64,000 nt of DNA from an uncultured Pseudomonadota bacterium (GTDB lineage: Bacteria; Babelota; Babeliae; Babelales; JACPOV01), in contig CAZUJC010000001.1 of NCBI GenBank assembly GCA_964620245.1, positions 436 through 64,435 of the forward strand, given 5' to 3'. The notes beneath the pieces were generated by a model that saw nothing but the letters and a program-made list of their open reading frames with translations, made no database searches and was not told the DNA's origin. Each line of letters starts with the position of its first letter. Within the stretch, counting starts at the first letter, position 1. This document shows, one piece after another, positions 1 to 64,000 of this stretch. A program made the translations under genes and the position numbers.

Positions 1-652
1 CAAGCGGTTCTTGCGGTGCATTTACGGTCAAACGAAGAGCAGATAAGAAATCGAGTCTATAAGCAAATGCATCTTGTACTACTTGAAGTACTCCATTCTC
101 GTCGGGCACTTGTTCATTTTGAAGGCGACGAACCGAATCAAGATCACCATCTTCAAAGTCAGCACAACAACTGTCAAGTTCTACCCCAATATCACGAAAC
201 GGAATATCGGCACGCACACCAATTCGGTATTGACACTCACACCCGACTGTTCTGTCGATTGTCAGACCAAAAAATGCGCCCCGTTCATCGTAACTTATGC
301 GCGGGGAAATAACCGAAATTGATAAAAACGGATTGAGCGGATCAATGGTTCCAGGAGCAAAGGCATCTATCCCCAAAAAATCCGGCGAACCAAAAATAAC
401 GCCCGTTAATGGTTCTGTATCCAATGTTTCTGCATTTTTGAATGCACGATGCGCGGATCTGAAATAACCAGCTCCCCATGCATCTACGTTCCAGCAGCTT
501 TCCTCATCTTTTGGTCTAGGATAAGGATAATGCCAGTAACCCCATTGCAACGCAAGGGGGTTACGAATTTCACGAGCCACTAAATCGGTTACAACCGATA
601 ACCCGACGAGCACTGCTATTATCAGGCGGTGCCAGGTAATCTGTTTCTTCAT
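1..652 (-). CDS. Putative outer-membrane/secreted protein, N-terminal 217 codons only (3' end lies beyond the left window edge)
   Basis: Missing from the ORF track because no stop codon lies in the window. Hand translation of the minus strand from ATG 652-650 stays open to nt 1: MKKQITWHRLIIAVLVGLSVVTDLVAREIRNPLALQWGYWHYPYPRPKDEESCWNVDAWGAGYFRSAH...ISPRISYDERGAFFGLTIDR... An AAGGAG Shine-Dalgarno (revcomp of 658-663) lies 5 nt upstream. The N-terminus looks like a signal peptide and aromatic/Gly-rich strand-like segments follow. Plus-strand ORFs 16-312 and 74-322 overlap it and are judged spurious. Confidence 0.6.
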   Translation of the reverse strand, partial: MKKQITWHRLIIAVLVGLSVVTDLVAREIRNPLALQWGYWHYPYPRPKDEESCWNVDAWGAGYFRSAHRAFKNAETLDTEPLTGVIFGSPDFLGIDAFAPGTIDPLNPFLSISVISPRISYDERGAFFGLTIDRTVGCECQYRIGVRADIPFRDIGVELDSCCADFEDGDLDSVRRLQNEQVPDENGVLQVVQDAFAYRLDFLSALRLTVNAPQEPL

Positions 653-699
653 TCTGCTCCTTCTTTACAAGAAAAATTCAATTTAATATCTAGCATCAA

Positions 700-3600
700 T
701 TACGAACCACGAATTGCAACGACATTATTAATGTTGCCCGTTCCATTATCAATATTAATATTAGCGGCACCCGAAGCAGCGATATAATTGTAAGCAAACG
801 GATCGGCTGATACACCACTCAAAAAGCGTGTATACGGGGTGCGTATAATTGCATTATTTATCACATAACCAAGCGACAATACATTCAAATCAGTAAATGC
901 CGCATTTGATTTTGGTGATGAATATGAAACATGATTTCGTGTTACTAGATAATTAAATAATGCAGTCGGTGTTACTGCTGTTGGTTGTGGCGGTTGCGAC
1001 GCATCATTTAAAAGATCTTTTGAAGAAAAGAGACCAACGGTGAGTGAGCTATTTACTACACCAGAATAACCGGTAACCGTTGGTGTCAATTGAACACCCA
1101 GACTTGGAGCTCTCAGTAAAGTTCTCAAATCAACAAGATGAGATTCATCAAGCGACGCAAAACCTGAACGACTGCAGCAATAGCTATCAATCAGCTCACG
1201 CCCACGCATGATTTCATCATCACTCATCGTTTGTGGCTGATTAGTTTTAAGCAAGGTTTCAAGCAGCGCTAAAATCAATGGACGAACTTGATCTACCGGA
1301 ACAACAATAGATCCCTGCTCTGCTCCTAGAATTTGAGACAGTACTGTTTGCGCTTTTTCAGCTAACTCAATACCTTGTTGTTCTGTTGAGGTAATGATGA
1401 TATCTGCTGGAATAAATTCTTGAACAAAATCAGAAATGCGTTCTTCAATACTAATACAATTTTGCATTTGGATCATGTTTCCGCCACCCAAAATATTTGA
1501 CACTATCGGGTCAAAATTAAAGGTAAACGAAGTTCCAGGACCAACCGCAAGTAACGAAGCGAGGTCAAAGTTACCCGAGAATATTTGACTGTGGCGGAAT
1601 GTACCTTCATTAACGTTTATGGTCACATTTCCTACTGTAGCCAGACACCCAACAGTCCATTCGTTTGGAATACCGCTTGGACGCGCCACCATTCCCACAC
1701 CAAATCCTACAAACCCTTGTCTATTGATTTGGAATACGGCACCGATGCCATCAATTGAGAGATTAAAGTTGACTGCTTCGCCTTCAAGAAGTGTATTACC
1801 TACTTGGAACACACCACCCGGCTCTTCATCATTACCAACCTCAAAGCGAGCTTGATCGTTAAGAGTCATATTAATAGTAGTGATTGTTGTGCATGAAATG
1901 TCATTTTCGATGCCCAAATAAGTATTCGCATGAACCAACCACTGGGCAGATTCATTCAAAATGATATTTCCACTACCGCTTATTTTAACTCGTATTGGAT
2001 CAAGATCTGAAACTGATGCGCCAATTTGTTCTGCGACATTCAGTACACGTTCAAGAGAGACTGAACTGTTGTCAGTAAAGACAACCGTGCCGCCACCCAT
2101 AATCATACGGGCACCTGGTTCAAACACCAGCTGCAATTGTCCTGCAAACTCAATAATTTGATTTGGATTCGTAAATCCTGAAAGATCAAGAACACCAGTA
2201 TTGAGAATGCGCAGCTCTTTTGGATCATCAGAGTGGAAGGTTAATGTTTGCGGACCGTTCACGGCAAAATCTGGACCGGGAACAATATGGCATACGTTAT
2301 TGATAATTATATCTTCATTAACTTCAACTGTGCCACTACCATTAGCACATAATGTCACACCATTAATGCCAAGAACTACTGATGCTGAAACAGAATCAAC
2401 ATTACGATGAGCTGTGCTCAATCCAACACGTCCTGCATTTTGAAGCACAATAAATCCAACTGGCGCTTCGGCTGTGTTACATCCAAGTAAGAACACTAGT
2501 TCACGAATATTGCCACCATTAACAAGAAGATGTGCTTGATCACCGATTCGTGATCGTTTTATTTGGAATTGATTTACGGTACCTTCAACCGATGGTAACG
2601 CTTGCAAATTCGCGCGCGTCACTGGTGGACAGAAACAAGCACTCGGTGTGAATACTGGTTCAAACGGCACAAAGCTATTGCTTCCTACATAGTCCTTCGT
2701 TACTGCACCCCAATCCATTGTAAAGTCTGATAAATCTTGCGATGCAGGAATCAGAACTCGCTGACCAGATTGTGTTAAATCAATCTTCCACTGAGTAATA
2801 CCAACACGATTACGGAAATTGACTTGATTTTCAGGTAAATCAATTACACCATTTCTGCTTCGAACTACCATTGTCGAGAAGTTTGCAATAGCCAGGCGGT
2901 CTATAGTAATGGTTCCGTTTTTATCAACGAAAATTCCACCAGATCCAGTTGTGCCACTTGTTTCAGGCAAACCCAAGAAGCCACCATGCGTTTCGAATGA
3001 GAAATAATCGCCAAGTATTAATACCGATGGCGTTGTAACTAGCGTTATTCCATCTGGTCCCGTATCGCCATCTGTACCGATCGAAATATTACTCTCATTG
3101 CCCAAGAAAATAGTATGAACCGAAAATTGATTTGCAATCGCTGTTGGTGTTGAAATACCTTCTGTTATGCACGAGCTATTTGAGCTCACATCGAGCGAAA
3201 GTTTATGCACAGAAGGATCAATTTGAGCTGTTAATTGGAAAATATCTAAATGTGAATCTTTGCTAATAAGTTGGCCACCATTGGAAAGTGAACCTTCGTT
3301 TGTTCCTAAAATAACATAGCGACCGTACGCATTATCAATCAATCTACCATTACCATAAAATCTAAAGGTGCTTGCGTTTCCATCAATTTCGTTTGGAATA
3401 TATAAATCAACTCCAGTAAAACCTGCACCTGTATTAAAACGGATAAACGAATTAACAAACGCCATTGTTGGTCGTGGTTGTTCCGTAGGCAGACAAACTT
3501 CGAACGTTTCGCCACCAATGTACGTTGGTTCAGAATTTATTGGTGTAGATCCCAAGTTATCGCGTTCAAGAATAATATGATTCTGATCAGTATGCATCAA

Positions 3601-5217
3601 TGATGTATTATTAAAGGTAATCAAATTATTTACGATAACGCCGCCACTGTTGTAACGTAACAAGTTGCCATTCACATCTGTTGCAAATGTTCTTTGAGGA
3701 AATTGAGTTTCTGTTGACTCTGCAAAAACTGAACAGCCAGTTGGAGTTACCGCAAGTGAAAGCACATTTAAGCCACTGTTGCCTCCACCAATGGGGCCAT
3801 TAATTTCCAACTGCCCTTCAACATCTAATACCAGGTTGCCAACACCGGGTGTCATTTCGTCCGGGTTAACAGTAAACGAAAGAATTGTATCACCACCGAT
3901 GGTAAACGATTCCTCAAATTCACCTAAATTATTACATCCTGAGCGCAAGTAGATTGCTGAAGGACTACCAAAAAGAATTGCTGCAGGAATAGCTAATCCG
4001 TTTTGATTCCCATCAACCACAAACGCTGACGGATTTCGTTCTTTAATAAAATCTTCAACGCTCGTTGCATCGCCATTTGCAATAGCTAATTGAATACGTG
4101 TTTGTACCGCTGTTAATGGAGTAAATACTTGTGGAACTTTATTTATGCTGGTGCCAATATAATTAAGATAGGTTAGATTTTGTAGTACTAATTCTCCATT
4201 TGCACTTAACACAAAACCGGTTTGGGTGCCAGTTACTGCAAAAGAACCATCACAAAATGGATCTTGCAAATAATTTGTTAACGTTAAATTGCTATTGATT
4301 ATGGTGAGTAGTGAAGGGGTTCCAGTTCCAGAATTTGCATTTCTAATCTGCATGGTTGCTTCTTCACCAGCAGGAATAGCTAATGCAACATCAGTAATCA
4401 TAAAGTTAGGTTGATTAAGACCGCCAGGTGCCGTAATTAAATGGCCCATTATGTTCATACATGCTTGATCATCAATACGCAAAATGAAATAGCCCGTTCC
4501 GGTATTTGACGGATCAAATGCGACGATGCCCAATTCAGTTGCGCCCGCGGCAACTGGAGTTTCAGCCATAAACGTTAAATACGATTTAGCACCAATTTGA
4601 ACTTCAGCATTTTGACCAAGCTCAGCTGGACCAAATGTACCAAGTGGTTGGAAACGACTAAATAAAACAGTTGGAATTGAACCATTTTGCTGAGCAATAT
4701 AGAATTTTGTACCACCACTTGTTGGCAATGAACTGAAGGTAAGATGTTGATCACCTTTGATGAAAAAGTTGATCGTACCACCACCCGAAGCGGTCACTAA
4801 TAAATCAAGTTGATTTGCACCGTTTGCAGTTCCACGGAAAAGCAAGTCATTCTCAACTTCAAACGTAATTGAACGACCAACCGGGGCAAATAAATACAAC
4901 CGCGCAGGATTTGTTGGAACACCATCTGCTCGATTACCGGATCCTGTAATAACCGCATCACCATTGGTAATGGTAACAACAATATCGCAAGTATTTGCTC
5001 TTACACTAATACCATCTACAAGTGCATTGGTACCAATCACATCAATATCTTGATCAACAACATCTGTGAGCACGCCAGAGCTAAAGCCGACTCCATCGCT
5101 CAGGTTATGCCACAACACCGTTGGGCCAGCACAAGGCGCACCCTGTACATTTTGGGAAAGTATCGCACAAAACACAATTAAAATTTTTTTTGCCAACTGA
5201 TTGGCATTATTCTTCAT
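700..5217 (-). CDS. Giant secreted repeat-rich surface protein (beta-helix/Pmp-like passenger), function unknown
   Basis: 1505-aa ORF. The ATG at 5217 is preceded by a GGACGAGGAG purine tract. Signal peptide MKNNANQLAKKILIVFCAILSQNVQG/AP. Composition is Gly/Asn/Thr/Ser/Val-rich with recurring GG-x3-4-F...N segments (GGGTINFFIKGDQHLTFSS, GGGTVVFTDNSSVSL, GSGGIFVDKNGTITID, PGGVFQVGNTLLEGEAVNFNLS). There is no C-terminal aromatic barrel signature (it ends ...NNVVAIRGS). Confidence 0.8.
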   Translation of the reverse strand: MKNNANQLAKKILIVFCAILSQNVQGAPCAGPTVLWHNLSDGVGFSSGVLTDVVDQDIDVIGTNALVDGISVRANTCDIVVTITNGDAVITGSGNRADGVPTNPARLYLFAPVGRSITFEVENDLLFRGTANGANQLDLLVTASGGGTINFFIKGDQHLTFSSLPTSGGTKFYIAQQNGSIPTVLFSRFQPLGTFGPAELGQNAEVQIGAKSYLTFMAETPVAAGATELGIVAFDPSNTGTGYFILRIDDQACMNIMGHLITAPGGLNQPNFMITDVALAIPAGEEATMQIRNANSGTGTPSLLTIINSNLTLTNYLQDPFCDGSFAVTGTQTGFVLSANGELVLQNLTYLNYIGTSINKVPQVFTPLTAVQTRIQLAIANGDATSVEDFIKERNPSAFVVDGNQNGLAIPAAILFGSPSAIYLRSGCNNLGEFEESFTIGGDTILSFTVNPDEMTPGVGNLVLDVEGQLEINGPIGGGNSGLNVLSLAVTPTGCSVFAESTETQFPQRTFATDVNGNLLRYNSGGVIVNNLITFNNTSLMHTDQNHIILERDNLGSTPINSEPTYIGGETFEVCLPTEQPRPTMAFVNSFIRFNTGAGFTGVDLYIPNEIDGNASTFRFYGNGRLIDNAYGRYVILGTNEGSLSNGGQLISKDSHLDIFQLTAQIDPSVHKLSLDVSSNSSCITEGISTPTAIANQFSVHTIFLGNESNISIGTDGDTGPDGITLVTTPSVLILGDYFSFETHGGFLGLPETSGTTGSGGIFVDKNGTITIDRLAIANFSTMVVRSRNGVIDLPENQVNFRNRVGITQWKIDLTQSGQRVLIPASQDLSDFTMDWGAVTKDYVGSNSFVPFEPVFTPSACFCPPVTRANLQALPSVEGTVNQFQIKRSRIGDQAHLLVNGGNIRELVFLLGCNTAEAPVGFIVLQNAGRVGLSTAHRNVDSVSASVVLGINGVTLCANGSGTVEVNEDIIINNVCHIVPGPDFAVNGPQTLTFHSDDPKELRILNTGVLDLSGFTNPNQIIEFAGQLQLVFEPGARMIMGGGTVVFTDNSSVSLERVLNVAEQIGASVSDLDPIRVKISGSGNIILNESAQWLVHANTYLGIENDISCTTITTINMTLNDQARFEVGNDEEPGGVFQVGNTLLEGEAVNFNLSIDGIGAVFQINRQGFVGFGVGMVARPSGIPNEWTVGCLATVGNVTINVNEGTFRHSQIFSGNFDLASLLAVGPGTSFTFNFDPIVSNILGGGNMIQMQNCISIEERISDFVQEFIPADIIITSTEQQGIELAEKAQTVLSQILGAEQGSIVVPVDQVRPLILALLETLLKTNQPQTMSDDEIMRGRELIDSYCCSRSGFASLDESHLVDLRTLLRAPSLGVQLTPTVTGYSGVVNSSLTVGLFSSKDLLNDASQPPQPTAVTPTALFNYLVTRNHVSYSSPKSNAAFTDLNVLSLGYVINNAIIRTPYTRFLSGVSADPFAYNYIAASGAANINIDNGTGNINNVVAIRGS

Positions 5218-5351
5218 AACTCCTCGTCCTTTTTATGAATACTACGTCTTTTTTTTAGGTAACAAATATTCCTCTTTTTAATTTTTTACTTTGAAAAAAG
5301 TAAAACAATACGAATCAAGACTTATCATTTTGAAATTATAAAATCAAGAAT

Positions 5352-6431
5352 CTAAAGTTTTATCGCCATCCAAAGTTCGTTAATCGTATCTTCAGACATC
5401 AATTGTCGAAAGAAATGCAATTGATCAACATTTTGTTGATAGGCAGAAATGAGTTGTTGAGGAGCATTAACATTTTGTAAAAAAGGTATGAGCTCTTGAG
5501 TTGCGGGTATAAATGGATATTTATCAAAATGGTGCTTAAGAATTTTTTCTTCAAATAGAAAGTTAATAAATTGATACACTTCATTGTCACGATGCGTATT
5601 TGCAGCTATCACTAAGCTATCAACAACTAAGAAACTTCCTTCTTGCGGAATAATAAAATTAATTGCAGAATCACTTTTAAGCGTTTCGACTATAAATGCG
5701 CTGCCCATAACCGCAACTGAACATTGCTTGGAACGCAATAAATAATCGGCTCGAACATCGCCATCTACATACGCTTCCACTCTTTTTCTTTGTTCAAATA
5801 ACAACGAATATACATCTCGTTGTTGCTCAGAACTGAGTTGCTCAACAGTGCCAAACAAATAGTACGCAGCCAAAGCTATGCCTTCTCGTGCAGAATTGAG
5901 CATCGTTACTTTTCCTGGCCCCGCTGAATCAAAAATTAATTTCCATGAAGGCGTAGGCGGTTGTGTAAATGCATCATTACGAACACCAAGACCATAGACA
6001 GCCCAATGATAAGGAATAGTATATTTATTTTCGGGATCATAATAGGGATTAAGTAAATGAGGATTGAGTCGCTGCCAAAAATTAAGCTTAGTTCTGTCAA
6101 TCGGTTTAATTAATCTGTTCTGAATAAGTTTCTCAATAACATAGTCTGATGGAATTACTAAATCAAAACCTTCACCGCGACCCGCAAGTAATTTTATAAA
6201 GAGCTCTTCATTATTTTCAAAAAACCGTAATTTAACAGTAATTCCAGTTGTAGCTTCAAATTTGCTTAACAATTCTGGATCGATCAAATCGGTCCACGTA
6301 AGAACCGTAATTGTTTTTTTATTTTCAAAAAACTTCATCGTAGGTGCATACAAAAAACAGCAGATTATTAAAAACCAAAAAAGAGTCATCACACCGCGCA
6401 CCATAAATCGATTGAACAATTGATGTATCAT
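5352..6431 (-). CDS. potD: Spermidine/putrescine ABC transporter substrate-binding protein
   Basis: PotD/PotF-family sequence (FDLVIPSDYVIEKLIQNRLIKPID, YTIPYHWAVYGLGVRND) with an N-terminal hydrophobic anchor. It is the last gene of a potA-B-C-D ordered cluster. ATG at 6431 preceded by GAGAGGAA; the ORF-track start is the GTG at 6434. Confidence 0.85.
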   Translation of the reverse strand: MIHQLFNRFMVRGVMTLFWFLIICCFLYAPTMKFFENKKTITVLTWTDLIDPELLSKFEATTGITVKLRFFENNEELFIKLLAGRGEGFDLVIPSDYVIEKLIQNRLIKPIDRTKLNFWQRLNPHLLNPYYDPENKYTIPYHWAVYGLGVRNDAFTQPPTPSWKLIFDSAGPGKVTMLNSAREGIALAAYYLFGTVEQLSSEQQRDVYSLLFEQRKRVEAYVDGDVRADYLLRSKQCSVAVMGSAFIVETLKSDSAINFIIPQEGSFLVVDSLVIAANTHRDNEVYQFINFLFEEKILKHHFDKYPFIPATQELIPFLQNVNAPQQLISAYQQNVDQLHFFRQLMSEDTINELWMAIKL

Positions 6432-6443
6432 CACAAGTTCCTC

Positions 6444-7229
6444 TCAAAAAAGCTTGGCGCGAATTTTACTTGATGCAAGCAGCAGAATCAAAAAACTACT
6501 CACAACAAAAAGTACTGTTGAAAGTGCATTTAAAGTAGGAGATACACCGGTTCTAATAGTTGCAAAAATATACAGCGATAATGTTTGAACAGAGCTACCT
6601 GCAAAAAAGAAAGAGAGTAAAAAATCATCCAGCGAAATAATAAATACCAACAGCGTTGATGAAATAATTGCGGGCATCAGTAGAGGTAATATTATTTTCA
6701 TAAACGTCTGATTAAGCGATGCACCTAAATCAAGAGAAGCCTCTATCAAACTAGAATCAATTTCTTTAAATCGCCCCGAAAGAAGCGGTACAACATACCC
6801 CAACCCTAAAATTGTGTGTCCAACAATCAGCGTCACCAAACCTAATGGCACAGCAAAAAACGTAAAAAAAGTAAGCAATCCAACTGATAAAATAATTTCT
6901 GGAACCATGAGATTTGCAAAAAAAGAGGTTAATAAAACTTTCATTTTTGATTGAGCACTATAAAAAACAAAAAGTACTCCTAGAAGTAAACTTAAGAGAG
7001 CAGAACCCGTTGCAACAATAAGCGAATTTTTGAACGCATCCCAAATAACGGGTGATTGCATTAATTCAGAATACCATTTGAGAGAAAATGAATGCCATGT
7101 ATAGGGGAAAACAACGCTATTAAATGAAAAAATTATGAGAACCGCAATCGGCACATATAAAAAAACATATGTAGTTGCAAGAATAAGCGACAATACATAA
7201 CGAGAAAAAAATCCTTCATTCATCAACAC
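6444..7229 (-). CDS. potC: Spermidine/putrescine ABC transporter permease
   Basis: Six-TM permease with the EAA loop EASLDLGASLNQTFMKIILPLLMPAI. Position in the pot cluster supports the call. The start is ambiguous (GTG 7229, TTG 7226, ATG 7223). Confidence 0.85.
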   Translation of the reverse strand: MLMNEGFFSRYVLSLILATTYVFLYVPIAVLIIFSFNSVVFPYTWHSFSLKWYSELMQSPVIWDAFKNSLIVATGSALLSLLLGVLFVFYSAQSKMKVLLTSFFANLMVPEIILSVGLLTFFTFFAVPLGLVTLIVGHTILGLGYVVPLLSGRFKEIDSSLIEASLDLGASLNQTFMKIILPLLMPAIISSTLLVFIISLDDFLLSFFFAGSSVQTLSLYIFATIRTGVSPTLNALSTVLFVVSSFLILLLASSKIRAKLF

Positions 7230-7241
7230 GTATGCACCCTT

Positions 7242-8111
7242 TCACCAGCGATGAACTAATCGCTTGAGTATCCAATTAAGAACAAAAATTGTTAAAAGCA
7301 ATGCAATTCCACTCACGCAGGTAAATGCGGCACCTTTTTCAAGTTCTAAAGCATTCAAAACATAATATGAAATTGCTGTTCCCACAAAAACATATTTATC
7401 GCCGCCCATCAAAAGCGGAATAGCAAATTCACCAAACGTAAGAACAAATACTAAAAAAAATCCGGTACGAATTCCGGGCCAACTCAGTGGCAAAATGACG
7501 CGTAAAAACGTTTGCCGTTGCGTTGCTCCTAAATCGGATGAAGCTTCAAGCAAATTTTTATCAATTTTTTCTAAAGCATTAATAATCGGCATAATCATAA
7601 ATGGCACGTAGCAATAAAACATAACGATGCCAATTGCAAAAACATTATTAAGAAGTCCGATTGGTTCATTAATAAGCCCAAGCCTTAAAAGAAACATATT
7701 AACCAAACCATCTCGCTCTAATATGAAAAACCATGCATAAACTAAAATTAAAAGATTGGTCCAAAAAGGCACCACCAAAAAAAACAACAGAATCTGTTTG
7801 AATCTTCCTGCACGGAACGCCAAATAATATGCTACGGGATACGCAACCAATAAACAGCTGCTCGCTACTGCAATACCGAGTAAAAGAGAGTTAGCAATAA
7901 TATGCAAATGTAAAAAATCAAGAACTCGACCGTAATGTTTAAGCGTAATTATTAACGATGAAACCAGTGCAGACCGGTCAACAAAGCTAATAAAAATCAT
8001 TACTGCTAATGGCAAAAACAAAAATAAAAACTGCCACAACAATGCTGGAATGGAAAAGAAAAAAGGTAGCTGTGTGGCAAAGAGTAGTTTAATTTTGTGG
8101 AATGTGCTCAT
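7242..8111 (-). CDS. potB: Spermidine/putrescine ABC transporter permease
   Basis: Permease with the EAA loop EASSDLGATQRQTFLRVILPLSWPGI. The ATG at 8111 forms an ATGA overlap with the potA stop. The ORF-track start at 8144 would overlap potA by 37 nt. Confidence 0.85.
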   Translation of the reverse strand: MSTFHKIKLLFATQLPFFFSIPALLWQFLFLFLPLAVMIFISFVDRSALVSSLIITLKHYGRVLDFLHLHIIANSLLLGIAVASSCLLVAYPVAYYLAFRAGRFKQILLFFLVVPFWTNLLILVYAWFFILERDGLVNMFLLRLGLINEPIGLLNNVFAIGIVMFYCYVPFMIMPIINALEKIDKNLLEASSDLGATQRQTFLRVILPLSWPGIRTGFFLVFVLTFGEFAIPLLMGGDKYVFVGTAISYYVLNALELEKGAAFTCVSGIALLLTIFVLNWILKRLVHRW

Positions 8112-9205
8112 CGTTCCAATAACACCGCGTTTTCTTTTTGCCAATATAAATATACTTGATTTGCATAATCGATTACTTCGCGAGCAAAATGTTCTTCATT
8201 TTGTTCAAATACATGTATTAAATAATCATTTTGTAATCGCACATTATATTGTGTCGATCGCCCATGATACACAATTGATTCTACAGTACCGGTTACGTGA
8301 TTGGAAAAACCATCTACCGGTTTTTTACTAATCAAAATTTTTTCAGGACGCAAACTCATAAATGCTGATTTACGTTCAACCATCGACTCTTTTTTTTCTG
8401 GAACAAATACACGAAAAATTCCCAAATGGTCAATTTCAATCGTGGCTTCTTGCCCTTCGACAGAACGCACAACACCCTGCATCAAATTGGTAGTTCCAAC
8501 AAATTTGGCTACAAAAGACGAGACCGGAAATTCGTAAATTTCTTTTGGTGTTCCGATTTGTTCAATCTGACCATCATGATTCATAATTGCCATCTGATCA
8601 GCAACAGTAAGCGCTTCAAATTGATCATGCGTTACATACACAAATGTTGTAGCTAATGTGCTTTGCAATTCAATCAATTCCAGAAGCATTTTTTCGCGCA
8701 ACTTCAAATCAAGAGCCGCAAGCGGTTCATCGAGTAACAATACATCAGGCTGATTTATCACTGCACGCGCTAGCGCCACACGTTGCTTTTGTCCACCAGA
8801 AAGTTGATAGATAGATTTATAGATGTGCTGTTCTAAATGCACGGTTTTTAAAATTTTAATAACACGTTGTTCAACAATGTCCGCCGGTAAATCCTTGACT
8901 CGTTGACCGTACGCAACATTATCGTACACGTTCAAATGCGGAAAAAGTGCGTAATTTTGAAAAACGGTATTGATTCGACGCTTATTAATTGGTGCATCGG
9001 TAATGTCTTCATCACCAACCAATATTTTGCCACTGTCAACTTTTTCAAACCCTGCTAACAATCGCAAAATTGTCGTTTTGCCACACCCACTTGGCCCCAG
9101 TAGCGCAAAAAATTGCCCTGAAGGAATAGTTAAAGTGAGATCTTCAAGAATAGTTTCGCCTTCATACGATTTTTTTACGTTTTCGAGCCGAATGCTCTTT
9201 GTCAT
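8108..9205 (-). CDS. potA: Spermidine/putrescine ABC transporter ATP-binding protein
   Basis: Walker A GPSGCGKTT, ABC signature LSGGQKQRVALARA, Walker B LLLDEPLAALD, and a C-terminal TOBE-like extension. It is the first ABC gene of the cluster. Confidence 0.9.
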   Translation of the reverse strand: MTKSIRLENVKKSYEGETILEDLTLTIPSGQFFALLGPSGCGKTTILRLLAGFEKVDSGKILVGDEDITDAPINKRRINTVFQNYALFPHLNVYDNVAYGQRVKDLPADIVEQRVIKILKTVHLEQHIYKSIYQLSGGQKQRVALARAVINQPDVLLLDEPLAALDLKLREKMLLELIELQSTLATTFVYVTHDQFEALTVADQMAIMNHDGQIEQIGTPKEIYEFPVSSFVAKFVGTTNLMQGVVRSVEGQEATIEIDHLGIFRVFVPEKKESMVERKSAFMSLRPEKILISKKPVDGFSNHVTGTVESIVYHGRSTQYNVRLQNDYLIHVFEQNEEHFAREVIDYANQVYLYWQKENAVLLER

Positions 9206-9882
9206 GCTTTCTCCGACCGCGCAACAAATACCGGAATAATAATGTCAGCTAGCGTGCATGGTATCACAACTGCGATAATTAACAAGATAAATAATGGACC
9301 CATATATGGATACCAATTTGTAAAACCCTCAGACACCATATAAAACAGTGCTGCTAGCGAGCTTGCAAAGATATGACCAACATGAGTAATGACCGTGTAT
9401 GAAGAGCGGGCGCGCGGTCCACTTTTACTAATAATCAGCCCATTGAGCAAACCAATACCTAAAAATGGTACTACGTTACGCAACTCAGAGCCTAAGCAAA
9501 TATGAAAGCGCATCGAAACGCCTAAAAGCCTGCCGGCCAAATAGGGCATAATAATATCAGACAGCGTACAGAAGAAAAGTGCCGAACAAAGCGCAACAAA
9601 AAAACCGCGCATCAAATTGTTAGAAAATTTTGAAAATGTGATTAAAGCACCACTTGCCGCAAATACCAAGTGAACAAAGTGAAAGCTATGAAAAAGAATA
9701 TGAGTACCACGCGTAACAACTGAGCTATCACCGCGTAACAACCCAAAAAACTCAACCAAGCTCAGTACGACAATACCAAGTGCCACTGAAAAAATCGCAT
9801 AGGGCAGATGGCACATCAATTCGCCAATCAATGTCCCATCATGATGTTCGTGATCGTGCTGGTCTTTTAGATGATGTTCCAT
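9202..9882 (-). CDS. Polytopic membrane protein with a His-rich N-terminus and an internal two-fold repeat (possible metal/cation transporter)
   Basis: The N-terminus MEHHLKDQHDHEHH has 6 His in 14 residues. There are about 6 TM segments. A motif is duplicated 104 residues apart: FFCTLSDIIMPY and IPCTLADIIIPVF. His clusters HILFHSFHFVH and THVGH precede each copy. AAGGAA SD upstream. The stop overlaps the potA ATG (ATGA at 9202-9205). Confidence 0.7.
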   Translation of the reverse strand: MEHHLKDQHDHEHHDGTLIGELMCHLPYAIFSVALGIVVLSLVEFFGLLRGDSSVVTRGTHILFHSFHFVHLVFAASGALITFSKFSNNLMRGFFVALCSALFFCTLSDIIMPYLAGRLLGVSMRFHICLGSELRNVVPFLGIGLLNGLIISKSGPRARSSYTVITHVGHIFASSLAALFYMVSEGFTNWYPYMGPLFILLIIAVVIPCTLADIIIPVFVARSEKA

Positions 9883-10012
9883 TTTACAAATTCCTTAATT
9901 AATTCATCGAAATATAAAAAAAGAGAAGTACTAATCACTATAAAGGTTTTTTGTCAATTAATCAAAAAAAGAAACACAAGAAAAACCTGACTTTTGCAAC
10001 GAAATTTAGCTT

Positions 10013-12901
10013 CTAGAATGCATATCCAAGTGTTAAAAACCAAGAATACAAATGTTCTTCCGGCTCTCTTTTGCGCCATTTCCAGCCAATATCAAATCTC
10101 AGTGGCCCAATTGGCGTTTGATAACGCAAACCAAATCCGGTTGACCCAAGCAATGCGTTACCATCAACGATGCTTACTGGTGCTCGTGAAAGCAAAATAC
10201 CAATATCCTCAAATACCGCTCCCCATAATCGTTGTATGATCGGAAAACGAAACTCAACATTAGCGTTAAACACAAAACGTCCACCCTGCGGAACTAAATA
10301 AGATCTTCCCTTTTCATCAATAAAACAACCTAAAGGCGGAGCCAAATCTGGCGCGTAGCCACGCAATGAATTTTCGCCGCCCAGATAAAACCGATCAATA
10401 GGCATGATATTCTCAAACTGTCGGCTGAAAATGTACCCAAACCGTATATGAAACCCCAACACCGTACGCCACAATGGGACAAAGACCGCCTCTTCTAATA
10501 AAAATTTAAAAAAAGGCACACCATTTTTATCAAATGGCACCATTCCTTTACCTGTAATAACAGTCAGCGACCCAGAATGTGGATTCAATTTGTCATCAAG
10601 ACAATCGATAAAAATATTAGGCTCAATGTATCCATAGGGAACTAATTTATCAATCAGCACCGGTTCAAAATTGATTGCCTGTGCCAGCTCAACCGAAAGA
10701 TGATTAGTTTCAACAAATTCGATTCCTGCATTTAATGCCAACTCGCGTTTATCTGCGCTATAAATTAGTCCAATCATTCCTCCTTGCTGACGAGCTTGAT
10801 ACAAGGGTTTTGCAAGACCAAGCATAACCGGTTGCATGTAGGTATTATTATACCCTTTTAGTATTAAGTTGATTGGTAAACCTAAAAACCACGGCCGGCG
10901 ATAAACGCCTGCAAAATTACTATAAAATCGAGTAACATCAATATCAAGACGCAACATATCAGCATAATTAAACGGATTTTTAATCAACAAAGACCCACCC
11001 AATTTATAAGTAGGACCGCTCCTAAATGCAAAATTTTTACTCACTTGTTGAAATCCCGCGCGAACTCGAATTTCATAGGGATCATCATGAATCAGTTTTA
11101 GGAGTACCGCCTTTTCTTTCTCATCTTCAGGTGCAGTATCGCCGTGAGCATAAATTGTTTCAAATACTTCCAGTTCTCTTAATTTTAAAAATGAGGCGCG
11201 TACTTGCTCTTTGTTCCATGGATCACCTTTTTTATAGCTCATTGTTTTTTGCAAAAGCGAAAAGGGCAATGTTGTTGCTCCAAGTAGTACTGTTTTACCG
11301 AATTTAACCTGAACATTGCAACTGGAAACATGCCACACAATTTTGGTCAAATCACCATCAAAAATAATCTCATATCTCAGCTGGACTGATAAATAGCCAC
11401 GCTGTTGAAAATAGTTCAGTAACCATTTTTTTTGATTATTCAAAAGCATTTGAGATAATGGTACCGAATTTCCCATATTAATTGCCTTGAAAGGCCCACT
11501 ACGCTCCAATTGTTCAAATTGATCTATGCACACTTGATCGATCATTGTTTGCACACCTTCGCTGATACTCACATTCAAACGATACTTATGTGCTGAATTT
11601 GTAAGCACGAATTGTTGTTGAACAATTTCAACGTTGCTAAATCCGTTTTCTTGATACCATTTAATAATCTCAGACAATCGCTGCTTTATAGTATCAACAT
11701 CAACAGAGCACTCTTTTTTAAATTTTTTGAAAAATTTTTTGCGTAGCCATTCTGGAGTCGTATGCTGTACGCCATCAAAATCAATTGTTGCTAACTGTGC
11801 ACGAACACCTTCGTTGATAACAAAAAAACAACATTGACCTTCTGCTTGAACATCAACTACAACTTGCCAAAAACCTTTAGAGCGATAACGCTCAACAATT
11901 TCATCAACAATTAATGAAAGCGGTACCAAGTCAGCCGAACGACCAAATGTTGCACATTGTTCAATCAGGTCTTTTGTTGAAAAAAAATTGTTGCCAAAAA
12001 AAACAAATCGGCGCTGAATACCAATTTTTACCTTGAATTGTAAATCAACGGTATAATTTTCCTGGTTAATAGAGGTAGAAAGCTCAATTTGAGCATTAAC
12101 ATATCCTTTTTTTGCTAAGTAATCTTTAATAGCTTGCGTCTCTTGATTTATTGTGCGAGTTGCACAATAGGCTGATGCAATTTTATAGGTTGTCCGTTTT
12201 CGTAATTTGTCTATCAAACGAGCATGTTCATCATCTAAATCTTCTCGATCAATTTCGACAGAAACATTTTTGACCAAAAAACGAACGCCTGGTTTTAAAC
12301 AAACGACTGGTGTCACTAACTTTGCGCGATAATCGTATAAAAAATAATCATCTACATCGGCTGCATAATAGCCTTCATCTCGCAACTCTTTTTTTATTTC
12401 ACCGATAAAGTGTCGATGTTTATTAATATCAAATGGTTCACCTTGTTCCATCATATATAAGTGTCGATACGTATCTTTTCCAATAAATACACCATCGAAT
12501 TTTACTTTGTGAAATGTCCAAAAAGCAGCTAATGCAAAATGTAAGTGATATCCCACAGCAGATTGCTGATCAATTTTTAACAATATCGATTCAAATTTAT
12601 TTTTCTTTTTTAAATAGAAGACTGCTTTTTTAATCTGCTCAACCGTAACAAAACTGTTCTCAGGCAAATCAATAAGATACCGAAATTCTTCTTGTGCAAA
12701 AACACTGTCAGTTTCATACGTAATTTTTTCAACAAAAATCGGTTGTGTGAAATGCTGCTCCAATTGCTCAAACGTCAACTCTCCGTGCGCAAGAACTGTC
12801 AGATCTGAATACCCATGCGCAATGGTTGTAAAAAAAAAGATAATAGAATAAAAAAATAAAGCACGGCAGTACAACACAGTTTTCCCAAAAATATTTCGCA
12901 A
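10013..12901 (-). CDS. bamA: Outer membrane protein assembly factor BamA (Omp85 family), unusually long
   Basis: 962 aa with a hydrophobic N-terminal signal, a long N-terminal region of repeated POTRA-like units, and a C-terminal barrel carrying the Omp85 motif LGGENSLRGYAP and a terminal ...WFLTLGYAF (C-terminal Phe). The only start available at the ORF top is TTG 12901. Confidence 0.85.
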   Translation of the reverse strand: MRNIFGKTVLYCRALFFYSIIFFFTTIAHGYSDLTVLAHGELTFEQLEQHFTQPIFVEKITYETDSVFAQEEFRYLIDLPENSFVTVEQIKKAVFYLKKKNKFESILLKIDQQSAVGYHLHFALAAFWTFHKVKFDGVFIGKDTYRHLYMMEQGEPFDINKHRHFIGEIKKELRDEGYYAADVDDYFLYDYRAKLVTPVVCLKPGVRFLVKNVSVEIDREDLDDEHARLIDKLRKRTTYKIASAYCATRTINQETQAIKDYLAKKGYVNAQIELSTSINQENYTVDLQFKVKIGIQRRFVFFGNNFFSTKDLIEQCATFGRSADLVPLSLIVDEIVERYRSKGFWQVVVDVQAEGQCCFFVINEGVRAQLATIDFDGVQHTTPEWLRKKFFKKFKKECSVDVDTIKQRLSEIIKWYQENGFSNVEIVQQQFVLTNSAHKYRLNVSISEGVQTMIDQVCIDQFEQLERSGPFKAINMGNSVPLSQMLLNNQKKWLLNYFQQRGYLSVQLRYEIIFDGDLTKIVWHVSSCNVQVKFGKTVLLGATTLPFSLLQKTMSYKKGDPWNKEQVRASFLKLRELEVFETIYAHGDTAPEDEKEKAVLLKLIHDDPYEIRVRAGFQQVSKNFAFRSGPTYKLGGSLLIKNPFNYADMLRLDIDVTRFYSNFAGVYRRPWFLGLPINLILKGYNNTYMQPVMLGLAKPLYQARQQGGMIGLIYSADKRELALNAGIEFVETNHLSVELAQAINFEPVLIDKLVPYGYIEPNIFIDCLDDKLNPHSGSLTVITGKGMVPFDKNGVPFFKFLLEEAVFVPLWRTVLGFHIRFGYIFSRQFENIMPIDRFYLGGENSLRGYAPDLAPPLGCFIDEKGRSYLVPQGGRFVFNANVEFRFPIIQRLWGAVFEDIGILLSRAPVSIVDGNALLGSTGFGLRYQTPIGPLRFDIGWKWRKREPEEHLYSWFLTLGYAF

Positions 12902-12949
12902 TACTTATTAGTGTACCAAAACGTGCTCTTTGTACTACCGTACTCAATT

Positions 12950-13234
12950 TTATTCTATGACTCTAAAAACACCGCGATAATCTTTAACCTTAATAAACGG
13001 CTCAATTTGAAGATCTTCAATGTTTTTTTGAACCGCTTCTTTGTGCAGAATATCAATAAACTCACTCAATCTCTCTTTCACGCCGCATGCAACAATCATA
13101 ATAGTAAGACTCTCGGTCCCTGATGACTGAGCAGTTCCCTCAATCTCAAGATCTCGCGCAGCCTTTTGCACTACCGTTTGTAGAATTTTTTTTGGTGCAC
13201 GGAGTAGAAATGTAATATGTAAACATTGCTTCAT
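12950..13234 (-). CDS. Acylphosphatase-fold-like small protein lacking the canonical phosphate-binding loop
   Basis: 94 aa with a strong AAGGAGAAGG SD. The layout matches acylphosphatase (beta1 HITFLL, helix ...QKAARDLEIEGTAQ, ...LTIMIVACGVKERLSEFIDILHK..., C-terminal DYRGVFRVIE). However, the GxVQGVxFR loop is replaced by LLRAPKKIL. Confidence 0.45.
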   Translation of the reverse strand: MKQCLHITFLLRAPKKILQTVVQKAARDLEIEGTAQSSGTESLTIMIVACGVKERLSEFIDILHKEAVQKNIEDLQIEPFIKVKDYRGVFRVIE

Positions 13235-13380
13235 TGACCTTCTCCTTTTTTATTTATTTGAAAGGAACCTAGCAAAACATAATTCCTAATGTCAAAGCAA
13301 ACTACGCTTATTTCAGGCTCTAGACTCATCATGACAACAACGGTAAACTGTACCCAAGATACGTATTGTTAAGGAATTTC

Positions 13381-14811
13381 ATGACACCATCATCTGTACG
13401 AGTGCGATTTGCTCCATCCCCTACCGGATTAATGCATTTAGGAAGTGCACGTTTAGCACTTTTTAATTACTTATTTGCCAAACATTACAATGGAACTTTT
13501 ATTTTGCGTATCGAAGATACCGATCTTGATCGCAATTTTGATCCAGGTGGTGCCATTATAATGGAAGATCTTGCCTGGCTCAACCTCAAATTTCAAGAAG
13601 GCCCAGAAGTTGGTGGCCCCGACGCACCGTACCTACAATCGCAACGCAGTGCAATTTACCAAGAAAAACTAACTGAGTTAATCAATAAAAATCTTTTGTA
13701 TCGCTGTTTTTGCAGTGTCCAAGATTTAGAACATAAACGTGCTCGCCAAATTGCACTCAAGCAACCTCCTCGCTACGATCGCACCTGCTTGAAATTGTCG
13801 TCTATTGATATTGAAAAGCTTTTGATTGACAATAAACCGTTCATCTGGCGCTGTAAAGTTCCGCACGAAATTATACAAATTAACGATTTGGCACGCGGAT
13901 CGGTTAGTTTCGATCTTGAAAATTTTTCAGATTTTCCTCTCACGCGCGAAGATGGCAGCTTTACTTTTTTATTTGTAAATTGTGTTGACGATATATTAAT
14001 GCATATTTCGCACGTTATTCGCGGAGAAGACCATCTATCCAACACCGCAAATCAAGTTGTGCTCTATAAATCGTTTAATGCGCCTATTCCTCTATTTTGG
14101 CATATGCCAATTATTTGCAATAGTGAAGGAAAAAAACTCTCAAAACGCGATTTTGGGTTTTCTTTGCGTGATCTGCACAATGGCGGTTATTTACCCGAAG
14201 CAATTTGCAATTATTTAGCTATTATCGGCGGCTCTTTTGAACACGAAATCATGCCGCTTGATGAGCTGGCACGTGCAGTTAATTTTGAAAAAATGCACAC
14301 CACCAGTACAATTAAATATGATTTAGAAAAATTACGCTGGGTAAACCATCAATGGATTGTGCGCCTCACGGTTGATCAACTCACAAAAAAAATTCTTCCA
14401 TTTTTGCATGCTACCTACCCTGAATCGGTCCAGGTCGATACTGCAACAATGGAAAAACTTGTTGCGTCAATCAAAGATGAAATTCATACACTCAAAGATG
14501 CCGAACATGCATTACAATTTTATTTTGTAGCACCAGTTTCATCACGTGAAAAATTGCTTGAACATGTTCCAGAAAACTATCTGAATGATTGTTTAAAAAT
14601 TATTCATGAGCACATAAAATTACTTAATGCACCTCATGAATTTATGGCGCAATTAAAACATGCAGCGCAGCAGCACGGGATTCCACCAAAAATTGTTTTT
14701 ATGACGATACGTTTGCTCTTAAGTGGAACTGCACATGGGCACGGCATTAATGATATGCTCGAACTTCTTGGACATCAAAAAGCTCTTGAAAGAATTAACG
14801 CCGTAAAATAG
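13381..14811 (+). CDS. gltX: Glutamyl-tRNA synthetase
   Basis: Class I motifs RFAPSPTGLMHLGSAR (HIGH-type) and KLSKR (KMSKS-type), plus GltX-typical RIEDTD and HVIRGEDHLSNT. ATG at 13381; the ORF-track TTG at 13366 adds 5 residues. Confidence 0.92.
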   Translation: MTPSSVRVRFAPSPTGLMHLGSARLALFNYLFAKHYNGTFILRIEDTDLDRNFDPGGAIIMEDLAWLNLKFQEGPEVGGPDAPYLQSQRSAIYQEKLTELINKNLLYRCFCSVQDLEHKRARQIALKQPPRYDRTCLKLSSIDIEKLLIDNKPFIWRCKVPHEIIQINDLARGSVSFDLENFSDFPLTREDGSFTFLFVNCVDDILMHISHVIRGEDHLSNTANQVVLYKSFNAPIPLFWHMPIICNSEGKKLSKRDFGFSLRDLHNGGYLPEAICNYLAIIGGSFEHEIMPLDELARAVNFEKMHTTSTIKYDLEKLRWVNHQWIVRLTVDQLTKKILPFLHATYPESVQVDTATMEKLVASIKDEIHTLKDAEHALQFYFVAPVSSREKLLEHVPENYLNDCLKIIHEHIKLLNAPHEFMAQLKHAAQQHGIPPKIVFMTIRLLLSGTAHGHGINDMLELLGHQKALERINAVK

Positions 14812-14815
14812 CAAA

Positions 14816-15070
14816 TCACACAGCAACGGCTTGATTAGCTAACCGATTTGGTAATTTTTCAAGATCGGTCACCATTGCCTGTTTTTCAAATAGTTGCATC
14901 AATTCAAGAAAATAATGCTCAAGATCAGCTGGAACAAAAAATTCAAATGTACTGCTTTGTTTATCAACAGTGCGTTCAAAAACTAAATGTTCGTAACTTC
15001 GTAAAATTCCTACAATAAACCAAACTTGGCTTCGTGCCAATTTGGCTTGATAATATAAACACACCGACAT
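14816..15070 (-). CDS. Small conserved-looking hypothetical protein
   Basis: 84 aa, ATG with AGGA 6 nt upstream, no signal peptide. It sits convergent to gltX with a 4-nt gap. Sequence ...QVWFIVGILRSYEHLVFERTVDKQSSTFEFFVPADLEHYFLELMQLFEKQ... I could not assign a family. Confidence 0.5.
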   Translation of the reverse strand: MSVCLYYQAKLARSQVWFIVGILRSYEHLVFERTVDKQSSTFEFFVPADLEHYFLELMQLFEKQAMVTDLEKLPNRLANQAVAV

Positions 15071-15213
15071 TTAATATCCTGCAAATTAAAAGAACTATTC
15101 ATTCATTGCAGCATAGCAATATTACATTCTTTAAGCCAATTTACCCAGCTGATTGACGAACTGCATCTAAAGGTGCTATAAAGGAACAAGAAGCTTTGAT
15201 AGAAAGGATAGTG

Positions 15214-16596
15214 ATGAAGAAATTTTTCGCACCGGTGCTTTTTTGCCTGATTGCACTCCTGGCATGGCATCACACAACCTTAAGCATCACCATGCTCACG
15301 AAAAATGATCCATACCCACTTTATACAACTGCATATCCTTACTACTACCTTCTTTTTGGTACGATTAATTACTTGAAAGACATCAATGCCTGCCCTCATC
15401 TTGATCGTTTTAGTTTTACTATTACCCCATTTCATCAAAAAGCTAATATTGGCAGAGATTTCGACGGCCAAAAAGCATTTCTTGGCGATTTAGAAGGCAA
15501 ATGGAACATGCTTGGCATGCTCTACGGACCAGTCCCAACAGGCGAAACATTAGCGGAAACTGAGCTTGGGCGCGCAAAAACAATTATCTTTCCAGGCTTA
15601 GGACCCAATGACTTGGTCCCCAACGATCAAGTCCTTACTGACACTACCGGCAACGTTGGTTTTTTCTCCGTACCACTCAAATATCGAAAATCGGGTGTTC
15701 GATTTGAAATTTCTGTTCAACCAATTGAAGATTTTGGCGCAACATTTCAGTTTGGTTTTGCTGACATTAAGCAAACACTCACCAATTTTATCGATCTTAC
15801 CCAAACCGTTAGTCTTCCCGATTTTATCTTTCCACCTCTTGTTGTAGCTCAAGTTGAACAGCTTTTAATGACTGCCACCGAAGCTCAGCTTACTTTCAGT
15901 CAAATAGGGCTTGAAACATGCGATTTCGAATCAGACTCGATTGAAGATCTGCGCTTCTTTGTTTGGTGGCGACATGCTTACGAAATAAATCATTGCAATT
16001 CATATTGGCCACGCGTATTTGTTATTCCATTTGTTCAAATTGAAGGGACTGCTCCGATAGCCAAGGTCCAAGATCGCACAAAAGCATTCGCTCTTCCTTT
16101 TGGAAATGATGGACATGCATCGGTCGGCTTTAGTGCCGGGTTTCATTTAGACTTTAAAGATACCATTGAGTTCGGATTTTTTGGTGGCTATACCCACTTT
16201 TTTCCTCGGACCATCAGCAAATTCAGAATTCCTAACCATTTTACTCAAAGTGGCGTGTTTCCATTCTCAACACAAGTTCGCCGGTCACCTGGACACAATA
16301 GTATTTTTGGTGTGTTGTTCCACGCCTATAGATTTATAGATCGTGTTTCATTTTATGCCGAATATGATGCCATTCACCACACGGAAGATAGCATAGAGCT
16401 CATTACTCCAGATAGTGCATTTATCCCGCGACAGGTTGAGTGTTTATCAAAATGGCGCGTGCAGGTGCTTAATACTGCTCTCAATTACGAAGTTACTCCA
16501 AATATCACTATAGGAATTGCTGCACAGTGGCCAATTACTCAGCGCAATGCCTACAGAAGCACTTCATTTTTGGGCTCTATCATCGCCACCTTTTAA
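15214..16596 (+). CDS. Predicted outer-membrane beta-barrel protein
   Basis: Signal peptide MKKFFAPVLFCLIALLAWHH. Alternating aromatic/Gly strands run throughout, with a C-terminal ...FLGSIIATF (terminal Phe). ATG at 15214; the ORF-track start is the TTG at 15196. Confidence 0.65.
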   Translation: MKKFFAPVLFCLIALLAWHHTTLSITMLTKNDPYPLYTTAYPYYYLLFGTINYLKDINACPHLDRFSFTITPFHQKANIGRDFDGQKAFLGDLEGKWNMLGMLYGPVPTGETLAETELGRAKTIIFPGLGPNDLVPNDQVLTDTTGNVGFFSVPLKYRKSGVRFEISVQPIEDFGATFQFGFADIKQTLTNFIDLTQTVSLPDFIFPPLVVAQVEQLLMTATEAQLTFSQIGLETCDFESDSIEDLRFFVWWRHAYEINHCNSYWPRVFVIPFVQIEGTAPIAKVQDRTKAFALPFGNDGHASVGFSAGFHLDFKDTIEFGFFGGYTHFFPRTISKFRIPNHFTQSGVFPFSTQVRRSPGHNSIFGVLFHAYRFIDRVSFYAEYDAIHHTEDSIELITPDSAFIPRQVECLSKWRVQVLNTALNYEVTPNITIGIAAQWPITQRNAYRSTSFLGSIIATF

Positions 16597-16610
16597 CCAT
16601 TATTTAGCCC

Positions 16611-16639
16611 TAGACAGCGCGGAATAAAAAAACTATAAT
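16611..16639 (+). promoter_or_regulatory. Candidate sigma70-type promoter for rpsU-rbfA-pilD
   Basis: TAGACA (16611-16616), a 17-nt spacer, then TATAAT (16634-16639), about 65 nt upstream of the rpsU ATG. The AT-rich background makes chance matches likely. Confidence 0.35.
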
Positions 16640-16704
16640 GAGGCTATGAGTTTCATTTTTAGCTACACCCCCTAAATGATGACCTGAAAGGATCGTGTTT
16701 CTCG

Positions 16705-16917
16705 ATGAGTAAGAGAAAAGCTAATGTTATTATCAACGTAAATGCAAATATAGAAAAAGCGCTCAAACAATTAAAAAAGAAAATTGAGCGAGAAGGTATC
16801 GTAAGAGATATGAAACGAGTGGTGTATTTTGAATCACCAACTCAAAAAAAACGTAAACGTCTCATGCGTGCCGTCAAACAAAACTACATTCGCATGGCTT
16901 CACAAAAATTGATCTAA
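16705..16917 (+). CDS. rpsU: 30S ribosomal protein S21
   Basis: 70-aa basic protein, ...IEKALKQLKKKIEREGIVRDMKRVVYFESPTQKKRKR..., typical of S21. Confidence 0.9.
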   Translation: MSKRKANVIINVNANIEKALKQLKKKIEREGIVRDMKRVVYFESPTQKKRKRLMRAVKQNYIRMASQKLI

Positions 16918-16932
16918 CTTAAAAATTTATCC

Positions 16933-17310
16933 ATGAGCATTTTTGAATCAAAACGAGTAAGAGATATAAAAAAAGCACAAAAAGAGAAGCTCCTTTTCCG
17001 CGAGCTCTCTCAGCTTTTTTTACAAGCAATTATTGATGATTCACGATTACGCGATATCTATATGAGTCGCGTATCTTTATCAGCCGATAAAAGCATGTGC
17101 TTTATTTATTTTTACACACCGCAGGGTCCAGCATTTTTTGAAGAAAAACTGGATATTTTGAAGCTGTACAAACCATCACTGCGCAAATCTATTGCCGCTA
17201 AAATTGATGCGCGATACACCCCTGACCTCATGTTTAAATATGATGAGCAGTATGAAAAAATAGAGAAAATGGAAAATCTCTTCGAACAAATTAAAAAAAC
17301 CGACAAATGA
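16933..17310 (+). CDS. rbfA: Ribosome-binding factor A
   Basis: 125 aa with an RbfA-like core (RVRDIKKAQKEKLLFRELSQLFLQAIIDDSRLRDIYMSRVSLSADKSMCFIYF; PDLMFKYD). Confidence 0.85.
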   Translation: MSIFESKRVRDIKKAQKEKLLFRELSQLFLQAIIDDSRLRDIYMSRVSLSADKSMCFIYFYTPQGPAFFEEKLDILKLYKPSLRKSIAAKIDARYTPDLMFKYDEQYEKIEKMENLFEQIKKTDK

Positions 17311-18074
17311 TTTTTTTAAACCCCATCATTCTGATTCCATTACTTTTATGTTGGGGTTCATTTTTAAATGTTGTTGGCTATCGATTAATTCATGATGGAT
17401 CAATTTTTTTTGGACGCTCACAGTGCATTCATTGCGGCCATCAACTCGCGTGGTACCATCTCATTCCCGTTGCATCTTACTTTTTTTTAAAAAGAAGGTG
17501 TGCCTATTGTAAAAAAACAATTTCCTGGCTCTATCCTTTTATTGAGTTATTTACTGCACTGAGCATTTATGTAATGTTCTGCACCGTTCAGCCTCAATTT
17601 TGGCCTGGCTATTTTATCTTTTTTTCTGCACTCCTTGTTACGATTCGAACCGATCTTGAAACTTTCATGATTTCTCGATTTGCTACCCTATTTTTATTAC
17701 CCCTGGTTTACCTGCTTTCTTATTTACATTATATACCACTGGACGCTCTCCAGGTAAGTTTGGGTTGTTTAACTGGCTATCTGTTTCTATTAGCAATTTC
17801 ATCGATTTACTATTGGTTAACAAAACGAATTGGTATGGGCCAAGGAGACGTTGAACTTCTTTCGTTGATCGGTGCATTTATCGCAGTCGATGGCTGGTGG
17901 ATTACACTCGTCATCGCTTCATTTCTTGGATCATTGTCCGGCATTATTTTTTTATTCTTTTCAGATAAAAAAACTACAAAAATTCAAATTCCGTTTGGTC
18001 CGTTTTTAGCTTTTGGTGCAATCAGTTATGTTCTCTGGCAATCACAATTAAAATCGTTGCTTTTAGCTCTCTGA
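17307..18074 (+). CDS. pilD: Prepilin peptidase (A24 family)
   Basis: N-terminal Cys pairs CIHCGHQL...CAYCKK, then a polytopic domain carrying the two catalytic Asp contexts IRTDLETFMI and GMGQGDVELL. ATGA overlap with rbfA. Confidence 0.85.
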   Translation: MIFLNPIILIPLLLCWGSFLNVVGYRLIHDGSIFFGRSQCIHCGHQLAWYHLIPVASYFFLKRRCAYCKKTISWLYPFIELFTALSIYVMFCTVQPQFWPGYFIFFSALLVTIRTDLETFMISRFATLFLLPLVYLLSYLHYIPLDALQVSLGCLTGYLFLLAISSIYYWLTKRIGMGQGDVELLSLIGAFIAVDGWWITLVIASFLGSLSGIIFLFFSDKKTTKIQIPFGPFLAFGAISYVLWQSQLKSLLLAL

Positions 18075-18641
18075 AAATTTTTGCATTAAATAATGAGGCT
18101 GCTCAGGCAGATCACAGCGCAATAAAAAACACGGAAATGGTTTTCGTTTTAATTCATTTTTCCATCGCACTACATGCTCATTTTTTTCAATTAACTGACA
18201 GGCATACATCATATAGGCATAGAGTCGCCAATCGGCTGCATTAACAGATGAAGAAAAACTTTTTTCGATCAATGAAATTGTTTTACCAGGATTGCGTTGA
18301 TAAAAAAGAAGATGAATAGCACCCAAACGATATGCACTCGTAAAATGAGGGTCAAGTTCAGTAATCCATGTAATCCACGAAACACACTCCGCTTCACATA
18401 AGCGATCCACACCGTGTTGCAAAAAATAAAACCAATACCAATCGGCCGCCATGAGTTTCCACGAACCAAAAAAATCGGACCCATATTTTGGTGAACAGTT
18501 CATCTTAACTAAATTGTGTGGTAATTGCTGGTTAATCAAACTAATATGCATCAGGCTTGTCGCCAAATAAAACAGTATAACCATTCCTACTGTTTTAATC
18601 GTTTCTTTATGCCAAATCGTCATGCGTAATTTGAATATCAT
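18063..18641 (-). CDS. Membrane-anchored helical-repeat (TPR-like) hypothetical protein downstream of the pilin
   Basis: 192-aa maximal ORF with one N-terminal TM (VGMVILFYLATSLMHISLI) followed by a Trp/Tyr-rich helical region. The start is uncertain (18641, 18623 or 18584). The 3' end overlaps the pilD 3' end by 12 nt. Confidence 0.5.
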   Translation of the reverse strand: MIFKLRMTIWHKETIKTVGMVILFYLATSLMHISLINQQLPHNLVKMNCSPKYGSDFFGSWKLMAADWYWFYFLQHGVDRLCEAECVSWITWITELDPHFTSAYRLGAIHLLFYQRNPGKTISLIEKSFSSSVNAADWRLYAYMMYACQLIEKNEHVVRWKNELKRKPFPCFLLRCDLPEQPHYLMQKFSES

Positions 18642-26469: not shown

Positions 26470-27867
26470 ATGAATAGAAAATTTTTGTTGTTCGCTTTTT
26501 TTTCGTCTTCTCTGCTCACTATGGAAAATAAACAACTGCCTAATCAGCTTACACAATTAAGTTTGAATAACTCACAGAATGTTGTTGCTGAATTTAAACA
26601 ACGAAGAAACACGTTGGTTAATCTCGTTACACACAAGTATAAAGAACCTGGTCCATGCGTCTTTTTTGCAAGTTTTGATAATGATGCTCGAATAGTCAAG
26701 CAAGAAAGTTCGTTTTATTATTTAACCGGTCTTGAAAATCCGGGCCTTATACTCATGCTCAATCACAACAAATCAACTATTTTTGGTCCACAATATTTAC
26801 GAGACCCGTTACTATGGACTGATCATCCACTGATAACAGAAGAAACAATTCATAATGCAGGGTTTGATGATTATGTCTATTTAGGAAAACCAATCGAACC
26901 TGGCACTACCTCTACATTGTGTAATAATGCAGAAGAATTTACGAATTTAATTAATTCATTAAAACAGTCGATTCAAGAAAAACAAAAAATCTATTCACTC
27001 AATTCGGCCCACGAAGGGCATTGCACTGAACATATTTCCTTTTTGCGCCATTTGATGAATCACGTGCCAGCAATGACAAGCTCAGTCGAAAATATTTTTG
27101 ATATTGTTGCACGCATGCGCCGAACAAAATCAGATTACGAAATCAAGAAAATGCAAAATTCGATCGACCTGTCAATAAAAGCATTCAATAGTGTTGCTGC
27201 AATCATAAAACCTGGTTTGCGAGAAACGATATTGAAAGCAGAATTTGAATCGGTGTTGACCCAAGATGGAGCCGGAACTGCATATTACCCGATTGTTTCC
27301 TCTGGCGACACTATTCACCTTCTTCACCCACAACCAAAATCGTATCGTACTTTGCAAAATGGTGATCTGGTATTAATTGATGCTGGCGCACAATTAGATT
27401 ATTATTGCGCTGATTTAACTCGTATTTTCCCTATTAGCGGCACATTCACTGAGCGTCAAAAAGAAATCTACAATCTTGTATTAGCAACACAACAGGTTTT
27501 GGCAGCTGCTGCAAAACCTGGCATGTGGATTCGCAATAAAAATGAACCCGAAAAATCATTAGATCACATTGCTGCCAACTATTTAAAAGAAAATGGTGGT
27601 TATGATTCACATTTACCCCATGGTGTAAGCCATTTTCTGGGCTTAGATGTGCATGATGTTGGTAATTGGGAAGAACCTCTAAGAAAAGGCGATGTAATTA
27701 CTATCGAACCTGGAATTTATATCCCCGAAGAAAAAATTGGCATACGGATTGAAGATAATTATGTTATTACACAAGATGGTGTACGTTGCTTGAGCGCAGA
27801 ACTTCCAAAAACGGTTGACGAAATCGAAGCGTGGCTTGAAAAAAACAAAACAAGCAACATCCAATAG
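26470..27867 (+). CDS. Xaa-Pro aminopeptidase (M24B) with an N-terminal signal peptide
   Basis: M24B metal-ligand contexts LIDAGAQLDYYCADLTR, HGVSHFLGLDVHD, ITIEPGIY and IRIEDNYVIT. The N-terminus MNRKFLLFAFFSSSLLT is signal-like. ATG at 26470. Confidence 0.8.
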   Translation: MNRKFLLFAFFSSSLLTMENKQLPNQLTQLSLNNSQNVVAEFKQRRNTLVNLVTHKYKEPGPCVFFASFDNDARIVKQESSFYYLTGLENPGLILMLNHNKSTIFGPQYLRDPLLWTDHPLITEETIHNAGFDDYVYLGKPIEPGTTSTLCNNAEEFTNLINSLKQSIQEKQKIYSLNSAHEGHCTEHISFLRHLMNHVPAMTSSVENIFDIVARMRRTKSDYEIKKMQNSIDLSIKAFNSVAAIIKPGLRETILKAEFESVLTQDGAGTAYYPIVSSGDTIHLLHPQPKSYRTLQNGDLVLIDAGAQLDYYCADLTRIFPISGTFTERQKEIYNLVLATQQVLAAAAKPGMWIRNKNEPEKSLDHIAANYLKENGGYDSHLPHGVSHFLGLDVHDVGNWEEPLRKGDVITIEPGIYIPEEKIGIRIEDNYVITQDGVRCLSAELPKTVDEIEAWLEKNKTSNIQ

Positions 27868-27880
27868 CTCAAAAATGCAA

Positions 27881-27916
27881 TGTGGTACCTAGATAGAAAA
27901 ATATCTAAGTACCACA
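27881..27916. terminator. Hairpin between convergent genes (likely bidirectional terminator)
   Basis: TGTGGTACCTAGATA (27881-27895) pairs with TATCTAAGTACCACA (27902-27916), a 15-bp stem with one mismatch and a 6-nt loop. On the minus strand it is followed by TTGCATTTTTG. Confidence 0.5.
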
Positions 27917-27936
27917 TCAAATAATTTAATTGATGC

Positions 27937-28344
27937 TTATTTTTTCTTTTTATTTGCAATAAGCTCAACAAAATCATATGAAACTTGTGGCTGCGAAACC
28001 AGTATAGCACCTATCGCTGCCGAACCGCCACCGTGTTGTAGCCAAATACCAGGAATGCTCTGAATTTCATTATGCAAATTTGTCAACAAGGGATAATTGA
28101 TTGGTTGACCTGGTATCGCATACACACCCCATTTTTCACCAGTTGTATCTAGAAAGAAACCGATTTTGGGCCAGCCATTAAGTGGCGGTTGATATGCTTT
28201 GACAACAACTTGGCCACTATTGTAAGCGCTCATAAATATATCGGTAAGCGCTTGCCTTTGCTCCATGCTATTTAGCCGAGCGCCGGCACAGAACAATACA
28301 CCTACCAAAATCTTAGAAACATTATTCATCGCTTGCCCTTTCAT
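27937..28344 (-). CDS. Secreted hypothetical protein
   Basis: 135-aa ORF with signal-like NNVSKILVGVLFCAGARLNS. An alternative ATG at 28329 has the better SD (AAAGGG). Confidence 0.55.
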   Translation of the reverse strand: MKGQAMNNVSKILVGVLFCAGARLNSMEQRQALTDIFMSAYNSGQVVVKAYQPPLNGWPKIGFFLDTTGEKWGVYAIPGQPINYPLLTNLHNEIQSIPGIWLQHGGGSAAIGAILVSQPQVSYDFVELIANKKKK

Positions 28345-28434
28345 TGGCTTTTATCTCTTAACACCATACGTCATCAATCATATTTGAACGGGGATACACA
28401 ACAAAGAAGTGTACTAGACATTAAATCTACGTAC

Positions 28435-28476
28435 AAAAAATTATCCCCTATCCAGACAGAACGTCGTGGACAGGGG
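28435..28476 (-). terminator. Candidate rho-independent terminator of the ferredoxin-ligase-GT4 operon
   Basis: On the minus strand, CCCCTGTCCA...TGGATAGGGG forms a 10-bp stem including one G-U pair (28445-28476), followed by ATAATTTTTT. It lies about 135 nt after the GT4 stop. Confidence 0.45.
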
Positions 28477-28610
28477 AAATGGAGGTTATCATCTTCAAAA
28501 CTTTTTAGTATCTTTCAAAAAAGAGTACCCCAACAACAGGCAAAAAGCAAATTTTTCACCTCGGCCACGCCACGAAACGTCTTCTTCTTTTGTTGTAACA
28601 GATTTTTATA

Positions 28611-29738
28611 TCAATTTGCAATATTATTTTTTTTATCGATAAAAGAATAATACATTTTTTTATATTGATCTACCATCGTTTCAAGCGCAAAATCATTTTC
28701 TATTCGAGCCCGTGCTGCAACTCCATAGCTTTCACGCAAAGAGCGATTTTTGATCATAATTTTGAGCGCATTATACAGTTCACCTTCGCTTTGTGCAGGA
28801 ACAATACACCCATTTTTTTTATTTTCGATAACATCATGAATCGGCTCGCTGTTTGTTACCACGCATGCACGCTCACAACTCATCGCTTCAAGAAGCGCAA
28901 CCGAAATTCCTTCTTTGGCAGATGTTTGGACAAAACAATCAAAAAGCGGGTAATAGCCGTATGCTTTTTGGTCAACAATAAACCGTACCTGCTTAGAAAT
29001 GTTCAATTTGTCAGCGTATGCACGCAATTCTTGTTCCTGCGGACCGCTACCAACCAACACTAATCGAGCGGCAGGAAAATCCCGCAAAATGCGCGCAAAA
29101 ACCGTTAACAAAAAGTGATAATTCTTAACTGGCACAAACCTACCAACACTCCCAATTACAAAATGATCCCGGGCTAATCTCAAGTGCTCGCGTACAATTG
29201 TAAATTCCTGCGCACGTGCGCGTACTGCGGCAGCATCGATTCCATTTTTTATAACCATGACGCGCGCTGAGGGCAAAAAACGATAGGTACCCATAGTGCG
29301 CACAATACCTTCAGAAACAGAAACTATTTCATCGGCTAACCATAATGAAAGCGCATCAATAATATTACGAACCGTACCATTTTGATCATTGTTGTTATGC
29401 AACGCACAAATAACAGGAATTTTGGTGATTCTGCCTACAATCCGTGCCACCACATTAGCCGCCCATAACGATGCATGAATACAATTAGGTTTTTCTTTTT
29501 TGATAATCCGATACAAACGAACAAAAAAAACCGGATCAAACAAGCACACAGCACCACGCAGATGATACAGCGGTATGCCCAAGGTCCTGAGTGATTCGAT
29601 CATAGGCCCAGGATGAATAAAAACTACCACCTGTTGAATGTTTTTTGTATTCAGCTGTTCAACCAAATCGCACAAAAGCGTCTCAGCTCCGCCCATTTTT
29701 AAACTGGAAATGATGTGCATAACTTTGAGTGTTTGCAC
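28611..29738 (-). CDS. Glycosyltransferase family 4 (GT-B)
   Basis: N-terminal MHIISSLKMGGAE and C-terminal SAKEGISVALLEAMSCERACVVTN. The start is either GTG 29738 (1-nt overlap with the ligase stop) or ATG 29720. Confidence 0.8.
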   Translation of the reverse strand: MQTLKVMHIISSLKMGGAETLLCDLVEQLNTKNIQQVVVFIHPGPMIESLRTLGIPLYHLRGAVCLFDPVFFVRLYRIIKKEKPNCIHASLWAANVVARIVGRITKIPVICALHNNNDQNGTVRNIIDALSLWLADEIVSVSEGIVRTMGTYRFLPSARVMVIKNGIDAAAVRARAQEFTIVREHLRLARDHFVIGSVGRFVPVKNYHFLLTVFARILRDFPAARLVLVGSGPQEQELRAYADKLNISKQVRFIVDQKAYGYYPLFDCFVQTSAKEGISVALLEAMSCERACVVTNSEPIHDVIENKKNGCIVPAQSEGELYNALKIMIKNRSLRESYGVAARARIENDFALETMVDQYKKMYYSFIDKKNNIAN

Positions 29739-31318
29739 TAATTACTATCTTTCATGGATTGATTTGAAAGCTCTACCCGCAATTTCTTTTTATCTACTTT
29801 GCCAAGTGCGGTCATGGGCAGATCGTCCAGCACAAAAAAGGTACGTGGAATTTTGTACGGAGCTAAATGCTGCGAGCACAAAACTTTCAGTTGTTGTTCT
29901 ATACCCGAAACTGCTTCGCGAAGTGCAACAAATGCAACTGGAATCTCTCCGATCGATTCATCTTTTTTACCAATAACAGCTACTTTTATGACAGCTGGAT
30001 GCTGCATCAGTATGTTTTCAATTTCTTGGGGATAAATAATCAGCCCTTTGTTTTTGATAATGTCACGTTCGCGCCCGTAAATTACCAAACGACCTGATCT
30101 ATCAAAATAGGCGCAATCACCGGTATTAAGCCATCCATCTTGAAGAACAGCATTTGTTTGCTGCTCATCTTGATAGTACCCTTTCATGACGTTATCACCC
30201 TTAACCCACAAAATTCCTTTTAAACCAAACGATACCTCTTTACTATTATCACCCCGAATTGAGCATGAAATACCTGGGGCAGGAACACCTACGGTATTAG
30301 GTGCACACAATTCATCATCAAAATTAATTGCAATCAAAGGCGACGTTTCTGTCATGCCATAGCCGCTACAAATCCTACGCCGATAAATAAGCTCGAACCC
30401 CATTCTAATTTTGTCCGGCAGTGCATCGCCCCCTGAAATAAAATAGCGAACCGACCCAAATGGAATTGAACGCATCAAACAAAAAAGGCCGTACAACGCT
30501 GGAACACCAAGCACAATTGTTGGTTGGTGGCGCAATCCCTGTAAAATCAATTTTCTATCAATTTTAGGCACAACAACAATAGCAGCGCCTACAAAAAAAT
30601 TGCCCCATACGCACGCCAACTGTGCAAAACTATGAAAAAGTGGCAAAACGCCAAATATGCGATCTTGAGATGTTACATCAATAGAGGCCATTCCCTGAGC
30701 AATATTGGTAAGAATATTGCGCGAACTCAACATAACCCCTTTTGGTACACCCGTTGTTCCGGAAGTATACAACAATGCTGCCACTTGGTCGGGAGCACGT
30801 TTGGGTATTATTAAACTTTCAATTTCCTGCGAACTTGCTGGTTGCAATGTTGCCAACTGCGACTCGGTAATCATGGGTGGAATGTGGTTACTAATCAATT
30901 GTATTTTCTGAGCAAGCTGATCCGATGCAATCACCACAACTGGTTGCGCGTCATCCAAAATGTGCTGAATTTCTTTTTCATGTAAAAACGTGTTGAGTGG
31001 TATTACCACCGCACCTGTTTGCCAAGCACCATAATAACTTACATAAAATTCAACCGAATTTTCAAACGCAATGCAAACCCGATCACCAGGATTCACATTC
31101 ATTGCTTTGAGTTTATTGGTAACAGCAACGGCACGAGCACACAATTGTCTAAATGACACGGTCTCTTGATCAGTAATTAAAGCGGGACGATTCGAATACT
31201 TGTTTGCAGCAAAGTGAAGTAAGCTACCGGCATATTGATAACTTTTTTCACCCAACAGTGTTTCGTGATAAAATTCAAATCTTTTTAATGAAGCTTTTGT
31301 TCGCCGCTGCATTTTCAT
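29738..31318 (-). CDS. AMP-dependent synthetase/ligase (acyl-CoA or acyl-ACP synthetase family)
   Basis: Adenylation motifs LLYTSGTTGVPKGVML, GYGMTET and TGDCAYFDRSGRLVIYGRERDIIKNKG, plus the C-terminal lysine context LGKVDKKKL. ATGA overlap with the upstream ferredoxin. Confidence 0.85.
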   Translation of the reverse strand: MKMQRRTKASLKRFEFYHETLLGEKSYQYAGSLLHFAANKYSNRPALITDQETVSFRQLCARAVAVTNKLKAMNVNPGDRVCIAFENSVEFYVSYYGAWQTGAVVIPLNTFLHEKEIQHILDDAQPVVVIASDQLAQKIQLISNHIPPMITESQLATLQPASSQEIESLIIPKRAPDQVAALLYTSGTTGVPKGVMLSSRNILTNIAQGMASIDVTSQDRIFGVLPLFHSFAQLACVWGNFFVGAAIVVVPKIDRKLILQGLRHQPTIVLGVPALYGLFCLMRSIPFGSVRYFISGGDALPDKIRMGFELIYRRRICSGYGMTETSPLIAINFDDELCAPNTVGVPAPGISCSIRGDNSKEVSFGLKGILWVKGDNVMKGYYQDEQQTNAVLQDGWLNTGDCAYFDRSGRLVIYGRERDIIKNKGLIIYPQEIENILMQHPAVIKVAVIGKKDESIGEIPVAFVALREAVSGIEQQLKVLCSQHLAPYKIPRTFFVLDDLPMTALGKVDKKKLRVELSNQSMKDSN

Positions 31319-31500
31319 TCCTCACACTCTATAACGTCAACTGGACATGCCAGAACAGCATCTTTAATTGATTGCGTATGAACTTTTAAATCAACATTAT
31401 TTTTAACATGGCAAATATTGGTTACTTCAAAAACTGCGGGGGCAATGAATTCACAAGCACCACAGGTAATGCAACCAGGATTAATAACTACTTTTTTCAT
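31315..31500 (-). CDS. Small single-cluster ferredoxin
   Basis: 61 aa. CITCGACEFIAP...ACPVDVIE gives a Cx2Cx2C...CP ligand pattern. AAGGA SD upstream. Confidence 0.8.
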   Translation of the reverse strand: MKKVVINPGCITCGACEFIAPAVFEVTNICHVKNNVDLKVHTQSIKDAVLACPVDVIECEE

Positions 31501-31600
31501 ACCTAAAATTCCTTATGAGGCACAAGACACCGATCTGAAGTTGCGCTATACTTACCATAAAGTTTTTTTTACGATTTATCAAAAACATTACAGCCCAAGG

Positions 31601-32257
31601 ATGAATATGCCTCAGTTGAGTCGTGGCATTTTAATAGCAGTAGAAGGAATCGATGGTTCGGGTAAAACAACCTTGATCAATCAACTTGCTGATCATTTTG
31701 GGCAATTAAACCTTCCTGTTCTCAAAACACGTGAACCTGGTGGCAGCCAACTTGGCCAATCGCTGCGTGAATTGTTGCAACATCGCACCTATGATATTTG
31801 TCCCGTTGCCGAGTTTTTACTTTTTGCTGCAGACCGGGCTCAACATATGAATGAAATTATTATCCCAGCATTAAATAACAATAAGATGGTGATTTCTGAT
31901 CGCATGAGTGATTCGTCGCTTGTCTATCAAGGATATGGTAAAGGGGTCGATCTTGAAATGATCAACACGGTCAATCAATGGGCAATGCAAAATAGAAAAC
32001 CTGATCTCACCTGCTATCTGCGCACGCACCCTGATGTCGCGCAAAAAAGAGTGCACAAACGCGCAGAAACATTGACCGCCTTTGAAAAAGAATCAAACAA
32101 TTTCACTCAAAAATTAATTGTTGGATTTGAAACACTCTACAAAAACAGCGAAGCGGTAATTGTTCTTGAAGGTGCAGATTCGCCCAAATCTATTGCAAAC
32201 AGCGCTTTCACCCAAATTAAAAATTGGCTCGTTAATAATCAACTACTGGTTTTATGA
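31601..32257 (+). CDS. tmk: Thymidylate kinase
   Basis: P-loop IAVEGIDGSGKTT, TREPGG and the DR(M/Y) motif ISDRMSDSSLVYQG. The ATG at 31601 follows AAGG. The ORF-track start at 31418 is an N-terminal extension that overlaps the ferredoxin gene. Confidence 0.9.
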   Translation: MNMPQLSRGILIAVEGIDGSGKTTLINQLADHFGQLNLPVLKTREPGGSQLGQSLRELLQHRTYDICPVAEFLLFAADRAQHMNEIIIPALNNNKMVISDRMSDSSLVYQGYGKGVDLEMINTVNQWAMQNRKPDLTCYLRTHPDVAQKRVHKRAETLTAFEKESNNFTQKLIVGFETLYKNSEAVIVLEGADSPKSIANSAFTQIKNWLVNNQLLVL

Positions 32258-33003
32258 ATAACACATTTCTTAATCATTCAACACACTTACTTATCGGCCC
32301 ACAAATCCAAACACGCGCATACATCATAAAATCTTTGCAACAGATCTGGTGCCCTCATAATGGGTGTGGTACATGCATAGTGTGCGATTCAATCGTGGCA
32401 CAACAACATCATGCACTCTTCTGGTTAACGCCAAACCCACACTATACGCTTGAGCAAATTGATTTACTTATTGATAAAACCGCGTTTACGCTTGAGCAAA
32501 ACAACTATTTTTTTTGCGTGGTTGAAAAAGCAGATTTTTTAACAACCGCCGCTGCAAATCGGCTTCTTAAAACATTAGAAGAACCCCCACGCGGTTATCA
32601 TTTTATTCTACAAACACAGCGAATTGAAGCCATTTTACCAACAATTGCCTCACGCTGCTTAATTACTCCTCTGTATTCTGATACATCGGTTCTGATTAAT
32701 CACCCAGTTGCTATCGTTTTTGTAGCGTTAGATCTTGCCCATCCCGATATTTTTTTAAAACTGATCGACGAACACGAACTGACCGATCGTGAAACAACTG
32801 AACTCATTGATCAACTGTTACATTATTGGCTCGAGCAAACAATTCATGACCAACACTCTGATTCATCAAAAAATAAATCTCACCTCATGAGCACGTTGCT
32901 CAAAGAAGCATTGAACACTCCACCAATGCCGGGCAGTAGTAAATTATTTTGGAAAAATCTTTTTTTAAAAACACATCAACAACTCGCTCATGCACGCAAC
33001 TGA
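32254..33003 (+). CDS. holB: DNA polymerase III delta' subunit
   Basis: Zn-module-like CGTCIVCDSI, the clamp-loader box AANRLLKTLEEPP and the SRC motif IASRCL. ATGA overlap with tmk. Confidence 0.8.
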   Translation: MNNTFLNHSTHLLIGPQIQTRAYIIKSLQQIWCPHNGCGTCIVCDSIVAQQHHALFWLTPNPHYTLEQIDLLIDKTAFTLEQNNYFFCVVEKADFLTTAAANRLLKTLEEPPRGYHFILQTQRIEAILPTIASRCLITPLYSDTSVLINHPVAIVFVALDLAHPDIFLKLIDEHELTDRETTELIDQLLHYWLEQTIHDQHSDSSKNKSHLMSTLLKEALNTPPMPGSSKLFWKNLFLKTHQQLAHARN

Positions 33004-33533
33004 TACGTAGCCAGCGTTGAATAAACTGGACCGTCAACAGATAGAACTGAACTGCGCAATAAAAATTCGCGTGCAATAAAACATTCGTTGAGTGGCGGAG
33101 TGTTGTGCAGATATAATTGTAATTGTTGGCGATCCGTGACCTTTTTAATGCGTGCAATAGTAAGATGACCGGCAAAAGAACGATTATCTAGTTTGATAAA
33201 ATCGATTAAGGATTGCTGAATCGCTTGCGAAAAAATCGATAATTGCGACGAAACGACATCGATCCACAACAAATGCGCATTTTCTAATGATGGATGAATG
33301 GTCAATGACGTAGCGCAGATTTCAAATGGCGCAAAAACGACTTCTTGCAATGCTTCTTGAATGCGTGGCAATTGGTCTACGTGCACATCACCAATAAATG
33401 CAACGGTAATGTGAATATTTTCTGGAGCTACAAAACGACCCTCAAAACAAGAGTGTTGTTTGAGTTCATTTTCAATTTCAACAATTTTTTCGCGAAGAGC
33501 TGGAGGTAACTCAATGCTAACAAACAATCTCAT
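32988..33533 (-). CDS. thpR: RNA 2',3'-cyclic phosphodiesterase (2H family, ThpR/LigT)
   Basis: Two HxT motifs at the expected spacing (HITVAFIG and HLTIARI). 181 aa. It is the last gene after rtcB. Confidence 0.8.
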   Translation of the reverse strand: MRLFVSIELPPALREKIVEIENELKQHSCFEGRFVAPENIHITVAFIGDVHVDQLPRIQEALQEVVFAPFEICATSLTIHPSLENAHLLWIDVVSSQLSIFSQAIQQSLIDFIKLDNRSFAGHLTIARIKKVTDRQQLQLYLHNTPPLNECFIAREFLLRSSVLSVDGPVYSTLATYQLRA

Positions 33534-33565
33534 GAAAATGTCCTCACTTTCATTATTACTCCCTG

Positions 33566-35020
33566 TTAACCACCTTTAATAACTGCAATCGGTTCTAATC
33601 GTGCAACTTTGCGTGCCAACTGTGCATTATGTACAACCTGCACAACTTCCTCAACATCTTTATATGCGGCCGGCGCTTCTTCAGCGAGTCCTGCTTCAGA
33701 ATCACAACGCACCACAATACCTTGTTTTTCCAATTGCCCACGTAACGCCGAACCGCGAATCATTTTTTTTGCTTGCATGCGAGACATTTTGCGACCAGCA
33801 CCGTGACAACAGCTTCCCAATGAAAGCTCCATTCCTTTGCTTGTTCCCACTAAAACATATGAAGCGGTCCCCATCGTTCCAGGAATCAATACTGGTTGTC
33901 CAATTGCATGATATTTTGCCGGTAGTTCTGCGCGGCCAGGACCAAATGAACGCGTCGCTCCTTTTCGATGCACTAATAATTCCAATTCGCTGCCATCGAC
34001 AACATGTTTTTCTTTTTTTCCAATGTTATGCGAAACATCATAGATCAAATTAAGTTGTGCGCTGCCCCCTAAAGTTTTTTGCCAACTCTCACGCACCCAG
34101 TGGCCAATTAAATGCCGATTTGCCCAAGCAAAATTTGACGCCGCTTGCATTGCAGCAAAATAGTTTTGTCCTTCTTGACTATTAAATGGTGCGCACACCA
34201 ATTCACGATCGGGCAACTCAATATTCCATTTGCGCATCATTGGTATAAAATCGCGAACATAGTCGGTACATGTTTGGTGCCCTAATCCGCGCGAACCACA
34301 GTGAATCATTATTGTTATTTGATTTTTTCGCAATCCCATTATCGAAGCAGCTTCTTGATCAAAAATTTCAACAACTTTTTGCACTTCTAAAAAATGATTT
34401 CCCGAACCAAGTGTACCGAGTTGATCGGCGCCACGCATTTTGGCTTTTTCTGAAACACGTTCCGGATCTGCACCGGTCATGCAACCGCGCTCTTCACAAA
34501 ATTCAATATCACTGCGTTCGCCATAACCTTTTTCAAGCAAATAACCAGCACCGTGAGCCAAAACATGCCCAAGCTCTTTTTCTTTCATTACTAATTTACC
34601 GCCTCGACCAACCCCAGAAGGAATTGCGTTAAATAGGGCAGTTGCCAGATCATCAAGACGTTTTTTTATTTCATCAAATTCAAGATTTGCTGCTAACAAT
34701 CGTACACCACAATTAATGTCGTAACCGATGCCACCGGGTGAAATAACACCGCCATGATCTATTGCTGTCGCAGCAACACCACCGATAGGAAATCCATATC
34801 CTTCATGAACATCCGGCATCGCAAATGCATAACCAACAATGCCGGGCAAAGTGGTCATATTAACCAATTGCCACAGCGAACGATCAACACCAATATCGGC
34901 CAACATTCGTTCTGTTGCAAAAATTCGAGCAGGCACGCGCATGTCAGATCGAAACGAGCGCGGGATTTCATACAAATACGGTTCAATTTTTATCAGCTGA
35001 GATCGATCAATTGCTTGCAT
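33566..35020 (-). CDS. rtcB: RNA-splicing/repair ligase RtcB
   Basis: RtcB signature blocks GYDINCGVR, GSGNHFLEVQ, HCGSRGLGHQ, VSHNIG and SCCHGAGR. Confidence 0.93.
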   Translation of the reverse strand: MQAIDRSQLIKIEPYLYEIPRSFRSDMRVPARIFATERMLADIGVDRSLWQLVNMTTLPGIVGYAFAMPDVHEGYGFPIGGVAATAIDHGGVISPGGIGYDINCGVRLLAANLEFDEIKKRLDDLATALFNAIPSGVGRGGKLVMKEKELGHVLAHGAGYLLEKGYGERSDIEFCEERGCMTGADPERVSEKAKMRGADQLGTLGSGNHFLEVQKVVEIFDQEAASIMGLRKNQITIMIHCGSRGLGHQTCTDYVRDFIPMMRKWNIELPDRELVCAPFNSQEGQNYFAAMQAASNFAWANRHLIGHWVRESWQKTLGGSAQLNLIYDVSHNIGKKEKHVVDGSELELLVHRKGATRSFGPGRAELPAKYHAIGQPVLIPGTMGTASYVLVGTSKGMELSLGSCCHGAGRKMSRMQAKKMIRGSALRGQLEKQGIVVRCDSEAGLAEEAPAAYKDVEEVVQVVHNAQLARKVARLEPIAVIKGG

Positions 35021-35035
35021 GAGTTCCCTTTTTAT

Positions 35036-35491
35036 CTAAATATCGAAAACGATTTCCACCATCCACAGCCCATTTTTCTGCTCAATCGCACATCCATAAT
35101 ACGTTACTGCTTTTATTTCAACAACATCAAAACGGTCGATAACAATGCCATGCAATGTGGCATCAAGATTCGTTGGTAAAAATTTATGAATAGTGACATC
35201 AAGATATGCTTCATTATAAACATCAGATAAATATAAAGCATGAGACAAAAAATCGATTAGAAGCTCATCTTTACTATATGACTGAATTGAAATAGGTCGC
35301 GCAACTGGCAGTTGAGGACATATGAGTTGATTGTTGCGACGCACGCACCCACGAGCCTGTGGACCAATACTTTGAAACATACCAATGAGTGCATAACGAA
35401 AAACGTCTTCGATCGTTTTACCGCACACACGAATTTTTAAATCTGCCGTATGCGGTAACATTTCATACCCATTGCCATGCTTCATACTCAT
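35036..35491 (-). CDS. Archease (RtcB activator)
   Basis: 151 aa with N-terminal YEMLPHTADLKIRVCGKTIEDVF and C-terminal EIKAVTYYG, both typical of archease. It sits directly upstream of rtcB. Confidence 0.85.
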   Translation of the reverse strand: MSMKHGNGYEMLPHTADLKIRVCGKTIEDVFRYALIGMFQSIGPQARGCVRRNNQLICPQLPVARPISIQSYSKDELLIDFLSHALYLSDVYNEAYLDVTIHKFLPTNLDATLHGIVIDRFDVVEIKAVTYYGCAIEQKNGLWMVEIVFDI

Positions 35492-35512
35492 CCTTTATTC
35501 GGACTAATTAAA

Positions 35513-35773
35513 TTACTGCCCCGGCTTTTTTGATTTTTGCACTGGTACTTGAGAAGGCTGATGATGATTACTATTCGAGTTTGAATTATAGTTTACGGCC
35601 ATACTTCCTTCATTAGGGGAATGATGTCCATTCATAAATGCACAACTTCCAGTTGGAACTGGAAGCATCTGTTCCAAATGAGCGTTGCCACTCAGACGCC
35701 TCGTTGTGTCACAAAATAAGTGCGATGCTTCAAAACAGCTCACCATAAAGAAACTAAAAAAAATAATCTTCAT
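35513..35773 (-). CDS. Small secreted Asn/Ser/His-rich hypothetical protein
   Basis: 86 aa with signal peptide MKIIFFSFFMVSCFEA and a low-complexity tail NYNSNSNSNHHQPSQ. It lies 21 nt upstream of the archease start on the same strand. Confidence 0.5.
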   Translation of the reverse strand: MKIIFFSFFMVSCFEASHLFCDTTRRLSGNAHLEQMLPVPTGSCAFMNGHHSPNEGSMAVNYNSNSNSNHHQPSQVPVQKSKKPGQ

Positions 35774-35810
35774 ATTTTTCTTTCTAGCAAGAATTGCTCA
35801 CTATTTTTAA

Positions 35811-36104
35811 TTACCCAGCCTGATTTGCATTTATGACTACTTGTCCATTACCGTTTTGCGGCTGCGTTGCACTAGTATTGTTATAATAATAGTGCGGCAC
35901 AAACCCAGCTCCTGGAAACTCAGAAGAATAATGCTGCGGAGATGCGTTATTTGTAACTGCCGCTCCCGTCAACACATTAACAATATTCTGATTGTGATTA
36001 TTAACTGGCGCTAATTGATGCGGATTGGTTTCTATGACCGGAGGATTGGCTGATAATGGACACACGCTCAACATAAACATGAGTGTCAACAAATTAAATT
36101 TCAT
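35811..36104 (-). CDS. Small secreted Asn/Gln-rich hypothetical protein
   Basis: 97 aa with signal peptide MKFNLLTLMFMLSVCPLSA/NP and an N/Q/P/H-rich mature part. Confidence 0.5.
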   Translation of the reverse strand: MKFNLLTLMFMLSVCPLSANPPVIETNPHQLAPVNNHNQNIVNVLTGAAVTNNASPQHYSSEFPGAGFVPHYYYNNTSATQPQNGNGQVVINANQAG

Positions 36105-36288
36105 AAATCTCTTCTTCTGTTAAAAAAAATGAAATAATTCAAAAATATACATATACTATACGGCATTTTGTCTTTTCATTCAATCAACATTTATGTACAT
36201 TTAATTGATCACTCACAAATTAATTTTTACACTAAAACTCTCTACTGAAATTCCATCATTTTCCATTTTAAAATGATAGTTATCAATC

Positions 36289-36720
36289 ATGCCTGTACCA
36301 ATTAAAAAATTTTTAACGACGCTTCTGCCTGCACAGCACAATTGGAAACTAACTCTATTGCAACAATGGCATACTATCATGGGCAACCTAAGAACGCATG
36401 TTACGCTTGAAAAAATGAGTGATGACACAATAACACTGGGTGTCTTCAATTCGAGCTGGATGCAAGAACTCTACCTCATTTCTCCAACAATTCTTGAAAC
36501 AATTAACAAAAATCTGGACCAGCCGCGCATAAAACAGATACGCTTTAAACAGATTGTGCAGAGAAAAAATAAGAAAATAGTGGTCAGCTTACCAAGCAAG
36601 CCCCAAGAGAGACAGGTATCACTAACCGTAACTGAAAAAAATGCGCTGGCTACTATCCAAGATCCTGAACTGCGGCAATCGCTGTATCATTTTTTAGTTC
36701 GTTGCCAACGGGAGAGATAA
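36289..36720 (+). CDS. DUF721/DciA-like protein
   Basis: The pattern WHTIMGNLRTHVTLEKMSDDTITLGVFNSSWMQELYLISPTILETINKNL matches the DUF721 core (W..i.G......t....l.dg.L.v.v.ss.W.qEL). Confidence 0.7.
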   Translation: MPVPIKKFLTTLLPAQHNWKLTLLQQWHTIMGNLRTHVTLEKMSDDTITLGVFNSSWMQELYLISPTILETINKNLDQPRIKQIRFKQIVQRKNKKIVVSLPSKPQERQVSLTVTEKNALATIQDPELRQSLYHFLVRCQRER

Positions 36721-38300
36721 TGAGGCATCACCTAACTACTTTTTTTTTGCTCTGCACGCTCTTAGGCAACTGCATTTCTACATTCCCAACACCTCCCGCT
36801 CATTTAGATGATACTCCGACCAATCCTTTTCATCTCTATTTTTGGGCATATTACAACGATTTAACGCACAATCATCCAGTTGCGCAAAAATGTTACGATG
36901 CAATTTTTCGCTCTGAAACATCTCCCTTTATCTATGCTGGCTATTTACACCATTTATTTAATACAAATCAATTTGAAAAAATTGTTTCACTTATTCCACA
37001 AATCGAAGCGCATTTTCCACAAAATCTTGATTTGCAAATTATTCTTGTAAAAGCACTTGAGCAAACTGGTAAACAAGCGCAAGCTGATAAGCGTATTATG
37101 ACTTTAGCTACTAATCACAGTACTAATCCTGAACTCATTTATTATGGTGCAGCAGCATACGTACGCGCACATCAATCCCAAGAAGCATTGGCGTTAATTG
37201 ATCGTTACCTAAAGAGCAAGCCTGAACGAGCATCGCATTTCATTTTTCATTTCATGAAAGCTCAAATACATTTACAACTTTTCCAAAAAGATGCCGCATT
37301 AGTCCACGTCGAAAAATGCTTAGAGCTCAATCCACACTTTGAACAAGGGTGGCTTCTTTCTGGATTGTTAAATGAGCTTTCAGGAAAAATCGATCAAGCG
37401 CTTGTTGGTTATCGCAACTTTCTTTCAATTGTTGGTAATGATAAAGCAGTTGAGCAGCAAATTTTAAATCTGATCATAAAGAAACAACAAAATAATTTAT
37501 TACCTTACAATGATCATTTGTTTAAAAAAGCAATTGAACTGAATAATCAAAAAAAACCGAAAATCGCGCTCAGTTTTATCAATCAATATCTTGTGCACTA
37601 CCCAGAAAACACTCAAGCTCATCTTTTTAAAATTGAACTTCTGTGTTCGCTACAAAAAGCTGCCCGCGCGGTTGAACTAATCAAACAACTCATTGTGCGC
37701 GAACCCACCAATCCTTTTTGGTATCACGTATTACATCTCTTATATGAAGCTCAATTGGAAAAACAACATATCACCTATGTTCTACAAATGCTTGAGCAAC
37801 GGTTTCCTAAAAACCTCTTGCCACTCTTTTATTTAATTGATATTTCACTCAAAAAAGATGACATGCAAACCGCATTTTATTATCTCAATCATGCACTTTC
37901 AGTAACGCACGACCCTATCATGCATGCAAAATTGCTGTATCAAATCTCACTCATGTACTATGCAAAAAAAGATTGGAACAGTATGATCGACACCCTCACT
38001 AACTGCCAATCACTGAAATATCATTTTGCACCGGCCTATCATCTGCTTGCCTATTATTATGTAACCGAAGAGAAAGATTTCACTAACGCACAAAAATATA
38101 TTGATCTTGCTCTTGCTCATGACAAATCAAATCGTGGTTTTTTAAACACTCAAGCACGCATCTGGTATAAACAAAAGCAGTACCAAAAAGTACCAGATCT
38201 GATGGCCTTAACTCCCTATCAACTACCAATTTCGTTTTCGCATTTAAAATATTGCGATAAATTACAAACCAAATACCAACAATTTTCAAAAACCAACTAG
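36720..38300 (+). CDS. Secreted tetratricopeptide-repeat protein
   Basis: Signal-like MRHHLTTFFLLCTLLGNC, followed by many 34-aa helical repeats with TPR-type A/Y/L spacing. The ATG at 36720 overlaps the upstream stop (TAATG) after GGGAGAG. Confidence 0.7.
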   Translation: MRHHLTTFFLLCTLLGNCISTFPTPPAHLDDTPTNPFHLYFWAYYNDLTHNHPVAQKCYDAIFRSETSPFIYAGYLHHLFNTNQFEKIVSLIPQIEAHFPQNLDLQIILVKALEQTGKQAQADKRIMTLATNHSTNPELIYYGAAAYVRAHQSQEALALIDRYLKSKPERASHFIFHFMKAQIHLQLFQKDAALVHVEKCLELNPHFEQGWLLSGLLNELSGKIDQALVGYRNFLSIVGNDKAVEQQILNLIIKKQQNNLLPYNDHLFKKAIELNNQKKPKIALSFINQYLVHYPENTQAHLFKIELLCSLQKAARAVELIKQLIVREPTNPFWYHVLHLLYEAQLEKQHITYVLQMLEQRFPKNLLPLFYLIDISLKKDDMQTAFYYLNHALSVTHDPIMHAKLLYQISLMYYAKKDWNSMIDTLTNCQSLKYHFAPAYHLLAYYYVTEEKDFTNAQKYIDLALAHDKSNRGFLNTQARIWYKQKQYQKVPDLMALTPYQLPISFSHLKYCDKLQTKYQQFSKTN

Positions 38301-38307
38301 GCATTCG

Positions 38308-39357
38308 ATGAAAACTTCATTTTGTTTTGTTGCTGGTGGCTCGGGAGGACACAGTATCCCCTGCTTGACCGTTGCGCATAATTACCGTCACCATTACCCA
38401 CAAGGATCTATTATATTTTTCACTTCAGCGCGTATGCTTGATCAAAAAATTTCTGAAGAGTACCCATGGCTTTCCCGTGTTGAACATCTCAAACTTAGTT
38501 CTTTTCCTACATGGCGCGTGTGGCGCTATCCCTTATTTTTTTGGTTTATTTTGAAATCATTCATAAAAGCATTCGCAATCTTGCGTAGCACCCGGCCAAA
38601 CAAATTGATCAGCATGGGAGGTTTTATTTCAATTCCTGTTTGCTTGGCTGCATCATTATTGGCAATCCCAATTGAGCTGTATGAACTTAATGCTGTTCCT
38701 GGCAAAGCGGTTCGTTTTTTATCATTTTTTGCACAACGAATTTTTATTTGTTTTGAACAAGCTCAATTAAAACTTCCGGAAGCTAAATGTATTTTTACCC
38801 CATATCCAATTCGATTTTCAAATAATACAGGCGCCCATCCAAAAAAATTATTTTCTCCAGCACAAAATCTGACACTGTTAATTGTTGGCGGTTCACAGGG
38901 CTCAGTATTCATTAACACCACTATTAAAAAATGGCTTTCACTACCAAACAGATTATCGCTTCCACTTACTATTATTCATCAAACGGGAACACAACATCTC
39001 AATGATATGCGCAAATTTTATGAAGATGCAGGCATTAATGCACACGTTTTTGATTATCATCATCAACTTGATTCGTATTATCAACAAGCAGACATTGTGG
39101 TGTGCCGTGCTGGCGCAGGAACATTGTTTGAACTATTGTTTTTCAACAAAATGTGTATCACTATTCCGCTCGAAGAATGCGCCGATAATCATCAATATGC
39201 AAATGCGGTCGCTCTCGCACAAAAATATCCAGATTTGGTAAGCGTAGTTCGCCAAGATGAACTGAAAAAAGATCCGGAACTACTTGATTGTGCACTCCGC
39301 CTTAAACTATTTCATGAAGGCCAACCATCAGGTTTTGAACCTAACCCAAACACGTAA
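38308..39357 (+). CDS. murG: Lipid II synthase MurG (UDP-GlcNAc transferase)
   Basis: N-terminal G-loop FVAGGSGGHSIP and the C-terminal CRAGAGTLFELLFFNKMCITIPL...DNHQYANA. Confidence 0.88.
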   Translation: MKTSFCFVAGGSGGHSIPCLTVAHNYRHHYPQGSIIFFTSARMLDQKISEEYPWLSRVEHLKLSSFPTWRVWRYPLFFWFILKSFIKAFAILRSTRPNKLISMGGFISIPVCLAASLLAIPIELYELNAVPGKAVRFLSFFAQRIFICFEQAQLKLPEAKCIFTPYPIRFSNNTGAHPKKLFSPAQNLTLLIVGGSQGSVFINTTIKKWLSLPNRLSLPLTIIHQTGTQHLNDMRKFYEDAGINAHVFDYHHQLDSYYQQADIVVCRAGAGTLFELLFFNKMCITIPLEECADNHQYANAVALAQKYPDLVSVVRQDELKKDPELLDCALRLKLFHEGQPSGFEPNPNT

Positions 39358-41228
39358 TAGTTCACACCACTTTTTCGCACTAACGGATAGTTAGCAATAC
39401 TAATTGGTCCGGTCAACAATGCATCAAGCATATGTTGCCCTTGCGGGGTAATTGCAACCGCATTTGTTTTTGGATCGATCGCCGCAAAAAGATTCTTGTT
39501 TCCTTTTTGTGATAAATAATTTTTTACGTCGGCCGCAACTTTCACTTTATCATTACTGTAACTATTTACCCAATTAATAAGATTAGTTGATAGTTCTTGC
39601 ATTATTTCTGGCTTAAGCACCAGCGCACCTGAGCTATCTTTTACATAATCACTATCATCAAGATACATATTACTTATTAATTGATCCATGCGCAGTTGTG
39701 GCGGTTGCACATAATAATAAAAATCTGCGGAGCTATCAACACCAATTGGCAAAAACCGATCTGCAAACAGGACAAATCCGGTCACTCCAGAACTGGTTGC
39801 ATCTTTGAGATTAACATCAATAATTTTTCCATTGCTATTTGCTTGCAATTTGCTCAAATCAAATTGGCCACTAACCAGTCCAACATCTGAATACACCGCT
39901 CCCTGTCCAATTTTTCCCGAAGCCAAACGATCAAGAAATTTTTTTGCCTGTGCATCATCGTTTGTTTGCAGTGCCACACCATACAACCATGCTTCTTTTT
40001 CTTTGATTTGAGGACGAATAATCGTAAAATCGATCACTTTACCAGCATCAACTTTTTGCATCAATTGATAATCGGCAGTTTTATAAACCATCCAAAACGA
40101 TTCTGCCGTATCAAATGGAATTGAATTAGGATCTGGCGCTTGCTTGCTTTGTGCAGCAACTTGTTGAGCTTGTGCAGCTGATTGCCGCCACACATGGCAT
40201 TTTACTGGATTAATATCACGCACTTTACCCGAAACCGGTTGAGGGAAATTACCAATCGAAAGGCCTTGCATACTCACTGCAGGTCCACTGGTGTCATCAT
40301 ACAATTGATAGGTGTACAACATTGGTCCTGCTGGGTCATATTGTTTGGTTACATCATTATAGGAAACATTACCAATACCAACTGGCTGTACAGGAATTGA
40401 TCCTGCTGGCTTACCACCTGCGGTAAAAACAAACGAACGTGTTTCACCAGGACCAGGGCGAATCGACGTTGGATTATTTGCAGTTGATTGCAATGAGTTG
40501 AATGATAATACCTCAAGCGTTACCGTATACTGTTTGCCATCTTTTGCAAAAACAAGCTGCCCATCTTGTTTGGAATTGTTAAAAAATACCCCTAAAAAAT
40601 CGGTGGTATCAGCTTTTACTCCCAGATATTCTGCTTTCAATTGTCCTTTGGCAAAATAAACACGGTAATAATAGGTATTATTATCATTTGAAGCCCACGG
40701 ATAAATTTGACGAAACAAAATCTGCAAATTACCAAATTGGCCACTCGCCAACGTTAAAAATTTATTAAGATCAGTTGCTGGAGTCAATTTTGCAAAAGTG
40801 TTATTGGCCGGATCACCATACAACACAACATTAAAATAGAGCTGTTGATTAAAGAACGTTTTTCCTGATGTTGAAAAAGGAGCAACGAGCGCCGCATTAT
40901 CGTAATCTTCAGAGATATTTGCACCCATTGCAGGAACAACTCGCTGTTGACCCGCAAGAACTATGACATTTGAATCGTTCCAAATGACATAACTGTAATG
41001 ATAATCAGCGGTCACTATCCCTACGCTTTGCCCCATTCCTTTAAGAAAGTTGACCCCTCCATCGGCTGCACCTTGCGCAGTATTGACAAATTTATCCTTA
41101 AGATCGCTCCATTTTTGATCAATTCCTTGTTGTTGATCGGTCCCTTGTTGCTGGCCCTGACCACCCGCGCAAACAGCACTTGCATACAACCCAAGCAGAA
41201 ACACTCTGCACATTACTCTCCATACCAT
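39312..41228 (-). CDS. Large secreted hypothetical protein
   Basis: The ATG at 41228 lies 5 nt after a perfect AAGGAGG. Signal peptide MVWRVMCRVFLLGLYASAVCA/GG, then a Gln-rich linker (GQGQQQGTDQQQG) and about 600 aa with no motif I recognise. The 3' end overlaps the murG 3' end by 46 nt. Confidence 0.65.
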   Translation of the reverse strand: MVWRVMCRVFLLGLYASAVCAGGQGQQQGTDQQQGIDQKWSDLKDKFVNTAQGAADGGVNFLKGMGQSVGIVTADYHYSYVIWNDSNVIVLAGQQRVVPAMGANISEDYDNAALVAPFSTSGKTFFNQQLYFNVVLYGDPANNTFAKLTPATDLNKFLTLASGQFGNLQILFRQIYPWASNDNNTYYYRVYFAKGQLKAEYLGVKADTTDFLGVFFNNSKQDGQLVFAKDGKQYTVTLEVLSFNSLQSTANNPTSIRPGPGETRSFVFTAGGKPAGSIPVQPVGIGNVSYNDVTKQYDPAGPMLYTYQLYDDTSGPAVSMQGLSIGNFPQPVSGKVRDINPVKCHVWRQSAAQAQQVAAQSKQAPDPNSIPFDTAESFWMVYKTADYQLMQKVDAGKVIDFTIIRPQIKEKEAWLYGVALQTNDDAQAKKFLDRLASGKIGQGAVYSDVGLVSGQFDLSKLQANSNGKIIDVNLKDATSSGVTGFVLFADRFLPIGVDSSADFYYYVQPPQLRMDQLISNMYLDDSDYVKDSSGALVLKPEIMQELSTNLINWVNSYSNDKVKVAADVKNYLSQKGNKNLFAAIDPKTNAVAITPQGQHMLDALLTGPISIANYPLVRKSGVNYYVFGLGSKPDGWPS

Positions 41229-41380
41229 ACCAGCCTCCTTGCTGCAGATTTCATTAAAATCCACAGATAGCCTACACCTCCGTTTGAGTGCGGTGCAAGG
41301 ATTGACCCATTGATTAAAATTGCAAAAACTGTAAACTTATTAATAATAAATAATTGAAATATTTACCCTTTGGAAATAAC

Positions 41381-42397
41381 ATGAAAAAAAGAGCCATATT
41401 TTACAGCACACTTACAATAATGCTCAGTATGCATTTTTCAATTCTTCCAATGCAGTTTCTTAGCAAGATAGCGCACATATCAAATAATTTCGGTCTCGCA
41501 AATGTTATTTATGGCACAATTGGATTAGGAACTTCATTGAACGCAATATATTCGTACAAACATGATAAAAATGTATTGCAAGGAATGAGCGCTCTTCCTC
41601 AAGATAATTTAGTTAAAAAGTTTGTTAACGATGTTGCTATTAATGAACTTGGACACAATGAACAATTCATTAAAAATCTTCATGTTATAAGTGACAATAA
41701 TAATCTCGCTAGAGGGGGCATCAATCATCTATTATTACCAATTGATGAAGATCGCTTAACATTGGCACGTCTCTTTAAAAATAATCAAACTCAGCTTTTA
41801 AACCAAAATCATCTTAATGCGCATAATGAGGACATTAAAAGAGAAGCGGATCGCTTAGATGTTTCTGTTGCAGATTTTTCACGTTATAAAAGTTTTTGGG
41901 GCAAAACGGCAAACAGCGAAACTTTTGATTTTTACAAAGCTGTTATTGGCCATGAAATTGAACATGTTTTACAAAATCATACGCTTAAGCGGGTAATATT
42001 CCCTTCTGTTGCTTTGTGCGTTGCACAATTGGGTGAGCTCGCTCTTAATAAATACATTTTTAATGGCTCGTTAACAAATTACCGGTTTACAGGATTATTG
42101 GCCAAATTAGCTTGCGTTTCTATAGGAAAAAAATTGTATTTACGATATCAAGAAAATCAGGCAGATAACGGTTTGATTAACCGCACAAAAGATCCAAAAA
42201 TATTAAGAGCATTGGCTAATGGGCTTGAAGCTTTTGATAAAGTGCAGCAAGCAAATTTTTCTACGAAATATCCTTCACTAAAAATTTTTGCATCTCCCTA
42301 TTCAAGCCTCTATGATCTCACGCATCCAAGCCTTTATGGCAGAGCAAAAAAACTTAATACCGCTGCTGACAAATTAGAAGCTCAAAACAGAACTTGA
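41381..42397 (+). CDS. Membrane-associated M48-like zinc metalloprotease
   Basis: HExxH in VIGHEIEHVLQNH and a downstream E-x2-AD third-ligand context (RYQENQADNGL), as in M48 peptidases. N-terminal hydrophobic segments. ATG at 41381; the ORF-track start is the TTG at 41354. Confidence 0.6.
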   Translation: MKKRAIFYSTLTIMLSMHFSILPMQFLSKIAHISNNFGLANVIYGTIGLGTSLNAIYSYKHDKNVLQGMSALPQDNLVKKFVNDVAINELGHNEQFIKNLHVISDNNNLARGGINHLLLPIDEDRLTLARLFKNNQTQLLNQNHLNAHNEDIKREADRLDVSVADFSRYKSFWGKTANSETFDFYKAVIGHEIEHVLQNHTLKRVIFPSVALCVAQLGELALNKYIFNGSLTNYRFTGLLAKLACVSIGKKLYLRYQENQADNGLINRTKDPKILRALANGLEAFDKVQQANFSTKYPSLKIFASPYSSLYDLTHPSLYGRAKKLNTAADKLEAQNRT

Positions 42398-42399
42398 AA

Positions 42400-44292
42400 T
42401 TAATTCCGATCGATAAAAATATCGATCGCTCCTAAATCATTTTGCGCGCAACGTTTTCCAGTTTTTTCATGAATGGTAATTTGCTGTAATGAAGGATCAA
42501 CAGTGAATTGTTTTTTTTCGTTTGGTAATTTTTGTTGCACATGTAACCACAGTGGAAATGCCGTTTTAGAGCCAAAAACATTTCGACCAAGAGATCGATT
42601 GTCATCACAACCAATGTAAATTCCTGTTGTATAGCTCGGTGTTGAACCAGTAAACCAACATGAGCGACATTTATCATGCGTACCAGTTTTACCAATTGCT
42701 GAGCAATCAAGAACATCAGGAAATCGTTTTTTTAATCGCTCCATACTTAATCCCAACACTTTTGCCACTTGATCATTCACTTTTGAACTCAGCACGCGAT
42801 TGGGTTCAATTTTCATTTTCCAAATTTTTGTGCCCACACTGTTCTTTATCCACCGAATTAGATGCGGTTCAACATAAATACCATTATTTGCAAATACATT
42901 AAACATGCCGACCGCTTCTTTGAGCGTTCCATCAACACACCCAAGCGCCAATGAAGGATAGGGCAAAATTTTTGCTGCTAAATTGAATCGTTGTGCAACA
43001 TTGACAACTTTTTGCACGCCAATTTTGAGCAATGTTTTGATCGTAACAATATTATTAGAATGCGAAAGCGCATAAGCAAGCGTCATTTGTCCATTAAATG
43101 TATTTGAGAAATTATCCGGCTTCCACACACTATTTTCTTGCACTAGCTCAAATGGTTCATCAACTTCGGTCTCAAACAATTGTACGCCATTTTCAAGAGC
43201 TGCCGCGTAAACCAACGGTTTAAAAATTGAACCAAATTGTCGGTACGCAGAGTGCGCACGATCAAATTGCGAAACTGCAAAATCATACCCACCTACCAAC
43301 GCTTTTATTTCACCACTTTTTACGTGCATGCATATGAGCGCACCATCAATTTCGGGCATCATTTTTACTCGTAATTGTGCGATATGTTTTTTAAATTCTT
43401 CGACCGCCCCTTTTTGCATGGCACTGTTCAATGTTGTTTGAATAACCAGCCCACCACGATACAAAGTGTCTCGACCAAACTCTTTTTCAACAAAATAGCG
43501 AATCCACTCTTTTGCGTGCGGTGCATTCATTGTTGAATGATCAACAATACCAATTTCTTGTTTTACTGCATGTTCGCATTGTTCACGTGAAATAAATTTA
43601 CACTGCAACATCGAGTTCAAAATAACATTGCGCCGGTGCTGACATGAAAGCGGAAACAAGAGTGGACAATAATTTTGTGGCGATTTCATAATTGCTGCTA
43701 ATACGGCTGCTTGATCAACCGATAGTTGGTCAATCGATTTGCCCCAAAATCGCTTAGCAGCTGCACCGATGCCATAAATTCCGCAGCCAAAATAAACATG
43801 ATTAAGATACAGTTCCATGATCTGATGTTTACTCAATTGTCGTTCAAGAAGAATTGCCACCACTTGTTCTTTAATTTTTCGCACAAATGTTTTTCGCGAA
43901 TCAAAATACAGTAAACGCACTAGCTGTTGTGTAATGGTACTTGCACCTTGCACTCGTTTTGCGTAATACACATTCACAAACAATGAACGAACTATACCGC
44001 GAAATGAAATACCAGCATGATGAAAAAATGAACGATCTTCTGCCGCTAAAAATGCTTGAATCACGTGTTCGGGAATTGCAGCAAATTCTACTGGATCGCA
44101 CCGCTCAATTTGAAATCGTGTTAATTCGTTGCCTCCGTCATCAAGCACAATTGACGGGCGCGCTTGAATATCATTTTGCAATGAAGCAACATCAATAGTT
44201 GGATAGATAAGAAAAAAAAATAAGACACCAAGCAAAAAAGCGAAGCAGCAAAAAAGAACACCAATCAGATACGAAAAAAACCGAAAAAACAT
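42400..44292 (-). CDS. mrcA: Class A penicillin-binding protein (glycosyltransferase plus transpeptidase)
   Basis: GT51 motifs AAEDRSFFHHAGI and GASTITQQLVR. Transpeptidase motifs SIFKP (SxxK), SHSNN (SxN) and KTGT. N-terminal TM anchor. Confidence 0.9.
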   Translation of the reverse strand: MFFRFFSYLIGVLFCCFAFLLGVLFFFLIYPTIDVASLQNDIQARPSIVLDDGGNELTRFQIERCDPVEFAAIPEHVIQAFLAAEDRSFFHHAGISFRGIVRSLFVNVYYAKRVQGASTITQQLVRLLYFDSRKTFVRKIKEQVVAILLERQLSKHQIMELYLNHVYFGCGIYGIGAAAKRFWGKSIDQLSVDQAAVLAAIMKSPQNYCPLLFPLSCQHRRNVILNSMLQCKFISREQCEHAVKQEIGIVDHSTMNAPHAKEWIRYFVEKEFGRDTLYRGGLVIQTTLNSAMQKGAVEEFKKHIAQLRVKMMPEIDGALICMHVKSGEIKALVGGYDFAVSQFDRAHSAYRQFGSIFKPLVYAAALENGVQLFETEVDEPFELVQENSVWKPDNFSNTFNGQMTLAYALSHSNNIVTIKTLLKIGVQKVVNVAQRFNLAAKILPYPSLALGCVDGTLKEAVGMFNVFANNGIYVEPHLIRWIKNSVGTKIWKMKIEPNRVLSSKVNDQVAKVLGLSMERLKKRFPDVLDCSAIGKTGTHDKCRSCWFTGSTPSYTTGIYIGCDDNRSLGRNVFGSKTAFPLWLHVQQKLPNEKKQFTVDPSLQQITIHEKTGKRCAQNDLGAIDIFIDRN

Positions 44293-44306
44293 GAGTAAAC
44301 ATTTGG

Positions 44307-44340
44307 TAATAAAAAATAGGCCGTATCGCTACGGCCTATT
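44307..44340 (-). terminator. Rho-independent terminator
   Basis: Perfect 11-bp stem AATAGGCCGTA/TACGGCCTATT (44315-44325 with 44330-44340) and a 4-nt loop. On the minus strand it runs into TTTTTTATTA. It lies 36 nt after the stop of the 44376-44762 gene and about 15 nt before the PBP start codon. Confidence 0.65.
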
Positions 44341-44375
44341 TAGTAAATTTTATAAATTTATTTTTTGCAAAAAAA

Positions 44376-44762
44376 TTAGCGACTTGCTTTGTAATTTGCA
44401 CTGCGCATTGTTGTTGGCGCTTCTTCTTCGTCATCGTTTTGTGCAACAAATGTTTTGTAAATTAAAGCTGCTACAACAACTGCTACTGCTACACCACCGT
44501 AGATGGTTTTATTTGCCAAAACATGAGTTGTTACTCGGTTGGTTTTTAAATTATTCCAAATATTTTCGAGTGAAAGAGTTGATGCTACATCTTTTTTTTC
44601 AGCAGCAGAATTATCTTTTTGTTCAATTTTTTGACCAGTCCCTGTTGATGTATTTTGGGGTGGTGTAACTGTATTAGGATCAGCTTGCATAGAATACACA
44701 CAGGTTGAACCAGCGAACATCATACCTGAAAAAAGAACTGCTAATACGAAATTTTTGTTCAT
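44376..44762 (-). CDS. Small signal-peptide protein with a C-terminal TM anchor
   Basis: 128 aa with N-terminal MNKNFVLAVLFSGMMFAGS, the hydrophobic IYGGVAVAVVVAALIY near the C-terminus, and an acidic tail. Confidence 0.55.
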   Translation of the reverse strand: MNKNFVLAVLFSGMMFAGSTCVYSMQADPNTVTPPQNTSTGTGQKIEQKDNSAAEKKDVASTLSLENIWNNLKTNRVTTHVLANKTIYGGVAVAVVVAALIYKTFVAQNDDEEEAPTTMRSANYKASR

Positions 44763-44873
44763 AAAATTAACTCCCTATATAAATTGTTTTTCATTTCGAA
44801 TACAAAGTTACTTGAATACCTTCGTTTGTCAATATAAAATCACCATTCAAGAGCTTCTTACACAAGGGAGAAT

Positions 44874-45323
44874 ATGTTGAACTTTTGTTTAGCACCACTT
44901 TTTTACAGCATGCTTTTGGTATTTCTTTTAATTGATTTATGTGCATGGCATTTATGCGCATTCCCTATTGTACAATTAGTGTGGTGTCTGTTTTCGGTTG
45001 CACTCTTTTCGCATAGCACCATTACGCGCTTGTGCATAACATTTACTGTTTTGTGTATGGAGCTATTTATTAGCATTGGTTCGAGTGGAGAATCAACCGC
45101 TTTGCTCATGTCTTCAGTTTTATGGATTGTGCCATTTTTGACATTTATTAATCATTCTCTTGAGTTCTTTCCCTATGCATTTAGTGTCAGCTCACTTTTA
45201 ATTTTTCGCACGTTTTGCCAACCATTGTGGCTGATTGAGTCGACTCTTGTGGTCTATACAATTGCACAAATTTTTGTTACTCTTATAAGTGTACGAATTC
45301 TTTTGAAATATAGGTCCATTTAA
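44874..45323 (+). CDS. Polytopic membrane protein, function unknown
   Basis: 149 aa with about 5 hydrophobic segments, preceded by AAGGGAGAAT. The stop codon abuts or overlaps the 5' end of RNase P RNA. MreD-like size and topology, but no motif supports that call. Confidence 0.5.
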   Translation: MLNFCLAPLFYSMLLVFLLIDLCAWHLCAFPIVQLVWCLFSVALFSHSTITRLCITFTVLCMELFISIGSSGESTALLMSSVLWIVPFLTFINHSLEFFPYAFSVSSLLIFRTFCQPLWLIESTLVVYTIAQIFVTLISVRILLKYRSI

Positions 45324-45661
45324 GGCAATCTAGACAATCGCTTGCTGTTTTAACCAGATGAGCAAGAGGAAAGTCCGGACTCCAAAACGAGAAAAGCACC
45401 TTAGAAATTAAGGGGGGCGCAAGCCCATGGAAAGTGCCACAGAAAAAAACCGCCTGTAATAGGGTAAGGGTGAAAATGTGCGGTAAGAGCGCACACGTGT
45501 TATTAGCAATAATAGCACTGGGGCAAACCCTGCTTGGAGCAAGACAAAATAGGCACGAACGGTTTTCGTTCCGGTTATTACGTGCGGGTATGTCGCCTAG
45601 AGAAATGGTTGTCATGTGGATATTTTATATCCGCAACAGAATCCGGCTTATTGATCGCCTT
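45322..45661 (+). ncRNA. rnpB: RNase P RNA, bacterial type A
   Basis: Universal elements are present: GAGGAAAGTCCGGAC (45366-45380), ACAGAAAAAACCGCC, GGGTAAGGGTGAAA, GTGCGGTAAGAGCGCAC, GGGCAAACCC and ACAGAATCCGGCTTA (45636-45650). P1 forms by pairing AAGGCAATC (45322-45330) with GATCGCCTT (45653-45661). The ends are approximate to a few nt. Confidence 0.92.
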
Positions 45662-45691
45662 AAGTGGACCTTTTCTATCCAAGTGCTTCCT

Positions 45692-46390
45692 GTGAAAATC
45701 AAATCATTTTTATGGACGTTTCCCTTTCTCTTTTTCATTCTGGGCTATACAACACTTTCATTTTTACGCGGTCAACAACAACTAGCTGCTCCAGCTCTCA
45801 TCGGCCAAACAGTTGCCAACGCAACGCTGATTTTGGCACAGCACCATCTTAATTTTCGTATACTTGCCCAAAAAGAAGACAACGATCTTCCGCATGGAAC
45901 TATTTTGAGCCAACTACCATCTGCTGGTAAATTAATGCGGCTCAATCAATCTGTTTTTTGTGTTATTTCAAAAAAAACTAGCTCCATTCCAGCACCAAAT
46001 TGTGTTGGTATTTCTCTTGCAAGCGCTCAAAGTTGTTGCGCTGCTCTTTCAATTACTCCACATATCTATTATGTTCCTAGTTTTTTACCTGCAAATATAT
46101 GCATTGCTCAATCACCTGATTTTGGAGAATCAATAAATGACCGATCAATTATGTTGTATTGTGCTGCACCAAGTTCTTCATTAATGATTATACCTTCATT
46201 CATTGGAGTATCGGTCAATGATGCACTTTCTGCTCTTGAGTTGTATCAAATTAAACCGCTTGTTATGCATGCAAAAAATCATGCACTTTCTGGTACAAAA
46301 AATAAATACACCATAGTCGAACAAAAACCTCTTGCTGGATCGATTTTAGATATTAATAGTCTGCACACCATGCAATTCTTGGTTGAATAA
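45692..46390 (+). CDS. Membrane-anchored protein with three PASTA domains and no catalytic domain
   Basis: After an N-terminal TM (FLWTFPFLFFILGYTTLSF) come three roughly 65-aa PASTA-like units (APALIGQTVANATLIL...GTILSQLPSAGKLMRLNQSVFCVISK; PAPNCVGISLASAQSC...CIAQSPDFGESI; IPSFIGVSVNDALSAL...IVEQKPLAGSIL). The start is GTG 45692 or 45683. The ORF-track start at 45434 lies inside rnpB. Confidence 0.6.
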   Translation: MKIKSFLWTFPFLFFILGYTTLSFLRGQQQLAAPALIGQTVANATLILAQHHLNFRILAQKEDNDLPHGTILSQLPSAGKLMRLNQSVFCVISKKTSSIPAPNCVGISLASAQSCCAALSITPHIYYVPSFLPANICIAQSPDFGESINDRSIMLYCAAPSSSLMIIPSFIGVSVNDALSALELYQIKPLVMHAKNHALSGTKNKYTIVEQKPLAGSILDINSLHTMQFLVE

Positions 46391-46484
46391 CCGACTCTAT
46401 GTGCTATACTATTTTTTGTTCTTATCAGAAGGTCTGGTACAACAATAAAATTCACGTATTCATTTATTTTTCCAAGGAGATCGT

Positions 46485-46919
46485 ATGAAAAATAATTTCT
46501 TAATTATTGCTCTTGCTTTAATGAGCAATGGAGTTCGCGCTGAAAATGCACCTTCAATGAACATTGAAAATATAGCTCCCGAAGAAGTAAAATCTATTCA
46601 AGTTAATATGTCAGTTCAAATGCAAGATGATTGTAGCCCAGAAACTCGCGCAGAATGCGTTCGCTGCACACAAGAATGCTTGAGAATGTGCCAAGAATGT
46701 TCCGATCGTCAAATGACAATGGATCTTATTTTGGATACAATGCGTAAATTGATGACATTCGCTTCACAAGATAACAAAATGCAAGTTCAAGTTTTCTTTA
46801 GTATGTCAAATGCAAATCCAATGGAAGAACAATCAGCTGCTCCTGAAATGTGCGCCGATGATGTGTGTCCAGCATGTCCCGAAATGCCAGCTATGCCTGA
46901 AATGGAACCACAAGTATAA
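46485..46919 (+). CDS. Secreted Cys- and Met-rich protein (possible periplasmic metal binder)
   Basis: Signal peptide MKNNFLIIALALMSNGVRA/EN, a Cys cluster CSPETRAECVRCTQECLRMCQECS, and the C-terminal PEMCADDVCPACPEMPAMPEMEPQV. AAGGAGA SD upstream. Confidence 0.6.
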   Translation: MKNNFLIIALALMSNGVRAENAPSMNIENIAPEEVKSIQVNMSVQMQDDCSPETRAECVRCTQECLRMCQECSDRQMTMDLILDTMRKLMTFASQDNKMQVQVFFSMSNANPMEEQSAAPEMCADDVCPACPEMPAMPEMEPQV

Positions 46920-46947
46920 TACTTAAAAAAACACAATACACATAAAA

Positions 46948-46977
46948 AGAGGGCAGTATAGCTGCCCTCTTTTATTT
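46948..46977 (+). terminator. Rho-independent terminator
   Basis: AGAGGGCAG (46948-46956) pairs with CTGCCCTCT (46962-46970) around a 5-nt loop, followed by TTTATTT. It lies 29 nt after the stop at 46919. Confidence 0.7.
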
Positions 46978-46994
46978 AACAGAAAGGATATTTT

Positions 46995-47582
46995 ATGAAA
47001 TTGTCAGCACTATTATTTCCAATTTTTTTGCTAGCTCCTGCAGTACATGGAATCCAAATGCCACCAATAAAAGGGATCCCATTTGGAGGCATGCCTCAAC
47101 AGCAACCACAAGGGGTGCCAATAATTGAAGCTGGAATAAGCACTCTCCCTTTTCCAGATGAATATCCTCTGTCTGTGCTCGACAAAATAAATAGTATCGA
47201 TCCAAAATCGGCCGAGAAATTAGTAGATGCGTTAATTCTTTTTTGTAAGGAAAATAAACTCACCATTCCTGCAGAAATGCTTACTGAAGCTGAAAATTCA
47301 CTTCGGCAATTAAAAGTGTACGAACCTAATAATTCTGCTCAAAGAAAACAATTAGAATTATTAAAAATAATTAACTCTAATGATGCACTCGCAAAACTTT
47401 TTTTTGGAACTGAGTCGGAACTATTAAAAAAAATAGCTTTGGACACAATAACTAAAAATGAAAATTTACTAAAAGCTGTCGAAGAAAAACAAACCCCAGC
47501 ACAAATGAAATTATGCAATTTGGGAGATTATGCATTAAAAAGAATACAAGAAGAAGGATTGGTCGAAGAAGAGAATTTATAA
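46995..47582 (+). CDS. Secreted hypothetical protein
   Basis: 195 aa with signal peptide MKLSALLFPIFLLAPAVHG, a Pro/Gln/Gly-rich N-terminal stretch, a helical remainder and an acidic C-terminus. Confidence 0.55.
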   Translation: MKLSALLFPIFLLAPAVHGIQMPPIKGIPFGGMPQQQPQGVPIIEAGISTLPFPDEYPLSVLDKINSIDPKSAEKLVDALILFCKENKLTIPAEMLTEAENSLRQLKVYEPNNSAQRKQLELLKIINSNDALAKLFFGTESELLKKIALDTITKNENLLKAVEEKQTPAQMKLCNLGDYALKRIQEEGLVEEENL

Positions 47583-48587
47583 TTATTTAATAACACATTC
47601 TTGCTCCAATGGCCGATTCATCAAATCGGCCAGGAGCGTCTCAATTTTTTTTCCACGCATAATAACTTCGAACACACCCCTGCACACGGGCAAATCAAGA
47701 GAAAATTGTTCGATCAATTGATGTACCGAAATTGCAGTATTAACACCTTCTGGAATGTAGCCAGTTTCATGTAATATAGTTTCAAGTGTTTGACCTGCGC
47801 CAATTCGTTTGCCAACTTCACGATTTCTGCTTCGTGCTCCCATGGCGGTCAAGACCACATCACCTACGCCTGATAATCCATAAATCGATTCAGGCCTGCC
47901 ACCACGAAATTGAGATACAATCATCATCTCATGCAAACCGCGTGTCAACACAAATGCTTTGACATTGTCACGGTAACCTGCACCATCGAGCATACCAATT
48001 GCCAATGCAATTACATTTTTGAGAGCACCACCAATTTGCACACCGATTACATCAAGCGATAAATAGGGCCGAAAAAAATTATTTGCCAAAAGTTTTTGCA
48101 CCATCAATCCAAATTCGCAATCGCTTGCCGCCAACGTAACACCGGTAATTTGCTCCATCGCAATATCGTGCGCAAAACTTGGTCCAACCAGCACCGCTTT
48201 ATGAGCACTTTTACCAATTACTTCATCAATTAATTGTGTAGGAAGCAAAAGAGAATTATTTTCAATTCCTTTGCTCAATACAATCCATTTATGTTCTGAT
48301 CGCACATGCGGTTTACATTTTTCTAAAACAGAACGCATGTATTGCACCGGAACTGCTTCAAAAATAAGTTCACTTTCTGCAAACGCTTTGGCAAAATCGG
48401 TCGTTGGTTTAATTCGTGCACTCAAAATAACTTCGGGTAGATAGCGATTGTTGATGTGGCTTTTTTTGATTTCGTTGCACACATTTTCATCGTAGCACCA
48501 CAAATTTACTTGAATATTATTATACGCAAGCAACGTGGCAACTGCAGTTCCCCAGGCTCCTTCACCAATCATCGTTACTTGTTTCAT
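47583..48587 (-). CDS. gpsA: NAD(P)H-dependent glycerol-3-phosphate dehydrogenase
   Basis: Rossmann loop MIGEGAWGTAVATLLA and GpsA blocks GPSFAHDIA, GALKNVIALAIG and NREVGKRIG. The ATG at 48587 forms an ATGA overlap with the uppS stop and follows AAAGGAA. The ORF-track start at 48608 is less likely. Confidence 0.9.
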   Translation of the reverse strand: MKQVTMIGEGAWGTAVATLLAYNNIQVNLWCYDENVCNEIKKSHINNRYLPEVILSARIKPTTDFAKAFAESELIFEAVPVQYMRSVLEKCKPHVRSEHKWIVLSKGIENNSLLLPTQLIDEVIGKSAHKAVLVGPSFAHDIAMEQITGVTLAASDCEFGLMVQKLLANNFFRPYLSLDVIGVQIGGALKNVIALAIGMLDGAGYRDNVKAFVLTRGLHEMMIVSQFRGGRPESIYGLSGVGDVVLTAMGARSRNREVGKRIGAGQTLETILHETGYIPEGVNTAISVHQLIEQFSLDLPVCRGVFEVIMRGKKIETLLADLMNRPLEQECVIK

Positions 48588-49270
48588 GCGCCGAAATTCC
48601 TTTGACATTGTTCAAAATTGGCATAGGCAGCTTGCAAATGGCCCTGCGTAATTTCTGGCCAAAAACAATCTAAAAAATAGAATTCGCTGTAGGCAGCTTG
48701 ATACAACAAAAAATTACTCATTCGTTTAGCACCACCAGTTCTAATAATAATATCTGGTTCAGGCATACCGGCTGTCCACAAATAATTTTTGAAAGTTTCT
48801 TCAGTGATATCGCTCTCAGACAGTTCACCATTTTTTACTTTAGCAAGTAAAGTCTTCACACCATGCACAATTTCTTGCCGCGCCCCATAACAAAAAAGAA
48901 AATTAACCTGCAAGTGAGTTCCGTTTTCAGTTTTTTGCTCAAGTTGATCGATAATGGTGATCAAATTTTTAGGAAAGAGAGATCGATCACCAATAAATTT
49001 GGCGCGAATACCATTTTTAATAAAATCTTGGGTATATTCCTGTGCTTTCTTGGCAAACAGCTCAAATAAATATGAACGCTCGTTTTCAGATCGCCTCAAA
49101 TTTTCGATTGAAAAAGTATACAATGAAAGATACGGAATTTTTTTGTTTAAGCAAAACTCAATCGCACACTTAACCGCTTGCATACCATTGGAGTGTCCAA
49201 GCCATGGTTGCAGTCCACGTAAACGTGCCCATCTCCGATTGCCATCCATGATAATTGCCAAATGTTTCAT
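48584..49270 (-). CDS. uppS: Undecaprenyl diphosphate synthase
   Basis: HLAIIMDGNRRWA, YLSLYTFSIENLRRS and IRTGGAKRMSNFLLYQAAYSEFYF. The ATG at 49270 follows GAAGGTG. Confidence 0.9.
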   Translation of the reverse strand: MKHLAIIMDGNRRWARLRGLQPWLGHSNGMQAVKCAIEFCLNKKIPYLSLYTFSIENLRRSENERSYLFELFAKKAQEYTQDFIKNGIRAKFIGDRSLFPKNLITIIDQLEQKTENGTHLQVNFLFCYGARQEIVHGVKTLLAKVKNGELSESDITEETFKNYLWTAGMPEPDIIIRTGGAKRMSNFLLYQAAYSEFYFLDCFWPEITQGHLQAAYANFEQCQRNFGA

Positions 49271-49300
49271 ACACACCTTCCCTAAGCTGCATGTCAACAC

Positions 49301-49951
49301 TCAAACAATTGTTTGAGTTCGTGCTGCACGTAAATGAGTTGTAATTTGAGAAAGATAATTCACACCACGATGAATAATAACCATACCAAGTGCGTACACT
49401 CCTCTTTCAATCGGAACAATCGGCATCAAAACCACAAAAGTTTCAGCACTTATCCCAACCCAGTAAAGCCACAAAACAGAACCTACTGCATGGGCGGTGA
49501 ACGTACTGCCAAGTGCGGTCAAAAACAAAGAACGATTTGGCATAAATGCAAGCACCATTGGTATCAACCAAAAAGCACTATACCAAAACGCTTGCCTTCC
49601 CACTGGATGAGCAACGAACAACAACATACACACCAGGGGAACAAATATCTTAAAAAGCCGTTTTCCGGGAATAAAGTAGGTAGATGCACAAATTGTTGGA
49701 ATGTGGTATACTAAAGGAGTGAAAAAAGAACTGCCCATGAAAAAATATCTAATGAACGCTCTTCCTATCAATAGGCTCGCCGCAAGTGGCATACCTAGCC
49801 AGATACTCAACAATGGACCGAAAAAATTAACACCAGAAAAAATCGCAATTTGGGAACCAAAAACGCAATTTACTTTAAACTGACTGACTATTTGTAGTAA
49901 AATAACAGTACCACTCAGAGCACCGATCGCTTTCAAGCATCGATGAAACAT
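49301..49951 (-). CDS. Polytopic membrane protein upstream of uppS, function unknown
   Basis: 216 aa with about 6 TM segments and a TAGGAG SD. It is on the same strand as uppS-gpsA and adjacent to them. I recognise no diagnostic motif. Confidence 0.6.
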   Translation of the reverse strand: MFHRCLKAIGALSGTVILLQIVSQFKVNCVFGSQIAIFSGVNFFGPLLSIWLGMPLAASLLIGRAFIRYFFMGSSFFTPLVYHIPTICASTYFIPGKRLFKIFVPLVCMLLFVAHPVGRQAFWYSAFWLIPMVLAFMPNRSLFLTALGSTFTAHAVGSVLWLYWVGISAETFVVLMPIVPIERGVYALGMVIIHRGVNYLSQITTHLRAARTQTIV

Positions 49952-49974
49952 AACTACTCCTAAGGTATAAAAAA

Positions 49975-50724
49975 ATGAATAAATTAATCAAAACACACTC
50001 ACCTAGTATAACTGATAGAGAAACGGTGGACAACATCGAAACAAAAACCATTCATCGATATCACGCCATTATTTTTGATCTCGATGGCACCATTATTGAC
50101 ACTGAACATATTTGGAAACGAGCTACTAAAGAACTTTTGTACCAACGTGGCATCACTGTTTCGCCTGAACTTGAGATCGAGCTACAGCAAAAATTATGTG
50201 GCCTTGCGCTTCATGAAAGCTGCACATTCATAAAAAATCATTTTTCACTGCCCGATGCTCTTTCAGTACTCGTAAATGAAAAAGCACTTCGCGCTAACAC
50301 TCTTTATGGTGTCGAAGTTAAATTTGTTGAAGGATTTTTGGATTTTTATGCTAAAGTACGTGCAAACAATCTAAAAAGTGGCGTCGCAACAAATGCGCAT
50401 GACGAAACGGTTGCAGTAACTGACCGTGCTCTCGGACTCACAAGCCTTTTCGGGGAACATATTTATCCCATATCACGCGTAAATAATCTGGGCAAACCCG
50501 ATCCTGCAATTTATTTGCACGCTGCTGAAAAACTTGGCGTCAATCCTGAGCATTGTATAGCAATTGAAGATTCTGCCCACGGTCTTGCTGCGGCCAAGAA
50601 AGCTGGCATGCTTTGCATTGGAATCAATACCGCAAAAGATCGCACTCGATTAACCCAAGCGCATCATGTTATTGAAACGTATCAAGAACTCAATTTGGAT
50701 GAGCTCCTCAAACATTTGGTTTAA
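49975..50724 (+). CDS. HAD-superfamily hydrolase (beta-phosphoglucomutase-like subfamily IA)
   Basis: Motif I AIIFDLDGTIIDTE, motif II GVATNA, and motifs III/IV GKPDP...AIEDSAHGLAAAKKAGM. Confidence 0.8.
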   Translation: MNKLIKTHSPSITDRETVDNIETKTIHRYHAIIFDLDGTIIDTEHIWKRATKELLYQRGITVSPELEIELQQKLCGLALHESCTFIKNHFSLPDALSVLVNEKALRANTLYGVEVKFVEGFLDFYAKVRANNLKSGVATNAHDETVAVTDRALGLTSLFGEHIYPISRVNNLGKPDPAIYLHAAEKLGVNPEHCIAIEDSAHGLAAAKKAGMLCIGINTAKDRTRLTQAHHVIETYQELNLDELLKHLV

Positions 50725-51346
50725 TTTGAGTTACCTTTTGCACTGCTTGCCCAATATCGTCTGTCACCATCAAAATATTACACAAATCTGATCGAATGAA
50801 TTTTTCTTTGCATCCAACCGCAAACCATTCAAGCATAGAACTCCAATAAGCAGACCCAACAAGTACCACCGGTGAGCGCTTAACCAATCCAATCTTCATC
50901 ATATTGAGCGTTTCTGCACATTCATCAAGTGTACCAATTCCTCCTGGAAAAATAATAAAACCACTCGAATAGTGAATTAGTAATTTTTTTCGCGCTGCAA
51001 ACGAAGGAACAAAAATTGTGTTGTACCCGCACGCTGATTTGAATGTTTCATCAATTTTTTCCACACCTATTCCTAGCACTCGATTTGTGCTTCCCTGTGC
51101 TGCAGCGCCACACAATATCGCTTCCATAATACCTGGACCACCACCTGAAACTACTGCCACATTGTTCTGTGCCAATAATTTTCCACACGCCAATGCTTGC
51201 TGATAAAAAAACGAATCGTGTTCAGCATGTGTTCCGCCAAAAACAGTAATGATTGGTACGGAAAATCGCCACAACCGCCAGCGAGCATGAACATAAGAAA
51301 ATTCACTCACTCGTTTTTCCTTTTTTTTCACGCTCCATTCTTTCAC
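50708..51346 (-). CDS. LOG-family (TIGR00730-like) nucleotide N-glycosidase/phosphoribohydrolase, paralog 2
   Basis: VVSGGGPGIMEA and IIFPGGIGTLDECAE motifs. GTG start (51346 or 51331) overlapping the upstream paralog. Confidence 0.8.
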   Translation of the reverse strand: MKEWSVKKKEKRVSEFSYVHARWRLWRFSVPIITVFGGTHAEHDSFFYQQALACGKLLAQNNVAVVSGGGPGIMEAILCGAAAQGSTNRVLGIGVEKIDETFKSACGYNTIFVPSFAARKKLLIHYSSGFIIFPGGIGTLDECAETLNMMKIGLVKRSPVVLVGSAYWSSMLEWFAVGCKEKFIRSDLCNILMVTDDIGQAVQKVTQIKPNV

Positions 51347-52025
51347 ATTCGTCGCAGCAATGCTTTAACAGCTCAACAGCTAGGTCAATATCATCGGTCA
51401 CTTTAATGAGCTGCATTTCGCTTTCAGTTACCAAGTTTTCTCTAACCGCATACTCTCCCAGCCATTCAAGTAACGGTCGCCAGTACGCCGACCCAATTAA
51501 AATAATTGGTGCACTCGGCAATTTTTTTGTTTGCATAAGAGTAAGCACTTCAGATAATTCTTCCAACGTACCAAAACCTCCAGGAAATACCGCAAACGCA
51601 ACCGAATAATTAATCATTAACCATTTTCGCGCAAAGAAATAATCGGTAACAATATAATCGTCCAACACACATTGATTGATTTTTTCATCTCCCAAACCAC
51701 TCACCGTAATGCCAAGAGTCCGTGCACGAGTATTATTTTTCTTAATCACCTCAAATGCACCACAATTTGCCGCTTGCATTATTCCCGGACCGCCACCCGT
51801 GATTACCGAAATATGTCGTTCCACTAGTTTGTGTGCAAGCTCGTGGGCTTGACGCGCATATATCGTTTCTTGTCCCAAACGGGATCCGCCAAAGATCGTC
51901 ACAATTGGGTGCGGTAATTTGGAGATTTTCCATACACCAAAGACAAGCTGTGCTGTTGTTCTGATAGCCGCTTTAAAAAGGATGCCATACGTGTAAAAAA
52001 AACGTTTTGCCGCTTCAAAAGCCAT
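51303..52025 (-). CDS. LOG-family (TIGR00730-like) nucleotide N-glycosidase/phosphoribohydrolase, paralog 1
   Basis: VITGGGPGIMQA and AVFPGGFGTLEELSE motifs. The ATG at 52025 follows AAAGGAA. The ORF-track ATG at 52046 would overlap the upstream gene. Confidence 0.8.
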   Translation of the reverse strand: MAFEAAKRFFYTYGILFKAAIRTTAQLVFGVWKISKLPHPIVTIFGGSRLGQETIYARQAHELAHKLVERHISVITGGGPGIMQAANCGAFEVIKKNNTRARTLGITVSGLGDEKINQCVLDDYIVTDYFFARKWLMINYSVAFAVFPGGFGTLEELSEVLTLMQTKKLPSAPIILIGSAYWRPLLEWLGEYAVRENLVTESEMQLIKVTDDIDLAVELLKHCCDECERMEREKKGKTSE

Positions 52026-52035
52026 GAGTTTTCCT

Positions 52036-53229
52036 TTAAAGCACATCGATCATGAACAACGATTCCATACCGCTGAAACGCGTTACTGTTTGTTCAAAAC
52101 CTTTGCATGCCATCCACTCAGGTACTACACGCTGTGCATATTCCATAAAAAATTTCAATCCAACACGATATTCTACATTGCCATCCGGATAATTATATTT
52201 TTCGGGAAATGCAATGCCAATGCCAAATAATCGTGGTCCTATAACACCCGAAATATCATCATAAATAAGTTCGGCTGTACCGTTGATTGGTGGTAGGGGA
52301 TTGCGCTCAAATCCTGCCGCATAAATCATTTTAGTGCATAATGGCAGCCATTTTCGCAAAATTTGTGGTGTATTTTTGAGACGTATTAAATTTTTTGGGC
52401 GATTTTTCTCTAACACGTTTTTTGCCCATTCTGCCGTTGTTCCCTTGAGTCCCGCATTCTGATTTTGCACCCAACCACCCATATCAACTGCGTATACAAT
52501 TGGCTTTAAATAAAAATTAACAATATGCCGGACTGGCAATTCAGATAAATATTTTAAAATCAATATCGCCGAATGAGCACTGCCAACAACACCCACTACA
52601 TCATTTGATTTAACCTGTGAAGCTAAAATGGATTTATTCAATGCAAGATCAAGAGGAATTTTTGGTTTATTTTGATAATTTAAATCTTTTGGATGTGATC
52701 CTGTTGCAAGCACCACAAAACGCGCCTGTAACCCATGTAATTGTTTATCTCCAACTGTTTCAACACCAACATTCCATAAATCATTATTGAAATGCAAAGA
52801 GCTCAGTGTTCCTTTAACACTACCAACTCTTTCAAGCAACCCTTTTGTAATCACACGCAACGGTCGAACAATAACATTGAGAGGATACGCTGCTTGTTGA
52901 TCCATTGCTTTCAATTCATCAATCATAGTGGGTGCACATTCACCAAACACCTGGCATGCGGTCAAAAAATCAACATACATTTTTGTTGGTGCATTTCCTG
53001 GCACCGTTTCATAATATTGACCTAATCTACCAACATCAAATTCAGGATCAACCCATACAATTGATTTACGGTCAATGCCTAAATCGAGTAACAACCCAAT
53101 CACCGCGATACCGGCTGGCCCAGCACCAACAACAACCCATTTATTATTTTGCATCTCATTGTTCGCAGTGCAAGTAATAGCTACAATGAACAAGATAATG
53201 ATCACACAATGTTTGAATATATTTTTCAT
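52036..53229 (-). CDS. FAD/NAD(P)-binding oxidoreductase with an N-terminal hydrophobic anchor or signal
   Basis: N-terminal MKNIFKHCVIIILFIVAITC, then the dinucleotide loop WVVVGAGPAGIAVIGLLLD, a second nucleotide-binding-like VVGVVGSAHSAILILKYL, and ATGSHP. AAGGAGAAG SD upstream. Confidence 0.7.
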   Translation of the reverse strand: MKNIFKHCVIIILFIVAITCTANNEMQNNKWVVVGAGPAGIAVIGLLLDLGIDRKSIVWVDPEFDVGRLGQYYETVPGNAPTKMYVDFLTACQVFGECAPTMIDELKAMDQQAAYPLNVIVRPLRVITKGLLERVGSVKGTLSSLHFNNDLWNVGVETVGDKQLHGLQARFVVLATGSHPKDLNYQNKPKIPLDLALNKSILASQVKSNDVVGVVGSAHSAILILKYLSELPVRHIVNFYLKPIVYAVDMGGWVQNQNAGLKGTTAEWAKNVLEKNRPKNLIRLKNTPQILRKWLPLCTKMIYAAGFERNPLPPINGTAELIYDDISGVIGPRLFGIGIAFPEKYNYPDGNVEYRVGLKFFMEYAQRVVPEWMACKGFEQTVTRFSGMESLFMIDVL

Positions 53230-53377
53230 TCACTTCTCCTTTTCAATCATTGTTTTCAATCTACAAAAATATTTTCCAAAAACACAAGATACGCAGATCA
53301 ATTTGGTTGACGAATCATCTTCTATTTCACTAGAGTAAATAAGAAAACGGGATAATAAGATACTAAGGGAGCATTGT

Positions 53378-53773
53378 ATGCACAAATTATCCAGTGATGG
53401 AATTGATATTTTAAATAATTGCATCGATCAATGTGAAAAATGTATTACTGCGTGCCAAGATCTGATTGATAAATGTAGCGCTAACAATGGCCCCGAATGT
53501 GCACAAGCGGTTGGCATATGTGTAAAACAAAATAATTTATGCATCGATGCGTGCATAAAAACAATCGATTGGTGCAAAACACAACTCATGATTGATGAAA
53601 AAAATCGTCATTTGTATCAAGCATGTATTGAAGCATGTCAAAATTGTATCGATCAATGTGAAAGCACAACTGAACAATGTCGCATCGGCCATGAAGAATG
53701 TATCGAAATTTGTTTACGGTGTATTACACAGTGCACAACCACCGCCCAAGCTTGTGATGCAATTCTTGAATAA
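53378..53773 (+). CDS. Cys-rich four-helix-bundle protein (DUF326/Csp-like, putative copper storage)
   Basis: 131 aa with 20 Cys by my count, in heptad-like CxxxC/CxxC arrays (CIDQCEKCITACQDLIDKC, CIDACIKTIDWC, CIEACQNCIDQCES, CIEICLRCITQC). No signal peptide. Confidence 0.7.
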   Translation: MHKLSSDGIDILNNCIDQCEKCITACQDLIDKCSANNGPECAQAVGICVKQNNLCIDACIKTIDWCKTQLMIDEKNRHLYQACIEACQNCIDQCESTTEQCRIGHEECIEICLRCITQCTTTAQACDAILE

Positions 53774-53795
53774 CTTTATTAGCAGTTAATTTATT

Positions 53796-54644
53796 ATGCT
53801 CACTTATTATTTTTTTTGCGCAGTTTTTTTTCTGAGCTCACTGTTCGTAGAATTTAATAGTGCTCATGCTCTGCAACCTGCACAAGATAGCTCGGCTTTT
53901 GGCTTAGCATTACCAGACATTGGTAAAACAATTCCCCGCCAAGCTGGAAAAACAAGTGTGCGCGAATCGGCAGTTTATTATAGAATCGAGCGGGATTACC
54001 TGTTTTTTCTTGAAACAATCGTATCTTACGCATTTAGTGACTTTTTTGGCGTTCAGATCGGTTTTCCGGTTGTTGTCGCATTCAAAAGAGGCCCGCATCA
54101 TTCAGCTGGAGCTAGTGATGCGCGCGTTGAACTTTCATTTAATATTTACAATCAACCAAATTTCTTAGCAAACATCATGGTTGGCGTGCAATTTCCTAGT
54201 GGCAATGCGCGAGTTATTCCAAATACTGGCACCGGATCGTTTGATTTTGTAGGTAGATTTACGACCGTTCATTCCTCGGAACATTGGTATATGGGTTACA
54301 AGACATCGGCATTCGTCACCAATACGCGGCGCCATTTTAAAAATGGAAATTTTTATTTTTTTGAAATGGGTTTTGGTCCCAAATTTCATTTTAATAAAAA
54401 ATCGCCACTCCATTGCTATTGCATTGCACAATTATTTGGTATTCTTTTTGAGCAAGACAAATTCAACAATATCACTCTGCAAAACACTGGTGGCCAAGTA
54501 TTTTTTTTTGGACCACTTTTGAGTGCAACGTGGAAAGGATTTTTAGTTGAAGGCAGTTTTTTGGTTCCCATTGGCCAAAGTCGTTACGGAAATCAGCCAA
54601 AATTTGATTTTCGTACTGCCCTCACATTTGAAGTTACCTTTTAA
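53796..54644 (+). CDS. Predicted outer-membrane beta-barrel (MetA-pathway/transporter-type OMP family-like)
   Basis: Signal-like MLTYYFFCAVFFLSSLFVEFNSAHA, alternating strands, the loop motif VQFPSGNARVIPNTGTGSFDF, and a C-terminal ...TALTFEVTF (terminal Phe). Confidence 0.6.
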   Translation: MLTYYFFCAVFFLSSLFVEFNSAHALQPAQDSSAFGLALPDIGKTIPRQAGKTSVRESAVYYRIERDYLFFLETIVSYAFSDFFGVQIGFPVVVAFKRGPHHSAGASDARVELSFNIYNQPNFLANIMVGVQFPSGNARVIPNTGTGSFDFVGRFTTVHSSEHWYMGYKTSAFVTNTRRHFKNGNFYFFEMGFGPKFHFNKKSPLHCYCIAQLFGILFEQDKFNNITLQNTGGQVFFFGPLLSATWKGFLVEGSFLVPIGQSRYGNQPKFDFRTALTFEVTF

Positions 54645-54665
54645 AATAGTAAGCGAAGAAATATC

Positions 54666-55352
54666 ATGAGCAGATTATTATCCCGTCGAAAAAAAATTAC
54701 TCTTTTTGCTTTACTGATTGTTATTAGCTGCGGCATCTATTTTGCACATCAATCTTCCTATTTAAGTTTTGCCTATTTTAATCAAAAAAAAGATGAACTT
54801 TTATACTTAGTGCAAACCAATGAACTTCGCGCATCACTTATTTTTATTGGATTGTATATTTTGGTAACATTGTTCACTCCAGGTGCTGCTATGTTTTCGC
54901 TCGCTGGAGGATTTTTATTCGGCGTTCTTAAAGCTACCATTTTTATTGTTATTGCTGCGACAATAAGTGGCTCTATTACTTTTTTGGTAATGCGCTATCT
55001 GCTGGGCAACGCAATACAACAAAAATATGCACTACGATTAAAAAATTTTAATCATGAACTGCACCATTATGGAAGTTATTATTTACTTATGGTCCGCGTT
55101 ATTCCAATATTTCCATTTTTTTTGGTTAACAGCATTATTGGCCTCACCAAAATCCCACTGACCACTTTTGCTTGGACAACCGCAATCGGTATTATTCCCG
55201 GCACCCTTATTTATACGTTTGCCGGCAAGCAAATTGGTACCATCAATTCGCCGCGCGATATCTTGTCGCTTCCTCTCTTATTTGCTCTCATCTGCCTAGG
55301 ACTGCTCGCGTTAATTCCGGTATTTATTAAAAAACGCCAAAAATCCCTTTAA
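54666..55352 (+). CDS. TVP38/TMEM64 (DedA-related) family membrane protein
   Basis: Family-typical core VRVIPIFPFFLVNSIIGLTKIPLTTFAWTTAIGIIPGTLIYTFAGKQIG in a 228-aa, 5-6 TM protein. Confidence 0.8.
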   Translation: MSRLLSRRKKITLFALLIVISCGIYFAHQSSYLSFAYFNQKKDELLYLVQTNELRASLIFIGLYILVTLFTPGAAMFSLAGGFLFGVLKATIFIVIAATISGSITFLVMRYLLGNAIQQKYALRLKNFNHELHHYGSYYLLMVRVIPIFPFFLVNSIIGLTKIPLTTFAWTTAIGIIPGTLIYTFAGKQIGTINSPRDILSLPLLFALICLGLLALIPVFIKKRQKSL

Positions 55353-55481
55353 AGCTGTCCATTTTTTATAATAAAAGGTTAAAATTGCCCGAATCTCATT
55401 TAATATTTCTGATTGTAATTTTTCATAGAAATGGTATCCTATTAATAGAATTTAATTTTATTAATAAAATGGAACAAAGCT

Positions 55482-56111
55482 ATGAAAAAGACATTATTTC
55501 TACTCATTCATGTCCTAGCTTTTGCAGTTGGCTCGATTAAAGCTGTTAATCAAAACCATGCTCCTATTGTTTATCACGTCCAAAACTCTTCTGCGGCAGC
55601 AAACAATCAACAACAAATTACTGCAAATCCATTACCTAACCAAATAATTCCCGTAGCACAACAAAATCAGCCGACTCATGTATCAAAGTTTTCCCGTGAT
55701 ATAACAGCTGCAAAACAATTGCAACAAAAGTCCATAAAAATTCAACATAATCAACTTCTTGCACATAAGATACTGCAGGACGATGCAAATCGGCAAAAAA
55801 CTAAAGAACAATTAGAAGAATTGAACAAAACAATCAACGCACTTTCTCAAAATATAAATAACCGAAACAATTACAATTATTTTTTGAAATACCGTCGTAA
55901 CACTGATATTACTAAAAATCCAGATGATGAAAAAAAACTTGAAAGATTACCCCAAAACCACCAGCAATATCTTATCAATAAGCACGGCATTATAACCAAA
56001 GAAGTAAAACGCGAGAAAGCAAGAAATCGTGTTGCGTTCGCTATTGTTGGAACTGCGATCTTTGCGATATATAAGTGCTTTGGTGATTTGCGTGATCTAT
56101 TTTCTGAATAA
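55482..56111 (+). CDS. Signal-peptide protein with a Gln/Asn-rich coiled region and a C-terminal TM anchor
   Basis: 209 aa with signal peptide MKKTLFLLIHVLAFAVGSIKA and C-terminal VAFAIVGTAIFAIYKCF. Confidence 0.5.
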   Translation: MKKTLFLLIHVLAFAVGSIKAVNQNHAPIVYHVQNSSAAANNQQQITANPLPNQIIPVAQQNQPTHVSKFSRDITAAKQLQQKSIKIQHNQLLAHKILQDDANRQKTKEQLEELNKTINALSQNINNRNNYNYFLKYRRNTDITKNPDDEKKLERLPQNHQQYLINKHGIITKEVKREKARNRVAFAIVGTAIFAIYKCFGDLRDLFSE

Positions 56112-56117
56112 TATTTC

Positions 56118-56873
56118 CTACTGCCCTGCTTCTTTTTCTTGAATTGGTTTCTTATTTTTCTCTGAAAGTTTTTTAATATTTTCAAAAAAAATCACAATGC
56201 CTTGCGCATTATTAATTTTTTTGACGAATTCGTTATCTTTAATTTTAAAAGCCATATATCTTGGGGGCAAATGAAATAACTGGGCATACCAAATCAGAAC
56301 AGATATACCCATTGTTGCAAACGATGCTAAACCAAGAAAGCCCATATCATGTTTGTCGAAGTACTGGCATGATTTCCAAGATGCATATATCGAAACCACT
56401 GGTATTCCTACCAAAGCAAACATTGACGTTATTTCTTTCATACGAAACCAGACTAACCGATTTTTTTCGTCTTTGTATTTTTCTTTTGCCATTTCTTCGT
56501 AATCTTCCATTCCCCGATTCGTTTGGATAATGTTTTGTATCTGCTCAAATTTTTCTGAGCTAATTTCTTTGCGAACTACACCAATATAATTTTTTCTGGT
56601 ACATAAAAATTCTATGGTGTTGCTGTCAACAGCAGTTTTCGCATTTAGCAAATTCACAAATGATGTCTTATCACAATTTTCAATTGAGATACGAATATTC
56701 TTCCAATCATTTTCCCCAAATTTAATTAGCTGATTATTTCCGTATTCCATAGCCGCGCATCGAAAAAAAATAAGATGAGCAACGAATAGTAAACACCATT
56801 GTTTCACTTTGATTATTTTCATTATGGTATACCAATTTTTGAAATTTAATTTTTTTTTAAACAACGCATACAT
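56118..56873 (-). CDS. Hypothetical membrane protein
   Basis: 251-aa maximal ORF. An internal ATG at 56822 gives the signal-like MKIIKVKQWCLLFVAHLIFFRCAA. There are two TM segments in the C-terminal half and a Lys-rich tail. Confidence 0.5.
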   Translation of the reverse strand: MYALFKKKLNFKNWYTIMKIIKVKQWCLLFVAHLIFFRCAAMEYGNNQLIKFGENDWKNIRISIENCDKTSFVNLLNAKTAVDSNTIEFLCTRKNYIGVVRKEISSEKFEQIQNIIQTNRGMEDYEEMAKEKYKDEKNRLVWFRMKEITSMFALVGIPVVSIYASWKSCQYFDKHDMGFLGLASFATMGISVLIWYAQLFHLPPRYMAFKIKDNEFVKKINNAQGIVIFFENIKKLSEKNKKPIQEKEAGQ

Positions 56874-56884
56874 ACTTTACTTAT

Positions 56885-58237
56885 ATGCGTTCACTATATT
56901 ATCGTGAAACAAAAAACATGTGGAGAGTTCGATTGAATAACTATTTTCATTTTTTTATTTTTTTTATTCTCAATTTTTTTTTCGCACTGCATTCATCGCA
57001 TCATGAACAAATGTCAATGCACGATCGTACTCTTGATGATTTAACACCCAGCACTCATACAAATCAGCACCTGATGCGCGGAATGTATGGGCGTTATCCA
57101 ATGGAACGAGAAATTTCTGGCACCGATTGGCAACCAGAATCAATTGCCATGGATGGGATTCATTTTGCGCACAACGAATGGCAATTCATGACGCATGATT
57201 TTTTAAACGCTGCCTTTACTCATCAAAGCGGCCCACGCGGCGGAAATCAAATTTTTAGCACAAGCATGTTCATGGCAACTGCACAGCGCGATTTTGGTGA
57301 ACATTACACATTTGCTGCGCGTGCGATGTTTTCACTCGATCCATTAAACGGAAAAAAAGGATATCGCTTACTTTTGCAAACAGGTGAAACCGCAAACGGT
57401 GTTACTCCACTTATTGATCGCCAACATCCGCACGATTTATTTAATGAACTTGCCATTGTTCAAACAATAATGATTAATAAACAGAGTTCAATTTTTTTCT
57501 ATTTCGGTTTGCCAGGAGAACCTGCCCTGGGGCCTCCAGTTTACATGATGCGTTACAGTGGCACCTACAATCCTGAGGCACCAATTAGTCACCATTGGCT
57601 TGATTCAACGCATGTTCAATTTGGTGTTTTTACCGTTGGTTATATTTGGCGCATGCTCAAATTTGATGCCTCTGTTTTTACCGGTCGCGAACCAGATCAA
57701 CATCGCTATGATTTTGAACGCCCGCGATTTGATTCATTTTCAATGCGCGTAACGATAAATCCAACGCCAGATCTTTCGGCACAAATAAGTATCGGTTTTT
57801 TAAAATCACCCGAACAATTAGAACCAGATGTTAATATTACACGCTCGACCGCTTCATGCAGCTATAATTTCGTGCACAACAAGTTCAAGGGCCAGTTAAC
57901 CGGCTGCTGGGGCAGAAACCAAAAACATCCTGGTACTGCAACCAATGCATTACTACTTGAAACAACCATTGATCTTCACGATAAACACTATTTTTTTGGC
58001 CGCACCGAATTTGTACAAAAAGATGAGCTTTTTGCTCAACCTGATCCACGATTTTCGCAGGTTTTTAACGTTGGCAAACTTACCATTGGTTATATCTATC
58101 AATTGGTAGTGTGCCATCATGTTGAATTTGGCATCGGTGCATTAGGTTCGGTTATTTTTATACCTCACGATTTAGTCGAAAGTTACGGAAAGAATCCACT
58201 TTCTGGAACAATCTTTCTACAAATGCGAATTGTGTAA
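56885..58237 (+). CDS. Conserved-looking putative outer-membrane barrel with a His/Met-rich N-terminus
   Basis: 450 aa with hydrophobic N-terminal FHFFIFFILNFFFALHS followed by SHHEQMSMHD. Motifs DRQHPHDLF and ISHHWLDSTHVQFG. The C-terminal half is strand-rich. Confidence 0.55.
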   Translation: MRSLYYRETKNMWRVRLNNYFHFFIFFILNFFFALHSSHHEQMSMHDRTLDDLTPSTHTNQHLMRGMYGRYPMEREISGTDWQPESIAMDGIHFAHNEWQFMTHDFLNAAFTHQSGPRGGNQIFSTSMFMATAQRDFGEHYTFAARAMFSLDPLNGKKGYRLLLQTGETANGVTPLIDRQHPHDLFNELAIVQTIMINKQSSIFFYFGLPGEPALGPPVYMMRYSGTYNPEAPISHHWLDSTHVQFGVFTVGYIWRMLKFDASVFTGREPDQHRYDFERPRFDSFSMRVTINPTPDLSAQISIGFLKSPEQLEPDVNITRSTASCSYNFVHNKFKGQLTGCWGRNQKHPGTATNALLLETTIDLHDKHYFFGRTEFVQKDELFAQPDPRFSQVFNVGKLTIGYIYQLVVCHHVEFGIGALGSVIFIPHDLVESYGKNPLSGTIFLQMRIV

Positions 58238-58380
58238 GAAAATGGGTGGAAACCATCAAAAAAAGTTGTTATCATTATAATTAATAGTGGCACTTTTCCA
58301 TTAACTTCGTGCTATTTGCACATTCTGCACACAAAAAAGTGAAAAAGGAGCCTAGTAACCCAAAAAACGGCCATTTTTGC

Positions 58381-59667
58381 ATGAAAAAAAGAATTATACT
58401 TTTTATCCTTATTTTCGCTTGTGCATCATTAGTTGTGCCATTGCATTCTATGGAATCTGCCTCACCTGCACCGCGTGAAAAATGGTTTACCATCTTTGTC
58501 CATGGCATAATTAGTGTCAAACCGCATCTGAATGTCCATAACATCATTAGGCTCATGCGGGATGATATTGCTAATACGGTGTATGCACGCGCTGTTGAAA
58601 TCATGCGCAAAGATGACTTTTTTTATAAATATCACGCAATGCAAGAGGTTGGACTTTTGCCAGTCAATATCAATTCAACCGAACCTGGCGCTGCTGCATC
58701 TGTTTTTGCACGTGCTTTTGACACCGTAGCAAAATTTGCAAATCCAAACATGCCACAGCATGAATATTACACCTTTGGGTGGTCTGGATTATTAAGCCAA
58801 TATATGTGGAACCTTGAAGCGGAACTATTTTATAAAAAACTGCATGATCTAGTGGCAACAACACGTGCACAAGGGTATGAGCCACGTATCAGAATGGTAG
58901 GCTACAGCCATGGCGGCACGTTTGCTCTCCATTTAGCACTTTTTGATTCTGGCTTTTTTTCGGTTGACGAAATGTGGCTCATTGGCGTACCGGTGCTTCC
59001 GTCAGCATATGATTTAATCAAACGACCATTTTTTAAGAAGATTGATCATTTTTATTCGTATGGTGATCGCGTTCAACCGCTTGATTGCTTTGGATTCAAT
59101 CGCTTTTTTTCTGATCGTGCATTTTACCCGACTGCAAAAAATCCGTTACCTGAAAAATTGACTCAAATTCAAATGAAGTTCCGCCGCCCAGTGTTTGCAC
59201 AGAAAACATGCCCCATTCATAAAAATGGTTGCACAAAAATTAACCGATCACGCATGCGCAACGCCGATCCGGGACACACAGAATTGTGGTCATTTGGTTG
59301 GTCACCAGCAAGCTATCGAAGCAACTTTCCGCTGAATCCGCTTCCAGCTACAGTGTGCTTACCATTTTTTGCGCAAACAATCGCAAATGAACGTTTGCAT
59401 GGCACTCATACATCGATTGAAGTCTATTCAAATCATGAATTTATGATGATTAGTGGCAGTACGATTAAAAAAACAATACAAACATCATTCTTACCGGATT
59501 ATTTACTCAATGCGCTTAAACAGGATGCGTTAGCGTGCAGGCCAATAAATTATCATCCACAGCTGTACGGTCAAAAAGTCCAACAAGCAATAGCTCGCGC
59601 TCAAATAGATCATGAAAATGAAAAGAAAGCGGCGCGCGCTACCCGTTCAAATCGTTCCACAAATTAA
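58381..59667 (+). CDS. Secreted alpha/beta-hydrolase (lipase/esterase-like)
   Basis: Signal peptide MKKRIILFILIFACASLVVPLHS, the oxyanion-type IFVHGI and the nucleophile elbow MVGYSHGGTFAL (GxSxG). ATG at 58381; the ORF-track TTG at 58309 is less likely. Confidence 0.65.
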   Translation: MKKRIILFILIFACASLVVPLHSMESASPAPREKWFTIFVHGIISVKPHLNVHNIIRLMRDDIANTVYARAVEIMRKDDFFYKYHAMQEVGLLPVNINSTEPGAAASVFARAFDTVAKFANPNMPQHEYYTFGWSGLLSQYMWNLEAELFYKKLHDLVATTRAQGYEPRIRMVGYSHGGTFALHLALFDSGFFSVDEMWLIGVPVLPSAYDLIKRPFFKKIDHFYSYGDRVQPLDCFGFNRFFSDRAFYPTAKNPLPEKLTQIQMKFRRPVFAQKTCPIHKNGCTKINRSRMRNADPGHTELWSFGWSPASYRSNFPLNPLPATVCLPFFAQTIANERLHGTHTSIEVYSNHEFMMISGSTIKKTIQTSFLPDYLLNALKQDALACRPINYHPQLYGQKVQQAIARAQIDHENEKKAARATRSNRSTN

Positions 59668-60418
59668 GTAAATCTTTCATACTCATTTGCTGAGCTCTCA
59701 GCACAAGAGTAGTTTCAGGAATTTTGTTTAAATCAAAATGCGTTTGCTGCAAATTATTTTTTAATGTTCTTCGCGGTTGCTTGAAACATAATTTAATAAA
59801 TTGCCAAAACTCTTCTTCGTTTTTAATTCGCTCCACTACTGATTTGGGTTTAAAATAAAGAAGCCGTGAATCAACTTTTGGTGGTGGTTCAAATGCTTGC
59901 GGGGGTATTTTATCAAGTTTTTTCCATTCAAAATAATGTTGGAAAAAAAGTGATGGGTAACCGTAACCACGTCCATGCGTTTTTAAAATTTTTTCAGCTA
60001 CTTCTTCTTGAATCATAATTACTCCTTCTTTAAGCACTGCTCTGTTTTTATGGAGCATATGTAAAATTGGGAATGTAATTTGATAGGGTAAGTTAGCAAG
60101 CAAGGTCCATGGTTTATTTTCATCAAAACGTGACCAATCGATGTCCAAGATATTTTCTTGGAAAATCGTCATGCGAGAATCGGGAAACTTTTTTTGCACG
60201 AATCGTGCCCAATCAGGATCAATTTCAAAAACCCAGAATTGTTTGAGTGGTTGCTGCAAAATCGATTTTGTTAAAAATCCGTCACCGCACCCAATTTCAA
60301 AAACGGACGAATTTTCATCAAGTATAACAGATGCCAGCATGTGATCGATCACCGCTTGCCAGCGCAAAAAATGCTGCCCGTACATTTTCTTGACCGCTAT
60401 TCCTTCAACAAATACCAT
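59639..60418 (-). CDS. rsmA: 16S rRNA (adenine1518/1519-N6)-dimethyltransferase
   Basis: YGQHFL, the SAM loop VFEIGCGDGFLT and ANLPYQITFPIL. The ATG at 60418 follows AAGGA; the ORF-track start is the TTG at 60448. The 3' end overlaps the lipase gene 3' end by 29 nt. Confidence 0.88.
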   Translation of the reverse strand: MVFVEGIAVKKMYGQHFLRWQAVIDHMLASVILDENSSVFEIGCGDGFLTKSILQQPLKQFWVFEIDPDWARFVQKKFPDSRMTIFQENILDIDWSRFDENKPWTLLANLPYQITFPILHMLHKNRAVLKEGVIMIQEEVAEKILKTHGRGYGYPSLFFQHYFEWKKLDKIPPQAFEPPPKVDSRLLYFKPKSVVERIKNEEEFWQFIKLCFKQPRRTLKNNLQQTHFDLNKIPETTLVLRAQQMSMKDLLNLWNDLNG

Positions 60419-60547
60419 GGAATCCTTTTTTAAATCTTGAAATAACAAAATGTGCTCATATATACTAATAGTAAATTATTTAGAAAACAAAATATGCTTA
60501 ATATAAGACTAAATTATACTAAAAACGACCAAAAAAATAGGTAGTAC

Positions 60548-61582
60548 ATGTTTTTTAGCCACCGATCGACCATTATACTTCTATCACTAGCTTCAATTAT
60601 ACCCATAAGCAGCCTATTGAGCATGGAGTATCCAGAGCGTTCTCATTCAGGATCAAGTGATAGTTCAATTCAAGGTGATGTGGCCTCTTTAAGCGACAAT
60701 GAACAAGATTATTTAAAAGAGTTAAGTACTCTACTCAAAAAAATACGACAAAACACTCGATTTCTAGAGCAAGCTCTTTCAAAAAAAGATCCAGTACAAT
60801 CGATTGGTCGATTAGTTGTAGTAAATGATCAACTTGCAAATCAAGCAACAAGCATTCTAAATAAGCTCAAAACACAAACACGATTAAGCTCAAAACTTAT
60901 GATGCAAATACAGAAACACTATGACGAGCTGCACCGATTGATTGAAAATTCTCTCGCTGCGCCGTTGGCAACGTTGAAAAAACAGTTCCAGATTGAGAAC
61001 TGGACAGATCTCCTTCTGTCACAGGTAGCATCATCAGACAAACAAAGCAAAAAAGAGATTAAAGACAAAGTCGAACAGTTTCTGTCTACCTATTTTAATG
61101 ATCGATTGTACGATGCAAACTATTTAGCGCACGTCTATCTCAATTTAATCGAACATTCATTTAACGCATATGCTCAAGACAAAATAAATGAACCAACTGA
61201 ATCCATTCAGGGAGATATTTATCTATTGCAAGATGTTACCCAACAGCACACAAAACGTGAGAAAGTTGAACATTATGTCCAATTGCTCACACGTTTGTTG
61301 AATTATCTTGAGAATGCAGTCGATTATGGCACACTTGCCCAAAAATATCTCAGTCTTTATAAACTTAGTGCTGATAATTCATTAAAACAAGATCACACGC
61401 AGTTGACCTTTTCTTTAAGTGAACAAATAGATGCTATTGAACCATCAGCATTAATAAAAGGCACACTGATTAACAAGCAAAAACGTCAGCACGTAATTGA
61501 GAAAACGCAATTCTGGCAAGCATCTTTAGACACTGCACCAACCGTAAAATCATTAATTACTAAACTCCAAAAAAAGAAATAA
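60548..61582 (+). CDS. Secreted helical protein, tandem paralog A
   Basis: 344 aa with signal MFFSHRSTIILLSLASIIPISSLLS. It shares colinear blocks with paralog B (LYDANYLAHVYLNLI; LLNYLENAVDYGTLAQKYLSLYK; LKQDHTQLTFS) and has a Lys-rich tail. Confidence 0.6.
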   Translation: MFFSHRSTIILLSLASIIPISSLLSMEYPERSHSGSSDSSIQGDVASLSDNEQDYLKELSTLLKKIRQNTRFLEQALSKKDPVQSIGRLVVVNDQLANQATSILNKLKTQTRLSSKLMMQIQKHYDELHRLIENSLAAPLATLKKQFQIENWTDLLLSQVASSDKQSKKEIKDKVEQFLSTYFNDRLYDANYLAHVYLNLIEHSFNAYAQDKINEPTESIQGDIYLLQDVTQQHTKREKVEHYVQLLTRLLNYLENAVDYGTLAQKYLSLYKLSADNSLKQDHTQLTFSLSEQIDAIEPSALIKGTLINKQKRQHVIEKTQFWQASLDTAPTVKSLITKLQKKK

Positions 61583-61597
61583 AAAAAGAGGTGTACT

Positions 61598-62665
61598 ATG
61601 TTTTTTAGTCGATTGTTCTTTTTATTATTAACCCTCATTTCCATTTTTATACAATCACCATTAACGCATGCAATGGAAGAAGGCGATGTCAGTTCTGAGC
61701 AAATACTGCGTAAATCATCAAGCGCTACATTGGGCGACCAAACCGCATCCGATATTTTAAATTCAATAACATCAAAATTAAGCCAACTAAAAACTGGTAA
61801 TGCGAGTTTGAAAAATGCTTTAGCGCAACTATCACATCAACAAATCATCAAAAAAATAATTGCTACGAATAACGAACTCATGCAAATAATTGATCACAGC
61901 ATAGAACAAGTTAGCGCAGACAATTTATCCGAAAATGATAGTAAAAATCTAAAAAAAATTAAAAGCGATTTCAACCAGCTAAAATATGATGCAACCACTG
62001 CATTAAAAAAACCATTGTTGAATTTGCATACAGCGTTGCTGCCGGGCGCCTGGAAAGAGCAATTAAAATTTGTTGCTGAAAAAAATGTTAATTTGGATCA
62101 GACCATATCAAATTTTTATAATCATCAACTGTATTTGGCTAACTATGCAGCACTTATCTACTTAAACCTCATACTTCAAGATGAAAACAAAATTAACGAA
62201 ATACGCACAATGGATAAAAATATCGCTGATAAAAAACTAAAAGCGAATGCTATAAAGGATGCGCAAGAATATGCTGTTCAATTCGCAGAATTAAACGCTG
62301 CCAAGAAAGAGGTCGAAGACAAAAGAAAACGATTCAAAAATCTTCTGAAATACCTCGAAGATGCGCTCGACTTTGGTTCGTTAGCAAAAAAATACCTTGC
62401 CCACTATAAACAAAAAGTTGATGACAACTTGAACAAAGATCACAATAAGCTAACCATGGGTTTCAGCAACGTATTATTGTCAATCGACCCTGAAGTTCTC
62501 GAGAAAGATGCGGAAAAAAATCAAGCCAAACGAGAACAATGGAAACAAAAAACGCGTACTTGGTTAGAATACTTGCAAAAGTCCCCACGTCGAAGCCAAA
62601 CATCACAACACTTCAAAAAACAATCAAAACAAATACGAAAAGAATCAAAAGCAGAAGAGAAATAA
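61598..62665 (+). CDS. Secreted helical protein, tandem paralog B
   Basis: 355 aa with signal MFFSRLFFLLLTLISIFIQSPLTHA. Shared blocks are LYLANYAALIYLNLI, LLKYLEDALDFGSLAKKYLAHYK and LNKDHNKLTMGFS. Lys/Arg-rich tail. AAGAGGTG SD upstream. Confidence 0.6.
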   Translation: MFFSRLFFLLLTLISIFIQSPLTHAMEEGDVSSEQILRKSSSATLGDQTASDILNSITSKLSQLKTGNASLKNALAQLSHQQIIKKIIATNNELMQIIDHSIEQVSADNLSENDSKNLKKIKSDFNQLKYDATTALKKPLLNLHTALLPGAWKEQLKFVAEKNVNLDQTISNFYNHQLYLANYAALIYLNLILQDENKINEIRTMDKNIADKKLKANAIKDAQEYAVQFAELNAAKKEVEDKRKRFKNLLKYLEDALDFGSLAKKYLAHYKQKVDDNLNKDHNKLTMGFSNVLLSIDPEVLEKDAEKNQAKREQWKQKTRTWLEYLQKSPRRSQTSQHFKKQSKQIRKESKAEEK

Positions 62666-62699
62666 TGCATAGAAGTAAAAAATAGGTATACTTACACAA

Positions 62700-62731
62700 G
62701 CGGCGAGAAATTTTCTCGCCGCATTTTTTTT
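62700..62731 (+). terminator. Rho-independent terminator
   Basis: GCGGCGAGAA (62700-62709) pairs with TTCTCGCCGC (62713-62722) around a 3-nt loop, followed by A and then T8. It lies 35 nt after the stop at 62665. Confidence 0.8.
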
Positions 62732-62767
62732 CTTGATGTAATTATATTTATTTTAATAGGAGTTTCT

Positions 62768-63613
62768 ATGTACTATCACCATTTGTTTATATTATTTGCC
62801 ACATTTTGCACAGCACTCAACTGTATGGATTACTCATCAAAAATTGACGGAGAATCAGAAAATCTTTTTATACAAAAACGAACTCAAAAAATAGTCGCGG
62901 CAACAAACTTTGTTAATACTCTCAAGCACGATGCACATTGGAGAAATTTGTCTAAAGCAACCGAGTCGGTTGATAATTTATGTTCAGCTGTTCACCACTT
63001 CCCTTTGCTTAATAATTATCAAGCTGATACATATCAATTTATAGAAGCAAAAAAAAGATTCGATGAAGCGGTAACAAATAAAAGTATTGGGACGTATAAC
63101 GTTTTGCGTTTAAAATTAGAAAAAAAAGAAAATAACGGCATTCCTAACATAGCATTTCAAGCAGCTTTTTCAGCACTTTATTTAGCTGATTATACGCAGG
63201 ATGAAAAAGCAAAAGAAGCTCTCTATAACAGAGCATGGAATGCACTTTGTCTGTACAGCGACTCAACTAGTAACAAAAAAAAGAAATTTAGCTCACTTGA
63301 TTCCAACTTAGAAAGAGATTTTCAACTCCTTTCAACGATTACAGAGCAGCTCGTAAAAACAAATTTTCAAAAGTTTGACTGGGCACAACAACATATCTTT
63401 GAAAATGACAAACTAAAAATTACTCATTATACTTCGCCAGATAAATCAACAAATGAAAACGAGACGGGCTCAAAATTCAAAAAGCTCATCCGTAAATTGA
63501 CAGAGCCAAAAATCAGAACACTTTCAGCACAAAAAGATTCAAATCCAAAGCAACTTAAAAAATCAAGATCAAATGAAGACGATAATAATAACAATAACCA
63601 AAAATTATCGTAA
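62768..63613 (+). CDS. Secreted hypothetical protein with a basic, poly-Asn C-terminus (possibly a distant third family member)
   Basis: 281 aa with signal-like MYYHHLFILFATFCTALNC, a helical body (AFQAAFSALYLADY), and the tail KKSRSNEDDNNNNNQKLS. TAGGAG SD upstream. Confidence 0.55.
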   Translation: MYYHHLFILFATFCTALNCMDYSSKIDGESENLFIQKRTQKIVAATNFVNTLKHDAHWRNLSKATESVDNLCSAVHHFPLLNNYQADTYQFIEAKKRFDEAVTNKSIGTYNVLRLKLEKKENNGIPNIAFQAAFSALYLADYTQDEKAKEALYNRAWNALCLYSDSTSNKKKKFSSLDSNLERDFQLLSTITEQLVKTNFQKFDWAQQHIFENDKLKITHYTSPDKSTNENETGSKFKKLIRKLTEPKIRTLSAQKDSNPKQLKKSRSNEDDNNNNNQKLS

Positions 63614-64000
63614 TTATTTCAAGAGTGCTTCTTTGAAGAAATCAAGTTGCTCAAGAACTTTGCCCGCTCCCATAACAACACAAAGGAGCGGGTTTTCTGC
63701 TAAAGTAACCCGTAGTCCTGTATCTTTTGAGATCAGCTGTGCAAGTCCGCGCAACAATGAACCACCACCCGCCATCACAATGCCTTTGTCAACTAAATCT
63801 GAAGATAATTCAGGCGGTGTATTTTCAAGAGCGACACGCACCACATCAAGAATCGTTGCAATTGTTTCTAATAATGATTCATGAACTTCTGCACTGGTCA
63901 GCACGATCGTTTTTGGAACACCGGTCACTAAATCGCGACCTTTTACTTCCATTGTTTCAGCAGTTGAATCTGGCATTACTGAACCAATTTGAATTTTGAT
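63614..64000 (-). CDS. mreB: Rod-shape protein MreB, C-terminal 128 codons (5' end beyond the right window edge)
   Basis: The frame stays open from nt 64000: IKIQIGSVMPDSTAETMEVKGRDLVTGVPKTIVLTSAEV...GIVMAGGGSLLRGLAQLISKDTGLRVTLAENPLLCVVMGAGKVLE, a typical MreB C-terminal half. The Met at 63976 in the ORF track is internal. Confidence 0.9.
   Translation of the reverse strand: MKIQIGSVMPDSTAETMEVKGRDLVTGVPKTIVLTSAEVHESLLETIATILDVVRVALENTPPELSSDLVDKGIVMAGGGSLLRGLAQLISKDTGLRVTLAENPLLCVVMGAGKVLEQLDFFKEALLK

Follow-up and report, generated by a model that had tools for sequence, protein, structure and literature searches.

How does an exported protein of 1505 aa come to be displayed by a bacterium when it has no outer-membrane barrel of its own and a barrel-like protein is encoded immediately downstream? 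The question is raised by one end of a 64,000-nucleotide stretch (the window) of a Dependentiae (TM6)/Babeliales genome. The original prediction had described the large protein as a Pmp-like adhesin or S-layer-like protein with a separately encoded translocator or anchor, an arrangement fitting neither type Va nor type Vb secretion. We refer to the large protein as the cargo and to its neighbour as the barrel. On the evidence below, the two genes appear to form a system not described before, by which surface proteins would be exported or anchored.

Features and predicted fold of the cargo

The cargo gene occupies 700..5217 on the minus strand (stop codon TAA at 702-700) and encodes a 1505-aa, putatively exported protein that is predicted to be a right-handed β-helix. 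Read by eye from the translation, residues 1-26 (MKNNANQLAKKILIVFCAILSQNVQG, followed by AP; 5140..5217, minus strand) form a putative Sec signal peptide, as originally proposed, with a positively charged n-region, a short h-region of about 10 residues and a cleavage site between VQG and A; no lipobox was seen by eye. The composition is indeed rich in Gly, Asn, Thr, Ser and Val (together 42.8% of residues), while Lys accounts for just 1.3%. There are 19 cysteines, several of them conserved among homologues. The protein ends ...AIRGS without a β-signal, in keeping with the earlier reading that it has no barrel of its own. No match to the cargo was found in Pfam (E ≤ 1), NCBIfam or the PDB sequences, and the same searches found no enzymatic family for its β-helical core. 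The 27 full-length homologues all come from Dependentiae and none carries a Pfam domain.

The Pmp-like label was not sustained. The recurring GG-x3-4-F segments reported for the cargo amount to four overlapping matches at two places, no more than expected by chance (shuffle mean 1.6; at least as many in 49 of 500 shuffles). FxxN is also at chance level, with 9 occurrences versus 6.6 expected (92 of 500 shuffles reach 9), GGA[ILV] does not occur in the cargo at all and PF02415 gave no match. Membership of the Pmp family was therefore ruled out. Despite the motif count, the GGG and GSGG spots quoted in the original prediction are conserved family positions: G145, G147, F151, G758, G760 and F763 are invariant in the cargo alignment, and G1042, G1043, G1244 and G1245 nearly so. 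Profile-profile comparison of 100-aa segments recovered a single weak internal match (residues 1025-1058 versus 1228-1261, probability 37%).

Residues 306-1505 were modelled with AF2, and secondary structure was assigned by DSSP. The model is a short-strand solenoid with an overall pLDDT of 77. In the β-helical core (residues 27-1029; 2131..5139, minus strand), delimited from the alignment of homologues together with AF2 and DSSP, the strands are short and pLDDT is mostly 70-90. The top Foldseek matches (Ag43, IgA1 protease, Hap, UpaB, EspC, pertactin and EtpA) are all autotransporter or TPS passengers, and all are weak (best E = 0.014, TM ≤ 0.25). The cargo models as a β-solenoid-type protein without its own barrel, weakly resembling autotransporter passengers. 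Its core is highly conserved in the homologue alignment, with many invariant polar residues. Mean p-distance is 0.63 for the cargo and 0.63 for the housekeeping protein PotD; the cargo diverges no faster than PotD and so is a poor fit to a fast-evolving adhesin.

The last ~470 residues of the cargo constitute a conserved C-terminal cassette, made up of the final coils and an α/β end domain and interrupted by a helical insertion in this clade. Cassette part A (residues 1030-1260; 1438..2130, minus strand), delimited by HMM, BLASTP, alignment and AF2, comprises the last β-helix coils and is the most confident stretch of the model (pLDDT 85-95). It contains the conserved motifs PGGxxQ[VI]GN, QGF[LV]G[FL]GVG, W and ILGGGN. 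Cassette part C (residues 1376-1505; 703..1092, minus strand; AF2 and HMM) is a small α/β domain at the very end of the protein, whose last ~125 aa are modelled confidently (pLDDT 80-93). Between the two, AF2 and the alignment place a variable helix-prone insertion (residues ~1261-1375; 1093..1437, minus strand). The claim that the last ~300 aa are helix-prone therefore stands in part: helices are present in the C-terminal region, but only at residues ~1257-1368 with pLDDT <50, and the end of the protein is α/β. The insertion has no consensus in the cargo alignment, is lacking from many family members and is missing from the 1277-1400-aa cargo homologues of two loci (L034 and L046). We therefore regard it as a clade-specific insertion and not as a defining feature.

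The barrel encoded downstream

A second gene starting at 652, with its own AAGGAG and a signal-peptide-like start, had been predicted to run off the window edge, and this is what we found. The 47-nt spacer (653..699, minus strand) contains an AAGGAG Shine-Dalgarno sequence at 657-662, four nt ahead of the ATG at 652-650, and a terminator scan found no terminator-like hairpin in it. The frame remains open to base 1 (1..652, minus strand), covering the 5' 37% of the gene and residues 1-217 of ~581. The first residues (MKKQITWHRLIIAVLVGLSVVTDLVA, followed by RE; 575-652) resemble a signal peptide. From the topology of the homologue model described below, the part in the window would also include an N-terminal plug-like region, strands 1-3 and the start of a large extracellular insert. 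A 96%-identical relative has the full-length protein, of 581 aa and ending ...WYLGLVIYF; relatives have 560-700 aa and an aromatic C-terminal residue, and of 77 family members 70 end in F, Y or W. All general hallmarks of an outer-membrane barrel are present, namely the signal peptide, a C-terminal aromatic β-signal and BAM in the genome, with a BamA-like gene at 10013-12901, 5 kb upstream of the pair.

The structure of the barrel was taken from an AF2 model of a ~90%-identical homologue, P0029 (pLDDT 91.8, pTM 0.85). DSSP gives 13 long β-segments, which we take, from the DSSP string, to be 12 strands of the barrel and one further segment at the N-terminus. The ~90 residues ahead of the strands are plug-like in the model, and an insert of ~160 aa is placed in an extracellular loop by the same reading. 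Among the PDB matches listed by Foldseek, FapF had the best E-value (1.4e-9; probability 1.00; target-normalised TM-score, TMt, 0.62-0.70), the COG4313 channel 4rl8 had the highest overlap (TMt 0.78) and the EspP autotransporter barrel was matched at E = 1.5e-6. FadL-type 14-stranded barrels reached a TMt of just 0.31-0.36, and no Omp85 protein was among the 50 matches listed.

Sequence searches gave no comparable match. A Pfam scan of 77 barrel-family members returned noise only (best E = 4.5e-4, DUF6662, one member), with no match to Omp85, ShlB or POTRA at E ≤ 1; the barrel profile found nothing below E = 1.6 among PDB sequences, and NCBIfam gave no match. Two PTG-type motifs are nonetheless conserved in the family. 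The first comprises P394 (76/77 members), T395 (76/77) and G396 (56/77); the second, P[L/T]G at 409-411, comprises P409 (60/77), T410 (29/77) and G411 (77/77). They flank one extracellular loop, a position that by DSSP strand order would correspond to the base of the FapF β5-β6 loop. The model allows us to predict confidently that the second gene product is, as first suggested, an outer-membrane β-barrel, of the 12-stranded FapF/COG4313/autotransporter class.

Conservation of the pair and a cassette common to different cargos

The expectation that the pair is conserved was borne out. In 40 of the 41 Dependentiae genomes compared at species level, the cargo gene is followed directly by the barrel gene in the same orientation; the one exception, a contig of 4.9 kb, breaks off shortly after the cargo gene. 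A two-gene layout repeated in 40 genomes is not a frameshift or assembly error. The idea of a chlamydial-Pmp-like autotransporter adhesin or S-layer protein, or of a classical autotransporter split by such an error, draws on the modelled passenger-like β-helical fold, the Gly/Asn/Thr-rich cargo and the resemblance of the barrel to the EspP β-domain. We consider it highly improbable, as the Pmp motifs are absent or at chance, neither PF02415 nor PF03797 is matched, and the barrel gene comes with a Shine-Dalgarno sequence, a start codon and a signal peptide of its own. Nor are the ~90-residue N-terminal region and the 160-aa loop insert of the barrel known to be typical of type Va barrels.

Could the two genes be neighbours through synteny only, the barrel being a general porin or major OMP and the cargo an independent surface or periplasmic protein? 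Closer relatives do share the whole block BamA - 226-aa gene - potABCD - cargo - barrel - MetRS, pairwise distances among cargo, barrel and PotD are all strongly correlated (0.84-0.90, with 0.90 for cargo versus barrel) and the barrel belongs to a large family, with 693 clusters at 50% identity. However, the pair outlasts changes in its flanks: it is kept in 7 loci without potD (the last potABCD gene, usually just upstream), and MetRS has moved or is inverted in some loci. The spacers are short and the strand is the same. The partial correlation between cargo and barrel given PotD is 0.65, versus 0.33 between cargo and PotD given the barrel. Across the fetched loci, ~1 Mb in total, no barrel gene lacks a co-directional ORF with the cassette; the two are direct neighbours except where one gene lies between (L034, L046 and L083) or a second tandem barrel is present (L013). 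A chance neighbourhood is accordingly an improbable account of the pair, and a second type of cargo argues further against it.

At three independent loci (L011, L053 and L083), in other genomic contexts, a divergent barrel (~30% identity) adjoins a signal-peptide esterase of 775-827 aa; pot genes are absent from all of these loci. In their C-terminal half the esterases show homology to residues ~1030-1260 of the cargo (HMM E = 7e-52, 2e-48 and 8e-39), and BLASTP with cassette part A gives E = 2e-35. An alignment of part A has 15 invariant columns. The HMM for part C (residues 1376-1505) finds a C-terminal match in two of these three esterases (E = 1.4e-10 and 1.5e-10). This common cassette provides what we regard as the strongest evidence for a functional partnership between cargo and barrel.

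Known systems and the possible role of the barrel

Cargo export, cargo anchoring and substrate import are all candidate roles for the barrel. FapF of the Pseudomonas functional amyloid system (PDB 5O65/5O67; Rouse et al. 2017, PMC5557850) is likewise a stand-alone barrel of the 12-stranded class, encoded in an operon with separate Sec-exported substrates. Conserved PTG motifs have been described in FapF (PMC5557850), and the barrel here has two such motifs around one loop and an N-terminal segment that could act as a plug. The two barrels differ in that there is no detectable sequence homology, the model here lacks the long N-terminal periplasmic coiled coil and carries the extracellular insert, and the cargo is a 1505-aa β-helix or an esterase whereas FapF substrates are small amyloid subunits. 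Neither a FapD-like C39 protease nor other fap genes were found near the pair, the neighbours being potABCD, BamA and MetRS.

Type Va systems (EspP, Ag43, pertactin) resemble the pair, whose cargo models as a passenger-like β-helix and whose barrel is of the 12-stranded class, and the conserved C-terminal end of the cargo is a positional analogue of the autochaperone region. EstA is an autotransporter with an esterase passenger (PMC5557850), and the cargo here may also be an esterase. Unlike type Va proteins, cargo and barrel are separate polypeptides, each with a signal peptide; there is no conserved α-helical linker, and the barrel carries additional domains at its N-terminus and in a loop. 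Type Vb systems (TpsA/TpsB, such as FHA/FhaC and EtpA/EtpB) likewise have a two-gene cargo and barrel operon and an exoprotein of β-helical fold (predicted for the cargo here) with a conserved targeting module, and EtpA is among the weak structural matches. The partner here is not an Omp85/POTRA 16-stranded barrel, however, and the conserved module is C-terminal and not an N-terminal TPS domain; Pfam scans found no match to PF05860 or PF03865 in the cargo or barrel family. The arrangement fits neither type Va nor type Vb, as originally claimed, because there is no barrel in cis and the partner best matches 12-stranded barrels. In Slam/type XI systems a dedicated DUF560 barrel is encoded beside cargo genes with a common conserved C-terminal domain. 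The pair shares this organization but belongs to another strand-number class and its cargo is not a lipoprotein; no Pfam or NCBIfam match to DUF560, TPR or a T9SS C-terminal sorting domain was found in either protein family.

We judge the chances to be evenly divided that the pair is a two-gene outer-membrane module, cargo plus dedicated barrel, acting like FapF or like a type V system in trans. Both proteins would cross the inner membrane via Sec, and the barrel would be inserted into the outer membrane by the BamA encoded upstream. The barrel would recognise the C-terminal cassette of the cargo and move the cargo unfolded, C-terminus first, to the cell surface, where the cassette would nucleate β-helix folding much as the type Va autochaperone region does, and as in FapF with its separately encoded substrates. 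The cargo might then remain docked on the barrel. FapF itself sets a precedent, with a 12-stranded barrel exporting polypeptides that are unfolded and encoded by other genes (PMC5557850), and a conserved C-terminal cassette of terminal β-helix coils is what C-terminus-first export and folding would lead one to expect.

Several observations weigh against barrel-mediated export. The best TM-score of the barrel is to COG4313, which imports hydrophobic molecules. With its 19 cysteines, the cargo would be an unusual substrate for threading through a narrow barrel, although chlamydial Pmps, too, are rich in cysteine. The helical segment, a conceivable counterpart of an autotransporter linker, lacks conservation, the cargo Foldseek matches are weak, no passenger-domain fusion was seen among the 150 of 693 barrel-family clusters listed, and the esterase-type pairing is based on three independent loci only. 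Furthermore, TM6 genomes encode a T2SS that includes two copies of GspD (PMC4776705); through this system the cargo could leave the cell after folding.

Such a T2SS is also part of a different explanation, in which the barrel imports hydrophobic or other host-derived molecules in the manner of COG4313/FadL channels and T2SS-exported cassette proteins dock on its insert and feed it substrate, by a logic comparable to SusCD or TbpAB. The COG4313 channel Pput2725 (PDB 4RL8), the structure with the highest TMt among the matches listed, is 12-stranded and shares the first PTG motif; it differs in importing hydrophobic compounds with no known protein partner and in its length (~270 aa versus ~580 aa). 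Consistent with uptake, the extracellular insert could, by the topology reading, dock a partner, the second type of cargo is an esterase, lipid biosynthesis is missing from TM6 genomes (PMC4776705), and 33 of 41 loci have the potABCD ABC importer cluster ahead of the pair, in the same orientation. The invariant polar residues and slow divergence of the cargo core also suggest an enzyme or binding protein over an adhesin. On the other side, the best Foldseek E-value is to FapF and both PTG motifs are present as in FapF, whereas only the first was reported for Pput2725 (PMC5557850). The C-terminal position of the terminal coils fits C-terminus-first export, 7 pair loci and every esterase-type locus lack pot genes, and the β-helix core matched no enzymatic family. 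An uptake channel with a docked partner is therefore somewhat unlikely.

Returning to export, we tentatively put forward the pair as the founding case of a Dependentiae-specific pathway, in which a FapF/autotransporter-class barrel with an extracellular insert, a 12-stranded and not an Omp85 partner, would export β-helix or esterase cargos in trans via their C-terminal cassette. If true, this would broaden the precedent set by FapF, whose substrates are small amyloid subunits, to folded cargos of 80-160 kDa, would define a portable C-terminal targeting cassette and would be relevant to the long-running question of how passengers pass through narrow barrels. Neither family is annotated in Pfam, NCBIfam or the other libraries searched here. 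Dependentiae are widespread obligate protist parasites with reduced genomes, and the Babeliales outer membrane is degenerate and largely without LPS. Such a pathway may be the main surface-protein route in these membranes. The phylum-wide, near-single-copy module makes a strong candidate for core machinery of the envelope or of host interaction and bears on how Dependentiae build and decorate their cell surface.

Gene organization and family membership

The large protein (1505 aa) is encoded by a single open reading frame at 700-5217 (-) with a TAA stop at 702-700. A 47-nt spacer follows, and an AAGGAG sequence at 657-662 lies four nt ahead of an ATG at 652 (-), from which the frame stays open to base 1 of the window and specifies 217 aa with a signal-peptide-like start, MKKQITWHRLIIAVLVGLSVVTDLVA|RE (judged by eye). 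These coordinates and gene calls agree with the original prediction, in which the minus strand was not stated. The N-terminus of the large protein, MKNNANQLAKKILIVFCAILSQNVQG|AP, was likewise recognized by eye as a Sec signal peptide, in keeping with the cleavable one that had been proposed, with a charged n-region, a hydrophobic core of about 10 residues and no lipobox. The claimed richness in Gly, Asn, Thr, Ser and Val was also borne out (42.8% combined, with 1.3% Lys); acidic residues number 137 and basic residues 70, and the chain ends ...AIRGS.

The large gene is immediately preceded by a potABCD-like ABC importer, made up of a PotD-like binding protein (5352-6434, -), two permeases (6444-8144, -) and an ATPase (8108-9205, -). 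Beyond the importer come a conserved 226-aa protein with no Pfam match (9202-9882, -) and a 962-aa BamA-like Omp85/POTRA protein (10013-12901, -). Elsewhere in the window a bacterial class A RNase P RNA was found at 45321-45666 (+) (246.5 bits, E = 5e-79). A mechanically called 318-aa GTG open reading frame at 45434-46390 overlaps this RNA and is therefore likely spurious, at the least in its 5' portion.

Neither window protein matched Pfam or NCBIfam, and profiles of the two families found no match among PDB sequences. The large protein has 27 full-length homologues (1036-1505 aa, 41-96% identity), all from Candidatus Babeliales/Dependentiae (TM6) metagenome-assembled genomes (MAGs), labelled 'hypothetical' and without a Pfam domain. 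In a relative with 96% identity the downstream gene runs to 581 aa, with the C-terminus ...WYLGLVIYF. A homologue search with the 217-aa fragment came back empty, which was a search miss rather than true absence, as a full-length query recovered P0029, a relative about 90% identical to the fragment. An indexed search with the full-length representative gave 83 matches, and a full HMMER scan extended the family to 693 clusters (50% identity), of which 368 reach E <= 1e-30. The 150 clusters listed from these 693 all consist of stand-alone proteins, 373-712 aa long and in most cases 560-700 aa, and none of those 150 is fused to a passenger domain. We found no description of this gene pair in the Dependentiae literature searched.

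Predicted folds of the two proteins

An AlphaFold2 model of large-protein residues 306-1505 (pLDDT 77, pTM 0.54) consists of short strands up to about residue 1250. Its Foldseek matches in the PDB were weak (best E = 0.014) and almost all right-handed beta-helices, mostly autotransporter or two-partner secretion (TPS) passengers (Ag43, IgA1 protease, Hap, UpaB, EspC, SepA, Hbp, pertactin, Fap2, EtpA), with some tailspikes and polysaccharide lyases. The protein is modelled, as had been anticipated, as a beta-solenoid, with a modular C-terminus. The helix-prone character previously assigned to the last 300 or so residues holds for residues ~1257-1368, which are low-confidence helices (pLDDT below 50), and fails for residues ~1380-1505, which fold into an alpha/beta domain modelled with confidence (pLDDT 80-93). 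No consensus emerges for the helical stretch in the family alignment, and many members, for example those at loci L034 and L046, lack it altogether, so that it is a clade-specific insertion and not a conserved linker; an autotransporter-like pore linker was rejected on the same ground. We also rejected a lipid-transfer protein of the TamB/AsmA type that spans the periplasm and has a barrel partner, since the signal peptide has a short h-region and is not an anchor, both the composition and the short three-strand coils agree with a beta-helix, and the structural matches are right-handed beta-helices.

The recurring GG-x3-4-F segments and the Pmp-like label did not survive scrutiny. The GG.{3,4}F count was reached in 49 of 500 shuffles, GGA[ILV] does not occur, FxxN occurs 9 times against 6.6 expected, and Pfam Chlam_PMP did not match the large protein. 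The GGG-type spots that had been quoted are conserved family positions and not a Pmp-type repeat. Internal sequence repeats are weak at best: when the family alignment was cut into 100-aa segments and these were compared profile against profile, a single weak match, at 37% probability, linked residues 1025-1058 with 1228-1261.

The downstream protein had been called barrel-like, and the model of P0029, built from a 77-sequence alignment, upholds this (pLDDT 91.8, pTM 0.85). Foldseek returned 155 PDB matches at E <= 1e-3, and the best 50 are all outer-membrane barrel proteins, with no Omp85 protein among those 50. FapF was among the best matches (E = 1.4e-9, target-normalised TM-score (TMt) 0.62-0.70), the COG4313 channel 4rl8 reached TMt 0.78 and the EspP autotransporter barrel TMt ~0.55 (E = 1.5e-6), whereas 14-stranded FadL (TMt 0.31-0.36) and 16-stranded porins (~0.3) fitted much worse. 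From the DSSP string, with the PTG loop taken as beta5-beta6, we infer 12 barrel strands between residues 119 and 579 and, within extracellular loop 2, an alpha/beta insert of ~160 aa (200-361). The N-terminal region of about 90 residues is modelled with one long beta-segment (54-71) and may act as a plug. Consistent with a beta-signal, 70 of 77 members end in an aromatic residue (F, Y or W). P394-T395-(G/A)396 is nearly invariant, and 15 residues further on comes a second motif, P409-[L/T]-G411, followed by N412, N413, H415 and E417, invariant or nearly so.

The large protein contains 19 cysteines, including a PCxCP motif (residues 861-863) with conserved C861, and an invariant C976. In the barrel alignment (A2, P0029 residues 138-163) cysteines cluster as CxC at 138/140 and CC at 162/163. 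We speculate that disulfides might join these residues, within or between molecules, by analogy with the chlamydial outer-membrane complex.

Conservation of the pair and the shared C-terminal cassette

Synteny in closer relatives spans the block BamA - 226-aa gene - potABCD - large gene - barrel - MetRS. When one genome was scanned for each species, the large gene turned up at 41 loci (32-87% identity), every one of them in a Dependentiae-type MAG. At 40 of these it is closely followed, on the same strand, by a barrel homologue; the remaining locus is a 4.9-kb contig whose sequence stops shortly after the large gene. The potD gene immediately precedes the pair in 33 of the 41, the pair is kept in seven loci that lack potD, and MetRS is moved or inverted in other pair loci. 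The pair is thus conserved in relatives, independently of its surroundings; mere synteny, with no specific partnership between the two products, is improbable and poorly supported. Cargo (large-protein) and barrel pairwise distances correlate at 0.90, and the partial correlation given PotD is 0.65, as against 0.33 for cargo and PotD given the barrel, which is suggestive only of a partnership. The mean p-distance is 0.63 for cargo and PotD alike; the cargo diverges no faster, unlike the expectation for a host-selected adhesin.

Variants of the arrangement were observed. One MAG carries two pairs (L022 and L033), and at L013 two tandem barrel-family genes (12098-13888 and 14548-16386) come after one large gene. 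The large and barrel genes of one sub-lineage are separated by a gene for a coiled-coil-rich protein with a signal peptide (L034 5185-6552; L046 3850-5255); its product (285-455 aa, from assemblies that contain N runs) may be a third, periplasmic component. On the contig of P0015 (JGI 3300050821), four consecutive PF13229 Beta_helix genes (433-514 aa, one also NosD) lie after the barrel and before MetRS. At L007/L021 (contig_50856, a 712-kb contig of a long-read MAG) the large and barrel genes are broken into several short frames, probably by assembly frameshifts rather than as pseudogenes, since the upstream BamA and ABC-transporter ATPase genes are also split.

The most divergent barrels (P0113, P0114 and P0115, ~30% identity) have no adjoining large gene. 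Each lies, directly or across one small gene, beside a 775-827-aa signal-peptide protein with an N-terminal PF00756 esterase domain, giving three independent loci (L011, L053 and L083). The C-terminal halves of the esterase proteins are homologous to the large-protein end (BLASTP, E = 2e-35 over 1038-1382 and 6e-16 over 1079-1253). An HMM of cargo residues 1030-1260 matched all three (E = 7e-52, 2e-48 and 8e-39), and one of residues 1376-1505 matched two of the three (E ~1e-10). Fifteen alignment columns are invariant, including GGxxQxG, a Gly in the QGFLGLGVG stretch and GGG; a Trp is nearly so. By these alignments, one C-terminal cassette is common to two kinds of cargo, each encoded beside a barrel of the same family. 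Cooperation between cassette and barrel would account for this arrangement, which is otherwise hard to explain. Except for fragments of these same genes split by frameshifts, no other frame in the window or in the ~1.3 Mb of Dependentiae DNA that was fetched matches the cassette. A metagenome scan with two esterase cargos responded to the esterase domain and so picked up mostly unrelated esterases; its single additional locus nearly duplicates L011. Pairwise scores gave no support for the esterase-type barrels as one co-diversified clade.

Just upstream of the L083 barrel, a 134-aa signal-peptide protein (4280-4684) aligns with the first ~55 residues of the HMM built for the large-protein core (E = 5e-10), and L053 also has a 134-aa frame (7600-8004). 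There the beta-helix N-terminal cap seems to be encoded as a small protein of its own.

A barrel proposed to serve its cargo in trans

The claim that the pair fits neither type Va nor type Vb secretion stands. Type Va systems carry the barrel in cis, whereas here it is a separate gene with no PF03797 match; type Vb systems pair an Omp85/POTRA partner with an N-terminal TPS domain, and neither was found for this pair. A Pmp-like or split classical autotransporter is very improbable and poorly supported, and Pmp, Slam and T9SS identities were all rejected. The barrel resembles the 12-strand FapF/COG4313/autotransporter class in structure and shares its PTG hallmark, but has no detectable sequence homology to the FapF/COG4313 class and carries a large loop insert; it has neither the coiled coil of FapF nor the partners encoded in the fap operon.

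The two folds, the signal peptides and beta-signal, the strict adjacency of the genes and the common cassette are what the analysis shows. From these we read the pair as a barrel that would serve its cargo in trans, and put at about even chances that the barrel acts in the outer membrane as the dedicated translocator or anchor for the protein bearing the cassette. The 12-stranded FapF exports unfolded substrates that are encoded by separate genes, and its authors likened it to type Va barrels (PMC5557850). The barrel would act in a FapF-like manner or, equivalently, as an autotransporter with passenger and barrel on separate polypeptides. The cargo would emerge C-terminus first, with the cassette nucleating folding; a C-terminal cassette of terminal beta-helix coils fits this order. 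The main rival, which we consider rather unlikely, makes the barrel a COG4313-like importer, with the cassette docking a T2SS-exported surface enzyme or binding protein on the extracellular insert. TM6 genomes lack lipid synthesis and all encode a T2SS (PMC4776705); this absence, the esterase as alternative cargo and the ABC importer cluster that usually precedes the pair speak for import. The pair might tentatively be viewed as a distinct export pathway characteristic of the phylum, which we hold to be a real though somewhat doubtful possibility.
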